From Haplodiscus bocki (lineage: Eukaryota), in the NCBI GenBank assembly GCA_965655095.1, contig OZ296657.1, forward strand, positions 45,384,001-45,448,000: DNA of 64,000 bases, given 5' to 3'. The notes under the pieces were generated by a model. That model was not told the origin of the DNA. It saw nothing but the letters and a program-made list of their open reading frames with translations, and searched no databases. Both the position numbers and the translations under genes were made by a program. How positions within the stretch are numbered: position 1 is the stretch's first letter; each line of letters opens with the position of its first letter. This document shows positions 1 through 64,000 of this stretch, one piece after another.

Positions 1-624
1 ATTAGTAGAACATGTTTTTCTCTTAGCGAAATTGAGGAGAGGAAAATACTGTCAAAAAATGGCAATACTGAAAACAAAGATAAAACGCTAAGTGCAAAAA
101 TTATGGTTTAAGAAGCAAATGTCTCAGTTGAAAACGCCGAAGGTCTTGAAGATAGCGATTAGCAAAAAAAGTCGACAAAATTTTAACTACCTCTGAAAAA
201 AGAACAATGAAAAACACAGGATCCTCTGGTGAACATTTTACCAAAACAAAATTATTCACGAAAAAAAGAAAAGGTCAAGTTAAGAGGTTTCGACAAATGA
301 AAGCCGGAAAAACTATAGCTATTAACAATATTTTGCATAATAGCGGTCTCTTTTTGAAATTCAACCCACTAGTTCTACCCGGTTAGAATTGCTTCGTTTT
401 TTTTGCTGCCCCATATGCTCGCTCTGGAAAGGAGTGATTTTTGCAAATTGACTGCACGTTTGGCTTGTCAAGTGTTTTTTCAGCAGAATTGAAAGTAGTC
501 AACTTGAGAAATCACAACTCACTAAAAGATGCGGCTGAAAATCACGAGAGCTCAAAAGAATCAATCTCCTTTCTACTCTGAACAAAATTCAAAGAGGATA
601 ACATGGAAAAAACAAAGCGGAGAA

Positions 625-1071
625 TGTTAACAAGTTAACAGCGAAGAAACGGAAAATAGATGTATGCAAACAAATAAAGCTTGTTTTTATTAGAGTGCGC
701 TCGCCACACGAGTCACTCGAAATGACGTACCGATGCATTCACCGTTCGTCGCATAGCACGTGCGGGTTGGACTCTCCGATTGAGGGCGAATCAGAAAATG
801 GATTTCTCATACTTTTGTATTATACCAAAGCTCACTGACTGTCTCTACCTCTCTCCTGTGACAGTTATTTAATTCTCTATGTCAACATTGACGTAAAATC
901 AGGCGATTTTTGTGTTATTTGCTGGCACTCTGTTTTATTCTGTCAATGCGTAAAACACTTAAGTTTGACTTACCTCTTGGGTGTCACTGCTTTTCCCTAA
1001 AAACATAAATGATTTATATCTTCAAAGAAAGAAAACATCTTTCATTTTAGGCCTTTTTCCCTTTCTCTACA
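625..1071 (+). repeat. 5' LTR of BEL/Pao element
   Basis: TG...CA termini. Aligns by eye with 5552-6000 (e.g. tgtcaatgcgtaaaacacttaagtttgacttacctcttgg vs tgtcaatacgtaaaatgcttatgtttgtgttacctcttgg). PBS-like TGGCACCGAAC at 1084. Confidence 0.65.
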
Positions 1072-4000
1072 CTGAAGCCTGTTTGGCACCGAACAACGGA
1101 CCAACCAATGGACGCACTCGAAGGACGCACAGTGTCGGGCGGTAACCCGATCCCATTGGTCCGACGGTTACATTCACCGGAACCAATGGATCTGGCTTTG
1201 AAAAGCTAGAAAGACATTTTCTGAATGTAAAAACGAGGTTTCGCGTTCATGAAAGTCCAATTAGCCAAACTGTATGAAGGAAGCATGTTAAACTTCATTC
1301 AATTTTATCCTCGCTAAAATTTTCTGCTTTCCCAAAACCAAAAAATGTTAGCGGATTCCTTTATTTTTTGTTTAGAAAATTTGTAGAAGTATGTTTAATC
1401 AGAAGACAAAAGGAAACCACAAGTCGCATTTACTTTGTTTTTTGGCCTAAGTGAGTTTGTTTCCGTCAGATACTCGAAAATTTTTAATAGTTTTTTTCTT
1501 AGGAGGTACTTTGTTCATTCATGCGGTAGATACTCTGTGAAAAACAACTCAAAGTTGTATCGAAGACTGTGTTTTTAGTGTACTTTCGTTCAGTTTTTGC
1601 CGGAACTCAAAATACGAAAGACAAAAATCCATCATTGATGACTGTTGGGACATAACATATAGCGATAAGACACCGCCTCTGTGCCAAGAACTCTCAAATG
1701 TATTTTCTCAGGATAAGGAATGGGGTAAAATTTTGGTGTATAAGCTTGGGCGAGGTTTCACAGACATCCTCACTTCAGGGATTCGAAAGAACTCCCACGG
1801 ACTTCGAATGCAAAAGGTTTTGGTAGCTAAACAAAAACTCCATGATTGACGTCTGCAAAAAATATTCCAGGAACCATCAGGAGCCTTCTTTGGTGCCCAA
1901 AATGTTGTTCTGTGAGTGGAAACGGCATACTGAAAACTTGGTGAGCGAAGCTGGCCGACAAAAAAAATTGACAACCGGCATCGTTGCGCTCTGCGAAAAC
2001 GCTAAGTAGCTTTTAAGGTGTCTGGTCGTGACTGAGATTAGTTTTTGGTTGAAAATGGGCGATGAGCACAGGTTGCTTCGACGGATCTTTCTAGTTCTCC
2101 AACTGCGCAAGGACTCAGGTTTAACTTTTGCTAGGTTCTTTCTTTTTAATTTAGTGGATGTTCATATTCCATGGCTCTTTTGTGTCTATCATCCAGTTTT
2201 CAATTCCTCTGACCGCTGTGTGTTAACCGGTGGCCCAGGTTCACTGCCGGGCTCTAGGTGAGGCGCGATAGCGTATCAGTGATCATATTAGTTTTCTTAC
2301 CAATTGCTTCTCCAAGCATGTCTGTTGTAACCATTTTGCACATTTGACACTTTTTCGTCACACGAACTTACTCTAGTTCTTTCTGGCTGCAAATACTTTT
2401 TGGTTCTGTCCCTTGTAACAAAGATTGCTGGGGTGTGTGCCAAAGTGACGAAATCGGTTCAAGCATGAGAGGGGCTGGGAGTCAAATTGCACAGAGTCCA
2501 ACGATAGACTGAAGGTTCAATCAACAGAAAAAACCATCGGGTCCAACCTGACCTGTCCATTATTGCTTTTGAGTTTTTCGACCTCAGCCACATCAAAGAT
2601 TTGAACCTCTACAATTTAGGAGAAAAATTGAAGAGCCCGATTTTATGAAAAAATAACTCCCGATTTAGTAGAATCAATGCGCTGCCAAAACGATTAATTC
2701 AAGGGCGAATGTCGACTCAGTGGTTGATTGCAAGAGAAGAAGCAGAAGTCATCGAGGAGATAATGCAATCAAAGAAAAAAGCTCAGTGGTAAGCAGGAAA
2801 TTGAGAGACAGAGAGAGAAATTTCAATTTCGATCACCACCATGTGGAAGACCGGACTGGAAATGGATTGTTATTACAGTGGCTGAAAATCAACTGTTTGG
2901 TGAAACTGTTCAAACGATAGAAGAGGCTGAACACAGTCCTGACCAAGTGCAAGTTCTGGCCCAGGGTTATTTGCAGGTAAATCGGATGTCTGTTATTGGG
3001 TTTCGTCCGGGCTTCAGTTGGCATATGGCAAATCTTTCCAAAAATTCAGCACAAGTATACATAAACAACTCCAAGTCCTGATTCTGTCAATTCTACCGTC
3101 ATCTACGGGTCTCAGCAAACACTTTTTGGCTTCTCCAGAGCTTTGAGTAGCCTTTTGAACCCTGTTCCAGCACCAAAAATATAGGAGAACTTGGAAATAC
3201 CACTGTTTAGGCGTCACAATTGGGTGAATCTATCTGAAACAAACACTCTGGATAACCAACCAAGCACTTTAGTTCGCCACAAGACCCAAAATTTTTGACT
3301 TGACAGCCCCGGTGAAAGCGAGGTTATTTGAGAAACTTGCTGTTGCTGCGAAATACGTTTGCAGTTTTTTTAACATCGTGTGATCGGACACTTCAGCCTT
3401 GTACCTTCGCTCACCAGCAAGCTGTACCTTCGCTTTGAGCCTTGTACCGTGCTTAGATAAACTTATTAACTCCTGAAAACTTAACAACATTGACCTTCTC
3501 TGCATATCGCCAGCAGTCACCCGTGATAGACTAGGCGCTCGTGTAGCTCAATAATTCAAAACTAGAACCATGCAATCTGACTAACTGTTATCTGAGTGAA
3601 TTGAATAGAACCTCTGGACCTACAAGCAGTTGAAGTGAAGTTTTCTGAGTTAGATAGGATTGCGTCTGACCTCTAAAATCTGACACCCTTTTCAAAACAC
3701 AGCATCAGTTACCTGCATGTGAAAACTTCTCTGCTTGCAATTTGTTTGCATAGCGAATTTTTCCAAGACTTTACCTTTGCGGTCAATCAGAATTTTGTTT
3801 GGGCTGACAACATTACTTTTTTTACAGTAGTTGATTTCAGCCTTTTCATAACCCATTTCTGTTGCAAGAATATTTTTCAGATTCGCGAGTGCACCAATTG
3901 AATCATCTCACTATGAGTGAGATCCCAGCTGTCGCTGGCGCAAGAGACATTCAAGTCGAAAACTGGTCACGAAGACACAAAGGAGCTTACAATCTTTGTT

Positions 4001-4329
4001 GAAAACAGTGGCCACTTCAGGCCAACAAAACCGTTTCCCGTACTTTTAAAAACAATACACGCACAAAGTGGATTTCAGTACAGATTGCACAAAACAAGGA
4101 ACCCCTATGGTCGCAATACTGCAATTTCGCTCATCGAATGGTTTCTAATGTGTCAAAAATCAAAGCAGACCGAGCACTCGAATGCAAATAAATAGACTTT
4201 TTAGAACTGCGTCAATTTATCTGAGATCACTTTGAGCTCTCAGAGGATGAGCTCATTTAATATACTAAGTCCAAACTGATTCATTTGTCTGAAGGGAGAA
4301 ATGCGTTTTGGCCGACAAATTGGTTCCAT

Positions 4330-5480
4330 CCGTGCATATTCATTGTTTGTATACCAGGTGATCTTTGCAATCAAGAGGTTTTTTGAGTCGCCTAAACAAC
4401 CTAATTGTCAATACGAAACATCCAAGAACTCTGGATGTTTGGCAGCGTATTGTGGCTTCGACGTTCCGAGGACTGTCGCATGAAGAACATATCCATAAAG
4501 TTTTGATTTTCTTTCATGCAAAAACTCAACAAAAATTTGCAGTCCTAAAACTTAGGCATGCTCTCCGCCACTGGAAAAAAAATTGTTTTGTCTGTCGGAA
4601 GAGGAAAACGGAAACGTCATCACCGGTGATGGTTAACTTTCCAATAAAACGCCTTCTTTTGAGATTTCACCTGTCACATTGACTGGTGTCCACTATTCTG
4701 TCATCTTCTCGTCGCTGTGCAGCGCTCCAACAGACATTTTTTGGTGGTTTTATGTTAACCTATTTTACGAGTCGTTCTGATCATCCTGAAAAAGTTACAT
4801 ATCTAGACACTTACTTTTGTGTAAGATGTATGCCGCGTTTTATCGCACAAGGAGACACGTAAATCTTCGTTCTTCGTTTGGTCTGATATTTGCACTACTT
4901 TTGCTGTTGTCGAAACTGAATAGCTTGAAAGCTTCCGGAAGCTTCGTGGATCGAACAAACATACGAACTACTTGTTTATAGAAGCATAATTTGGAATGGG
5001 TACCCATCATCAGGGAGGGTCATTGGAACGATTAATTGGCAGCTGCAAGTATCTTTTCCTATTCACTTCTAGATAACTAAGGGTTACCTCTCAGCACTGT
5101 CTTCTGTTTAATCGAGCAAACGCTGGGTGCTCCCGTGGCCAAGGAATGAGGTGAAATGCTAAAGACCTTGATACGTTAATGCCGGACCATTTCCTGCTGT
5201 GTTGAGCTAGCTCAAAGGTCGTTACTTCAACGACTTCGGCGCGAGCGGTTCACTTCAACCCAGGCCGATTCCGGCGTCACATGGTCACGTTAGTTGATAG
5301 AATACGATCCTCTGCTGAGTCTTTGAATTGGATGGGCATTTGACGCCCTGGCTAGGTGTTAATTTCGGATGATCTAGTACGGATTAAAGATACCAAAAGT
5401 CTCAGGGGATTATCCGGCTCCCAAAAGTGTTTACTTGATTTATTGGGAGAGCTCGCCTTTCCACAAATTTCTTTCCTTAA
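4330..5480 (+). pseudogene. BEL/Pao integrase remnant
   Basis: H..H..CFVCRKRK..PVMVNFPIKRL zinc-binding region (ORF 4365-4682), then TGVHYS (TGVDYFGP-like), WSDICTTF, GGSLERLIGSCK and LMPDHFLL in broken frames. Confidence 0.8.
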
Positions 5481-5551
5481 CCCAAACATTATAATTAAAC
5501 TTTAGTTGGAACAGCTCCTGTGTTTGAGCCGAATTATTTCAGGACGTGGGA

Positions 5552-6000
5552 TGTTAACTGTTTGTTAACCAATAACAGATTGCAAACACTTGTATGCACA
5601 CAATGAAAGCATTTTTTGATTGAGTCGAAATGGCGGAGGAGTGGCTACATCTGCGCTAGGTGCACAGTACGCGCGGGTTCGACAACCTGATCGAAAGCTT
5701 TTCGGAAAACGGATTTTTCCTGCCTTTTCGTTACCCCAATACTCATTGTGAGTGTTTTTGTCCTTTGACTTTCGATTTGCTTTAATTAATTCTGTTTGTC
5801 AATACTGAAATTTTTGTCAGCCGCAAGTTGTTTTGTTTTCCCAAAACTTCTGCTAGGACTTTCTATTTTGTGTCAATACGTAAAATGCTTATGTTTGTGT
5901 TACCTCTTGGAAGTTACTGCTTTTTGTTGAAAGCCTAAAAGAGTTATTTTTAAAAATAAGATGTACAATTTTCAAATTGGACCCATTTCATCTCTCCTTA
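5552..6000 (+). repeat. 3' LTR of BEL/Pao element
   Basis: Preceded by purine-rich aggacgtggga, starts TGTTAAC, homologous to 625-1071. 3' end approximate. Confidence 0.65.
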
Positions 6001-7093
6001 AGTAGCTGTGACAGACAACTGTCTATTTGAAAAAAGAATTAGATATTGTAAATGAACAATCTGCTAAAGAATTTAGTAGGGTCACTGATTGATATACAAC
6101 ATGATACATTGTTATGTTAAAACCGACTTCGCCTTAGCCGTATTGTTCTATTTAATGCTCCTTGTTTGACATACACTTCTAGTATATTTTACGAAAACAA
6201 AAACCTAATACCCGGAGTAAAACAGAATTGAACGGGAGAAAGAACTTTTCCAACACGTAAGTTGAAAGTTGATTAGATTTAATTTATTACAACAATTCAA
6301 ATTTGTTTGTGCTGGGTTGAAAACGGCCCTTGGGATACGCGCGGTCCTCGAGAACCTTAAGCCCTAGAATCCGGGCTCAAGTCTCCTCGGGCCGTACTCA
6401 GCCAAGCACAAACTTACACTTTTGGATACTTCGATCATTTTTTGCCAGAACCAAAATTTGATAGAAGCGTGGCTTGGCTCTTCAGTGTAAATACCAATTT
6501 ACGCAACCCACGGTTGTTAACAGAAACTCTTAAATAAGTGGTAGGTTTCTTTCTTCATTTCTTTATTTCGTTGGCGCCAAAAATTCCAATTACCACACTG
6601 TTGAAAAGTCGTGTATTTTTGACGACAGAGGCGCGAAATAATTTATTCAACCTTCCGCCCAAATGTGATTTAATGAAGTTAGGCAGTGGTCCTCAAAGGC
6701 GATGTCGCAAACACACAGAGCCTCTTCCTTCCATGGAAATTGCTTCCAAGGGGTTAAAACTTTCACACCTTCTCTCCGGGAATAGATGAGTTGAGACGTG
6801 AATAAATGCGGCTCTACCTCTCATCATTTCTGCAACTGCAGGGAAGCCCCACCCTTTTTCTGTTGTGTTTACTTTATAACCCATCTCCCTGTATTGTGAA
6901 GAACTCAATAACTGCATTATCTACGCTACTTGTTATTACTTAATAACTGGATTTTGATATCAGTCTTTTCACGTGCGCATTTTTCCCTTTCTCCTTTGCG
7001 TACAGTAAAGTCTTGATCCCACGAGAATTCGTCATTCCAAACTTCCCACTTTTCCAATTTCCCATTTTACCACCCCTGTCTCCTCTTATCTTT

Positions 7094-7293
7094 NNNNNNN
7101 NNNNNNNNNNNNNNNNNNNNNNNNNNNNNNNNNNNNNNNNNNNNNNNNNNNNNNNNNNNNNNNNNNNNNNNNNNNNNNNNNNNNNNNNNNNNNNNNNNNN
7201 NNNNNNNNNNNNNNNNNNNNNNNNNNNNNNNNNNNNNNNNNNNNNNNNNNNNNNNNNNNNNNNNNNNNNNNNNNNNNNNNNNNNNNNNNNNNN
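7094..7293. other. Assembly gap (200 N)
   Basis: Run of N. Confidence 1.
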
Positions 7294-9399
7294 AATTTTT
7301 TCGCAGTAATTTAATCTCCATCGCACAAAAGCAACACATTGCAGTGTTGTCCACTACTTAACGTTCTTAACAAAGTAAACAGCAATCACAAAACTGTACT
7401 TTTGTTGAGTATGAAGCAGAAGATAAGGACTGCTTGCACTCAAGTTACTGCTTGCTTTATATTTTACAACTTGCTGAAAAAACCGGTTTCAAAATAGCAG
7501 TAATCAAACTACTGTATCGTATATTCTGAATATAGAAACAAGCTTGAAGGAACAGAAGGAAACTAAACAATGTGGAATAACCTACATAAATAAACTGCAA
7601 GGTAAGGCCAGATCTCATTATATAATCAATCAAATCAATTAAAACACAACCACTATCAACCAAGGAAGGCAAACAGCTTCTGGATGAAGTATCAGCTAGT
7701 AGGTTTGAGGATCCTTCAATAGGCCAAGTGTTGCCCTCTAATATATATGGCTCTCCGTATAATCTGGTTTTACAGAAGGAAGATTACAAACAAAATCAAT
7801 AATGTATCGAAGCTCCAAAAAATTAACCGAAAACTGCTCATCAGGACTTTCCTTAAAAAACTAATAAGCACTAGAGCCAGAAATAAAAACAAAAAACCTG
7901 AAAGTAAATGAATTGAGAAAAAAATTGTTTTTGTTGACCGGGATAATGACGGTCTTCGTAAACAGTGAATTATTCACAGACAAATGAACAAATTGTTGTC
8001 TTTTCTTTGAAACGATCTTTTTCTTCAATAAAATGTCGAAACGAAATTACGGGATCAATCGAAGAAATACTGATTGAAGCACTAAACTTTACACGGAATC
8101 ATAGGTAATCTTTTACAGAGCATCGAAATTCTTGCATTGAAGCTGAAAAGGGGAAAAGTTGTATTAAAAGCGGAAAAAAACTTGATGCATCAATGCTGAA
8201 GCAAGGTAACTGATACCGTGCAAACTGTGTTTTATCTGTTATATACCAAAGGGTTTTTTGATATTTTTAATAACAAGGAACAAACAAGGAGGCCTATTTA
8301 ACGTTCAAGATTGATTTTTTTTGTGAAACAAGGAGACTTTATTAGAACTTCATTTAGTCAGAAAGTATGCCTGAGTCAAAAGTTACTTCACCACAAAAAA
8401 AATAAAAACCTGAAGAGACCTTGATGGTAAAGATGTAGTTGAAATGCGCTACCGAAAGTATTTACCAGACTTTGATTTAAAAAAGTTCTTATGTTATTAT
8501 GGTGGTAAATGCACCAGTTACTATGTATCTCTGTTACTGCTAACAAGATCCTGCTAGGAACATTTTGGAATTTAAAAGGTGTTAAGCCTTTCGAACAGTT
8601 TTTTCAACAATATCATTTGCTTTCCGAGGTACTATTCAGGACAAGTAATGAGATATAAAAGCGGTGAGATGACTATTTATCAGACTGAGAAAATGTTTAC
8701 CATGTCATCAATTTGCACTCCTGTAGACCTAATTTCACCTGGTTACGGCGTTAATTTCGTGCCGGTGGTAACAAGTTGGTTGCACCCTTTTACTTTCTGT
8801 TAAACAGTTCTGTGTGTAGTACAGAAGAAAAACATTGCTTAAAGGAACACACTTTGTCCACCAAAGATCTTTATGAATTTTGAAAATTGTAATGGAACAC
8901 TCTCGAAGAAAATCGAACAGATTAGAACTACACCAAGAGAAATACTGGTGCTTATGATAAGCAAAATCCGAAAGTCATGCTGGAGGACTACTCAAAATCT
9001 TTTTTGGTACTACAACTTTCAGTAATACTAAAATAAAAATATTAATTAAAATGATCAGTTTAATGTCCCGCATTTATCAAATAAAGTCTAATTTTTTCTA
9101 GGCTTCCACTGGCCTTGTTCCACTTCTTCCTAATTGTCAATACACTCTCACTAAGGACTATTTATGATTTAGGGAGTCGTATTAATCGACCAAATCGTGA
9201 AACATGGTCGCTTAGTACGATGGCAATAGTGAATAGTTCACAATTTCAGAGAAATCTCTACCCCAAGTGAAAATGGTTATAAGTCACTGCTAATAGGTGA
9301 AATTTTATGGCTATTTTAAATGTTGACCAGTGACCACTTCCGGCGCGTTTAGATCATTACGTCGGCCGATAAATTACTCGACATGCGAATAGTGATTTA

Positions 9400-12300
9400 C
9401 GCCCGAGGAATGTTGATTACCTCTTGTTGTTAGTCAACAAGCCAGTAGATTTTAGTGATGCTCAATAGTTATGCAAAGAGACTGCTTTGAAAATTACGAA
9501 AACTTCTTGGAAAGTATTGACATCATCAAGTACATTGTACAATGTGAGCACATGCATAGGCCCTTTAAAAGCAAAAAACTTTCAAACAATTCATCACATT
9601 GTTTGCGTGTTTCAGGTGGTTTGTGTTTGAACAAGAAAGCGAAATAGAAACCCAAAAATTGTTTACAAAGTTCAAAAATCACTATGTAAATCGTGTTCTT
9701 TGCACATTTGCATTAAAAACTTGAGACTAAACATCCTGAAAACAATTATAAAAGAAATTCATTTGTATTATATAATCTGTGTGCGAGTAAAAAAACAGAT
9801 GGAATTACAAAATATTGAAGGCCTCATAAAAGCAACAAAGATAACGCAAAGTCAAATATAAAGAAAATTTAAATTGTAGAATCATTGCTGTGTGTTAGTT
9901 CCATCTTCTTCAAGAATCTTTCTAAGGGTTGAAGTACCTTCCTCTTCGTTTAGTCTGTTCATTTGTTCATAAACTGAAGCGTTAGGAACCTTCGTCCGAA
10001 AAGTTTTCTTGATCGGAATAAAATTCATGCATTAACCAAAATTCTGCCATGTTTTTCAAGATATCCAAAATTGGTTTTTTCTAGTCTTCGATAATTATGA
10101 CCTTCGCTTCCGAAATTCAAATTGTCAGGGGCAATACTCTATTAGCAGTCAGAGAAACTACAAAACAGCACACAGATGTTTTGAACAACTCAAGTCTTCT
10201 TCGAAGAGACGCGGTTCCCTCTTGTCAAGTTTTTTTGTGACTTAGGCAACAAATTCGCCGGGAAAAATGTCCTGATGCATACACATTGAAAATGTTGCCA
10301 GGGTCACTAAATGGCATTTTTTCACCTGATTTCATTTCAACTCGAATACAATCGGTCAAGTCTTTTATGACAAGAGTAGAGTACAAAGAATCTGGATCCA
10401 ATTCCGTCCCTCGAATAGTTTGATATCACAAAACTAATCGCAAAAATGTAATAGAGCTCCAATATCAGTAGTTTTGCATTTTGAAGCACAATTTACCCAT
10501 CAAAAACAGAACTCAATTTCTGCATTTGCAAATTCCCTTTTGCACAAAAAAGGTTCAAGGAACCAAGTTTTTTGAAAAAATTTTCTGTTTGAAGCACATT
10601 GCGTTTTTTAAACCTTCAAGCACTTGAAAACCTTGTTACTGTAAGTTTCCTGCGATCCATTAGTTGATAACCAAAGGAACGTTTCGCCAGCAGCTGCATT
10701 CTGTAATCGATGACGCTAAGTTTTCATTCTCCTCACTTTTTCTTCTTGAAGCTACAGCTGATTGTGGAAAAAGTTGTTGAAGCTTTTCCTCGGAGTGTTC
10801 TCAACAAAGTAGTGAAACCTTGTATTAAAAAAACCTGAATCCAAAAAAACTAAAAGCAACTCTGTAATGCGTGTTCCATTTTGTGAGTCGAAGTTTAAAA
10901 AACGTTTTCTGAGGTTGAGACATAAAACACTCTTCTTGTGCATAACCTCTCATCAGTGTTGAGGCATCCTGGCGACCTTTTGAAAAACTTTGAATAAATG
11001 GAAGTCATTTGTAAAACTTTTTTTTCAAAAACTTGGGAACCATTATGTCGCAATGAACATAACCGGAAGTTTTCCCGCTTTTTATGTCCTCCTGGGTTTG
11101 ATTTACTGCAAACGGATGTTTGAATTTTTACCGGATATGTTCTTCAACACAACTTTCCATTTTGTACAATTTGCGCAGTTTGCGCCTTTCCCAATACTCC
11201 AATTCACCCCATAAGAAACTTTTATCTTTCTTATATGTCTTCGTTTCACCTCATCAAGATCTTTTAGTTTATCATCACGCCGGAGACCTTCTGCAGTGAA
11301 AAAGGGGCGTAAGTCCTGATAGGGGCAAACTCGATCAAGCATACTAAAACATCGATTCAATGTAGCCATGAGAACAGCTTCCATCAACACTCAAGCAGTG
11401 TTTTTTCAATCTACTTGTGGTATAGAAACCTTCAACTTTATAATAACGTCTCTTGATATGAACATTCAACATGAACATGTACCATGTTGTCCAGGATTCG
11501 AGTTTGTTCTAGAGCGCTGGGATTCCAGTGGTGTCCATATAAAATCCCAACGCGAGTTGGGTTCTGTGGTCTAGGTTGAGATTTCGACTACGGATGAAGT
11601 TGACAAGCATCAATGCTAACAATTGTTCTGCAGAAACATAATGAATTCCTGGTTGAAAAACTTTTCATCGACTGCTATAGGTGCGAACTTAATACACGGT
11701 CCACTCTATCACCTTGTTCTCCTTGATTTTTTGCAACAGGTTCCTTCCCCTTCAGTTAACGGATAGAAGTTTGCATCGGTAGGTTTATGTAAACCAAAAC
11801 ACGTTTTTTTGGGACCTCAAAAGTGGGAACAACGATTTTTTTAGTATGCCAACGCAAAACGTAGTTGAAAATGTGATCTGTTGCTGCTTACATATATCTT
11901 GCAGGTTTGGATATTTCTCAATTCCTGTAGCTGGTGGAATTGATAGCTGAATTTTTGAGAAAAACTGGCCCCGTTGTCATTTCATATCGCACTGAAATGA
12001 CATTTTTGGTGTCTCCTGCTTCACAAAAAGCTACCTTCTTCACTCTAAAACTCTAAAACGAGTCGGAATAGGTAAGTCATGTGTTTTAACTATTGCTCAA
12101 TGGATCGAAGCATTCGTAGGGGAAGCGTCTTTTTGTTTCTGAAGTCCTGCATTTTTTCGAGATGTAATACAGACACGTTAATAGACCAGCAGATAAAACT
12201 AAATCCGAGAAGTCATCGTTACCAGACTTGAACATGGGATTTGGATTGGCTTTTTCATTGTTGCATTATCTCTTTTGTTGATGAAGATCAACAACAACTA

Positions 12301-15300
12301 AAACCTGATTGATATGATAAAGAATGTTGCAAAACTAGGAGCTATGAGAGACAGCGTTTGAGAGTAAAGTGACAAAATGTTCTAGCACCTATTTCGGTTG
12401 ATTTTACTGATTTTTGCCAAAATGAGTAGGCAAAAACAGCTAACTTGACTGTCTTCTTGAATGCAAACAATTTCATTTTCTGTTGATTGTCCACCTCAGT
12501 TTTGGCATTCGCTATTTTTTCCAGATCCCCAGACAAAATTATCCATTGCACTTTGCCATAGCAAGCCAACTTTCTCACAATAGCCATAAACGATTCAACA
12601 AAGAAATGAGAATCACTGATACCCAGGAAAATTGACTGGTCGACCAGGTTTGACAAATTGGAGACTGAGATGGGAAAATGTTTTCTAATCGAATACGTTG
12701 TATTGGGGTCAATTAAGCTCTTTTCTCTACGTGAAACCATTCAACGTCAAGTATAGCTGAGTTTTCGAAAAGTATCTGCTGGTTCATGTTTTCATTTCTA
12801 AAAGAATCCAGCTTTTCAACAAGATTTGCCGTCTTTGATGAACGGATTTGATTAAACGTGTTCGAGCCGTTCACTGCATCAGGTTTAATATTGTTCCTCA
12901 TTGGCTGTTCTGTTGAACGAGGTGGCACATGACGGTCAACTAAATGCTGTGGAGACAGCAGTATTACTCATCTCATGACAAACTTCTTTCTATCTCAGTA
13001 GCCATACACAATGTTTTTATTTCCCAACACTTCAACTAACAGTTCAACTATAACGTTTTCCATCCACAATGTTTTTTCCGTAAATGCAAATTTTGCAGCG
13101 CTGCAGATCCTAAACAACTGGAAAAAATGTTCACCTAAGCATCTTGAGACTATTTAAGTTTGCATTCATAAAAATGGTGTCGAAGAAACGGAAAAATTTG
13201 GAAGTTTCCTCCAATTTTTGGTTACAATGCAAATCGAGAACGAACGCTCTAAGGAAACAAAATTTAGTTTTCAAAAGTTGTCTTGTTTTTCTGAAAAAAG
13301 TGAGACAATTAACTGTTCAATTCTTGAAAATGTTTCCTGCAAAATTGCATCTGTGCAACCCATAGGCCCCTTCATGAGTAAATCAACAAACACAACTAGG
13401 TTAATTCGTTTGTGGAACCTCCACTTTGTGTTTTTTCTTCAACAGACATTTCTCTTACTTCTGTTTTGATCAGAACTTCTTCATACCATCATCAGTACGC
13501 ACATGTTTTGATTGATTTAGTTAAGAAATATTTTCGTGTGCGTAGAAAATAATAAAACGCTAGCTTCTTTCTTTTTCAGAATGAATACAACTGCAATATT
13601 CACGTTGGCTGCACCATTCCTTATTCTGAAGACGTGATTGAGCATTTTGTCCACAATTTTCGTACTATGTGTTTCAGTTCTATATTTCGAATTTTTGACT
13701 TTCTCATTTTGAGTCCCACAGACAATATTAAAATGCTGACAAGGATTACATTTTTTCTCGAAAGTTTTTGCTGTAAGGGTCTTCTATTTTTGGAGACTGA
13801 AGAGTTACTTCCTGATCCGCTTTGTTTTCAAGTTTTGTTGTTCAATTTCGACTGGACGCAGTCAATTGAATTTTGAAGAGCTGCGACTGAATATTCGACG
13901 TGTTAAGGTATCAGTGGGTCTCAATGAACAATTTTTCTTCGCGACATGATAATTCAATTAAAACAGGGAGGTTGTTGAGGACTGAGGTTTTTTGTACAAT
14001 AAAGTGCTCCAGGTGAGCATGTGCCTTTCAAATTTGTTTCTTGTAGGACGTGCTCCAAAATTTACACAAGTAATGCTTTTGTTGCGGTTCGTAAATGAAA
14101 TCTCACTATTGCAAAATTGCAAAATCAACAAATTTTTCGATATAATTGAGACTAGTTGTAGAGTAACCAAGTGAAGGCTCCCAATGCAAGTTTAATATTA
14201 ACGGTTAATCAGTTACAGAGGACTGATAGTTTTCATTTCTTTCTTATATAATTACCCTGAGAAGTCGAAAAAATGAACTTCACCAGTTAAAAAACACTTT
14301 GTATTGAAAGAACAGGAAGAAGAACCTTTTTTGCCTGAAAACAAAGAAATCGATTAACATCAACCAAATCTCTTATCTCTGATACCAACTACCAAAAGCG
14401 ATAACCTTTCAACAATGTCACACAAAGATGGACTGTATCGATGTCAATCTGTCTAAGAAAAATAAGCAAGTGAAACATTTCCTTAATTTGTCGACTGTCT
14501 GTGAGTGAACCAATCAAGTGGAACGATTTATAGTTCAAGTGACGACAGCTCCTCCGAAAGAAACAAGTAGAGTGAACCTTTATCCTCTCAAAGGTAGTGT
14601 TTCGCCTAGAAAAGATATGAGATCTTTGACGAAGAACCGATGAGTATACAGTGTGAAGTGTTGTCATTTTCAATCAACTGTATTGTAAAGGAGCAAATAG
14701 TTGGTAACAATCAGCTGTTGAAGCCAAGACACCATCTACAAATTGAGTTTGTTTCCTTCTTCATACCTCGAGACACGTTTTCATTGTGTATAAATTGAAA
14801 CTTTTCCTTATTTCACTAATTGACAAATGGTTGGACTGACATGTTTACATGGGAAGAGGTTCGATTTTGGATCAACAACACAAAAAATTCTGCGTATATG
14901 CAAGATCTCTCCCTCTACATCAATTGTCCAACCTTACAAAAAAAACATTTTTAAAAGATTTTCTGTCAATGGTAGAAAAACTTTTGAATCTCTGTAATTT
15001 GATTTTCGGGATCACTGATTTCGGAAGGAGTCTAGCCTTCAAATGGCAACCAAAACGCTTCAAGTAGTTCCAGTTTTGACTCGAAGTTTGCAGAACGGAG
15101 TTTGATTTTATCTACACACGATTACAAGAGATTTCTTTTACCTAAAAGTCACCGTGTTGAATGCCACGATTTATAAAACCCGAACCGGTTCATTACCCAT
15201 ATTGTGAAGATGAATATGTAAATTGTTCTGATAGCAAAAACCAATTTTCAAGACTTAATGGGAGAACTAGTCACACACTGTTTCACCTACCTTTGGGTTA

Positions 15301-16020
15301 ACTACTTCCGTACACTATTCAAAAATCAATTGAGCGGTTATATCATTACAAGGAATGGTGATGCGTTTGACGATGTGCAGACAACTGTTGAGTTCAATCT
15401 ACAAAAGAAAGGAATGAAAAGAATGACGAGGAGTGCCAAGAAGTTACTTTAGGGAAAAGCCTTCAGCAAACACCTACTGCACTCTTTCCAGTGGTCAGCA
15501 TCAACACAAACAAACAAATCGGTCTTTGCAGCGGGATGCTATCAAGCCAAATGGATTAATTCTGATTAGCAATCGATGAATTTGCAACACTGTTTTTTTT
15601 TAATCTATATGGATTTTTGATTAAAAGTTATTGCCTTCGGGAAAAAGACTTTCTACGTTGAGTTTGTTCTCCCTTCCTCACATTTGATTTTTTCTTTCCG
15701 TTCAGAGGACTTTGCAGGTCAGCCACTCTTGGGTACAAATTCTGAGAGTCTTACAAAAACTACTGTGTAAATACGAAGTAATGTTCACAATTGCCCAAAA
15801 TCAAAGACTAATGTTTTGATGCACAGATAAGCCGATAAAAAGAAAGCTGATCTGGCAGAACATGATAATTTGAATACACAACCTTAATCAATATCTGATT
15901 TTTTTTACAGAAAAATCGTGCACAGTCTGACACGTTACAAAATCTTCGATTAAAAATATGTTGCGTTGTGAAAAGATTGATCCAAAATCAGACACGATGC
16001 ACAACTTTCGGCTCAAGATC
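9400..16020 (-). repeat. Left arm of a large inverted duplication (Polinton-derived)
   Basis: Reverse complement aligns with about 17240-23300. ORFs 12342-12740(-) and 20022-20219(+) share HFPISVSNLSNLVDQSIFLGISDSHFFVESFMAIVRKLAC. ORFs 13634(+) and 18848(-) are near-identical. Confidence 0.9.
9560..14150 (-). pseudogene. Protein-primed family B DNA polymerase (Polinton/Maverick/adintovirus-like) remnant, copy 1
   Basis: Minus-strand remnants in PolB order: TSETKRRFPYECFD (about 12130), TIVSIDACQLHP (motif A, about 11610), QLLAKRSFGYQLMDR (motif B, about 10680), ELDPDSLY (motif C, about 10395). Heavily frameshifted. Confidence 0.75.
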
Positions 16021-17649
16021 ACCCTTTTATACCTAAAAGAGTACGTTGCAACCTCCAAAACTGTTGAGACGCTGCATCTTATCTTAAGGTATGGAGGGCC
16101 CAATAAATCTATTAAAGAGTTCTCAGGTGTCTGTATGGGGAGTACTAATCGACTTCGTTTGGTGAACGATGTTTTTTATGTTCAACTTTGATTGTCTGCG
16201 AGAACACTATACTGACGGTATTTTATGAAGACTTTCAACGGTTTTTTCTAAACTTATTAAGATAGCTGATGGCTTCGGCTGAAGGACAAACTTACTCAGG
16301 AACCTCAAGTTCGGTTTACTACGACAATGTTTAAAGATAAGAGATGGGTTGGAAAGTGTCTTAAGATAAAGATTCAATGTTTTGAAATAAGCGAGTGTGA
16401 TGAGTAATACCGTCGCGTGCTCTTCAGTGTATTAGTTCAACTCTAGTTTGCCATCTAAAAGCGGATTGTTGGGGATCAACAAAAAACAATTGGTACAAGG
16501 CCTAGGAACATGTATCAGAGAGTCGAAGTCCACACACCATATAAATAGGTGAAACAAGCATATTCTCAACTGCTACTACTCTAAATAGAAATGCAAACGT
16601 GAAAAAGGCAAACTCAAATATAGTGCGGTTAAAACAAAATTGAAACCAGGATGTAAATCCAACAGGCAACGTTATGACTGTTTATCATGAAGACAATCGA
16701 TGAAAAAAAACATGTGCAGCCAAGAGTTGCTGGCAACTTAGCGTGTGAGTTCCGAAAAGTCAGATTTTGAATAAAAGTCTTACGATTTGTCTGGTTGCAA
16801 TATCAGTTTTTCACCACCTTTCAGATCTGAAATCAACTTTAATACAAGGTGTCAGATTTTGAAAACGAAAACATTTTAGAAAATCAGATTTTGAAGAAAA
16901 GTTTGCACTGAAAATCACTTTTTGACCTTTTTTTTGCGCTAGAAGTTCAACTTTTGCTTTTTTTCATCTCCGGATAGCACTATTTCAGATAAAATTTCCA
17001 AAAGTGATTTTCATTGACGTTTCTAGGATGTCTTGGATTTTAAAACGATGCTTCCACAACGTGCCATATTTTGAATGCAAATTGTCTCTAAAGATCTCAT
17101 TTGGAATGTCTTGTGCGTTCAGGAAATCATGCCTTGAGCCATTTTACTGACTGAAAAGGTCAATTTTTGAACTTTCAGTGTCTTAGGGAAAAACAAGATT
17201 CTGCAAATGTTTCAAATTTTAGAAACTCGATTTTTAGTAAAAACTACTGCGCCGATTTTGATTTTGAATCAAATTTTTCAGAACTTATCAGATTCGGAAC
17301 AACACTTCTGAAACGTTTCAGACTGTGCACATTTTTTCTGTGAAAAAATAAGACTATGATAGAGAATGTTCTACCACATTTATCACGTTCTACCAGATAT
17401 GCTTTGATTTTTTTTCAACTTATCTGTGCACCGAATCATTAGTCTTTAATTTTGGGCAAATGTCTACATTACTTCATCTATATACTGTAGTTTTCGTAAA
17501 ACTCTCAGAAATTGGACACATGAGTGGTTGACCTGCAAAGTCCTCTGAAGGGAAAGAAAGAAATAAATGTGAGGAAGTGAGAAAAAACTCAACGTAGAAA
17601 GACCTTTTCCCGAAGGTGAAAGAAATTTCTTGTAATCGTGTGTAGATAA

Positions 17650-18420
17650 AATCAAAATCCGTTCTGCAAGCTTCGAGTCAAAACGGGAACTAGTTGAAGC
17701 TTTTTGGCTGCCATTTGAAAGCTAGACTCCTTCCGAAATCAGTGATCCCGAAAATCAAATTACAGAGATTCAAAAGTTTTTCTACCATTGACAGAAAATC
17801 TTTTAAGAATGTATTTTTTTTGTAAAGTTGGGTAATTGATGTATAGGGAGATGTCTTGCATATACGCAGAACGTGTTGTGTTGCTGATCCAAAATCGAAT
17901 CTCTTCCCATGTAAACATGTCAGTCCAAGCTTTAATCAATTAATTAACTATGGAAAAGTTTCAATATTATACACAATGAAAACGTGTCTCGAGGTACCAA
18001 AAAGGAAACAAACTCCATTTGTAGATAGTGTCATGGCTTCAACAGTTGGTTGTTACCAACTATTTGCTCCTTTACAATACAGTTGATTGAAAATTACAAC
18101 ACTTCACACTGTATAGTCATCGGTTCTTCGTCAAAGATCTCATATCTTTTCTAGGCGAAACACTCTAACTTTGAGAGGATAAAGGTTCACTCTAATTGTT
18201 TCTTTCAGACCAGCTGTCAACACTTGGACTATCAATCGTTCCACAAGAATGGTTCACTCACAGACAGTCGACAAATTAAGGAAATGTTGCGTCTCTTGAT
18301 TACCTTTTTCAAACGGATTGACATCGATACAGTCCATCTTTGTGTGACATTGTTGAACGGTTATCGTTTTTTGTAGTTGGTATCAAGGATAAGAGATTTG
18401 GTTGATGTTAATCGTTTTCT
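17650..18420 (+). pseudogene. Possible Polinton packaging ATPase remnant (mirror copy about 14350-15110, minus)
   Basis: Position upstream of pPolB and weak fragments (PFVDSV, FFVKDL Walker-B-like). No clean Walker A seen. Confidence 0.25.
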
Positions 18421-18649
18421 TTGTTTTTAGGCAAAAAAAATCTTCTTCGTGTGCTTTCGATACAGTTTTTTTAATGGGTTTTTTCAATTTTTTCGGCTTT
18501 TCAGTGTAGTTACACATAAAATAAATGCGCCCTAACAGTCTTCTGTAACTAACTAACAGTAAACACTATACTTCCATTGGGACATTTCACTTGGTCACTC
18601 TACAACCAGTCTCAATTATCTCGAAAAAACTTGTTGATTTTGCAATAGT

Positions 18650-21600
18650 GAGATTCCATCATTAACTGCAACAAAAACATTACTTGTGTAAATTTTGGAG
18701 CACGTCCTACAAGAAACAAATTTGAAAAACACATGCTCGCTTGGAGCACTTTATTGTACAAAAAAACCTAAGTCCTCAACAACCTCCCTGACTGACTTGA
18801 ATTATCATGTCGCCGAGAAAAATTGTGCATTGAGAACCACTGATACCTTAACCGGTCAAATATTCACTCGGAACTCTTCCAATTTCAACTGACTGCGTCC
18901 AGCCGAAATCGAACAATAAAACTTGACAACAAAGCTGATCAGGATGTAATTCTTCAGACTCCAAAAATAGAAGACCCTTACAGCAAAAACTTTCGAGACA
19001 AAATGTAATCCTTGTGAGCATTTTGATATTGTTTGTGGAACTCAAAAGGAGAAAGTCAAAAAATCGAAATATAGAACCGAAACACATAGTACGAAAATTG
19101 TGGACAAAAAGCTCAATCACGTCTTTAGAAAAATGAATGGTGCAGCCAACGTGAATTTTGCAGTTGCACTCAATCTGGAAAAGAAAGAGGCTAGCATCTT
19201 AATGGTTTCTTCGCACACGAAAAAAGATCTTAACTAGATCAATCAAAACATATGTATAACGATGGTGATATGAAGAAGCTCTGGTCAAAACAGAATTAAT
19301 TGATTTGTCTGCTAAAAAGAAAAACACAAAGTGGAGGTTCCACAGGCGAAATATCCTAACTGTGTTTGCTGATTTACCCAAAGAGGGGCCTATGGGTTGC
19401 ACAGATTCAATTTTGCCGGAAACATATTCGAGATTCGCACGGTGAATTGTCTCACTTTTTGAACAAAAACGAGACAGCTTTATATAATTAAATTATGGTT
19501 CATTGGAGCGTTCGTTTTTGATTTGCATTGTAACAATAAATTGGAAGAAACCTCCAAATTGTTCCGTTTCTTCGACGCCAAAGTCAAAGATTGCAAACTT
19601 AAAAAGTCTCAACATGCTTATGTGAACATTTTTTCTAGTTGTTTAGGATCTGCTGCGCTGGAAGAATTGCTTTTACGGAAAAAACATTGTGGATGGAAAA
19701 CATTATAGTTGAACTGTTAGTGGAAATGTTTGAAACTATAAAATTTGTGTATGGCTACTGAGATGGAAACAAGTTTGTCATGAGATGAGTAAAACTGCTG
19801 TCTCCACAGCATTTAGTTGACCGTCATGTGCTACCTCGTTAAACAGAACAGCCAATGAGGAACAATATTAATCCTGATCCTGATGCAGTGAACGGCTCGA
19901 ACACGTTTAATCAAGTCCGTTCATCAAAGACGGCCAACCTAGTTGACAAGCTGGATTCTTTTGGAAATGAAAACATGAACCAGCAGATACTATTCGAAAA
20001 CTCAGCTATACTTGACGTTGAATGCTTTCACGTGAAGGAAAGAGCCTAATTGACCCCAATACAACGTATTGGATTAGAAAACATTTTCCCATCTCAGTCT
20101 CCAATCTGTCAAACCTGGTCGACCAGTCAATTTTCCTGGGTATCAGTGATTCTCATTTCTTTGTTGAATCGTTTATGGCTATTGTGAGAAAGTTGGCTTG
20201 CCATGGCAAAGTGCAATAGATACTTTTGTCTGGCGGTCTGGAAAAACATAGCGAATAACAAAACTGATGTGGACAATCAACAGAAAATGAAATTGTTTGC
20301 CTTCAAGAAGACAGTCAAGTTAGCTGTTTTTGCCTACTCATTTTAGCAAAAAATCAGTAAAATCAACCGAAATAGGAGCTCGAACATTTTGTCTCTTCAT
20401 TCTGAAGTGCTGTCTCTGATAGTTTCTGATAGCTTCTAGTATTGCAAAATTTTTTCTTATATTAATCAGGTTTTAGTTGTTGTTGGTCTTCATCAACAAA
20501 AGAGATTATGAAACAATGGTTAATGAAAAAGCTAAGCCAAACACCCCGTTCAAGTTTAGTATTGATGACTTCTCGAAATTAGGTTTGTTTGCTGGTGGAT
20601 CACCGTGTCTATATTACTTCTCGAAGAAGTGTAAAACTTCAGAAACAAAATGATGCTTCCCCTACAATTGCCTCGATCCACCGAACGCAGCTTAACACAA
20701 GAACTTCCCTTTTCCGACAAGTTTTAGAGTAAACACTGGATTTTTTTCCTTGAAATAGAATACATGAAAATATTCATTTCCATGAGATTTGAAATGACAA
20801 CCAGCCACGCGTTTCTCAAAATTCAGTTATCAATGCCACCAGCTGCAGGAGTTGAGATCTATCAAGACCTGCAATGTAAATGTAAGCAGGAAGAGATCAC
20901 ATTTTCAAGTACGTTGTTCGTTGGTATAGCAAAAAACCGTTGCTCACGCTCTTGGGACATTACAAAAGGGAATGTTTGCTAACACAAAGAAAACGCTCAC
21001 AGGCTACAGCTTGGTTTTATGTTCCCAGAAGAGTTTATTTTTTTGTGTATGTAAACCTACCCACCCAAACTTCTATCCTTTAACAGAAGTGGAAGAAACT
21101 TGTTGCAAAAGATCAATGAGAACATGGTGAATCGACTGTTTATTATGTTCGCACCTGAAACTATCGCTGAAAAGGCTTTCACCCAGGAATCAACTAGTTT
21201 TGCATATCAATTGTTAGCATTGATGCTAGTCAAATTTATCCGTACTCAAAATGTCAACCTAAGCCAACAGGTCCAAGCACGCGTGGGGTTCTTTCAAGTG
21301 GACATCAGCGGACTCATCCCACGCTAGAACGGAACTGGCACCTTTGAGAAAATTGTAATTGTTCATGTAGAACTTTCAGCACAAGAGACAAGATTATTAT
21401 GAAGAAAGTTTCTGTTCACCAACTCGAGAGAAGGAAAAGACTGATTCAATGTTGTTGGGACCTATTGTCATTGCAGTTGTGTACTCTATTTTATAAAAAT
21501 GATTTCATCAGATTTTCACTTACCAGGACCTATGTTCTATCCCTATCTATCTCTCTTTCTTTCTCTGCACAAGATGTCCAGTGTGTTAAAGAGAAAGAGG

Positions 21601-23120
21601 GAAAACTCGGTGAGGTATGACGGATCTGAAAAAAGGAAAAAGCTTCAAAAGTGTTGAGCTGGGGTAATGTAAAAAGTGCAAGCTGTACAAAAAAACACTA
21701 GTCTTGGGAAAAAATCCAGTAGGTTTCTCCAAACTAATGTTAACTAGCGAGATATCACTACTTGGAAAAAATAAAAGGAAGGAATATGTTCCTTCATGTT
21801 CGGGGCGATATAATGGTTCCGACTACTTGAAAACAAATTTTACAAAAAACTTCCATTTTGTCAAAAATTTTCAATCAATCGCAACGATGTCTTAACAACA
21901 ATAATGTGATCACCTGAAGAAAAGTGATTTGTGTCTCAACCCCAGAAAACGGTTTCTGCAATCTTCGGTGTACAAAATGTAACCATCATCATCGTGTTTT
22001 TTGCGTCATTTTCGGGGTTAAGTCTCCTTTTCCCAAACATTAGCTAAGTTGTTATGATCACTCCGAAGAATTTCTTCAACAACTTTTGACAATCAACTAT
22101 TGAATCAGGAGTAAAAAGTGGCGAGAATAAATACTCCAGTGTAGTTTTTGACACATTGAAGAACCTAGCGAATAGTTCCCATAGTTATCAACAAAGGCGT
22201 GGCAGGAAAAACACAGAAAACAGTTTCCAAGTGCTTGAACGATTAGAAAGAGCAATGTGTCCCAGACAGCAATTTTCTTGACAGAGTGGATCACGTGAAC
22301 AAATAGTCTTGCGAGCTAAAACTTACTAAAGCATAGATTGACCACACGGATTCCGTTTCTGTTGTCTAATTTATTCTTTTATATGCAACAGTGCTGATGT
22401 TTGAGCTCTGCTATAGTTTGTTTGATATTGTGAGACAACAATTCCGAGGAGTTTGAATTGTATACAAAATGTATCTGTCTTGCACTTGCCATAGCTTGGC
22501 AAAAAAATGTTTTCGTTTCCAATTGAAATCGAAATGAATGAAACGTGTTACGACAGTTTTGCACTGGATGCATCAAGAACTCTTTCCCCCTTCATCGAAC
22601 CTACTGGGCAAACCACAGAAAAAAGATATGACAAGAGCGACCTGGATTTCTCCATAGAAGATTTCAGATGTTCAAAAAAGGCTGTGTTTTTTGCTGAAAC
22701 CTACTGCTACCAGCAAATCTGATTTAAACAGCAAACATCTGGGTAGGCATGGAATAGAAATTTACATTGATTGATAATTGGAAAGTGATCGCATAATTCT
22801 CGATGATGCAGTGAGATTTTTATTCTGAAAGGGTGGTTTTTGAATGGAGCGTCAAACCATTGCTGCACATGAGCGAATTGATCGAAAAACACCATTTTTG
22901 TCTTTGGAAGAAATGTTTGGAGAAAAGGGAACTCGCACACAAAAAATGATATTGTTATCAAAAGTATCAAACAAGAAAAGTTATGGTTTGCTTGTTGCTT
23001 TCGTTTTCCCTCAATAGTTTTTTTGGAACCTCTTTCGCTTTTCCTCTTAACACAACTCAGATGTTACAAGCAAAGTTTTTTTCAATTATCTGAGAGTTAT
23101 TTGGTTTGAATAGATCTTTT
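18650..23120 (+). pseudogene. Protein-primed family B DNA polymerase (Polinton-like) remnant, copy 2
   Basis: KCKTSETK*CFPYNCLD (about 20630), PPAAGVEIYQDLQ, LLQKINENMVNRLFIMF then SIDASQIYPYSK (motif A, about 21220). Collinear with copy 1. Confidence 0.75.
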
Positions 23121-23429
23121 CGGGTGTGCATGTTGAATAACGTATTTGATGATTTCTAGAATTTTCGACTAAACTTCCATAATTTTCTATCCATTTTTTA
23201 CAAAACTAGTCAGCATTAGCAGCTTCCACTTATTCATTCAATTACAAAAAGAATAAACAACAAACTGCAGACGTAAGAGACTGTCAACAGGCGTAATAAA
23301 TTACCTGCGTGCGTGGTGGCCAGGGTAATGCATGCCCGAACACATTTTGGAGAATGTCTTTTAATCTATGAGAACGTAGTCTCGCAGTGTCCGAGAGGGT
23401 TTTAAAAACACCAAATCGTTCACCCTATG

Positions 23430-24580
23430 CATTGCAAAGCACAGCAAATTGAGCTAAAACCTTGCCGAATATTGTTCTGAACTTACTCCCTTGCCTAAAA
23501 TTGTTCCCTATCTTAAAACATTCCCGAAGATTTTATCGTACTTTTATACTTTGACTAGCACATTCGCTTGTGGTATCGCCTTTTTTATTGCGTGGACAAC
23601 CGAGTACACTCAACTGACATGTCAATCATCGTTAAACAAGTGTTGGTTCAGTGTATGCCGAGCGTCTAAAAAAATCATTGCCCATGAACACCCTATAATA
23701 TTAAACTGCGTTTCTGATACAAATTGACGAAGTTTGGGAAATTTGGAAAGGCGTCTCGCCCTTTGTTTCACGTCAGGAAAAACATGGTTTTCGAAACGCA
23801 CCATCCCATCAAAATGTTTTCCGGGATTTTAGGTGGATTCAAGTGTCGAAGTATTTCGTCCACGGATATTGAAGAGCAAATTTTTTTGCAGTTTTGAAGT
23901 TAACAACTGGCAATTTCTGAAAAATGAGCAACTGTCCGTTTATGTTCATTCAGGGAGATAGTCGCTCTATCTCATGATTTGCTAATCTGAAACGCTTCCC
24001 ATTTTGTTTTCGGAGAAAAAACTTTGTATCATCAGCTACCGGAGAGGTTTCAAAAACACGAAACAGACTGGGAAGATCATTAATTAAAGCGACGAACAGC
24101 AGAGGTCCCGAAATGAAACCTCGTGGATCACCAGAAAAAACTTTTGAGATTGGAGTTAGTGACATCGACATTTACACACTGATGTTGACTTTCAACCAAA
24201 AATTTCGAAACATGTCGGTCCAAATCCTCTGACACTATAGATTTCCAATATCATAAGCAAGAGTGGGTGATTTGATGTGTCAAAACGTGTATAACCTCAG
24301 GCCTCCTTCAAAACATATAAAACTGAAATAACAAAACATTGGTTCACAGTTTGACTTGAATATTGAAATTTCTGTCTGATTGCAGCCAATTAGGTTATGA
24401 TTGATCGCGTTGGCCTAAACTTTAATGATTTTATGGTCAGCAATTTGTCTTTATCATGAAAACCTAAAGAGTTATATGGAAAAAAACAGTCTTTCGAAAC
24501 ATATATTCAAACCCTGAAGATCTGAGTGGAGTCACAATTTTGCTGAGCACGTTCAGGTTCCGGAGTGGAAAAGATATCTT
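23430..24580 (-). pseudogene. Non-LTR retrotransposon (LINE) reverse transcriptase fragment
   Basis: ORF 23950-24171 reads SGDPRGFISGPLLFVALINDLP...VADDTKF, a degenerate GVPQGSxLGPLLF / FADD. Confidence 0.8.
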
Positions 24581-24649
24581 ACACGAGCCAACTTAAAGGA
24601 AAAAAGAAATGTGCCAGTAGCTACTGAAGTTACCTTGATTAAAGAAGTA

Positions 24650-25760
24650 ATGCAAACAATAAACACGGGAAAGCAAACTCATTTATTTAAGTGCAGTTAT
24701 TGTCAATTTGTGTTCCTTTTTTTCAAAAACTTCATCAATTACTTAACTGACGTCTTGTGCGGTGCTCTTTTTTAAAAACAGAGAAGTAGATTTCGTGACG
24801 AGACTAGATACTATACCAAGAAACTACATCAATGTTAGCTGCGATTTTCTTTCAATGCTTACAATCATTTCCTTCAAGTGTTTGGTCTCTTCTATCGGTG
24901 ACAGCATGAGTGTCAACATCCTGTATTCAAAGCGTGGATCAGTGTTGAACATGTTTATCGGTAGCATCAGTTAGGTTTTTAAATAATTGATTCGGATACT
25001 TCATACTGTTTTGCATTTTTCTATTTCAAAGTTGCACTTTTCTTCATATTATCAATTGAAAATTAAACACGAAGTTTTCCTTAAGCAGCTTTGTTTTTAC
25101 TCCTAGGGTTTCCTACAACTTTATCTTTTTTTAAAATAGGTTATTCAGTACTTCGTCGAACTTAAGTTTCTTTTTAATCTGCATCCTCAATTTCTCATAT
25201 TACCCTTCTGTTGATTCGATGCATTTGGTCACAGAGAACACAGCATTGTTCCGGTTGAGTGCTAACATAAACGCTTCATCTGTTTCAACTCGGAGACATG
25301 CCAGAAATGAAGAACAACCTGTTGCGGTTTTTGAATACAGTACTTCCAAAATTCTTCAATTTTCAATAATTTTCTTTTCAAGGAATGGAAACACCACACA
25401 TATACAAAAATGATCATTTATAATCAGTCTGATGGCGTCACTTTCAATTTTGGGAGACAAAATGACGGGGTACTTCATGATGAGTTGTATTTATTGAATT
25501 GTTTTGTGAAACTCATGGTACCGAATAAATTTCGGAAAAAAATTGTGTTTTATGATTTTCTTGTCGAAGGCTGTATCTACAAATCAAGGTTCACAACTTT
25601 TTATATGACACGGGACTCTCCAATAATGTTCAGCTCTAGCAAAAATGTTTTCACCTTTCCCAGCAACTTTAGTTTTGTATAAGAAGATCTGATATAGATA
25701 CAAAAATGTTTAAGCGTTTTTTGTAGTTTCGTATTGAAATGCCCCACAATCAAAAACCAT
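24650..25760 (-). pseudogene. Possible Polinton-type retroviral-like integrase remnant
   Basis: Ordered weak fragments on minus: KHF..RSSYTKL, VETDEAF, SKNKAA, LIHALNTG, RPNT. Very decayed. Confidence 0.35.
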
Positions 25761-28529
25761 GGATGCTTGTTTCCGTTGATGAGACGGAACAGAGGAAAGA
25801 TAGAATACGACTCCGCTGTTGCGCGAGACACTGGGACAGGATACATTTTCATGGAAGTCAATGAACGTTGGGCATCATCTCCTTTCGAGTGGGCATCATC
25901 TCTTGATCATATTTCGCCGAGACATAAACAAGACGGCTCCTTACCATTTGTAGTACTGGCAAAAACTGTTTGTAAACTAGAAAAATCAATATTTCGTCAA
26001 TACGTTGAAACCAGTTGTTGTTTTCATCAAGATATTTTTTCCAGTGGCACCTTTGTCTTTAGAAAACTGTTTTGGAGTGAAAATTTAAAAGACCGCTTTA
26101 GAGTATCACAAACTGTAGAGGAAAGCAAAGGATCCCACTTCTGTAACATGTCTACATCGTCACTATCCGACAACTCAATATTAACCAAAAAAAGTTTTCT
26201 TATTGATTGATGGCACTTCTTTTACAACAAGCTTTTCTTCGAAAGCTCGCAATGTTCTTGCACAAAACCGAGTGATGTCATCGTTCACAAAAATTATAGG
26301 GCTCCTCTGAGCCGTCGTCCAATTTCAGCACCTTCCTCTTGGCTTTGTCCGAGCTTTGACTTCCTGTCTGACAATTTCAGTCACGAGAAGTCTGAGGCCA
26401 GCTAGGCGAGATGGGAAGCGATGAGCGAAGCTGATGTCCCCTTTAGAAAAGCTGTTTTCAACTTTAGCTGTAACTATCCTCACCGTTCCATAGAGGTCTC
26501 TGGCATCCTTTATGAAAACTGCAGAGTTTTTAATACCTTTAAACCGTCCGTACTGCTCAATACACCTTGATTCAATTTTGTACGGTTAAATTGTAACACC
26601 ATTGCCTGCCAACTGCAGACATTCCACTGCTTAGGCTCGACAAAAGCCACAAAAAACTGGGCGTGAGAAAATGATCTTTGTTATATCTGAGGGCAGCCAC
26701 GCTAGTGTCTACGCAATTCAACTGCCATAACCCATTCCTGGACCAGTGCCTTCAACTTCATGCAATCTACTATCATTCGAAGACGTTGATTTACTTCTGT
26801 GATGAGAAAGCTTTGAATTCTATAAAAACATGCAACACGTTTTTCTCAACAATTAGTTTGATTGTAAGGTAAACGCAAATCTCCGAACACACAATCTTTT
26901 TGCTTCCGAATTCCGCAACTCTAGACTGCCGTCTCTCCGAGGTCAGCGTAATTAAGTTTCTTGATCTCTAACTCTCAACTTCATAAGAATACTAGTTCTT
27001 TAAAAGTGCGCGGTGTTGCCTAGTTTTATGGCACCAAAAGGGATTGATGGTCTGAAAAAAAATCCAATTGGTGCTGAGAAACTTTTTGTATGATTACCAA
27101 AAAGGAACTAATTTCTAAAGTTAGAACTATGTCTCCTAGTAGTATTCGCCAGTTTTTTAAACACTGTTGTGTCAGTAAATCAAAAGTTACTTCAAGGTTT
27201 TCTGCAACGTATATGTAAGAGAGAGCAAAAAAGACCAGAATATGAATAAATGTGAAGCGTATAAAGCAACAATTATGTTAAAAAATGACAAACTGGGAAG
27301 CAATTCCTCGTTTCAACTAAATGCTGAAGTGGGATTCAGCTTATTTGCCCCGTTTCTAATGACTTGTTTGAATTTTGTTCCTCAAAAAGCCAACTTTAGC
27401 TCTCGAAAATCCCACAAGTGTTAATTTTTAAAACATTTGCATATGATGTTGACTGAAGCAAAGCACATCAGTGAAAAACTCTTTGTCTTTCTGCTGTTCT
27501 CCTTGTGATCTTGCTGCTTTTCTGATAATGTTTTGAGAACCTTTTGAAATAGTTTCACGGCAAACCTATCTGTTTCAACTCGGTGATGTCTGTCACTGAC
27601 TTTTTTTATCTTCCTATGATGAGCTTCTAGAAAACAGCGACATATTCTTGACAATAAGTCTATACTAACGGTCAGAGTGGCCTCACTAGCATGTCAGTTT
27701 TGCCAATTTTTCAAACTTTGTATGTTCTACGTTTCGCTCGTAAGTCAAAAGTTGATATTTACTTGATTAGTTCGAACGCTCAATGATTTAATCATGTCGT
27801 GTGCCTCGATTATAAGTCTGACTTTCTTCCCTTCATTTTCTGCACCATTGTGCACTGAACCTGCCTTACGCACAAACCAAACACAGCCATTCATAGCCTT
27901 GAACATATTGATTGTTTCTGGGCTTAATGTACTCAGCTGGAATCTTTTATATTTCCTACAGAAACCCACTTGTTAACGAAAGTCCACTCTAATCTTCTAG
28001 AGTCTTCCACAGAACTTGGGAATAACGGGAAGAATTTGAAAAGTTTGTTGAGCATTTATTTCAGATTTGAGAAATGAGTACGTTTCTTTACTTTTAGAGA
28101 AGAGTTAGCGTTTTTAAATGAGTTTTGAAGAATTGAGGCAAGAAAGCAGTTTGTCGACTCCTCCTTTGGCTGAAAAACACCTGATCAAAGACAATTGTTG
28201 GATGAAACTCGCCGTTATCAGGTAGGGTTATGGTTTTACTCGGATCACCCGTAAGAACCCGACGGATAGCTGTTTAGTTTAAACATACCCACTGTCTAAA
28301 CCCTAGAGTGGTTTTGCAAGAGATGTCGAACTCAACAGCCCGGATTTATGAGATGACACAGAATGATAATTTTATGGCCCATCGTAAATCTATCGTTTTT
28401 AATGACGTTTTAAGGATTTGCCCGAAGTACCTTATTTTAGGTATCCTTTTTCCAACGCGACAACAAAGCATGGGCCAGCGAGAAAATTGAACTTACGCTG
28501 ATGCCCGAGCTAGAACAAATTTCATTAGT

Positions 28530-29102
28530 TTAGTTTTTTTTGAAGCTGACAACGTCGTCTGCAGATTGGCATCCCTCGAGTTCATAAACACTGCGGGCGC
28601 CTGGGTCAGAAAGAAATCGGTGAGCCTGCTGTAGCCCAGCAAACGTTTTCTGAGTTTCTCCCTGGTCTGGGTGACACAATAGCTTCAGCTTTCGGAACCT
28701 CTTTATAACTGAATCTATTGCGGCGTCATTCGTCAGCATCAGCTGCTGGTACAAATTGAGATAATCGCCCATTTTTGTTGCCTTGTCGCGAGTTTTCAGC
28801 TCACTATTGAAGGTCGCAACAGTGTCTCGCTGGTTTTTCAGCTGCTTGAGCAAGCTTCGAGAACGCTCCTTCTGCTCATCAAGTGCTTCTATCGCTGCGA
28901 TAAAATCGGCTGCAGCACTCTGCAACTTTGCCTTCAGGCTAGCGATTACTTTCAACTGTTGTTCAAGCGTAAGCTGGTGCTGATGGGCTTCGTCCTTTTG
29001 AAAGTGCAGTTGCCCCTTGCTGACTTCTGCTTTCCTCTGAAGGGATGACACTTCCTGTAGAACAGCTTCTACTTGAAATACCTGGATTTTACGCTCGTTC
29101 AT
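28530..29102 (-). CDS. Coiled-coil + C-terminal J-domain (DnaJ-like) protein carried by the Gypsy element
   Basis: 190 aa open frame: heptad-rich N-terminus, then NLYQQLML..AAIDSVIKRFRKLKLLCHPDQG..KTFAGLQQAHRFLSDPGARSVYE. HPD at 28665-28673. Confidence 0.8.
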   Translation of the reverse strand: MNERKIQVFQVEAVLQEVSSLQRKAEVSKGQLHFQKDEAHQHQLTLEQQLKVIASLKAKLQSAAADFIAAIEALDEQKERSRSLLKQLKNQRDTVATFNSELKTRDKATKMGDYLNLYQQLMLTNDAAIDSVIKRFRKLKLLCHPDQGETQKTFAGLQQAHRFLSDPGARSVYELEGCQSADDVVSFKKN

Positions 29103-29656
29103 TAGGGCAACATTCTGTTCCCAGACAGAAGCAAAACTTGCCTCTACTATTTCTGCCCCCTAAGCAAACAACAGAAGATGAAACGTCACAGCAACTGCAA
29201 CATTTTGGGCTGTACTTTGGTTACCGTCAACGCGGAAGACACTTGCTTTCATCTTTGATTTGACTACGAAGACTTTGGGGATGTAGTAAACAGTTTCGCT
29301 AATTTTGGGATAAATATTTAATCAACAGAGAGTTCATAAAACAAAACAAATACACCAGTGTGATTTTGGTGGGTATGTAACTTGTTGTTGACAATGGATA
29401 GACATCTCCAGTCTGTAATTTGTTAGGCGAAGCCCGCTCGAAGGAAACAAATCTTTCGACTTCAATTTTTAGGGAAAAGGTGGAATTCACCTTTTACCTA
29501 ATTTTGGAAGTAACCACACTTCCTGCGTTCTACCGGAGTAGGTGAATCACACCTACAAGTTTTTTTCCTTCTTCTTGTCCAGAAAGTACACAGACCTCGA
29601 TTAGTCACTCCAGTTGTTCTTTCTCGAGAGCTCGTCTTCAGTTCTTCAAGGTAGCA

Positions 29657-30180
29657 TTATTCATATACTTCTATGGTTTTCTCATCGTTCAAAATTGAAA
29701 AGGCTCGGTGCATGGTTTTGAATTGGTCTTCGCAACCTCCGACATCCGGATGGGTTATAGCAGCCAATTTTTTGTAGTTCATTTTAGTTGCATGTAAGTC
29801 AGCGTTTTCGTGGACGAAAAAAATCTCATACAGCTTGGAAGGTCTTTATAAAATGTTTTTTTTTGTTTTCTTACAGGAATCAATGCCTCTGTAACTCTTG
29901 CGTTGCTTCTTTCACTCTTTACAAATATGCGTTGCGTGTCGATGTTTTCCGTCAGTCTTTTTTTGTTCTACCTCGTAGGGCTCTTACATGGATCTCAAAT
30001 TCCTGAATTCGGCGCCACTCTTCGTCGTTTCCTACATTGATTCGCACCACTGCCGACATTAGCTGCTCTTCTAATGCCTCATTTTTTAATTTTGAAAGCT
30101 CCAACCTCTGTCAAAGCCGGATCAATTGAGCTGGAGATGCATCAATTTTTGACTTGATGTTTCGAGGACTCAAAGCATCA
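29657..30180 (-). pseudogene. Second J-domain ORF (disrupted; absent from the ORF track)
   Basis: Manual translation: MNYKKLAAITHPDVGGCEDQFKTMHRAFSILNDEKTIEVYE*, HPD at 29744-29752. Upstream charged region broken by stops and frameshifts. Confidence 0.75.
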
Positions 30181-30498
30181 CCGGGAGCCATTATCGAATG
30201 CCCGGAAATGCATCCCCGTACCCGGTAGAGTCCGGGTGCTGCTTTTGATTTTTTGGGCTAGAGTTCAGGTAAATAATAGACGTACTCATTATTGCGTCCC
30301 TCAGCAAAATCTGAACAAAACAAAATCTATATTATGTGCGATATTTGACCGACTTTATTTCCAGCACCGGTTTATGTTCTCCATTCATATTATTAACCCT
30401 TTCAGCAGTCGTTCTGTTGGTTTTCTGACACCATAATAACTTCGTTTTTCCGCTGACCGTTATCTCGTTTCATTTCCCTGACCTCTGCCAGGTATTGA

Positions 30499-32280
30499 TT
30501 ATACTCGTAAAACGGGTTCAACGGCTGTACAACTTCCCTGTTGTTCGAGCTTGATAATGAAGAAAAGTTTTATGAAAAAGCGTAACATAGTACCTAACAA
30601 TGTCTGAGTCACGATAGTTATTGCAATTTCCCTGGCAGTCCACAAAAGCAACAATGTGTCTTTTTCCACTGTTTCAAAAACTTTGGATGCAGCCCAGCTG
30701 AAACCTAGCTGTCGATATGGTATATTGAAATGAAAATAATGCTCGTGAAAGTTTTGGTCCTGGGAACCTAGGTATACCACTGTCCATGCGATAATTGTTC
30801 TGCTATGTCTCCGAGCCCTCGCTCGACTACTCCGCTGAAGATCGTCCCTTGTGAACAGTCCCATCTCTTTCAAACCGATCAAATGCTGGGGTCTCATTTC
30901 TTGTCTGGTTTTTTCGTAAATTGACATTGGTCTGACGCAGGGAATCTTGAGCTTCTCACCGAAAGTAATCCATCTGCCGTTCCAGAGTCTCATCAAAATA
31001 GGATAGAGAGGATTGCACTCAGTCAACGTATAATTTTGCTGAAAGACTTTTGTGATGAGGTTCATATTTTTTGGCATCGTTTCTTTGCCATGCCCCAATC
31101 GGACCGACACTTCTTCACTGTAGGAACCAATTTAAACATTTGTAATTTCCATTTTTGCACATCTATGACGATAAATTAATCCACCTGCCTTTTCGAGATG
31201 TATACCTTCCATTCCTACTCCCCATACTGCCTTGTCTAACTAAAATGTTCAAAAAGGTTTCAATTGAGATCTTAGTTGATCCATTTGACAATTTTGACAA
31301 ATCACTTCAACGCAGATATCTTCCATTTCTTGTAACCCGCTCAAATAGACAAGTTCCAACAGACTCTGTATGATTATTCTCTGGTCCCGCGTGTTATATT
31401 GTGCTTTGGGTAGATCCAGTAACTGGAAACTGATATACATACTCTGAACGAATGTCGGAAAGATAATTCTATTGAACCATTTGAGAGGTTCATTGTCGAC
31501 CTCAACGGCAAAACGTTTATCACATTTTGAACTAACGAAACGCATCAGTAAACTGCTTTTTGCTTCGTCAATTTTTTTGCTTCGTTGTCTTCCGTGATTG
31601 TTACATGTTTCGACCAGACGCAATTTGTGGTGTTCCGCCTCAAGTACACCACAAAATTGTGATCGAAATACTTTGGTAAATTAGACATCGAAATATAAAT
31701 CATGAAAAGATTCTGCCACATAAAGAAAAAAACATCCGCGTGGATTGCCTTTGTGGCGTACAACTTGCCCATTGTCAGTCTCCTATTGATTAACACAATT
31801 CTGTTGATAGTGTCACCTAGTGGTGTAATCCATTCCACAAGCTAAACATAACCTATGCCACGCCTTTTTTCTTTCATAAATGTAGCTGAAGAATCAAAAG
31901 TCTCAAATTTTTTCGTCCTGGCCTGTTCCACTTTCCTATTTTCGGTTGAACTGAGTTAAAATTCCTCTTTTTAAACCCTAGTAGTTTCAGTTTGTTTCCA
32001 GCACATACCGATTGGCAACTGTCAATTGGTATCGGGCGAAATCTCGGTAGTGTTTTCGGTTCTCGGTGCAAAAAAAATCCTTCTTCGTATACGTTAGATT
32101 TCTTGATTTTTGCTACTGTGTACGAAGCCTGGGATTTAGATTGTCTCAACTCTACTTCAAGATTGTTCCCATGGAGGAGGATTGTCACGTCAGTTATATT
32201 GGTACTACTCCTCGAAACTCGAGAGCTTTGTTGTTGGTTACTTAAGGATAAGAATGACCTTCTTACGATTTGCTCCAAAT
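30499..32280 (-). pseudogene. Accessory ORF remnants between integrase and PPT of the Gypsy element (unknown function)
   Basis: Co-oriented ORF pieces of 134, 97, 124 and 203 aa downstream of pol. No family recognised. Confidence 0.4.
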
Positions 32281-32899
32281 CATATCACACTGTCTAAATT
32301 CCATCGCTGAGCGCGAACTCGCTGCAGACAGACAAAATTAAAATCAATGAGTACAAGTAAAAACCTTGTTTGCCTAAATTTGCTTCTTTCTCCATTGTTA
32401 ACACTCACTTGCTTCGTGAACCAAAAACATAATCGTTATCACCGTCATCATCATCGTCATTATAGACGAAATAGTCGCCAAACCGTTTCAAAACCCAACG
32501 GACACTCTCAATTTTTTCTCTAAGCAGTGGTACGGACTTCTGCCTATTTTTTCCAAAACGGACTTTTGCGCACCTGCTCTAGATTTTCCGAACCCTTTAC
32601 ACTTTTCTTCGCCAGTGGCAGTACTGATGCTCCAACTAGAATCTTCGGTAGTCCCAGCATATTGGATTTCGTTCTGCTTGTTTTGGGGTGTGCATTCCTT
32701 TATGTTTCTCCCTTCTGTTGGCACCCTGTGTTTTGCGGGGTTAGGCAGTACTGTTTCTTTTACCTCTGTCTCGATAAAATCGTCATCTGTTTCCTCCACT
32801 GAAGAAGACGTCTCCTGTTGCTGAGACCTGCTAACAATTTTCATTCGCAAAAAAACTATTCTGGAGTTTTGTACTTCTTCAATCTATCGTAACGCTTTT

Positions 32900-35800
32900 T
32901 AAAATATTTCATTGTGCCGTCATAACAGACACGAAAGTTTGGATTGCTATTAATTTCTACGATAGTGTAGAGTTGCTTGTAAAAACAGGTGAAATCTTTT
33001 TTTTCTCTTTTTCCACAGTCGGCCAGAAAACAAGGACCTGCTCTCCGTCACTGTACGTTGGAGAATAAGTACGATAATCGTAATATGTCTTTTGGTGAGT
33101 TTGTTCTACCTCCTTTTCTGCTCTCACCAAGTGATGTTCCCTCTACGTTTCTCTCTTCGTATTGAATTTGAAACCACTTGATGTCGCAAAGATTTTTGTC
33201 TGACGTGTCTTGTACATACAGTTAAGAGGTAGTCTCAAAAGCGTTCGTAGCACCACGTGGGAAGGGGTACATTTGGTCACTGCGTGAACTGAAGTGCGGT
33301 AGACCATCAATACCAGTTAAAAAACATTTCCATTCATGCTGATGTTCATCCACATACTTACGGAGGCTTTCTCCCATGTCTTGTTCGTCCATTCAATCAT
33401 TGCAATTCCGTTCGGGTGAAAAGACGTGTTTGAAGTCCTTTCAATGCCAAGAATCCGACCAAGTTCAGGAAAAAATTCAGACACGAACTTCGTTCCCTTA
33501 TCACTTTAGATATTGACAGGGCAGCCAATTTTAGTTATCCACATTTCGTACAAAGCTCGGGCAACTTTGTGTGCCTCTTGATTTGGCACCTCTACGGCCT
33601 CGTATAAATTTTTTAACTGATCACCATTTAAGAAATTCTACTTATACACCTCCGAAACAGGCAAGAACCTCATCATGTCTAGCGATACTTGCCAGAAAGG
33701 GTCACTAGGCTGAAAAGTTGTGAGACTGTGTCTGTGTTTTCTAGCGTTCAATTCCTTCTCAGTCGTTGATCACAACTGTCAACTCAGTTCCGCAGATCAC
33801 GTTTCAAGCCAGGCCAGAAGAAACGCTTCTGAGCCCTGTGACATAACATTTTGATACCAAAATGCCAGCACACGGATTTTCATAGAGCCGAAGTAGAATA
33901 TGCGGAATTTGGGCGTGAGGAACGATAAATTGCTGCGTTATTTGTCTAATTTTCTTCAATTTTTTCTCTTCCTGTAGAGAAGTCCATCAATGTTTTCTAA
34001 AACTTTAAAATCAACCCAGAAGTTCCAGATTTTTTTGAGGACCCCGTTGTTTGCCGCCTGTCGGGTATCTGTTGTCTTCCTTGTTCCAGCCGAACAAAAA
34101 TGTTAGCTAAATTTCTATCGTGCTTCTGTTTCATTCGGTTCTTTTACGGTCAGCGTCTTGGATCACCTGCCATGGATTAGCTCTAGCGTTTTCAGTTGCT
34201 ATATCGCTTTTTATTGAAACGGTCACAAACGTCGTTATGCCACTCTCTGCGGTTTGAACTCATGACAGACAATCAGCATGAATTATGTCTTTTCCAGCGT
34301 TATGGCTTATTGCGAACTTAAACTACCCCAATTGTTCAAGCGATTTTTCAATCATACCTTCAGGATCTTTTAAACTATACAGCTACACCAATGCTTGTTG
34401 GTCTGTGACAATTACAAACTTCCGACCCGGTAGCTAAGGCTTGAAGCGATTCCTAAAGTGAACCACAGTAAAAAGCTTACGTTTTTTTGCAGAACAGTTC
34501 CTCTGACTTTTGTTTAGAGTCTTGCTGGCTCATGCAATAATTCTGTCGACTTCTTGCATTTGAGTCAAAACTGGACCAATGCCAGTCAAGAATGCATTTG
34601 TGGATAATGTGTCCCCATTGCAGTTGTTTGCGTAGCCGTGGACGGGCGCTGACAGAAGTTGCCTCTTCAACTCTTACAGTGCATCTTCGCACATTTTTGT
34701 CAAAAGAAGCTTGTTTTTCCTGCTTCAGTAGTTGGTATAGAGGTTCTGAAGTATTCACAAAACACGGAATAAACTTCCTATAAAAACCAACTAACCCCAG
34801 CGCTGCTAATTTTTTTTTCAAATTTCTTGTTGATTTCATTTTTTCTTCGGCTGCCATTTTTGTTTGCTCCACTTCTGCTCCTTTTTCTGACACACATGCC
34901 CCAAAAACATGAAATCTTTTCTGGAAAACTTTACATTTGGAGCCTTTCGTCTTGAGACCGCTTTTCTCGAGTCGCGCAAACACCTCCTCCAAACGTAGTA
35001 AATGCTCCTCAAACATTTTTCCAAAGACAATTATGTCACCTGAATACACCTGGCAACATCGTAAGAATGACAACTGAACACCATTTCCATTAATATTTGG
35101 AATACTCCAAGTGCAGATGCCAGATCCATTGGTAATCGTTTCCACTTGTAGAGTCCCATTGGACTAATCAAAGCCGTCAACTTTTGGCTTTCCTCATTCT
35201 AAGCCATTTGAAATTATCCTGGCGTTGAATCAATGCTCGTGAAAAACATATTGCTTTCCAAAAAAAGAATCACGTCATTGATTCTTGGAAGAGACAACAT
35301 GTTTATCCGATTTGTTTGTTAGGTCCATGGTGGTCTACAACCAAACGGTATGTCCTATCGTTTTTGGGGACCAGTGTTAGAGCGATAAGATCTGCTTCCG
35401 CTTGTCCTTCCACACTTTTTTTAATTGCTTTTGTCTTGTCAAAACTTATGTTACCGTGAGCCTGACGAAAAAGTTATCGTCCTATTATAATTTGATTTGG
35501 TTTTCTATCTGATAATTGAAACCCAAGTTATTGCCATTCGTGGAAAAGTTTTTCTCAAAAATTTGACAAAAACTCGTTAGTTTCTTCATTTTCGATAAAA
35601 TCATGTGCTGGCGATCAATTCTGACGTACTTCTTGAAATCGAATTTTTCTTTTTCGGCGTTTTTTGATGGTTCTGTTCGTACAGAAAATATTTGGTGCTC
35701 AAACCCAAATGTTTCAATGATCCCGACCGCGGATTTTTCTATGTAACATTATCTTCATTATGAGACTCTATGAATAGTACCCAACAAGATCCCGCATTAT

Positions 35801-36327
35801 CTCTAATTAAGATTTTTGCTACCCTTTACTCACTTGAACCTTGGGAAGGTTCGACTGGAGTTACCATTCCTTCGAAGCTGTAAATTTTCGAACCGTCTTC
35901 GTTTCCTATTGCGCATTGCAGTATCTTGTCGCTTCTAGCTGGAACTTCTTGTGTTGAGACTAATGTCAAGTACGTTGAGTAATTGGTATTTGGTCTTTGA
36001 TTCAATGGTAACTTTAGGCATATATTCCCACGGAAGAGATTTTTTCTTGGCATACAATTTGCTATCATTTGTGGTCAGATAATCCAACCCCACCAGAAAA
36101 TGAACTGTGTCTACAGTCGATAATAGGAAATCGGCCCGGAACTCATGTGCAAATTTCACTGATTGAGCTATAAGCTCTCCTTTTCCTTTTACAGGCATTG
36201 GTGTACTTTTCGCTGTCAGATATTTTTCCTAGTAGACCTCCAAGGCACCACTGAACCCCAGTGATTGCAAGAAAATCCGGCTAACTAATGACGAACTGCC
36301 GCCGCTATCCACAATTGCAGAAGAAGC
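32900..36327 (-). pseudogene. Gypsy pol (protease-RT-RNase H-integrase), disrupted
   Basis: SSAIVDSGGSSS protease (about 36300); VYSGDIIVFGKMFEEHLLRLEEVF...LGLVGFYRKFIP RT (ORF 34477-35145); FVIVTDQQAL RNase H; KRFFWPGLKRDL, SDKGTKF and FHPNG integrase. Confidence 0.9.
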
Positions 36328-37920
36328 ATACGAAGGAATGAGGAAAAGCTTGATAAGCACGAGGAGCGATATCGAAGCTTGCTTGAGCAGCTGAAAATCC
36401 AGAGAGACACCGTTGTGACCCTAAATCGTGAGCTGAAAGCTCGCGACAATGCAACTAAGTTGGGCGATGTTCTGGGTTTGTAGCAGCGGGCTCACCTATT
36501 TCTTGCAAACCCAGATGGTCACATGGTTTATGAACTCGAGGGAAGCGAAGCTGCAGACGACGTTCTCAGCTTCAAAAACAAAATATAAACGTTTGAACTT
36601 TGTTTTCGCTAAGGCATCAGCAGAGGATTAATTTTCTCGCTGGCCGCTGGTTTGTTTTTGTTTTCTTGTTTTGCTGAGATAAGGCCAACGTTTTTATAGG
36701 CTACTTAAAAAAATACATTGGGAAAATCTACAGAACGTCAATAAAAGCGGTCGGCCATAAAACTATTTTCTTGTGACTTGTCATAAATCTGGGCTGTCAC
36801 GTTCGACAGCTTTTGCACAGTTACTCTAGGGTTTTGACAGTTGGCATGTTTAAGCAAGAGAGCTATCCGTTGGGTTCTTACGGGTGAGTTGAACAATACC
36901 ATAATCCTACCTGATAACGGCGAGTTTCACCCAACCCTTGTAATTAGTGATGAAGTGTATACAAGCCAAAAGAGGAGTCAGTTTTTTGCTTTGTCAGTTG
37001 ATTTGAATCCTTCATTTTTCATTTCAGCACGCTGACGCTCTTCTCAAATTAAGGAAATCTATTCATTTTTTTTCCTGAATTATTCTCTCAGGAGACTCTC
37101 CACAATTTTATTGTTTTTCCAAAGTTCTGAGGACGACTATAGCGGTGAAAAAAGTCATCAAAATCAAATGTCATCCGAATCTCAGCCTCATTTCTACTTC
37201 GCCTCCTGAATCGCAAATCGCATCTGCATCGCATATAAAACTTTCGACTCTATATTTTAAACTCTGTGAGTAACCTTATTGAATCTTTGTTTCCTTCTCG
37301 GGATTTTTGAAGTGACGCCCGTTCAAAGGAGGAAATAAATTTGGAAGGAGAAGCTCAGGAAAACGCAATCAAAGCAGAAAGTTTGAGGAGCGGGGCAGAC
37401 GAAATAGAGGGCGTACCGGTTACAGGGAGGCAGATACAAAGACCCAACTCCCGGAAGATCCCCAGGACGGCGCGAACGGTCACTATCTCGAGAGAAGTTT
37501 TCTGAACCTGATTGTAAAGTGAGAACTCAAAGTGATAGCTGACGCAACTGCAGTCAACGAGGTCACTGTACGAGAGAGTCAAAAAATTCTTTCAAGTGTG
37601 AAAGTTCACCATTGAGAAAATATTGCCCGTTTTTAAACTGAAGAAGGCTGGTGTCGAGATGGCCGCAAATTTTCCTACCAAAACTAAGGCCATGGTATGA
37701 ATGACGAGAGAAATGAAGTCAACGACAACGCAACCGTTATATGCGACGCTGCTGATACAAGGCAAGTTGGCTTCTGCGTTGGTGGATAGCGGCAGCAGTG
37801 TATCATTATTTAGCTGGATTTTCTTGCAATCTCTGGGATTCAGTGGTGCATTGGAATGCTACAAGTTAGAACTTCTTAAAGCAAACAGTACATCAATGCC
37901 TGTAAAAAAAACAAGAATAA
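36328..37920 (+). mobile_element. Second partial copy of the same Gypsy family: partial 5' LTR (with HPD-deleted J-ORF), leader/gag remnant, protease start
   Basis: 36350-36590 translates LDKHEERYRSLLEQLKIQRDTVVTLNRELKARDNATKLGD..AHLFLANPDGHMVYELEG, homologous to ORF 28530. 36600-37160 is the inverted homologue of 27971-28530. ORF 37701 has ASALVDSGSSVSL. Confidence 0.8.
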
Positions 37921-38299
37921 GTCATGCTCAGAATCCTTGTTTTTACATTTTGACCCGGCTGTGGCACATCTTTCAGTAAAATCAGGTTGTTGGTTCTCTT
38001 TTTTGTCAATCGGGGGAAAGATCCGCCCAAAAAATTCCTTTCCAATTGTTTCTCAATTCGATTGCTGATTCTTTGAGTTTCTTTTATAACTGCCCATTCG
38101 CTCGCGTTTTTGGCAAGAACTTAATTTGTTTGAATAGCTTTGAAAATTCAAATTTGATCGAGGAAGAGTTTTTTTTGTCTCAGTACAGTCTTTGATACTG
38201 TTGAGCAACATCGAAGCTTTTGAGTTCCTGACTAGTCTGTGTGGATTGGAAGGCTCAAGAATTTGAGCTGCTGTTTCACTTCACTTTTTCTTATTCCAA

Positions 38300-40050
38300 T
38301 TTTAATTTGCTGAATCACTTTTCCTATTAATTTTTTGCATGTGCTGAATCTTGGGTCCCAGACACAGTTTTACACCCTGAAGAAGCTCTAATTTCGTCAC
38401 ATCCAGACCTTAGAGTTCAACCGAAATCTTTGATAAACTTTGGCTTGATTTTGTTGAGTTGCTGGATTTATTTTTTTTGTTCAAACTATATTGTTGGCAT
38501 ACGATAGACCCAATTCACAAAATTTCCATCGCAGGTATCGCAAAACAAGTATATGTTGATTATTCCAAGGCGTCAAAAGTGACTTTTGTAGGTACGCATT
38601 TCATGTGATAGGGATCCATAGAGCTTCCACAGTGAATTGCTGCGTCTCCTACCACACACGACCCCGTGGGTTTCCCGGTTCTACGATTTATCCTACAGAA
38701 AAAAATGGTTCCTTTGATGAAGTAGTCCCACATTTGTACTCCAGAAATTGCTACCACACGATAACTTTTATTCAGGAGTTATCCGTCATCGAATGATCTT
38801 CCTTTGAGATGTTGCCCTAGGAAGAACGTTTTTCTCTGTTCCTCAGAGATCTCTTCTTTCGAAGTAGCTACAGATCCATTTGAACTTTGCAATGGGCCTA
38901 TTGCGCAATCTCTCAATTGGAATACATGTCGAAATTATTGCTGAAAATCCATGCCTTTCCTGTAACTTAAGTTAGTTAAAGTTTCTCGCATCCACTCCGA
39001 CGACTTCTCAGATGAAAGGCACTTAAACTCATCTTTCGGAATATTAAGTCTTTCTCCATTCAAGTAATTGAAACAGTACTTAACATTGTTTCGGAGAGCT
39101 CTGAGTTTTGCACTTTTTTGAGATAGATTTTCAGACCAGAAAAGTTTGCTATGTCTGGAGATTCTTTTATAAGGAATGGCCCATCGTGTTGCTTCGGTAA
39201 TGTCGTCAAGTACACTTCTCCACTGCTCTATGGCGCTTGGGCATATAACTGCCTCAAGTGATGCATGCCATGGTATTCCTAACACGTTCTGCCAGGCTTC
39301 CCAGTCTGCTTTCTGCAACCACGGTTTGGAACTTTCTTCTTCCGTCATCCTACTTAGATTACATTTCACTATTAAAGGTATATGTCCACGTTGCGGCGGT
39401 CCCGTGAAAAGTTCGATATTTGGGTCAGTTGTCAGCTCGAGTCCTACGTGCGTAGCAGTTCTTCCACTTGCAACGCATAGATCTATAACACTCGAACCAT
39501 TGGATGACAGAAAAGTTGCTTCTCCGTTATTAAGGATGTTGTCTTCAGCAGAAAGATTTTCCAGAAGCAGATAACCGTTTGGATTACATATACTATCACC
39601 ACACAAGCAGTGTCTAGCATTTCAGTCTCCCAAGAACAACACTCCAACAAGGTTTTGCTGATCGTAGAAGTTTACCACTTTTTCTCTCTGTTCTTTAACT
39701 TTTTCCCTCAAAAAGGTTTCATTTGGTTTCAAGTATGCAGTACCGATTATAATCTCGGGTCCAGTCACCACCGTCAAAATCCAAATGATGTCATAGTCTT
39801 TCAGTTCAAGTTCAATTAAACGAGTCAAACTCAAGTCCTTACTTTTTATGATAGCATCGCCATCACTTCTCACACCACAACATGTTGATTCCGTAAACTA
39901 ATTTGCAGCGAATTCTTTATCTAATTTTCGTTTTGTTCCGTTGAAGCAAGAGATTGTCGGCTTATGTGTCTCAAGGTTGTTTTTAAAAGTCAGCCTCCTA
40001 TGCTCGGCAACGCCACCAATATTCAGCTGAATGAAGGCTAAATTTTTGTT
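38300..40050 (-). pseudogene. LINE ORF2: AP endonuclease and truncated RT
   Basis: FIQLNIGG start, GTAYLKP, FLGD*NARH..CNPNG, LNNGEATF..SSVIDL, RGHIPL (SDH position), LQKADWEAW, KLFWSENL. Confidence 0.8.
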
Positions 40051-41215
40051 AGTCAGTATGAGGAGTGGATTTTTCCAGTTCCCTAGATATCATAACTGCT
40101 TGTAATTGCTTGATGTATACATCACATTGGGTATAGTTGGCGGGGTGTTTTAGATTACACTTCGCACATTTGCTTTCTTGATTTTTGTTGGGGCAGTCCC
40201 TAAATAAATGATTTTCACTGCAGTGTCCACATTTCTCAGCTGATTGACATTTGGCACTGATGTGATCAAATTTATGGCATTTGAAGCATCTGACAATCTG
40301 TATCCCATTTTGCACGAAAGCTATTGTTTTATAATAGATAGAGTCGGGGAAAAGCCCTGGCTGCAGATCTTTTCCAAGACCTTTTTCAGACGTCAGCACA
40401 ATTTTGACTGTCCCAACTTTTGTCGAGTCTCTCATTACGAAAAGCGTTGCCTTCGTATCTGTGAACTGAGTATCCAAACATCTTTCAATCATTTCATCGG
40501 TAACGTCCAGCGGAACCTTCTTGATGATGACAGCACGATTTGTCTTCTCCGTTGAAATAGCTCTTCTAATCATCGTTGAATCAGCTAGAGACTCCGGTTT
40601 CTATTTCTCGAAAACTTCGTCCGCTTCTTCCCTTGACACAAACGCTAAATGAACGTTTCCTCTGGCTGTGTTGAGTACATGAATTAATTTTTTAAGTGGA
40701 AAAAGTTTAGCAAACTCTTTCTTGATTTGTATACTGTCTCTGAAGTTGAAGGTACTTGAAGCTATCAAAATGTGTTCAGGATTGCGTTGCGGAGTTAGGC
40801 AATTTTATGAGCCAGTTTGTAAGGTATGACTCGTTTGCCCCAGTGCTCAATCATAGCTTACTCCAGAAGTATTAGTTTGCGCTTGTGTTATTTGCTTAGC
40901 AGTTCTTTTTGCTGCTTCGTGTACTTCTTTAACAAGTTTTTCTGTAGTTTTGTCATGCTTCGCAATGGTTTGCTTTACTAGGTCTCTGACAGCTATCACT
41001 TTTTCATCAATCTCCGCTCTAAAGTCGGTAAGTTCCGTCTGTATGGTACTTTTCACTTAACAGCGAAATTTATCACAAAACCACATTGCGCCTTCTATTT
41101 GTTCTATCAATTCGATTTGCTCCTTGCAAACTTTTGCGTAGTGCTAGTGTGTCCATTTTTCGCATGCATGAGAAAAAAAAGATGGATCAGTGCCAATCAG
41201 ATTTGTGCAATTGAG
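40049..41215 (-). pseudogene. LINE ORF1 (PHD finger, coiled coil, three CCHC knuckles), disrupted
   Basis: RCFKCHKFDHISAKC / KCGHCSENHLFRDC / KCAKCNLKHPANYTQC in ORF 40049-40573. Coiled coil 40847-41056. PHD remnant HACEKWTH..GAMWFCDK at about 41070-41200. Confidence 0.8.
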
Positions 41216-44200
41216 ACACTTTCTCGTTTTATGTTTCTTGTTACGTTCACCTATTCCTCCCGGCACAAACTGGGTACCTACTAAGACACCGAAGTCCCTG
41301 AGGCTCCCAGTTTAAAAAAGGAGATTCTCTCGCACTGTGCGAATAAGTTTAATATCTGTACTGCTTTGGGGATGGATCGCTCCAAGATCTGCCGGAAAGT
41401 CTGGGTTGTTCCGTTTCCTCGTTGATGTTAGCCGTCTTTTAACGTCAAGTATGAGAATACCAGTTTCTCTGAGAGGATAGAAGATGTTGTGTTCTCCTTT
41501 TTTGATCAGAATCAGAGGGTTGAAATCCACTTGCAAAGCTATATCAATCGCCGGACTTTCAAAAATCCCGAAGGCTTGCCAATCGTATCCAGATGCCAGA
41601 ACACTACATTCTCTGAAATGACTTATTAAACAGCAATGACTTGCTATTTAATAAGTTGATCAGAACAATTAGGCTCTGCGCAAGGAGCTTATAGTTTTCC
41701 TTTCTTCTCTTGTATAGACGTTTGGGCTTTTTTTTCCAAAAAATCCGCTTCGCAAACCCTTTATGCCCTTGCACGATGAAGAAGGTTTTCAATTCAGTGG
41801 TAGTGGACCGATGAAGTGGTCGATACTTTTTCATTTTTCTGCTTGTTTTACTCTTTTCGTTTTGAAATGTTATCTCGTGATGCTGACTACAGGCAAGTTT
41901 GCTGTTCTTAGATCCTGGTAATTATTGGGTGTTCCGTCTCTTTGACAGAGAAAAATTGAACGTTTTCTCGAAAAAGGCTTCAATTGGTTTGCTAATTCTT
42001 TTCCCCTGTAGGGACATTCGTAGTTGTTCTGATGCGACGAGAAAGAGTTATTTATTGCGTCATGCCAAATAACATTCTTCGTTTTTCAATTTCTTTACAT
42101 AGAAAATAACCGACTTCGATCGTGTTGTTGTCTCCTCGTGGCAATTGAGACCAGGGATAGTTGTTAGAACAAGTCCTTTCCTCTTCAGTCTCTGCTTTGT
42201 TGACGATATTGTTGAAGTGTTATTTAAAAATGAACGCCGAACACTGACGCCGAGTGGGTCACGTGACTGAAAATTTTCGGATTTGAGCTACACTCCATTT
42301 CGGAGCTGTAAACGTTCGGAGCTGTGAGAGGACACCTCTCTCAAGTTGAACTGATCATCGTTTCTGTAGTTTGAAGTCGAAACTTCTAGAGCACAGATCC
42401 CAGATGAATGGCGGCACCGTCAAATTATTCCTCTATATCAAAACATGTAGCCGTAAAGGTTCGTATTCATAGCGTCTACTCAATAAGACGCTATTAAATA
42501 GATTTTAATTTACCGTTTTAATGATAATACCGATTTCAATTTTAATAATACCGTTTTGTATTGGTAGTATTGAAAACTTGGCAGAGAAAGTCAGAAACAC
42601 GAATGTTCCTTAATAAGGTTGTGGATCTCGCGTGACAAATTCCGGAACCACGCGCACGAATTATGTGTTTCAGTGTGGCAGTTGTACGTCCTTTTCATCA
42701 CTCAGAGATTGTTCACCCTTTTAATTTTGAGTATGCTGTCGTTTTTCCAGATAAATGTTACTGTTGAATGTTGATACATTCGAAAAGCTTTTGAATAAAA
42801 ACGCTCGTCTTCTGATTTCCAAGTTTTAAGGTTCCCGATTGGTGTTTGCCAATAAATTTATTAGCAATTGTTACGAATTAAACCTGTGATGACAAATTTC
42901 CAATAAAAGCTCTTGCAAGTGTTGAACCATAAATGTAAAAGATTAAAAAATTTTGAAATGCTCTGGACTATTCCTCGCCAAAATTTGTTCTCATAAAAGA
43001 AACCTAATGGTTTGTTCTGGTTGTGTAACATTGTTTCAGATGCTAAATGCAATTGTCTGGAAACTGTTTAGTAACATACGAGAGTGTTGCATGTTGAAAA
43101 CACTTAGTCTAAAGTTCAATGGAATCAATTTCTAGCGATTGGCATCTCCTGAACAGCGATGATTGTGACTCGACAGGGTCTCCCGTAAGTAAATAACAGA
43201 AAAACAACATTCCCTTTTCAGAGTCAGGTAACTGCTTCAATGTAGACATGTAAAATTCATGGTTCAAAGAATGTTTTTTTTAGTTTCCAATAGATTTCGA
43301 GTGGTAATTCAATCTGAGAGGTAAAGGTCAAAGCAAGTTGTTTCTGGGGGATGTGATTGCCCTGATACTTCTTCGATGTTAAAGTATTCAACTACTTGGC
43401 GAAAACATCCAAGAACCTGTCGGGTCCTTACAAATATCATGAATGAATTAAACGCCTGAAGTACTAGCAGAGAATTCTCAACCTTGTAAGCAGCAGCTTC
43501 ATGCCCTGATTTTGTTGTGTACCGGTGTTTCTTGTACCAATTATTTGTGATAATTCAACTCAAATTTACATTTGTTTACATTTTCAACGGTGATTTTGTT
43601 GGAGTGTAACATTAGTAATTGATCAACTTTTGAGTGCAATCAGATGATGGGCTTCTGGTGAGTCAAACAAATGTCAACATTATTGGAGTTTATTCGAGTA
43701 TTCACCAGAAATACGTATCATCCGAATCTTTCTTTCAATTACGGAATGGATCTTCTATCTAATTAATGTGCATGCATGCTAATAGTGATAATTTATGAGC
43801 CCTTTTTGAAAGGGTCAAAGAGTGAACTATGAAGGTCTCCATTCAAATTGTAAATTATAAAAATGTAAGTGAATGACGTAAGTATATGTTAGTGCATGGC
43901 TTTTGTTAGCCCTAAGGAGTTTTTGCCCTCAACGAGGGCTCGACCTGCCCGAGGACAGACCAAATCGCCCGTGAAAAGCCATGTGTGAACGATTTTTCCA
44001 CCGATGTGTGACGAACACCTTTCTAAAACTTTTCACTTGCTTGCTGTCGAAGTCAATTTCATTCATTCCTTTTTTGAGCACTTTAATAAAATTCTCTTTA
44101 ATAAAATGCATTCAAAAAACGTCTCAAGTTTCAGTAATGAGCTGTGTTTAACCTTTCAACTACTTTTGTCGTGCAAAATTTGGATATTTCACTTCTCAAT

Positions 44201-45456
44201 GGAATTTTTCAAAGAAATGGATGACTTTTTAGCAGCGAGAATTCCGTCTACGAAATTCGTAAATAAATAATTTGGCGGGCTTTAAATTACTAATTTAGGA
44301 ATGTATTCCGTATTTTGATCATGCACTGACTCATTTATGTTTTTTAAAAGTCACCGATCGGTGTAAAACTTCCCATTTAGATGTCGGAAGACGAGAGTTG
44401 CATGGAGCAGTTGGAGGCGGTGGCGGCTGAGGAAGATACGATGAACTGCCGCCTCCAATGGAGATCATCGCATGGTGGGCAGTTTGTGAATCTCATTGAA
44501 CAGCATCCGCGGAAAGCCTCTTCTACCTCCACCTCTATCCACTCGTGGACTACTAGTACTCAGTATTCTTTGTGAGTATTCTAACCCATCAATTTTTTAT
44601 GAATACGAGGCATAATTCAGTCAATTCACACTGAATTGAATTATGTATATTGATCGAGTCTAGCAAGTTTTTGGGCTAAAAAGTTCATTATCGGTGCAAT
44701 GCAGTAATCTAGTCCCTTGAAAGCTACTTTGACTTACAGTGGAGGTCCTTTACTCTCTTTCACTTGCCCAACGCCCGTGTGTCATTGGATTTTACCCAAA
44801 TCGCACAAATTGGTGTTTTCATTGCTGAAGTTTTGTTAGAAAGTTACCGCATCCGGTACAACTACCGAGCGAAAAACCTTGAAAATTAAATTCATTCTTA
44901 ATGAATTGATTATTCCTGTGTTCCATTTTCGCTTTCCTGGTTGTGCATCATTCCTTGTTCACTCATTCCTGCTTTCATTTCACTCGCTTTCCAATCCATC
45001 GTTGGAACAAACGAGAACCAATTAGAGTTCTCGGCTCTTTTCTTATCCACTGACGTCATTTCTATTCTGAATAACAACAACTGCAGCTTATATAGTGAAC
45101 AAAATATGCTGTTTTGACTTGTTCAGCTCCTCTCTTTGTATCAATCTCTACTAAAGACGACGTCACGTCGAGAATCCGAGCTGTTCAACGTTGATTTGAG
45201 CAAAATGACGTTCTCAGTTACTATAATATAGTAACTGCTTCTGTTTCTGCTTGTTCATTCGTTTGGAGCGAGAAGAAGGCTGCCCGTGAAAGTGCCTCGA
45301 GTCTAGAAATCTCAAAATTCGACCGCGCAATGAGAGTCTGGGAAGTTGTCTGAAGTATATCGAACTCATGGGGTGCGAAGAAAGTGTTTGAGGCGCTAGG
45401 TCTTCGCAGAATGTTAAACCTCCTACGTTGAGTTTTTTGAAAAAATCTCCGAAAGT

Positions 45457-45486
45457 ATCGCTTCTCGGCCTTTTGGCTAAGATCAA
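45457..45486 (+). ncRNA. U2: U2 snRNA, 5' fragment (nt 1-30), interrupted by retrotransposon
   Basis: ATCGCTTCTCGGCCTTTTGGCTAAGATCAA matches the conserved metazoan U2 5' end exactly. Confidence 0.95.
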
Positions 45487-47629
45487 CAACTTTGTGCCTC
45501 GTTTCCTAGAATTTCTGCACCGAATGGCGGCCATAGGCGAAACGCCAGATGTCTGGAGGAGATATAACACGATGCTCCTCTTCAAGAAACCGAGCGAATA
45601 TGTCCCGGGTCAAGAAAAGGTCCTGAAAAACTTCCGCCCCATTGCCCTATCGAATGTTTCATACAAACTCCTGGCAGCAATGCTCTGCAAACGTTTGGCA
45701 AAATGGTTGGAAGCCAATAAAGGGATTTCTTATTCGCAACGAGCAGTATTCTCAAGAAGAGGTGTACAGGAGAATACCTTAACAGTTGCCGAGGCACTGC
45801 GGGCCAAAAAGACAGTCATCTATCTGGACCTCAGCGATGCTTTTAACACGGCTGAACACCCCCTACTTCTCGAAGCCCTCAGACAATCCGGATGCCCGAA
45901 GTGGATAATGGACATCATCGCGTCGGTATACCGGCACTGCATAACCTCACCTGTAGACCTGTTTGGAAAGAAACTTGCTGGTGACGTACCTGTTTCTCGC
46001 GGGGTACGACAAGGATGTCCTCTCAGTTCACTACTCTTCAACCTTGTACTCGACCCAGTGTTGCAAGCTGCCTCTGGTCCAGGATCCTTTTGCCTAGGAT
46101 ATATGGACGATATTGCAATCATCGTCGATAACCCAGAAGACGTACCGCAAACACTAAGCCGAACAGTTGAAGTCGCCCAATCGCTAGGTTTCTCATTCAA
46201 CATCTCCAAATGTGGAATTGCCAATTACTCAAAGGAAGTCATGATAAATGCCTCACCCATACCGAAAGTAACTGACAGCAGAGCCTACAAATATCTCGGC
46301 ACAGAAACCTTTCCCAATACAACCGGTGGTCTTGATGCCTGTTTGCAGACAACATGGGAACTCGCAGAAAAGATAGAAGTGTCCGAGCTTACTCCCATGC
46401 AGAAAGTCCATGCTATACGAACAAAGGTGCTGCCCATGATGTATCACCTGGTCGAAAACTCACACACCACTCAAGAGAAGCTGCACAACATCAACAAGAA
46501 TCTACGAAAAATGACCAAACGACTGTGTTATCTCCCAGAACGAGCCTGTAACGCTTATGTCCATCTTCACCGCATGTATGGAGGGCCGGGCATACCTGAT
46601 TTTGTTGTCATGAAAGCAAGCTTGACCCTCAACGCGTTTATGAGAACCATGAATTTGAAGGATGACCTCGGTGTTAAGGTCAGACGGCTGATCCTCAAAA
46701 ATCAAACCTTACCTGAGCTCATAGAGACAATCAACAATGGAGGTCCAAGGGTGGGACTTTGCTTGCTTGCGAGAGAAGTGTGCGCAGCAAAGACACGAAT
46801 ACAGAAGTTCTTGAATAAAGACCTGACGTATCAGTTTCACGAATCAGGCGCTCTCGTGATGTACATCGACAACATGCTGTACAAGGAACCGGACCCCACT
46901 CTCAAACAATTAATCCGGAAACAAGGCCTCAAGAATCTCTGCAGCGCATCTAACCAAGGACGGTATTGGCAAGCACTCAGTACGAACCCATTCACCAGCA
47001 AGCTAATGTACAGTTTCCACACGAGAATGTGCGATTGGCGACACACGCATACAGCAAGATTGAATCTTACCCCCCTCAAAGCAAGCTTCAATTGGAGTAA
47101 CCGACGCGATGAAGCCTGCCGAAGATGCCAATTGGGTCGCGAAACTTTAAATCATGTCTTGAACAATTGCCCAGCCCATCGACGAGAAATAATACAACGT
47201 CATAACAACATTAGGGACAACTTTATTGAAAAACTCCCGAAAAACTTGAAGATTTTTCGCGAGCAACGTTTTGGAAACCTCCAGCCCGATGTAATTGTGG
47301 AAGATACCAAGAACAACAAAGCTTACATACTCGACGTTAAAGTATCTTCCGAGGATACATGCCAGTTCGCGGAAAATGAGTATCGCGTAAAAGAGAAGTA
47401 TGAACCCTTGCGACGAGCATATGAAATCAGAGGTACTCCGGCAACAACTTCTACAATACAGCTTGGCTGCCTCGGCTCCATAGCAAGGTCCTCTTGCAAC
47501 ATGATCCAGAGACTTCTCGGCAACAAGAGAAATGCAAGACGCCTCATTATTGAGTTCTCCTGTTACACCACACATACAGCCCGAAATCTCACAGTTCAAT
47601 TCTTCAGCGGAAAGGTGCAGAACTCGTAG
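45487..47629 (+). CDS. Reverse transcriptase + CCHC knuckle + restriction-like endonuclease, N-terminally truncated
   Basis: Uninterrupted frame with NFRPIAL, YLDLSDAF, GVRQGCPLSSLLF, YMDD, YKYLG, GGPGIPD, CRRCQLGRETLNHVLNNC, RHNNI, QPDVIV..ILDVKV, KEKYEPL. The first ~20 aa of the track ORF (from 45428) are flanking DNA and U2 sequence. Confidence 0.92.
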
Positions 47630-48033
47630 CACAAAACGGAACAAAACTCTTTCTGTACACCATGTTAGCTCACAGTGCGCGCAACCAAACAGTATTTCAA
47701 TTTACTGGCCAAAGGCAGACACAATAGCAATCTTTCAGAAGGGAGCCCTGTCTTTGAAGTTCCATCCCAAAAAAAAAGAGAAGAAAAATCCACAAAATCA
47801 ACGCACCCGAATTCCGCAAATACTTTGCAAAACACGGGCCCCCTGTTGGTTAGGTATGTGGATGGGGTAGCATTGGATGGGGGTGGCTGCCCCACCCGCA
47901 CGTGGCTCAAAACAAAAAAAAAACACTCTTTTTCTGATTTCTCGCTACTATTTGTAAATAGTTATCTATTTGGACACCGTCTGAGGTGACATTTGACCAT
48001 GTAATATCATTATTTATGCTAATTCAAATCTTT
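45487..48033 (+). mobile_element. 5'-truncated RLE-type non-LTR retrotransposon inserted in U2 snRNA (Utopia-like)
   Basis: Flanked by U2 nt 1-30 on the left and by U2 resuming at TATCTGTTCTT on the right. Single RT+RLE ORF and about 400 nt 3' UTR. No TSD or poly(A) seen. Confidence 0.9.
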
Positions 48034-48189
48034 TATCTGTTCTTGTCAGCTTAATATCTGGCATGCTAGGCACCGCCTAGCTCCAATATTAAACTGATTT
48101 TTGATCCTAGATCTTGACAAAGAAGCTTGCTTCAGTCGGATCACGGATTGTCCCGGTCTTACACTACCGCCGGGTACGGTCCATTCCCC
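48034..48189 (+). ncRNA. U2: U2 snRNA, 3' fragment
   Basis: TATCTGTTCTT; stem IIa TGTCAG/CTGGCA with pairing preserved; stem IIb GCTAGGC-ACC-GCCTAGC; Sm site ATTTTTG (about 48097); GAAGCTTGCTTC in stem III; CCCGGT-CTTACACT-ACCGCCGGG stem IV. Confidence 0.93.
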
Positions 48190-48192
48190 AAT

Positions 48193-48205
48193 GTTTGAAA
48201 CTTAG
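48193..48205 (+). terminator. snRNA 3' box
   Basis: GTTTGAAACTTAG just after the U2 3' end resembles the metazoan GTTT-N-AAA-NN-AG 3'-box consensus. Confidence 0.55.
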
Positions 48206-51200
48206 CCTCTCCTCTAAACTTTAATGAATGCAGATACTTGGACGTCTTTCATAAATTTGTTGGAACACTAGGCATCTTGTGCCTCAAAATCTTTAAAATC
48301 ATTGATCTGATCGGACATCAAGATCCTAGGAACCCTATGTGTCCTTAGGTAATAAGGGCCTTGGAAACCTTAGTGTCTCCATCGGGCATAAGAGTTCTTC
48401 GAACGCTGGCTGTCTTCGAAAATTAAAGTCTTTGGAACCCTGCTTTCGTCGAAACCCACCCGTGTCGTCGAGCATCAACCTCAGAGCCGTGGGAACAAAA
48501 TAGTTTCCGCAAACACATTTCTGTATAATTTTATGTGGAGATCTAATTGGGCAGCAGTTGCTGAACTTTTAAACCATTAAGACATGGCTTTGTCAAGAGT
48601 TACATTTATTGTCTGGTCTTGGGAACCAGTAAGCATCATATCCGTCATCGAAATCACACAAAGCAAAATGACCCTAAGTACCAAGATGAATTGTGGAACT
48701 GAGGCTGCAGTTTCCCTGATTTCAAGCTTATATCAAAAAGCATTCACTATAATTTGGCAAAATTAGCTGAATATCGAGGGATAACGCGCGGTATTATGGA
48801 TTTTTGCAAGTATGATTTCAATTTCACGAAGTACTTTTAGTGCTACTCGGTTGTTTTTTGGATGCTTTTTCGTACATTTTGCGACTTCGTCCGACATCAG
48901 GATTTCGTGCCACGTTTGGAGAAATTTCAGATTTTTTTCAGAGCAGCAAAGGTACGTTCGAGGAGTACAGGAGACACCATATATGCCAACATGGTAGCGG
49001 TCACTGCACGTAAGTCCAAAAAAAAGAATTCCCCTGTGAATATGTATACATACGGACCGGACCAGGAGCACCTTTGGAAATTTTAGGAATTTTTCCTCAC
49101 AACAGCAAAGCTGTGTGGGAGTACAAGAGGAACCTTGCAGGCCATCATAGTAGCAGGGAGAGCGCAGCTCAACAATTTTTTTGTTCCCCAGTCAATATAC
49201 TTATAAAAATGTAAACCTCGGGAAATTTTGAATAGTTGATCCTAATTCGCGGTAAAGGGGAATAAGTTAAATCGGCAACCTATGGTTGTCCCAAAAAATT
49301 TTCCGAAGTCATTTCCGCATTGGACTTTAGAGGCAAAGTTTTATCAAGAAAATTCAGTACACCAACGAGCAGTTTAATAATCCTTGAGTTTCCGCCAGCA
49401 ATCGAGCAGCATTTTTGGGCGGATAATCCAGGGCGTGACCAACCAATGGTGGGTCTGAGTTCGAGTATCTTATTTCAAACAATAAAAGGTCAGAAAAGTA
49501 GTTCTGTCGAGGTTGGCGTTGTATAATCGAGATTGGCGGATAATTACTAAGAAAAAGCATACCGGCAATAGTGGCGGAAAATCGAGTGGATTATCGTGGA
49601 ATACCTAGGGACTTTTTGATGCAGGAAAAGGATATGGAGGCGTCACGAAAACTTCCCGTGTTTTCCTTCCCGAAAGTGATCCATTTTACGCGAAAGGGGA
49701 AGGGGATCACGATTTTGGTCGGAAAATTTCGTCTCAATACGAAAAACTTTCCAGGGGGTACCGTTAAGTGCTTTGCCAGATTTGGCCCTCCAGGAAAGAG
49801 GGGTACGAAAGAAAAAATTTGCCAAAGAGTGGGAAATGAGAAGAGCGTCCTACGAAAAGAAAATAGTCACGGTAATAGTCGGCACTTTTTTCTAAAGCGG
49901 CGACTAAAAATAAACATCATGCTAGATTGTTTCAAGCATTTTTTTCAGGAATTGTCGAGAAAGCTCAGTTTTTGGACATTCAGACTCGTCTGCTCCGAGT
50001 ATCGACACATTTTCAATTGCCGCAAGTGAAGGTACGACATCAAAAAAAAATGTTTTTCGTATTAGAATATTTCCGGAATCTTCACAAATCTTCTGTAGTT
50101 CCTAAGGACAAAAAAGCATAAGGTATTTGTTGTGTTATAACCAATGGCATTGTTGTAGTTGTTGACTCCTATGACACAGACCCGGAAGATGTTGGTGGTG
50201 TAGATTTCGTCAGAATCAGAGACACTTCTAGAAACTTCCCCGCTGGCATTTATGGTCATGATTTCAACGATGCCCCCACAGGTTGTGACGATGTTACGCC
50301 TGCTTTAGAGAAAACGAAGACCCTTTCAACCACTCCTGACGGTTTGATTTTCTATTCTAATTAGGTTGTTTCTTTTTGAAATGCTAGATATAATGATCTT
50401 GAAAATCATTGCCAAGGTTTGCTGAGAAATTGAAATGTTCGTTATAATTTTACCCGCGTTCTAGATGAGAAAGAACACGCTTCCATGTGTTTCGGCAATT
50501 TACGTCAGTTGACGAAAGATGAAATGAGCTCAAAGGGAGACACTGATTTTAAGCTGTTTGAAGTCCAAAATTCGAACAAACTGGTTTTCCTTTTAAATGG
50601 AATGTGTGTGAGGTCAAAATCTAAGTTGAAATCCCCAATGCCAAAATCTTGTGGGTTAAAATCTAAATTATTGAAGGAAGTTATTTATTGGCTAATTGGT
50701 TTTCATTAGGTAATTAGTCAATTGCTTTTCAACAGCAAGCTGAGAGGGTGAGAGGGCTCACATCGGCATTTTCCGCAAGGCTCGGGAGATGCAAGTGACT
50801 TTGTATTCTGTATTAGGAACTTAGTCAATCTTGTTTTTTGTTATTGTGGGGGTGCAATATGTCAAATTTGTGAATTTTCCAAGAAATTTTTGAGTCAAAT
50901 TTTTGAAGGGGAAATTGCGAATATACCTGGCATTTACAAATTTTGTGGAAATTCGGTATAAGACGGGGGGGGGGGGGTCATAATTTTTTTTGGTATATGC
51001 AAAGGGTTTTCAGAAAAATTTTGCATGTAGTTTTGATTTTTTTTGTGAAATGCAAAAGATAGCATCAAAAAAATCGGGATGTTCCAGTGCCATAAAATCT
51101 GATGTTGGGCGTTAAGTGGTTATCGCGAAAAAAATCGGTGAATTGAATCGGGGGTTAAAATTGTTCAACTTTGTAAAAACCCTTCCATAAAACCATTGGT

Positions 51201-51331
51201 ACAGAATTTTGAAATGTTTATCGGAAAATTTTCTTGTAAAATCTAATAAAATATACACAAAAATGTAAGAGCTTTTTATTTCTACAACTGTTTTGAAAAA
51301 TTTATAATTGTTGAGATTTTGACTTCCGACG

Positions 51332-54300
51332 ATGACCAATTTAGAAATGGAGCTTGCAAGTGTATTGCACCCATACGCCATACCGGAGCAGATACCCATG
51401 AGAAGCAGGAAAGATACCGCTCGATTACTGGATAAGATTTCGTTCTCAAAAATACTCGATCACACAATACTCGATCGTTTTGGTACGTTGAACGCACTGG
51501 AGCTTGCTATACTATAGAAAATCTCTGTCGACTAATTAGTGGTGTATTTTCTTAAGTAGTTTATAATACCAGAAAAGAGAAGAAACATGGACAGCTTGTA
51601 GATGATTATACTAAATTCTGTTTTCAGATATTGATAGGGAGAAAGAGTCAAGAGCTTGCGATGGTGTTCCACTTCCAGATTTGATCGCGTCTGAAAGGTG
51701 TGCTGCTGGAAAGTTTTTGGATATCTGCCGGTGGCTCTCAAATCTCTTTTATGGGTGGCTTATGGCTATGATGCAAAAGTCCAGTTTCCTGTCTGATCGA
51801 GGTGTTATAGCTTTGGTACTGGTGGTACTTACCAGCATAGCTTTTGCTTGTCTTATGGGTAAGTTTTAGATGATTAAAGGACTTTCTAAACCCTCTTGTA
51901 GTCTTGGTAAAATAAAAAAAAAGCTTGTTTATCAACCTTGCAAAATGGCAAAAAAGAACACATTTGACGAAGAAAGCTCTTACATTGAATTTTTCAAAGT
52001 TGTTGCCAAGTTTGATTGAATTGAAAGTTTCTGTTAAAAACTTTTTCTGAATCTTCTGTACCCATTATGTCATGCTGTCAGAAAAGAAAAGTTTGCGGTG
52101 ATAAAACTGATTGCAAATTCAATGAATGTTGCTCGTGTTTCCAAGTGCTGAGTGAAAAAACTGCTATTCAGTTTTCTGTTTAAAATCACGAGATTAAATC
52201 TTCATATTCTCAGATCGAACTTTTTTCCAGCTCTGGAAAAGAAAAATGCCGAAATTGAATTGATGCAGCAAAACGAGGCCTTGAAGGTAAATGAATTGCA
52301 AATTCTTTCTTAGACAGGACGCATTGCGTTGGAATACGTTGTCAGGTGATAAAGATTCAAAATTGCACGTGGATGGTAATGGCAAATATTCAATGCATTT
52401 TCCATCTAAAAAATTGTACCGAGAAAGGTAGAAAATAATGGTACGTCTATGGCTGCTCGGATTTACCGCCCAGGAATGAAGCATTGCATTCTTAGTGAGT
52501 CATGGATGGGAAATAGATTAACCACGGATGATGTCTTAGTGCGGACCCTGGGGTATCCTGAGGCCAGAGGAACCTTACTAAGGTGCAGCCCTGCGGTTTA
52601 AGAATTATCCACGAGGTCGTAGTAAAGTATCCATGTGCCAATAAAAAACACATACATAATCGTTTAACCTTCTAAATACAGACTGAGTATATATAAACTA
52701 AGTATATATAGATTAAGTATATTAAAAGTGTGAAATTTACATGAAAATGTTTTCAATGGTGTTTGGCCGGTGTCAGGACATTTCGTCCTATGCCATTTCA
52801 ACCGCTGCAATTTCAACCGCTGCAATTTCAACCGTTCACACTTTCAACCGTTCACACTTTCAACCGCGTGCCATTTCAACCGCCTGCAATTTCAACCGCC
52901 GCAAATTCAACCGCTTCAATTACATAGTAATCAATTAATTACGGTAACTAAGTGTAATTAAGATTAATCCTTTTTAAACGTAATAATTAAAATAAGGTTT
53001 GGATATAAAAGCGTCGTCGTTACCGGATTCAGCAATTTACACACCGATGATAGGAAATTAACACCGTTCGCACCTAATCGTAATCGAAATTGTGTAAAAA
53101 TTTTGAGCCATTCAGTATTCCAGTAGCAGCACCTATCAGACGTTCCAAAATGCAAGTTCAAATTATAGAATCAAACCGAGGCGGAAAAATTGCACTTCAC
53201 GACGGCCACTCATATAATCAGAAACAATCAACTAATAACTGTATCCACTGGCGTTGCACAAAATATTACAAGTTGAAATGTCCCGCAATCTTGAAAACTA
53301 AAAACGAAACTGTCATCGAAACAAAAGGTACCCATAATCACGAATGCGACCCCGGCGAATGTAAAGCGAAAGAAGTTGTGAACCAAATTAAAAGAAGAGC
53401 CGAATATTCACCAACTGTGGCAATTGCCAATGAAATATACGAGATTTCGGATGATTATGCAGTTCAGCTTGCAATGCCGAAAAAAGACAACCTGTTGCGA
53501 GCAGTTTCTCGAAAACGACAAAAAGCGATGTGTCTTCAAATACCTGCCCCAACTGATCGACATTTTGACGTCCCTGATGAGTTTGCTCCCTTCCTCCTCC
53601 TATAGAAAACCCAATTGTTAGTAAGAAACCGCCTTTTCCAATCGAATTGTGGAACCAGTACGATGCAGCAGGAGAGGGGGTAGCCCGGACAACAAATAGC
53701 GTAGAAGGCTGGCATTACGGACTGCAGGCGTATTTTAGTGGTTCTACGCCGAATATTTGGTTGCTCTTACGGAACTTGGAAAAGGATTCGAAAATGCAGA
53801 AGTTTAAATATGTTCAAGAAACTGCCGGATTATTATGCTCCAAGCGCCCCCGATACGAAAAAATAAAAAAACAGATGCAAAATATCCGAAGCACTTATGA
53901 GTTCGAAAATGCTGTGCCATATCTCAGAGCAGTAGCAAAATTCAGATGAAAACGTTTAGACAATTTTCGTATGTTTTTTTTCTTTTTTTGAGAATCGGAA
54001 GTACATTTGGACTACGGGCTGGCTAACCCTTTAGAAAAATGTTCAAAGCCGGTGACAAGAAATCAAAGTCCCTTCGAGTTTGTTGTCCTAGTGAGATGCT
54101 AATTGCATCTGATTTCTTCCTAATGGCGTTCAGAAACATCATTTTCAAGTTTGGTACATATGGTAGTTTGTCCAATATGACCTTTGGAAATTACGTAACA
54201 CTGTCTTATTGATGACGTTTAATTGATTCTATAATTACTTTACTTGTTTTCGAACGTCTTGAAAAAATTGAATAACCTTGAACTTAATTAAATAGGTCGA

Positions 54301-56721
54301 ATTTGTGGCGGTTGAATTTGCAAGCGGTTGAATTTGCAAGCGGTCGAAAAGGCCAGCGGTTGAAAGTGAGAACGGTTGAAAGTGTAAACGGTTGAAATTG
54401 CAGCGGTTGAAATTGCAGCGGTTGAAATGGCGTAGGACGAAATGACATGTAACCGTTTGGCCGCTGGCTCTAATGTTGGACTATTTTTGTTGGCATTTGA
54501 CAATGTTTCAGGAATCTCAGTGGATGCGTCAAATGGAAGAGAAGATAGGTGAGCAGCTGCAGATGTTCAACTCTCAAATGCAGGCCGAACGAGACGTGTG
54601 GCAAAATCAACTCAAGAACTGTGAGTTGAGTAGTCTTCAATGTGCCTGTCGCCCTTAGTGTAAAGCTATACAACGAAGGTTTGGCCCAAGAAAAATTTAG
54701 GATTTCAAGGAGATTGGTTATTTGAAAGGATGCGAGACAACTGCCGATCTAGAAGTAGGACAAAACCGCTGAAACGGGACAAAAGCGCATATTTTAAAAC
54801 GGCCGATTTCGAAAAAAAACTTCGATTTGTAATAATAATGATTTCAAGTTTTGTCAGACTTGCTGTCAGTCAGAGTTCCTGAAGATAACAGCGTCTTGGT
54901 ATAAATGTCGATAATTAGCAAATAAATTTCCAATATATCACTGAAATCCCAATGAAAGTGAAATACCACTACAACCAATTTATATAGATTTTTGCGGAAT
55001 AGTACTTTCAGATTTTTCATTACTGGAACTAGTGAAAATTTCTATAGTGTTTCTATGGTAGATATATGTGCATAAAATACTATGTGCACAAAATACTATA
55101 AGTGCTCATTTTTTGTGATAACAAGTTGCATATACCAATTTTCCCAAATAATCAATTGCCGAAAATCACTGCGCACAAAAACATACAGAAAAACTTTCCG
55201 AAAAGGCTGAAACCAAAACATTCTGAAATTTTCTTCCTGGATATTTCCTGATCATACAAGGAGTATCAAGAAAAAGATCAGATAAATAGTGTATGGAAGG
55301 GAGACACCGTGAAATTTTACTTGAGCCTGTTTAGAAAAATCTGAAAACTATGAGCCGCAAAAATTGAAGAAAATTGTGTGTTTTGTAGTGTAATTTCAGT
55401 TTTTATTAGTATATTGGTAATATACTTGCTAATTATCGATAATTCGGCCAGGACGCTTTCGTAATCGAAAATCAATTTTGACGCTTTCCATGTTCTTAGG
55501 TAACAAACGGTGGTGTAGTCTCACTTACCAAATCTTTGGTTTCATTCTGCCCCCAATTTGAAATAATGATAGCTAATAGCTGCTGAAGAAAATGAACTGG
55601 TTTCGGCTCAAGTGGTTGATGCCCTCGTTAGTGTTTCGTTTTAGTAGGGGGAGGTTTTTTCAGCAAATTCTTTAATGGAAGAACTGAAAACAAAATTATC
55701 TGAAAGTGAAGCCTTGAACAAAATTCAGCAAGTCAGTGAAGAAATCTCCGAGTCTCAACGAAACACAGAACGCAGTATCTTGGGATGGATCATGGGTCCT
55801 TCTGAAGAGCTTTCTCAAGAAACTTCCGAACAACGTTTGTATGACGAAATGAATCAAGATGCGAATTTGGGCAACATTGATCAACTAATCCAAGAGTTGT
55901 CCCACAAATATTCCATGTCAACTGCCGACAAAGTGTCTCTTCAGCATATTCTGGAAAAACACCATCAGAGCTCCAATGGGGACAAAACTCAACGTTCCCA
56001 GAACACGGGATCATCATGGGAAGATCCTGAGACTGAGACTATCATGACGCAATCTTTATTCGCAACGAAGGCTTTCCTCGAAAATTCTCTGAAAAGTTTA
56101 CAAAAGTCTATAAAAGATGCAAATTTTACAACGGAATCCTTGTCCATGGCAAGTGATAAGTTGGTGAATGTTTCCGAAGTCATCCGGGTTTCGGAGCTAA
56201 TGGGAAACGCCGTGTTTGATTTGGTTGCTGAAAAGATTTCGCAAATTACGCAACTGAAAGAGAACTTGAATATAACTCAGGTTGAACAGTTTGCGACTGC
56301 ACAAGCGAAGAATACAGTGCAAAAGATGAACAGCATTGTGAACAAAACTGTTGAAAAGTTATCCAAGGTCAGAGATGAAGTTGAATCGAACAAACAGATC
56401 AAGAAATTGAGAAAAGGAGCTGATAAAATTTTCAATGGGTTTGTGAAGGCGGCTGGTAATAAATGGAAAGAGTTCTCAAAAATGTTGGCGAAATTGTTTT
56501 TCAAAAGCAGTGGAAAAGATGAGGAAACAAAAAGATACCGCGAAGGCCGATTCGAAAATGAAAAAACGGGTGTGGATGATCGTAGGAGGATGAAGCATCA
56601 TGACAATGATAAATCTTCTTGGAAGAAAAAAATCAACGAAGAGAGTCATCATGGACATGGGCGACATTTTGAAAGAGTTCATGAAGAGTTTGGTTACTGG
56701 GAGAAACATCGCAACAATTGA
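51332..56721 (+). CDS. Spliced host gene: single-pass membrane protein with long coiled-coil C-terminal region (unidentified)
   Basis: Phase-consistent GT-AG exon chain built by hand: about 51332/51345-51482, 51628-51858 (TM GVIALVLVVLTSIAFACLM), 52231-52286, 54512-54620, 55664-56721 (348-aa ORF). Further 5' exons possible near 50140-50341 and from 50465. Confidence 0.65.
52769..52920 (+). repeat. Left TIR with tandem 15-16 bp TTTCAACCG units
   Basis: catttcgtcctatgccatttcaaccgctgcaatttcaaccg... is the inverted copy of 54295-54454. Confidence 0.9.
53150..53949 (+). pseudogene. FLYWCH-MULE transposase with central catalytic region deleted
   Basis: SNRGGKIALHDGHSY..IHWRC..CPA..HNH (FLYWCH) joined near 53600 to FPIELWNQY..RTTNSVEGWH (C-terminal E motif). 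The two Asp motifs are absent. Confidence 0.85.
54295..54454 (-). repeat. Right TIR
   Basis: cggttgaaattgcagcggttgaaatggcgtaggacgaaatg. Confidence 0.9.
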
Positions 56722-58649
56722 CAGTCAAGATCTTTTTCGTAGTTTATCTTGTATATACTTATTTCAGTTGATTAGTCAGTTTTAGCTTGTAAATTGTGGT
56801 GGTAAACTCTGCTAGAGGGTTTGATTTAATCATCGTTAGATTGTTAGTGGCTACTACATAAAGTAGTAAAGTGTCCGTGGAGTTCATTTTTCAAACTTTT
56901 GAGATAGAATTCTTATTTATACGCCTTCATATAAATGAACATCATGATTGGAGTGCCGGCATTCTACGGGAAGTGACAAACTGTTGAAGGATAAAATTCG
57001 AATGTTTGTTTTCTCAGATGCCACCCACTGGGCGAGTGCCGAATAAACACTGTTTTTCGCTCGAATGTGTCTTGTAGTCAATTTTTAGGAATCTATTCCC
57101 CCATGACCACTAAACCCCTACTCGCTGAACATTGTTTACTACTGAACTTTTCAAGATTGATTTCAGTCTGCAGTATTTTCCGCAGCGCTTGGGTATGCCC
57201 TCTCCGATATAAAAATTAGTTAGCAATGTAACGAAAATCTATTTTGAAAGTTGGGTATTGCGCATTCTGCTGATCTTAAGTTCAAAATTGAAAATTGGGC
57301 CGATTTTGAGTTGAAAACGATTACCTTGAAATTTTCGTTTCATTTTAAATGAATAAAAAAATGTTCATCATTGACCATTTAGTTGGAGTGGAGTTTTTTG
57401 GAGTGCAATGTTCTGAAACAGCATTTACAAACCGATTCCCGCAAATTTATTTTGGTAAGTTTTGGAAACGTTTGATGAACCTTAGAGCTATTAAGTCATC
57501 GAAATTTGATCAAAACCGGGGTAGCCTATTACGGGCTCAGACGTTAGAAACGAAATAACAGCACATTGCCTCCTATACGACTTTCCAATAAAAAGAAAGA
57601 ATTTCAACCATCTGAAGTTGGAATATTCAATTTCTTAATTCCAACATCTTAATTTCAAACTAAGATTGGTTTTGTAAAAAGAGTTCATTCTAATTTATGC
57701 ATCTGATGGATAACGAGCGGCGCAATGAAAAAAAACTGCCACAAAGAGTCACGCACCTGCGATGAGTACGCCTACTAGAAGCTCAACTGCGAGTGTGCCA
57801 AATCTTTCACTTCGGTTTCCTGATTCAAAATGGAGATAATTCGAGGAAATTTGAACAATGTTCGTTGGCAAACATCTGTAGCCTCCGAAAAAATCTACGC
57901 CGCAACGATGAGTATTTTCCCCAAGCAAAACTAAATTTTATTGGCCTTTCATTGGCCAAGCATGAGTAAAAGTTCAAAAATTCCGGAAAATTAAATTTTT
58001 GGAACCATTATTTTCGGAAAAACACGAACAATAGTGAGCAAGCAAGCAAATATATCAAAACGAACCGAATTTTTGCTCTTCGCAAAACCCTTAACATGTA
58101 TGATCATTCCATATCGGTTAAAAAAAGTGCTTTTCTTGGGGGAAAAAACTCAAACTTAACGAAAAAGTCAAATTTTCCGAATGTTTTGACCAAAAAAGCC
58201 ATAAATTTCTCGGAAAAGTGCAAATACTCTCCAAGTGATAGTAGTTTCTGCCTGTTGGGACCTTTTGCCAGAATAACTCCAGTGTTGACCTAGAAATGGG
58301 AAACGCTGGAGATATAATATCTCGCTGGAAAATCGCCGAAAAATTTTGCGATAAAACTACACCATAAACATTGTTGGTGATTTTTTTTACATGAAGAAGG
58401 GCCGATGGGTAACAAATAATCAGCGCCTCTTATACAAAAAACTTGTCTTTGGACAACAAATTACAAATTGGGTGATGAAGCTCAAAAGCAGCTTGAAGAT
58501 TACATTTTCTGCAAAACTTCCATATTTTTATTTTTCGCCGTATATGAAATATACAAGAAAAATCATTCATTCAGTACAGTGTACAGTGGGGTCAAAATTC
58601 TTTTTTTTTCAGTGCAAAACTGCCAACTCTTTTTATTCAAAAATAAATG

Positions 58650-58718
58650 ACAGCTGTAGGGTTAGGACAACAGCGTTCTGAAGCAGTAGGTTTGGGGTTC
58701 GAGTCTCTGTCGTGCCAA
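58650..58718 (+). other. Degenerate tRNA-like / SINE-head sequence
   Basis: B-box-like GGTTCGAGTC followed by ..GCCA. No complete cloverleaf. Confidence 0.3.
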
Positions 58719-58734
58719 ATATTTTACGATTTAT

Positions 58735-59495
58735 CCCTAACAACTTTCGATACCCGCAATTAGTGAAATACTAAGGGGTTCCCCTACGAAAATTTTCGGC
58801 ATTGTGAGACAAAAAATTTTCGACGGGAAATCTTGATACTCTCCCCCCCCTCTCTTATCCATAAACTTTTTGGCTACAGGGAATTTTCTGAAACACAGCA
58901 CAGAAGGGTTCCTCTACGAAATTTTTCGGCACTGTGAGACAAAAAATTTCGACAGAAAATCATGACATAACCCTCTGAAGCATGAAAGTTTTCGATACTC
59001 GAAATTAGTGACACCCCAAAGGGTTGCCCTACGAAATTTTTCGGCACTGTGAGACAAAAAATTTTCGACNNNNNNNNNNNNNNNNNNNNNNNNNNNNNNN
59101 NNNNNNNNNNNNNNNNNNNNNNNNNNNNNNNNNNNNNNNNNNNNNNNNNNNNNNNNNNNNNNNNNNNNNNNNNNNNNNNNNNNNNNNNNNNNNNNNNNNN
59201 NNNNNNNNNNNNNNNNNNNNNNNNNNNNNNNNNNNNNNNNNNNNNNNNNNNNNNNNNNNNNNNNNNNNNNNNNNNNNNNNNNNNNNNNNNNNNNNNNNNN
59301 NNNNNNNNNNNNNNNNNNNNNNNNNNNNNNNNNNNNNNNNNNNNNNNNNNNNNNNNNNNNNNNNNNNNNNNNNNNNNNNNNNNNNNNNAATTTTTTCGAT
59401 ACTAGAAATTTTGTGAAACCCCAAAGGGTTCCCCTACGAAGTTTTTCGGCACTGTGAGACAAAAATTTTTCAACGGAAAATCGTGATACCCTTTT
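58735..59495. repeat. Tandem repeat (about 115-130 bp unit) spanning an assembly gap
   Basis: Core cctacgaaatttttcggcactgtgagacaaaaaattttcgac recurs with minor variants near 58783, 58912, 59028 and 59433. Confidence 0.9.
59070..59388. other. Assembly gap (N run)
   Basis: Run of N. Confidence 1.
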
Positions 59496-61149
59496 GCATA
59501 AAGTACAGAAGTCAGTGGTCGAATTGATGTTTGTAAAAACTCTTTGAAAACTAATATCAAAACAGTTGTTTTGTTTTTAACCGTTTGAAAAAGTTGATCA
59601 AAATATTTGTAGTTGGGCGAAAAATATGACGGTGCTAGCCGGCCGTCTTGTTAACGTTTTGAAACGTAATAGATCCTCAGAAGAAGAAATTTAGAACAAG
59701 TGCTGCACTCTTAAAATCCTGATTCACTATCATAATTTTTATACTAAAAAACCGGTTTCGCAGTTTTTCCAAAAAACTACGAGGACTCAAGGCTGATTGA
59801 CTTACAAGAAGCATGCAAAGATAGAAAAGGCCAGTAAGCGTAAACAATACGGACTTCTCGCTCCGCTGGAAGCTCCAAAGAACATCGATCAATTGTTTCC
59901 CCAACTCCTTTGTTGCTTGCGGAGCAGGCACCATTTCGTTCGCTCAATTAGTTACTAAGGCTCGTGGCAAGAGCTCTCAAAAACCATGGTATCACTTTTC
60001 AGATCTCGTTGAGTCAGGGATTTTTCATATAGTTGAAAGTCAAAATGACAGCGTTTTCAAAAGAGACCAATTTCCAATTTTTCTGCAAAAAAAACACTTA
60101 TTGAAAGCTTTTGACCGCAACGGAAAATGAATTTCAAAAGGAATCCACTATGGTCTTCCTGCCATGCAACTGAAAAATAGAGCTCACGTTCAGATCGAAC
60201 TCCCAGGATTTAGGAGTAAAGGTTGATTCTAAAAAGGCTCAAAGGAACTTGGGGTTGAAGTGTCCCCAAAAAATTACCGAAAATTTTTCACCGTTACCAA
60301 AATAGTGAGTAATCCATTCGAGTTTTAGATGGTTCCAATGCAGCCTTTGGGTCATTTTCGGACTTATTTTTCGAAACTAGATTTCGACACATTTTCCCAA
60401 ACCTTGATTTTTAAGACCGTTTCACAAATTAAACCTGTCGAAAAATCTTCCGAGAGCAACCAAAAATTAGCGCGTGATACAATTGAGTCTTTCGATAATC
60501 TTGGCCCAAAATTAATTGATGTGGAACCTTCCATCCGAAAAAAAAACGTCTTCCAACGTGACAAAATTTGCTCTTTTCCTCTTTTCTATCGCGAAAAATA
60601 TTAACTGTCTGATAGCAACCAAAATTTAGTATGCAATGGAAGGGAGTCTTTAAACGTTTCTGCAAAAGTCAGAAACACGTCACAGAATTAGGGAGATATC
60701 GAGCTTTGAAAGTTTTTCGATTTGAATGTAAAGCGAAAGATGTTTCAAAACTGATTCCGATCTTACATCTCTGGGCGTGTAACTACGCTTGCTTAAACAA
60801 TTTATCTAAAATTGCCCGAAAAATATTCATTTAGTTCCAAAGGTTGTCACGAGTTTCAAACAAAATAGAAAACAGATTGATAAGTGGGAAAGATAGAATA
60901 TCACTGCTAACTTTGCCAGTGAATACTGATCCGAAATGCTAGTACGCCCAACATGCCAACGGTAGCACTGCAAACGTGTAGTCTGTACGTCACACTCCTG
61001 AATTTTTCCAAGATTGACTTTCATACTAAATTTAGCACATATCAAACTTTAAATCTCTTTCAAAAGAGAATAATTTTTCTAATGTTGCTGATTGTGATTA
61101 TCATGTTCTAATGACTGAAATGAAATTGATATTCATCATGCAACTAACT

Positions 61150-64000
61150 GATGTCTTTTTATGAAGCCTTTGCCCTAACTTACTGTATCTACTATTACTT
61201 GGGAGATAAAGATTTAGAACAGCAATTTGTAGGCGGTTTGCATCTAGAATATATGTTATTACTTCCTTTCGCTATGAGATACAGCTATAAATTTCTCATG
61301 ATAGAAATGAAGGAGATGAAGGGCCAGACCAGCACTCAAATTGTTTGTGGTGAAAACTTAACACCTGAAAGCATCAAGTATACAAAAGCACCAACAAGAG
61401 AATGACTCGTCGTCTTCCGTGATGACGCCATGGTGCTCTGGCAAAGTCTTAACAATGATACGGTCATGGCGCTAATGAAACGTCCTTTCAAGGTTCAAGA
61501 GAGTATGCCCGAGAATACTGAAGTGATCGCAGGATACAAATGGTACCAACTTATAAACCAGCAAAAAAATTCATTCAATAATTTATTGAAGAAAATGTAA
61601 ACAGGAAATCACTCATTTGGCAACAAGGAAAACCAATATGTCAACGCTTCCTCTTCTGGAATCTTCAATTACAATTTGAATTTGAGCAAAGCATAGCTGG
61701 CAAAACCAACACCACCAAGGAAGAGAATGAAAACTTCATGCACAGTCGACTCCAATACCATCATTTACTCCCAAAATTACAACTGCAACCGTTCAAACAA
61801 ATGTCACTGGATACGCACAAACGACCAGAAGAACGATGTTATCCAAGCTAACCGTCATTTTTCTCCATAGCCACAAGATAGCCAAAAAACCGCCGTATGC
61901 ATATCCAAGCAGCAGGAAGATGCGGTGCAGTGACAACAAAGGACCGAAGAAACAGACACGAGAGACCGGAAAGCAACCAAAAATTGATTTGTCATAACTG
62001 ATGAAACATTGGGTGTTCCTTAGTGACTGTTGACACCGAAAAAACGCTTCTTCAATCTACCATTGCACATCACAAACAAGACAGAAGCTGAAAAAAGATG
62101 ACTTCAAAAAAGAGTTTGAACGCAAACAACAAGGACACTACGCGACCAAGATCGTACAGGAAGAAAGAAGCAGACTCTTCCTCAGTCAAAGAATAAGAGA
62201 AGGTTGATTCTCTATCAAAAACGCCCGCTTCCTGCCTAATGAAACTGTCGAGCGCGCAAATGAAGTCATGTTTGAAATGTTTTGTGAAAACACTCCAGCA
62301 TGTTGAAAACTCACTCAAGTTCTGGGACATGGGCAAGATATCGGCACTCTCCTTTCGAAAAACCCACATCAAGGTGAAATATCTGAATAACTCAAGTGTC
62401 ACCCTACAATTGTCTGTTCACGCCTACAACCAGTCAAAGTGGAAACCAGTCCACTCAAGATCTAGTTGATAAAAAAATTCGCGTCACCCTAAGTGTAAAC
62501 AAAACATGAATCCAGCAAAATTTAATCAGCTTTAGCGACGATTTACGAGACAAAAGCCAGACGATACTGACACTCAAGAAACTGAACGGAACAACAGATT
62601 GTGAATTTGAAAGTTATTAATTTCGGTCACTGATTTCGACTTTACATATAAACAAAAGTAATCGTGTGTTGTCTATACCGCCTGAGGTTAAACAATGTGA
62701 AAAGATTGGCTGACTCGATAAAAGCGCAGTCCAGGGCGCTCCGCAAAATCTTCAATAGCCACCCTTCTGTTTACTTAAAAGTACCACCCCAACGCAGAAG
62801 GCAAGTGCCTTTGCGAATTTTTATAGCGGGCAAAGTGTTTGACGATACATTCATGGTAACTCCAACAATGGGTACCATCCTTACCGTTGTGTCTTTTCCA
62901 AGGAAAATACGCAGTGACTCCTGACATTTGTCCAGCTCTCGAATATGTCAACAACTGAAGCATGCGAAAGGCAAATTTAAGTGTGACAAGAGTTGACTAT
63001 GTGCAGCAGAGAAGTTGATCCTTCTCCCCTTTCTCACGTTTCAAGTGTGAACGAATGCAGAATTGGGCACGTCACAATGACCAGTTGAAGCAACACGCTC
63101 TCCCAGCCGAAACAAATCTTTACTTGTGACAACCTCATTGATTGAGCGAGATCACAATCGGACGGACATACCGGTTACCAACCCTCAAGACCACACGTAT
63201 ACGGCCAAACAATGTGCAGTGTCGGCAAACTTCATTGTTCTTTTGCCCAATCAAGCCAAACACGAACCAAAGCCACCAGAACAACTCACTTCTTGAGTCA
63301 GTTACCGGATGATACACGTCAGGTCATACACCGACTGTTGCATGAACTCGCCCATACAGACGACCACTGATGGTAAACAACACCAAATTCTTGCTATTAA
63401 ACAGACACAACGCGCTGTAACTCAAGCCATACGATAAGACAATGGAACTCAAGACACAAGAGAAGCTGGATCCGAACAAGTCACATCAACAACGATTGTT
63501 CCGGGGTTCTATTGGGTTAACTTTCATTTGAATGAGTACGAAAAGACGGCGTGGACAATACTGGTTAGCTTTTTTCAATTTGTTCTTGACAACGCTCAGA
63601 TATAAAAAGTACCGGTGTTAGATTACAGCCAAAGTGTGATGACCCGGTAGAACCTGAAAGCTTGCCAATATCGACCAACAAAAGAGTTGCTCGATCTTGC
63701 TTCAATGCAAAATATATAGTATTTACCGCCCTATTTTTCAACAAAACTTCAGTTTTCGCTCTTTGAAAAACCTAACAGTTGAAAAAGACTGGTTTTTGAC
63801 CTGAGACGCATCAGCAATTTAATAGAACTCGAATTGGGTGGCTGCAAGGAACAAAACCACCCAATTATTACGTAGCAGACGCCGCCCAAGACAAAAATGG
63901 AGTGAATTTTTTTTGAACTAGACTTCAGAAGCCTGACACTGCTAACAGATGGCTCACGAACAGTCCATACAACACCTTTAATTTCTACTCAGGGGCATTT
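61150..64000 (+). mobile_element. Highly decayed Ty3/Gypsy gag-pol remnant, continues past the window end
   Basis: RT N-terminal motifs at 63740-64000: SVFAL*KPNS*KRLVFDLRRIS, NHPIIT, ADAAQ, HC*QMAHEQSIQ. Upstream gag-like low-complexity remnants. Confidence 0.7.

Follow-up and report, generated by a model that had tools for sequence, protein, structure and literature searches.

The locus analysed here raises the question of whether an LTR retrotransposon can encode its own Hsp70 co-chaperones, and whether two J-domain genes found together in one copy belong to the element or are an accident of that copy. It lies in a stretch of 64,000 nucleotides of Haplodiscus bocki DNA (the window, meaning throughout the whole stretch that was analysed), where an earlier note, made from the sequence alone, had described two co-oriented J-domain genes downstream of a Gypsy integrase. 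We found that the element in question (element A) is a dead and decayed copy, incomplete at the 5' end, of an endogenous-retrovirus-like Ty3/gypsy element that carries env (Table 1). Its pol, truncated at its 5' end at about aa 30, is split into many short ORFs, one of which (35145..34477) contains an RVT_1 domain by Pfam search. Element A is collinear with a related element, L001, at 72% nucleotide identity over 8.3 kb, both J genes included. The two genes do share the minus strand and do lie behind pol, but an env gene that the earlier note had overlooked stands between them and the integrase. This env remnant is that of a Monjiviricetes_fusion-type viral fusion glycoprotein, with a hydrophobic anchor close to the C-terminus; a Pfam search of the window env pieces alone gave no match. 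No direct-repeat LTR pair for element A was found in the window, and only a 3' LTR-like sequence is left, with approximate boundaries, an outer end that may extend to ~27905 and a counterpart in L001 that lies upstream of gag. The rest of element A is as decayed as its J genes. An intact LINE ORF is also present in the window.

Table 1 Features of element A and of the inverted, truncated element B in the window.
Feature	Positions	Strand	Evidence
pol remnant (PR-RT-RNase H-IN), element A	32743..36345	(-)	tblastn with L006 pol aa 30-1240
env remnant, element A	30520..32284	(-)	tblastn with L006 env aa 41-628, up to 43.5% identity, E 3e-84
J2-type pseudogene	29604..30302	(-)	tblastn with intact L006 J2 aa 3-234, four pieces, 45-64% identity
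J domain of J2	29660..29845	(-)	62-aa piece, Pfam PF00226, E 1.8e-10
J1-type gene remnant	28530..29309	(-)	tblastn with intact L006 J1 aa 2-239, 29% identity, E 2e-27
Open 190-aa ORF	28530..29102	(-)	J1 portion past the stop (coiled coil, J domain)
J domain of J1	28581..28757	(-)	Pfam PF00226, E 2.2e-10, aa 116-174 of the 190-aa ORF
3' LTR-like sequence, element A	27997..28449	(-)	matches L001:339-776 and window 36484-37142
Inverted J1 fragment (3' half)	36342..36581	(+)	alignment
LTR-like sequence after the J1 fragment (approximate)	36582..37234	(+)	matches window 28530-27997 reversed and L001:404-872
gag C-terminus and protease start, truncated element B	37426..37907	(+)	tblastn with L006 gag aa 259-330 and pol aa 20-82

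Both J genes in the window are pseudogene remnants, and they are paralogous, with the same three-part architecture: a beta-domain at the N-terminus, a coiled coil, and a J domain at the C-terminus. The J domains reported for them were confirmed by PF00226 (E ~1e-10 for each), the DnaJ scores being 40.9 bits for J1 and 41.2 bits for J2 against a cutoff of 27.8. The HPD of J1 lies at 28673-28665 within the motif CHPDQG and that of J2 at 29752-29744 within THPDVGG; the tripeptide occurs eight times in the six-frame translation of the window, in a J-domain context only in these two genes. The best match of the J1 J domain in a phmmer search of the PDB was DNAJB8 (E 1.1e-5), and that of the J2 J domain in a PDB search was the Sis1 J domain (E 1.6e-6). 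J2 is disrupted, as had been stated, by four stops (30260-30258, 30113-30111, 29848-29846 and 29659-29657) and three frame changes (near 29960, 29862 and 29650). J1 contains the open 190-aa ORF with the coiled coil that had been described, but this ORF represents only a part of the gene: an in-frame stop at 29162-29160 severs the N-terminal domain, which has no remaining start codon, and the ORF begins at an internal Met after that stop.

The 190-aa ORF is the sole open frame of the two J genes and has kept its HPD, as might be seen if it had become a host-functional gene derived from the element. We consider such a domestication highly improbable, given that the N-terminal domain is lost to the stop with a restart at an internal Met, and that ORFs of 203 and 222 aa also survive elsewhere in the same decayed element. 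Equally, among clusters at 90% identity the ORF has only one relative of similar length, which is 55% identical and has lost the HPD. Its divergence from L001 is moreover independent of frame: in a tblastx comparison of the window with L001, each gene, pol among them, showed ~50-55% identity whichever of the three frames was compared. The window and L001 have thus diverged neutrally in all genes; the window copy was therefore rejected as a source of evidence for selection, and by itself it gives no evidence of function. As the locus is a dead copy, the finding has only modest consequences for the window itself.

A second copy of J1, placed at 36350-36590, had been taken as a sign that the gene travels with the element. 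A J1 homologue is indeed present there, but it lies on the opposite strand, comprises the 3' half only and has lost helices I-II and the HPD to a 117-nt deletion, which makes it a weak argument. It is followed by LTR-like sequence and by the gag C-terminus and protease start of a second, truncated element (element B; weak Asp_protease_2 match in Pfam), which lies head-to-head with element A across the inverted repeat 36187-36323 / 37771-37907. A DIRS-like structure with inverted terminal repeats was considered and rejected, the inverted arms being two truncated copies head-to-head. Similarly, the block 36342-37234 prompted the idea that the 3' end of J1 lies inside the LTR; this was rejected as well, the 5' LTR region of L001 having no match to J1.

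Close relatives of element A, which came from metagenome, ENA, Logan and JGI contigs, place the J genes firmly within the element family. Matches with a species name, from frogs, a rotifer and host contamination in MAGs of clam symbionts, have pol sequences of only about 30-40% identity. A metazoan host is probable, with nothing to suggest human sequence. In one of the close relatives, L006, all five ORFs are intact and co-oriented: gag, pol, env, a J2-type gene and a J1-type gene. The order gag-pol-env-J2-J1 is common to L001, L005, L006 and L007, and in L005 the intact J2 and a J1 with one frameshift both lie within an LTR pair (452-813 versus 11767-12127, 89-92% identity), which bears out the proposal that the tandem J genes are the cargo of the Gypsy element itself; the LTRs of L001 form a weak pair (72%). 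J genes are also present in L009, as a single gene after gag-pol-env, and in L008, as a single gene after env. Altogether, J genes occupy the same position, always immediately downstream of env, in six or more loci drawn from no fewer than five assemblies, and pol identity between J-bearing lineages is as low as 47%. A coiled coil joined to a J domain is common to ~45 clusters at 50% identity. The pol of L006 contains Asp_protease_2, RVT_1, RT_RNaseH, Integrase_H2C2 and rve domains (RT_RNaseH in L005, E 2.7e-32), and its PR-RT-RNase H-IN order, Ty3-type RNase H and H2C2 integrase are those of Ty3/gypsy elements. Env matches PF24664 (Monjiviricetes_fusion) in L006 (E 1.1e-15) and L005 (E 4.2e-10), and in the L006 sequence a hydrophobic stretch can be seen at the N-terminus and an anchor at the C-terminus; as in errantivirus-like ERVs, env is a post-pol ORF with fusion-glycoprotein homology, a signal sequence and a membrane anchor. 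The J genes are therefore integral to the element family and have been kept intact in its well-preserved members.

The HPD (H185, P186, D187) and 13 other J-domain columns are invariant across the seven intact members, which are 22-60% identical to one another; many decayed copies have lost the HPD. In J2, codon positions 1/2/3 differ by 0.34/0.23/0.59 between L006 and L007 (pN 0.26, pS 0.83), so that J2 is about as conserved as env, whose C-terminal part has a pN of 0.275, and both are third-position-biased. The N-terminal and coiled-coil part of J1 is fast-evolving (pN 0.49, compared with 0.18 for RT). Between lineages pS exceeds 0.75 and synonymous sites are saturated, and only pN, pS and codon-position ratios are given; dN/dS from close pairs was dropped, as only 1-2 substitutions separate L003, L004 and L008, and the J2 genes of L005 and L007 are 98% identical. 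Judged by the between-lineage codon-position pattern, the J genes of the family have evolved under purifying selection.

These results bear directly on the alternative that a host DNAJ fragment was caught once by, or beside, a single copy and has no role in the element. Such a one-off transduction would fit the window and L001, in which the J genes are broken and all genes have diverged neutrally. It is contradicted by the recurrence of the genes at the same position in many loci, a fully intact element among them, by their place within LTRs and by the invariant HPD; the spread of J-bearing lineages down to the pol identity given above and the selective codon-position pattern stand against it too. 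Nor was a close host donor found among 1.84 billion representative proteins, where matches beyond the element family cover the J domain only, with much weaker E-values. We therefore give a one-off transduction next to no probability and retain the reading of the J genes as genes of the element.

The J1- and J2-type proteins are ~230-250 aa long. They begin with a small beta-barrel, followed by a ~90-residue helix for which a coiled coil is predicted, and end in a J domain whose HPD is canonical. Pfam DnaJ was found in every intact relative (E 1e-11 to 1e-16, 44-59 bits), and in J1 and J2 alike the PF00226 match is above the curated threshold with the HPD present. The predicted fold agrees with the profile match: an AlphaFold2 model of J2 from L006, not of the window copy, has a mean pLDDT of 89, with strands at 9-42, the helix at 59-150 and the J domain at 158-217. 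Foldseek searches of the PDB with this model gave the Sis1 J domain as the best match (E 8e-5, TM 0.78) and a TM of 0.82 to the DnaK-bound J domain 5nro_B. The model shows the four-helix J-domain fold with a basic helix II, in which K179 is invariant in the family and is preceded by R/K in most members. No Pfam family was found for the N-terminal domain, which modelled alone has an AF2 pLDDT of 62 and gave only non-significant Foldseek matches to SH3/KOW/Tudor/PWWP-like barrels (E above 0.6). Pfam gave no DnaJ_C or zinc-finger match in the J proteins. Their sequences contain no visible signal peptide or membrane segment, and so the proteins would probably act in the cytosol or nucleus.

In sequence, the J domains are nearest to Sis1/DNAJB/DNAJA-type J domains. 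The likeness to class A/B DnaJ is confined to the J domain itself, which here is C-terminal. The large and small T antigens of polyomaviruses have an N-terminal J domain with an HPD and use host Hsc70. A parallel to these proteins, drawn in the earlier note, holds as a functional analogy: both are virus-encoded HPD proteins, with an HPDxGG and a short loop before helix III. It does not extend to homology, in view of the DNAJB8 and Sis1 matches in the PDB and of the top 50 viral fold matches, which are J proteins of giant viruses and phages, with no T antigen among them. The T-antigen J domain is also N-terminal and fused to T-antigen domains, whereas in the element proteins it comes last, after the beta-barrel and coiled coil. 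Another counterpart is auxilin/GAK, of class C (type III), which likewise has a C-terminal J domain with a separate targeting module and, like the element proteins, lacks the G/F region, zinc finger and DnaJ C-terminal client-binding domain; unlike auxilin/GAK, the element proteins have no clathrin-binding or PTEN-like domain, and the resemblance is one of functional analogy only.

From their domain arrangement we infer that J1 and J2 are class-C-type Hsp70 co-chaperones. It is probable that the J proteins are element-encoded Hsp70 recruiters and the products of accessory genes of a gag-pol-env-J2-J1 Ty3/gypsy family. As read from sequence alone, the beta-barrel and coiled coil would bind one specific target, at which the J domain would fire ATP hydrolysis by host Hsp70. 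With modest confidence, we take the most likely target to be the Gag shell or RNP of the element itself, the candidate job being its assembly or uncoating, much as auxilin brings Hsc70 to clathrin coats. Aid to VLP/RNP assembly and interference with PIWI/Argonaute loading had both been put forward in the earlier note as possible roles. The specialised-recruiter architecture with its fast-evolving target-binding part in J1, and the tandem duplication and divergence of the J genes, which would fit an arms race, are also what might be expected if the proteins served counter-defence and not particle assembly, redirecting or sequestering Hsp70 or a barrel-bound target and so blunting silencing or restriction (for example the loading of small RNAs where it depends on chaperones). 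The SH3/Tudor/PWWP-like barrels, which are the sole fold leads for the N-terminal domain, would also suit such a role. However, those matches are not significant, and the env-like conservation of J2 is no less compatible with a structural or replicative role; we regard counter-defence as unlikely, if worth keeping in mind. A role in egress or entry, with Hsp70 brought to membranes or to the cytoplasmic tail of Env, is suggested by the constant place of the J genes behind env, a place occupied by an ORF4 in J-less lineages. Gene order by itself is weak evidence, however, and membrane service sits poorly with proteins devoid of a visible signal peptide or membrane segment, which makes this role improbable. 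Recruitment of Hsp70 to the Gag shell or RNP remains the preferred reading.

Known env-carrying Ty3/gypsy ERVs resemble the present family in having gag, a PR-RT-RH-IN pol, LTRs and an env derived from negative-strand RNA viruses directly behind pol; they differ from it in that here one or two J-domain genes are added behind env. Complex retroviruses and rotifer LTR elements likewise have post-env accessory genes in which a cellular-type domain is kept, such as the captured cyclin of walleye dermal sarcoma virus, an accessory ORF between env and the 3' LTR; what the present family carries in this place is an Hsp70 co-chaperone domain. Retroviruses and LTR retrotransposons depend on host chaperones, and to our knowledge virus-encoded J domains have until now been known from DNA viruses only (polyomaviruses, giant viruses and phages). 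Chuviridae-like glycoproteins have been described in Ty3/gypsy and BEL/Pao elements (Chary & Hayashi, eLife 2026, PMC13524379; Dezordi et al. 2020, PMC7642597). In the former survey, env was sought only in the 3 kb downstream of pol, and the words DnaJ, J domain, chaperone and accessory are absent (PMC13524379). Extra ORFs are reported for LTR elements of bdelloid rotifers, with no Hsp70 co-chaperone domain among them (Rodriguez et al. 2017, PMC5408684). In the full-text literature searched, J domains were reported neither from LTR elements or ERVs nor from any other reverse-transcribing element, an absence there and not a proof, in keeping with the earlier note, according to which J domains are not known as standard Gypsy cargo. 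On balance, we favour the view that an env-carrying Ty3/gypsy clade encodes its own conserved Hsp70 co-chaperones, as one gene or a diverged tandem pair, which would be the first J-domain accessory gene in reverse-transcribing elements. A retroelement that carries, conserves and duplicates Hsp70 recruiters would point to a chaperone-dependent step important enough to encode and, if this is true, would offer a natural handle on chaperones in retroelement particle assembly, uncoating or host evasion. As the J proteins are small and modular (barrel, coiled coil and J domain), that step would be directly testable. When a survey of env-carrying Gypsy elements goes no further than env, an additional layer of accessory genes escapes it.

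The family also illustrates, step by step, a possible origin of such a gene. It likely began with an ancestral post-env ORF4, made up of a beta-rich segment and a coiled coil, which would have gained a J domain once, and the J-bearing gene would then have been duplicated in tandem. Besides the elements with two J genes there is a sister lineage with a single J gene and a more basal clade with a J-less ORF4 (L010-L012). An hhalign comparison of the J-less ORF4 with the J proteins gave a probability of 21% (E 0.001). In the pol tree, the J-bearing elements group together, apart from L010-L012 and the outgroups, with a support of 99-100, and in a quick tree of J domains those of the family likewise group together, forming J1 and J2 subclades.

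Both J-domain (Hsp70 co-chaperone) genes, J1 and J2, were recognised by Pfam (DnaJ, PF00226; score cutoff 27.8 bits). The window J1 ORF (190 aa) matched over aa 116-174 (E 2.2e-10, 40.9 bits) and carries the motif CHPDQG, and a 62-aa piece of J2, upstream on the same strand, matched with E 1.8e-10 and carries THPDVGG. The earlier note's observation of two co-oriented J domains with the His-Pro-Asp (HPD) motif was therefore correct. None of six further HPD tripeptides in the six-frame translation of the window lay in a J-domain context. For both window J domains, the nearest solved structures by sequence are cytosolic J domains of the Sis1/DNAJB/DNAJA type.

The locus was mapped by tblastn with the proteins of L006, a relative with all ORFs intact. 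The J genes had been placed downstream of integrase; in fact an env gene, previously overlooked, separates them from pol in the minus-strand copy (element A). Every gene of element A is decayed, with pol in pieces of no more than 222 aa. Four in-frame stops (30260, 30113, 29848, 29659) and three frame changes interrupt J2, and an in-frame stop in J1 (29162-29160) cuts its N-terminal domain off from the remainder. The 190-aa frame reported previously is indeed open, but it is not the whole of J1, restarting at an internal Met past this stop; since ORFs of 203 and 222 aa occur elsewhere in decayed element A, it is also unexceptional. The second J1 homologue (36342-36581) does contain J1 sequence, but only the 3' half, on the plus strand, and a 117-nt deletion takes out helices I-II and the HPD. 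Next come LTR-like sequence, to about 37234, and then the end of gag and the beginning of protease of a truncated element, head-to-head with element A. The block of J1 fragment and LTR lies between two head-to-head truncated copies, which share a 137-nt inverted overlap in protease (36187-36323 / 37771-37907; junction near 36324-36349). No direct LTR pair was found across the 64-kb window. The window locus is a dead copy of the element.

Features of the window and of related contigs.
Feature	Position	Strand	Remark
Element A pol	36345 to 32743	-	tblastn, L006 pol aa 30-1240
Element A env	32284 to 30520	-	tblastn, L006 env; broken remnant
Element A J2	30302 to 29604	-	tblastn, L006 J2
J2 piece with DnaJ match	29845..29660	-
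Element A J1	29309 to 28530	-	tblastn, L006 J1
J1 ORF	29102..28530	-
J1 CHPDQG motif	28673-28665	-
Element A LTR-like sequence	about 28449 to 27997	-
Gag tail and protease start	37426-37907
L006 gag			intact; CCHC zinc knuckles
L006 pol			1340 aa, intact
L006 env	6204-8210		668 aa, intact; PF24664 Monjiviricetes_fusion, E 1.1e-15
L006 J2-type protein			234 aa, intact; DnaJ E 5.7e-14
L006 J1-type protein			243 aa, intact; DnaJ E 3e-13
ORF4 of J-less elements	L010:7742-8734; L011:7806-8855; L012:7634-8611
U2 spliceosomal snRNA gene	48006-48189	+	full-length; Rfam RF00004, 120 bits, E 7.7e-24
Non-LTR retrotransposon ORF	45428-47629	+	733 aa, intact; RVT_1 E 2.5e-33
FLYWCH zinc-finger ORF	53090-53605	+	E 3.2e-12
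Large inverted duplication	10575-15990 vs 22279-17259		3.4-kb core 86% identity, flanks 67-79%
ORFs of 223 and 174 aa	38935-40573	-
N runs (two)	7094-7293; 59070-59388

Close relatives all come from metagenome or Logan contigs. Starting in protease and running past both J genes to the LTR, 8.3 kb of L001 align collinearly with the window (72% nucleotide identity), and L001 encodes the single close protein of comparable length among the 90% clusters (P0002; 55% identity, HPD changed to NQD). L005 has LTRs of 89-92% identity, and between them lie gag, PR-RT-RH-IN, env, J2 (intact) and J1 (one frameshift); the gene order of L007 is the same. All five ORFs of L006, a 10.1-kb contig, are intact and in one orientation; its env, of Monjiviricetes_fusion type, has a signal-like N-terminus and a hydrophobic C-terminal anchor. 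The 77-nt ends of L006 are identical (1-77 and 10024-10100), most likely because the assembler circularised the element, collapsing two LTRs (or a 1-LTR circle), and three tandem 54-nt repeats, two identical and one 72%, lie between J2 and J1 (9039-9200). A single J gene follows gag-pol-env in L009 and env in L008. The proposal that the J genes are element cargo is supported by the gene order of L005, L006 and L007 and by the intact relatives, and the genes are part of the element family. Among 1.84 billion representative proteins, about 45 clusters share the coiled coil and J domain, many decayed, several intact and divergent with HPD retained, and no close relative outside elements was found. 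This absence, together with the distribution across elements and the intact copies, rules out the one-off capture of part of a host DNAJ gene.

Between the window and L001, identity is about equal in all three frames in every gene, pol included; this divergence is neutral and uninformative on function. It speaks against domestication of the window J1 ORF, as does the loss of its N-terminal domain to the in-frame stop and internal-Met restart, making such a host role very unlikely. When the L006 lineage is compared with that of L005/L007, the codon pattern of differences indicates selection; synonymous sites are saturated, so no dN/dS is given. Differences in J2 at codon positions 1/2/3 were 0.34 / 0.23 / 0.59 (pN 0.26, pS 0.83), and in the J1 J domain 0.45 / 0.225 / 0.675. 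pN was 0.275 for the C-terminal part of env, 0.18 for RT, 0.16 for gag and 0.49 for the N-terminal and coiled-coil part of J1. H, P, D and 13 other J-domain positions are invariant in all seven intact members (at least five lineages, 22-60% identity), and HPD is often gone from decayed copies.

An AlphaFold2 model of L006 J2, built from an alignment of family members (mean pLDDT 89), predicts a small beta-barrel (strands between residues 9 and 42), a single unbroken helix (59 to 150), a four-helix J domain (158-217) and an extra helix (219-233). Against solved J domains, Foldseek gave TM 0.78 with Sis1 and 0.82 with a DnaK-bound J domain; against viral models its matches were confined to giant-virus and phage J proteins. 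A conserved motif (approximately VYYxPExFxV...GVFRVEG..S..RKVA) marks the N-terminal domain, which matched no Pfam family; a fold search with this domain returned nothing significant, the weak matches all being SH3/KOW/Tudor/PWWP-type barrels. With a targeting module and J domain, and no G/F region, zinc finger or DnaJ C-terminal domain, J1 and J2 proteins are class C (type III) J proteins. The element conserves both as accessory genes, and in sequence and modelled fold they show every feature expected of a functional J domain.

Such proteins would bring host Hsp70 to the target bound by barrel and coiled coil and set off its ATPase there. This target may be the element's own Gag shell or RNP, remodelled for assembly or uncoating in the way auxilin works on clathrin. 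We rank this role first since these are genes of a selfish element whose proteins have no signal peptide or membrane segment, counter-defence second and an Env-linked role third. The parallel drawn with polyomavirus T antigens holds as a likeness of function but not as shared membership.

In the pol tree the window grouped with L006 and L007 (96/99), followed by L013 and then L009, although the window's exact place is less sure than this support suggests because only a 222-aa fragment represents it and its branch is very long. The outgroups and a J-less clade fall on the far side of a branch supported at 100/99. In the J-less sisters L010, L011 and L012, gag-pol-env is followed by ORF4 (325-349 aa), which has a Pro/Ser-rich N-terminus and a basic tail containing Cys, along with a beta-rich segment and a coiled coil. 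The J genes may have arisen from such an ORF4 (hhalign probability against J proteins 21%). A quick J-domain tree (73 columns) placed 13 of 13 family members together, divided into J1-type and J2-type subclades (SH-aLRT 85), a grouping that is suggestive only. In the most parsimonious history, a post-env gene acquired a J domain once and was then duplicated in tandem.

Env-carrying Ty3/gypsy elements are widespread among metazoans (PMC13524379), and Chuviridae-like glycoproteins beside gypsy pol have been reported (PMC13524379; PMC7642597). The former survey covered 3 kb downstream of pol, and DnaJ, J domains, chaperones and accessory genes go unmentioned in it; a study of extra ORFs in rotifer LTR elements likewise reports no J domain or chaperone (PMC5408684). 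Our full-text literature search turned up no LTR element or endogenous retrovirus reported to carry a J domain. The family combines known kinds, namely env-carrying Gypsy elements, complex-retroelement accessory genes and virus-encoded J proteins, and is of real interest to retroelement and chaperone research.

Elsewhere in the window, the ORFs of 223 and 174 aa, the second with CCHC-like Cys/His spacing, gave no match in a Pfam search and look by eye like parts of a non-LTR element. The second N run is flanked by 80-100-nt repeats. The 733-aa non-LTR ORF has a Cys/His-rich C-terminal part and relatives of at most 86% identity, in ENA contigs only.

Follow-up and report, generated by a model that had tools for sequence, protein, structure and literature searches.

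In the genome of Haplodiscus bocki, a gene for U2 snRNA is interrupted by about 2.55 kb of unrelated sequence carrying a long open reading frame. This arrangement raises the question of what kind of element split the gene, whether U2 is its regular target, how recently it arrived and whether it can still move. The locus lies in a stretch of 64 kb, the whole of which was analysed and is referred to here as the window; all of the features described below are on its plus strand. The original prediction, made from the letters of the window, was of an apparently young and possibly still active retrotransposon of the Utopia type, encoding a reverse transcriptase (RT) and a restriction-like endonuclease (RLE). 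The explanation that can be held with high confidence is that a Utopia-type, R2-like RLE element inserted recently into a live-type U2 gene, and that this copy was dead on arrival.

The boundaries of the interruption can be read against an intact U2 paralogue of the same genome, L002, located at C10:44.86 Mb. The upstream (promoter) region of the split gene (45200-45450) matches that of L002 at 242 of 250 positions (96.8%), and directly behind this U2-type region come nucleotides 1-29 of U2 (45457-45485). Position 45486 is an A where L002 has a T, and the sequence that follows is not U2. U2 restarts with ATCTGTTCTT at 48035, corresponding to nucleotide 38/39, and continues through nucleotide 189 at approximately 48186. 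Thus, the split and the 2.55 kb of element are as predicted, but the 5' piece had been given as nucleotides 1-30 and ends one nucleotide earlier, and what resumes after the element is not all of the rest of U2, as nucleotides 30-37, including the branch-point-recognition GUAGUA, are absent from the split gene. The Sm site AUUUUUG (48097-48103) and the 3'-box-like motif GTTTGAAACTTAG (48193-48205), the latter conserved in L002, are both present as claimed. Judged by the vertebrate snRNA 3'-box consensus, this motif may function as a 3' box. Nucleotides 39-189 are identical to those of L002 at all 151 positions, while the flanks of the two genes are 92-97% identical, that is, 3-8% different.

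Rfam recognises 48006-48189 as U2 with a score of 120.4 bits (E 7.7e-24), compared with 175 bits for the two intact U2 genes of the genome. The score is lower because positions 1-37 of the model are forced onto the AT-rich tail of the element. A U2 mimic in this tail was considered and rejected, as inspection by eye gives only about 6 matches in 15 positions, in AT-rich sequence.

The element occupies 45486-48034 in the same orientation as U2. A frame of 733 codons without a stop (45428-47629) is the sole open reading frame of more than 350 amino acids in the window, and 713 of its codons, with the stop codon (45488-47629), lie beyond the U2 piece. Pfam identifies a reverse transcriptase domain, RVT_1, in residues 43-272 (45614-46303, E 2.4e-33), with the YMDD motif at 46100-46111. 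Family alignment locates a CCHC zinc knuckle of the form C-x2-C-x8-H-x4-C (47117-47170), which aligns to the corresponding motif of a solved R2 protein, and, following it, the P-D ... D-V-K core of a restriction-like endonuclease of the PD-(D/E)xK type (47285-47341), which aligns with the nuclease part of R2. The CCHC and PD..D-x-K residues show no variation in an alignment of 12 family proteins, and the window copy keeps both motifs; of the 71 positions within its reach that are invariant or nearly so in the family, it keeps all 71. When a profile of the family is compared with solved R2 proteins, the match extends along their entire length (484 bits, E 1e-143), whereas the match of the profile to L1 ORF2 (190 bits) is confined to the RT region. 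The apurinic/apyrimidinic-type endonuclease (APE) domain (PF03372, endonuclease/exonuclease/phosphatase) has no Pfam match in the window ORF or its full-length relatives. Together, the RVT_1 domain, the CCHC and PD..DxK motifs, the whole-length match to R2 and the missing APE identify an R2-like RLE non-LTR element, and with its junction at U2 nucleotide 38/39 the predicted Utopia-like RT and RLE element is borne out.

The frame of more than 700 codons is open, as had been stated, but it is not complete. Full-length relatives are 1050-1090 residues long; in P0001, a relative of 1052 residues, the window frame matches residues 341-1051 with 83% identity, and in an uninterrupted 1056-codon frame on C279 of the same genome it matches residues 339-1056. 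It therefore begins at residue ~343 of ~1056, and no N-terminal coding part of the element is present elsewhere in the 64 kb. What is missing is the start codon, three N-terminal zinc fingers and a linker. Full-length sister copies and relatives have three Cys/His fingers within their first ~120 residues and RVT_1 in mid-protein. In an AlphaFold model, a long linker of low confidence comes after the three fingers, and Foldseek returned only zinc-finger proteins, plus R2Tg weakly. Six full-length proteins gave no Pfam match to a Myb domain at E<=0.1, with the caveat that residues 123-236 of the AlphaFold model are of low confidence, and neither RNase H nor a Ulp1 protease has a Pfam match in the full-length proteins of the family.

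The 5' junction indicates how the truncated copy was joined to the gene. At the internal point matching this junction, the C279 copy reads AAGATCGACAACTTTG and the window reads U2...AAGATCAACAACTTTG. The hexanucleotide AAGATC (U2 nucleotides 23-28, 45479-45484) is common to U2 and to the internal sequence of the element, so that owing to this 6-nt microhomology the junction may be placed anywhere in 45479-45486. The continuation of the frame into U2 is a coincidence of the microhomology join. Since the truncated copy has neither the N-terminal zinc fingers nor a start codon it cannot mobilise itself; it is a non-autonomous copy, dead on arrival. The suggestion of continuing activity hence fails for this copy, and only its lineage may be active, the sister copy on C279 being the one with an uninterrupted frame.

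Whether U2 is the regular target of the family was addressed through a census of the assembly, in which a DNA search with U2 nucleotides 39-189 was made and all 30 candidates were scored. Four have live-type bodies (97-100% identical). Two of these, L002 and a gene at C5:44.65 Mb, are the only intact U2 genes in this assembly; the other two, the window locus and C10:45.13 Mb, are occupied. The element at C10:45.13 Mb lies 300 kb from the window and belongs to a lineage with only 43% protein identity to the window element; it too has an open frame and interrupts a U2 gene with the same perfect body. The other full-length U2 bodies, most of which belong to an array at C10:20.77-20.98 Mb, share 85-91% identity with the live type, and every one of them is preceded by the tail of an element. 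In all, at least 20 other U2 bodies have such a tail directly before nucleotide 38/39. A further body, at C8:36.26 Mb, is unoccupied in its 5' part but mutated there, and at C8:39.97 Mb a solitary element copy has 42 nt of U2 behind it, joined at the same junction.

The view from the protein is the same: of 73 protein matches in the genome, nearly all are inside U2 arrays or beside U2 hits. Tabulating the 3' junctions, a check that had been proposed together with the count of occupied and empty loci, places U2, rather than unrelated sequence, after every readable 3' end of a family copy. Three copies (C4:8.82 Mb, C10:21.37 Mb and C10:32.85 Mb) are 3'-incomplete and stand outside this tally. 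In the window, the 3' junction at 48034-48036 (TCTGTTCTT...) corresponds to U2 nucleotide 38/39. The full-length copies L051 and L030 keep U2 nucleotides 1 to ~34 upstream, which shows that a complete insertion deletes few bases and makes no target duplication. A chance insertion into U2 was rejected, as the junction is shared by at least 20 other copies and by two metagenome relatives. The predicted site-specific family is thus confirmed, and the window copy belongs to one of numerous Utopia lineages, deeply diverged from one another, that are confined to the U2 genes of this genome. Run metadata place the stretch in two samples of one study, with a small share in a coral metagenome, and include no RNA run.

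Behind the stop codon lies a 3' UTR (47630-48034) without a poly(A) tail, ending in an AT-rich terminal tail (47990-48034) that is conserved between lineages. Its ancestry appears to differ from that of the frame. Similarity to the C279 copy in the ORF stops ~30 nt before the stop codon, and from ~40 nt past the stop the UTR (body 47670-48030) is closest to that of L010/L013, with 83-84% identity; the ORF remnants of L010/L013, however, have only 47-48% protein identity. With its ORF near one lineage and its UTR near another, the copy is a mosaic of two lineages.

A core of ~65 nt within the UTR (47838-47900 in the window) is found in seven distinct copies of several protein lineages, which score 82-102 bits with an RNA model built for the purpose. 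Lineages with the core range down to 43% protein identity. The model detects it faintly in three further copies, so that it is not universal in the family. The core is predicted to form a 17-bp hairpin with three compensatory pairs, a weak covariation signal. Its score was also attained by 29 of 500 shuffles, while slid partners gave much poorer pairing, so that the controls are only mildly favourable. The 3' UTR as a whole folds no better than shuffles (z -0.22), and conservation is limited to the local hairpin. By analogy with the R2 3' UTR, the hairpin could be the RNA handle that the reverse transcriptase uses. An Rfam search of the full-length C279 copy and of the 5' UTR belonging to the copy at C10:13.3 Mb brought up neither a ribozyme nor any other family, and a tRNA search with ARAGORN was negative.

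The age of the insertion has to be separated from that of its lineage. The copies closest to the window in DNA are those on C279 (90%) and at C10:20.98 Mb (87%), and at these distances a burst of the window lineage is not visible. Between the window and C279, dS is 0.35 and dN/dS 0.18, which implies that the two diverged as functioning lineages and not by decay; the window copy thus represents a separate lineage. The insertion itself is another matter. In a simulation of substitutions only, the probability that a 713-codon frame stays open falls from 0.19 at 2% divergence to 0.09 at 3% and to 0.02 at 5%. The intact set of 71 conserved residues, the perfect U2 body and a frame that would rarely remain open at 3% neutral change all point to a young insertion, a recent hit on a U2 gene which until then was under selection, and they uphold the predicted youth of the copy. 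Gene conversion is an alternative explanation for the perfect U2 body.

The relationship of the family to other U2-targeting elements was examined by phylogeny. As references, elements were labelled by the genes that flank them and not by curated family names. A metagenome scan yielded L078 and L079, which have U2 downstream at exactly nucleotide 39, and L082-L084, which have 28S rRNA on both sides. L078 (42% identity) and L079 (26%) thus have the same U2 junction as the window. In a careful maximum likelihood tree spanning RT to nuclease (35 rows, 784 columns), the window clade and the L079 clade, with L078 included, come together with a bootstrap of 99 and SH-aLRT of 98, and the 28S-flanked elements form a separate clade (100/99). 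A quick tree under a mixture model agrees, with lower support (88). The L079 clade also contains proteins from one nematode, one scorpion and one stick insect. Scores of 531-1137 bits against the family profile were obtained for at least 150 cluster representatives; cluster look-ups give as named relatives only hypothetical proteins of Plectus sambesii and Centruroides sculpturatus, and none of the proteins that a profile search of the protein database brought up bore the name Utopia, NeSL or R2. An RT phylogeny with Utopia, NeSL, R2, R4 and HERO had been suggested as a check. The tree delivers one U2-flanked clade apart from the 28S-flanked elements, with flank-labelled references in place of curated Utopia, NeSL, R4 and HERO sequences.

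Could the family nevertheless be Utopia-like in function and not by descent, an R2-clade or other RLE lineage that gained U2 specificity independently? Its profile spans solved R2 proteins from one end to the other, an R2-type cluster was the nearest in a feature search, the monophyly of Utopia had a bootstrap of only 60% in the original paper, and Keno demonstrates that the same U2 site has been reached twice (PMC4640811). Against this, both trees join the window clade to another U2-flanked element and set it apart from the 28S-flanked clade, the cluster representatives all outscore R2 against the family profile, and Myb is not detected in full-length members. Independent origin is accordingly regarded as improbable.

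Two further readings concern the copy and not the family. The copy might be old, its frame and U2 body having been kept by gene conversion or by selection on a domesticated RT-nuclease. The C10 U2 paralogues are identical in body and 3-8% diverged in their flanks, which fits concerted evolution, and the 713-codon frame is open. However, there is no near-identical second element copy that could have served as conversion donor, the best being 90% identical, and the frame has neither the start codon of the family nor its DNA-binding N-terminus. Moreover, the insertion at C10:45.13 Mb, by another lineage and into an equally perfect U2 body, fits recent hits on selected genes, and an old copy is very unlikely. 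The copy might also have remained mobile, on its own by using an internal start or in trans by way of an undamaged 3' UTR, but this is scarcely credible. The RT, the CCHC finger and the nuclease have stayed intact, as has the 3' UTR with the core common to several lineages. However, the copy lacks the N-terminal zinc-finger part that every full-length relative conserves, and no daughter copies of the window element are present in the assembly.

The recent, dead-on-arrival insertion of a Utopia-type element would have proceeded much as is envisaged for R2. By analogy with that system, the protein of the family would recognise U2 DNA, and its PD-(D/E)xK nuclease would nick the bottom strand at U2 nucleotide 38/39. 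The nick would then prime reverse transcription from the 3' UTR of the element RNA, a process known as target-primed reverse transcription; the RNA itself may have been co-transcribed from the U2 promoter. In the case of the window copy, cDNA synthesis or joining probably stopped with ~1 kb of the 5' part still missing. This end of the cDNA would have been joined to upstream U2 through the AAGATC microhomology, with the loss of at least nucleotides 30-37 of U2. The product is a copy that encodes the RT, CCHC finger and nuclease and ends in the 3' UTR, without a start codon and N-terminal zinc fingers.

A broader reading of these observations is possible, if tentative. Deeply diverged Utopia lineages, with protein identities down to 43%, that share the few U2 genes of a single genome may swap 3'-UTR modules centred on the hairpin, which would act as the RNA handle in target-primed reverse transcription, and could thereby cross-mobilise one another, truncated copies included. 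The host, for its part, would seem to depend on only two intact U2 genes, half of the live-type loci having been freshly knocked out.

The window element is a recently inserted, truncated, non-autonomous member of a known family. It extends the record of the oldest known site-specific retrotransposon lineage by a well-documented case, which probably comes from a new animal phylum. Its two junctions can be given to the base, and the one at the 5' end documents a microhomology-mediated join. The window copy is an inactive fragment and is not itself a gene-insertion tool, a use for which relevance had been proposed. The genome is instead a natural set for the study of R2-like recognition of a non-rDNA target, with diverged lineages, several uninterrupted full-length frames and a single target, and it could show how a host tolerates the loss of most of its U2 copies.

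Among known systems, NeSL-1 and YURE have been placed in the same broad clade as Utopia (PMC4640811). NeSL-1 targets spliced-leader genes and has a Ulp1-like protease, whereas the window family targets U2 and gives no protease match in Pfam; YURE only prefers U2-derived satellites, which is not seen for the window family. Keno, a U2-specific element of the Tx1 group, has identical 3' flanking U2 sequence (PMC4640811) but uses an APE-type endonuclease, in contrast to the C-terminal restriction-like nuclease found here. An identity with Keno was rejected, as the N-terminal APE is missing from the window ORF and its full-length relatives. R2, which is specific for 28S rDNA and for which structures are available (9dou, 9nl3, 8gh6), resembles the family in homology over the full-length protein, in domain order and in presumably relying on a structured 3' UTR for target-primed reverse transcription. 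It differs in its target and in its Myb domain, a hallmark criterion for R2 (Hassan et al. 2026, PMC13188248) that is not detected here. Identity with R2 was likewise rejected, as the flanks are U2 and the 28S-flanked relatives form another clade.

The closest parallel is Utopia itself, a group of U2-targeting non-LTR retrotransposons of the NeSL clade (Kojima and Jurka 2015, PMC4640811). Four traits are published for it: a 3' junction at U2 nucleotide 39, a ZF-RT-ZF-RLE protein, low-copy lineages within U2, and disrupted U2 copies in excess of intact ones (PMC4640811). All four are found for the window family in this genome. The 3' junction lies at U2 nucleotide 38/39, the 5' junction is variable and there is no target-site duplication, just as complete insertions of arthropod Utopia delete few bases without duplicating the target (PMC4640811). 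Full-length sister copies have a single ORF with three N-terminal zinc fingers, within the range of one to three for Utopia, followed by RT, CCHC finger and PD..D/ExK nuclease, several deeply diverged low-copy lineages are found only in U2 genes, and disrupted U2 copies exceed intact ones as in Phytophthora and Nasonia (PMC4640811). There are also differences. Oomycete Utopia has RNase H and Utopia-1_TSP has a Ulp1 protease, domains that the window family does not share. The host appears to be outside the published range, as Xenacoelomorpha is absent from the 2015 Utopia host list (PMC4640811) and a literature search found no paper containing both 'Utopia' and 'acoel'. Finally, the window copy is a 5'-truncated fragment, and in this genome several lineages share a 3'-UTR core.

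A second split U2 snRNA gene of the live type lies upstream of the window, some 300 kb away, on the reverse strand of contig C10 (45127038-45129089) of the Haplodiscus bocki assembly. Its U2 body is identical to that of the intact gene at all 151 of 151 positions, and it is interrupted at the same site as the U2 gene in the window. The occupant, which carries an open frame of 734 codons, belongs to a different Utopia lineage from the window element, with which it shares 43% protein identity. The assembly has four live-type U2 loci, so half of them carry an insertion.

Further occupied U2 bodies (L007-L023) are found in an array at C10:20.77-20.98 Mb and on contigs C279, C2945 and C4377. These are only 85-91% identical to live U2 and, from their sequence, look like a distinct U2 variant, one that is probably dead. 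The uninterrupted full-length frame of C279 is housed in a U2 body of this variant type.

Judged by sequence comparison, the window element is a mosaic, its ORF and 3' UTR coming from different lineages. The nearest relative of the ORF is the C279 lineage (L011), at 90% DNA identity, while the 3' UTR (window positions 47630-48034) is nearest, at 83-84%, to the lineage of the C10 copies at 20.948 Mb (L010) and 20.909 Mb (L013), which shares only 47-48% protein identity with the window ORF. The switch between lineages is placed around the stop codon.

The full-length copies L051 and L030 are preceded by U2 from nt 1 to approximately nt 34, with a small number of substitutions, which means that a complete insertion deletes only some 3-4 target bases, whereas at least 8 were lost with the truncated copy in the window. 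Compared with its sister copy L030, the full-length C279 copy has a 5' leader interrupted by a tRNA-like stretch with a T-run behind it. This stretch, on the reverse strand some 70-170 nt upstream of the ORF (locus L029), may be a SINE insertion; ARAGORN called no tRNA in it.

Utopia-type elements are also present on two metagenome contigs, JAAUXW010375180.1 and Ga0157366_1003186, and both terminate exactly at U2 nt 39. As the element on the former contig and the C10:45.13 Mb lineage of the host genome form a tight group, the sample behind that contig probably contains a close relative of the host. Target-labelled references for the tree were provided by three R2-type elements from metagenome contigs (L082, L083 and L084), with open frames of 1037-1268 codons and 28S rRNA sequence on both sides.

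A tandem array at C10:21199046-21199187 has a repeat unit of roughly 35 nt, made up of the first 31 or so bases of U2 and a T-run. It resembles the U2-derived satellite described for the YURE elements of Ciona.
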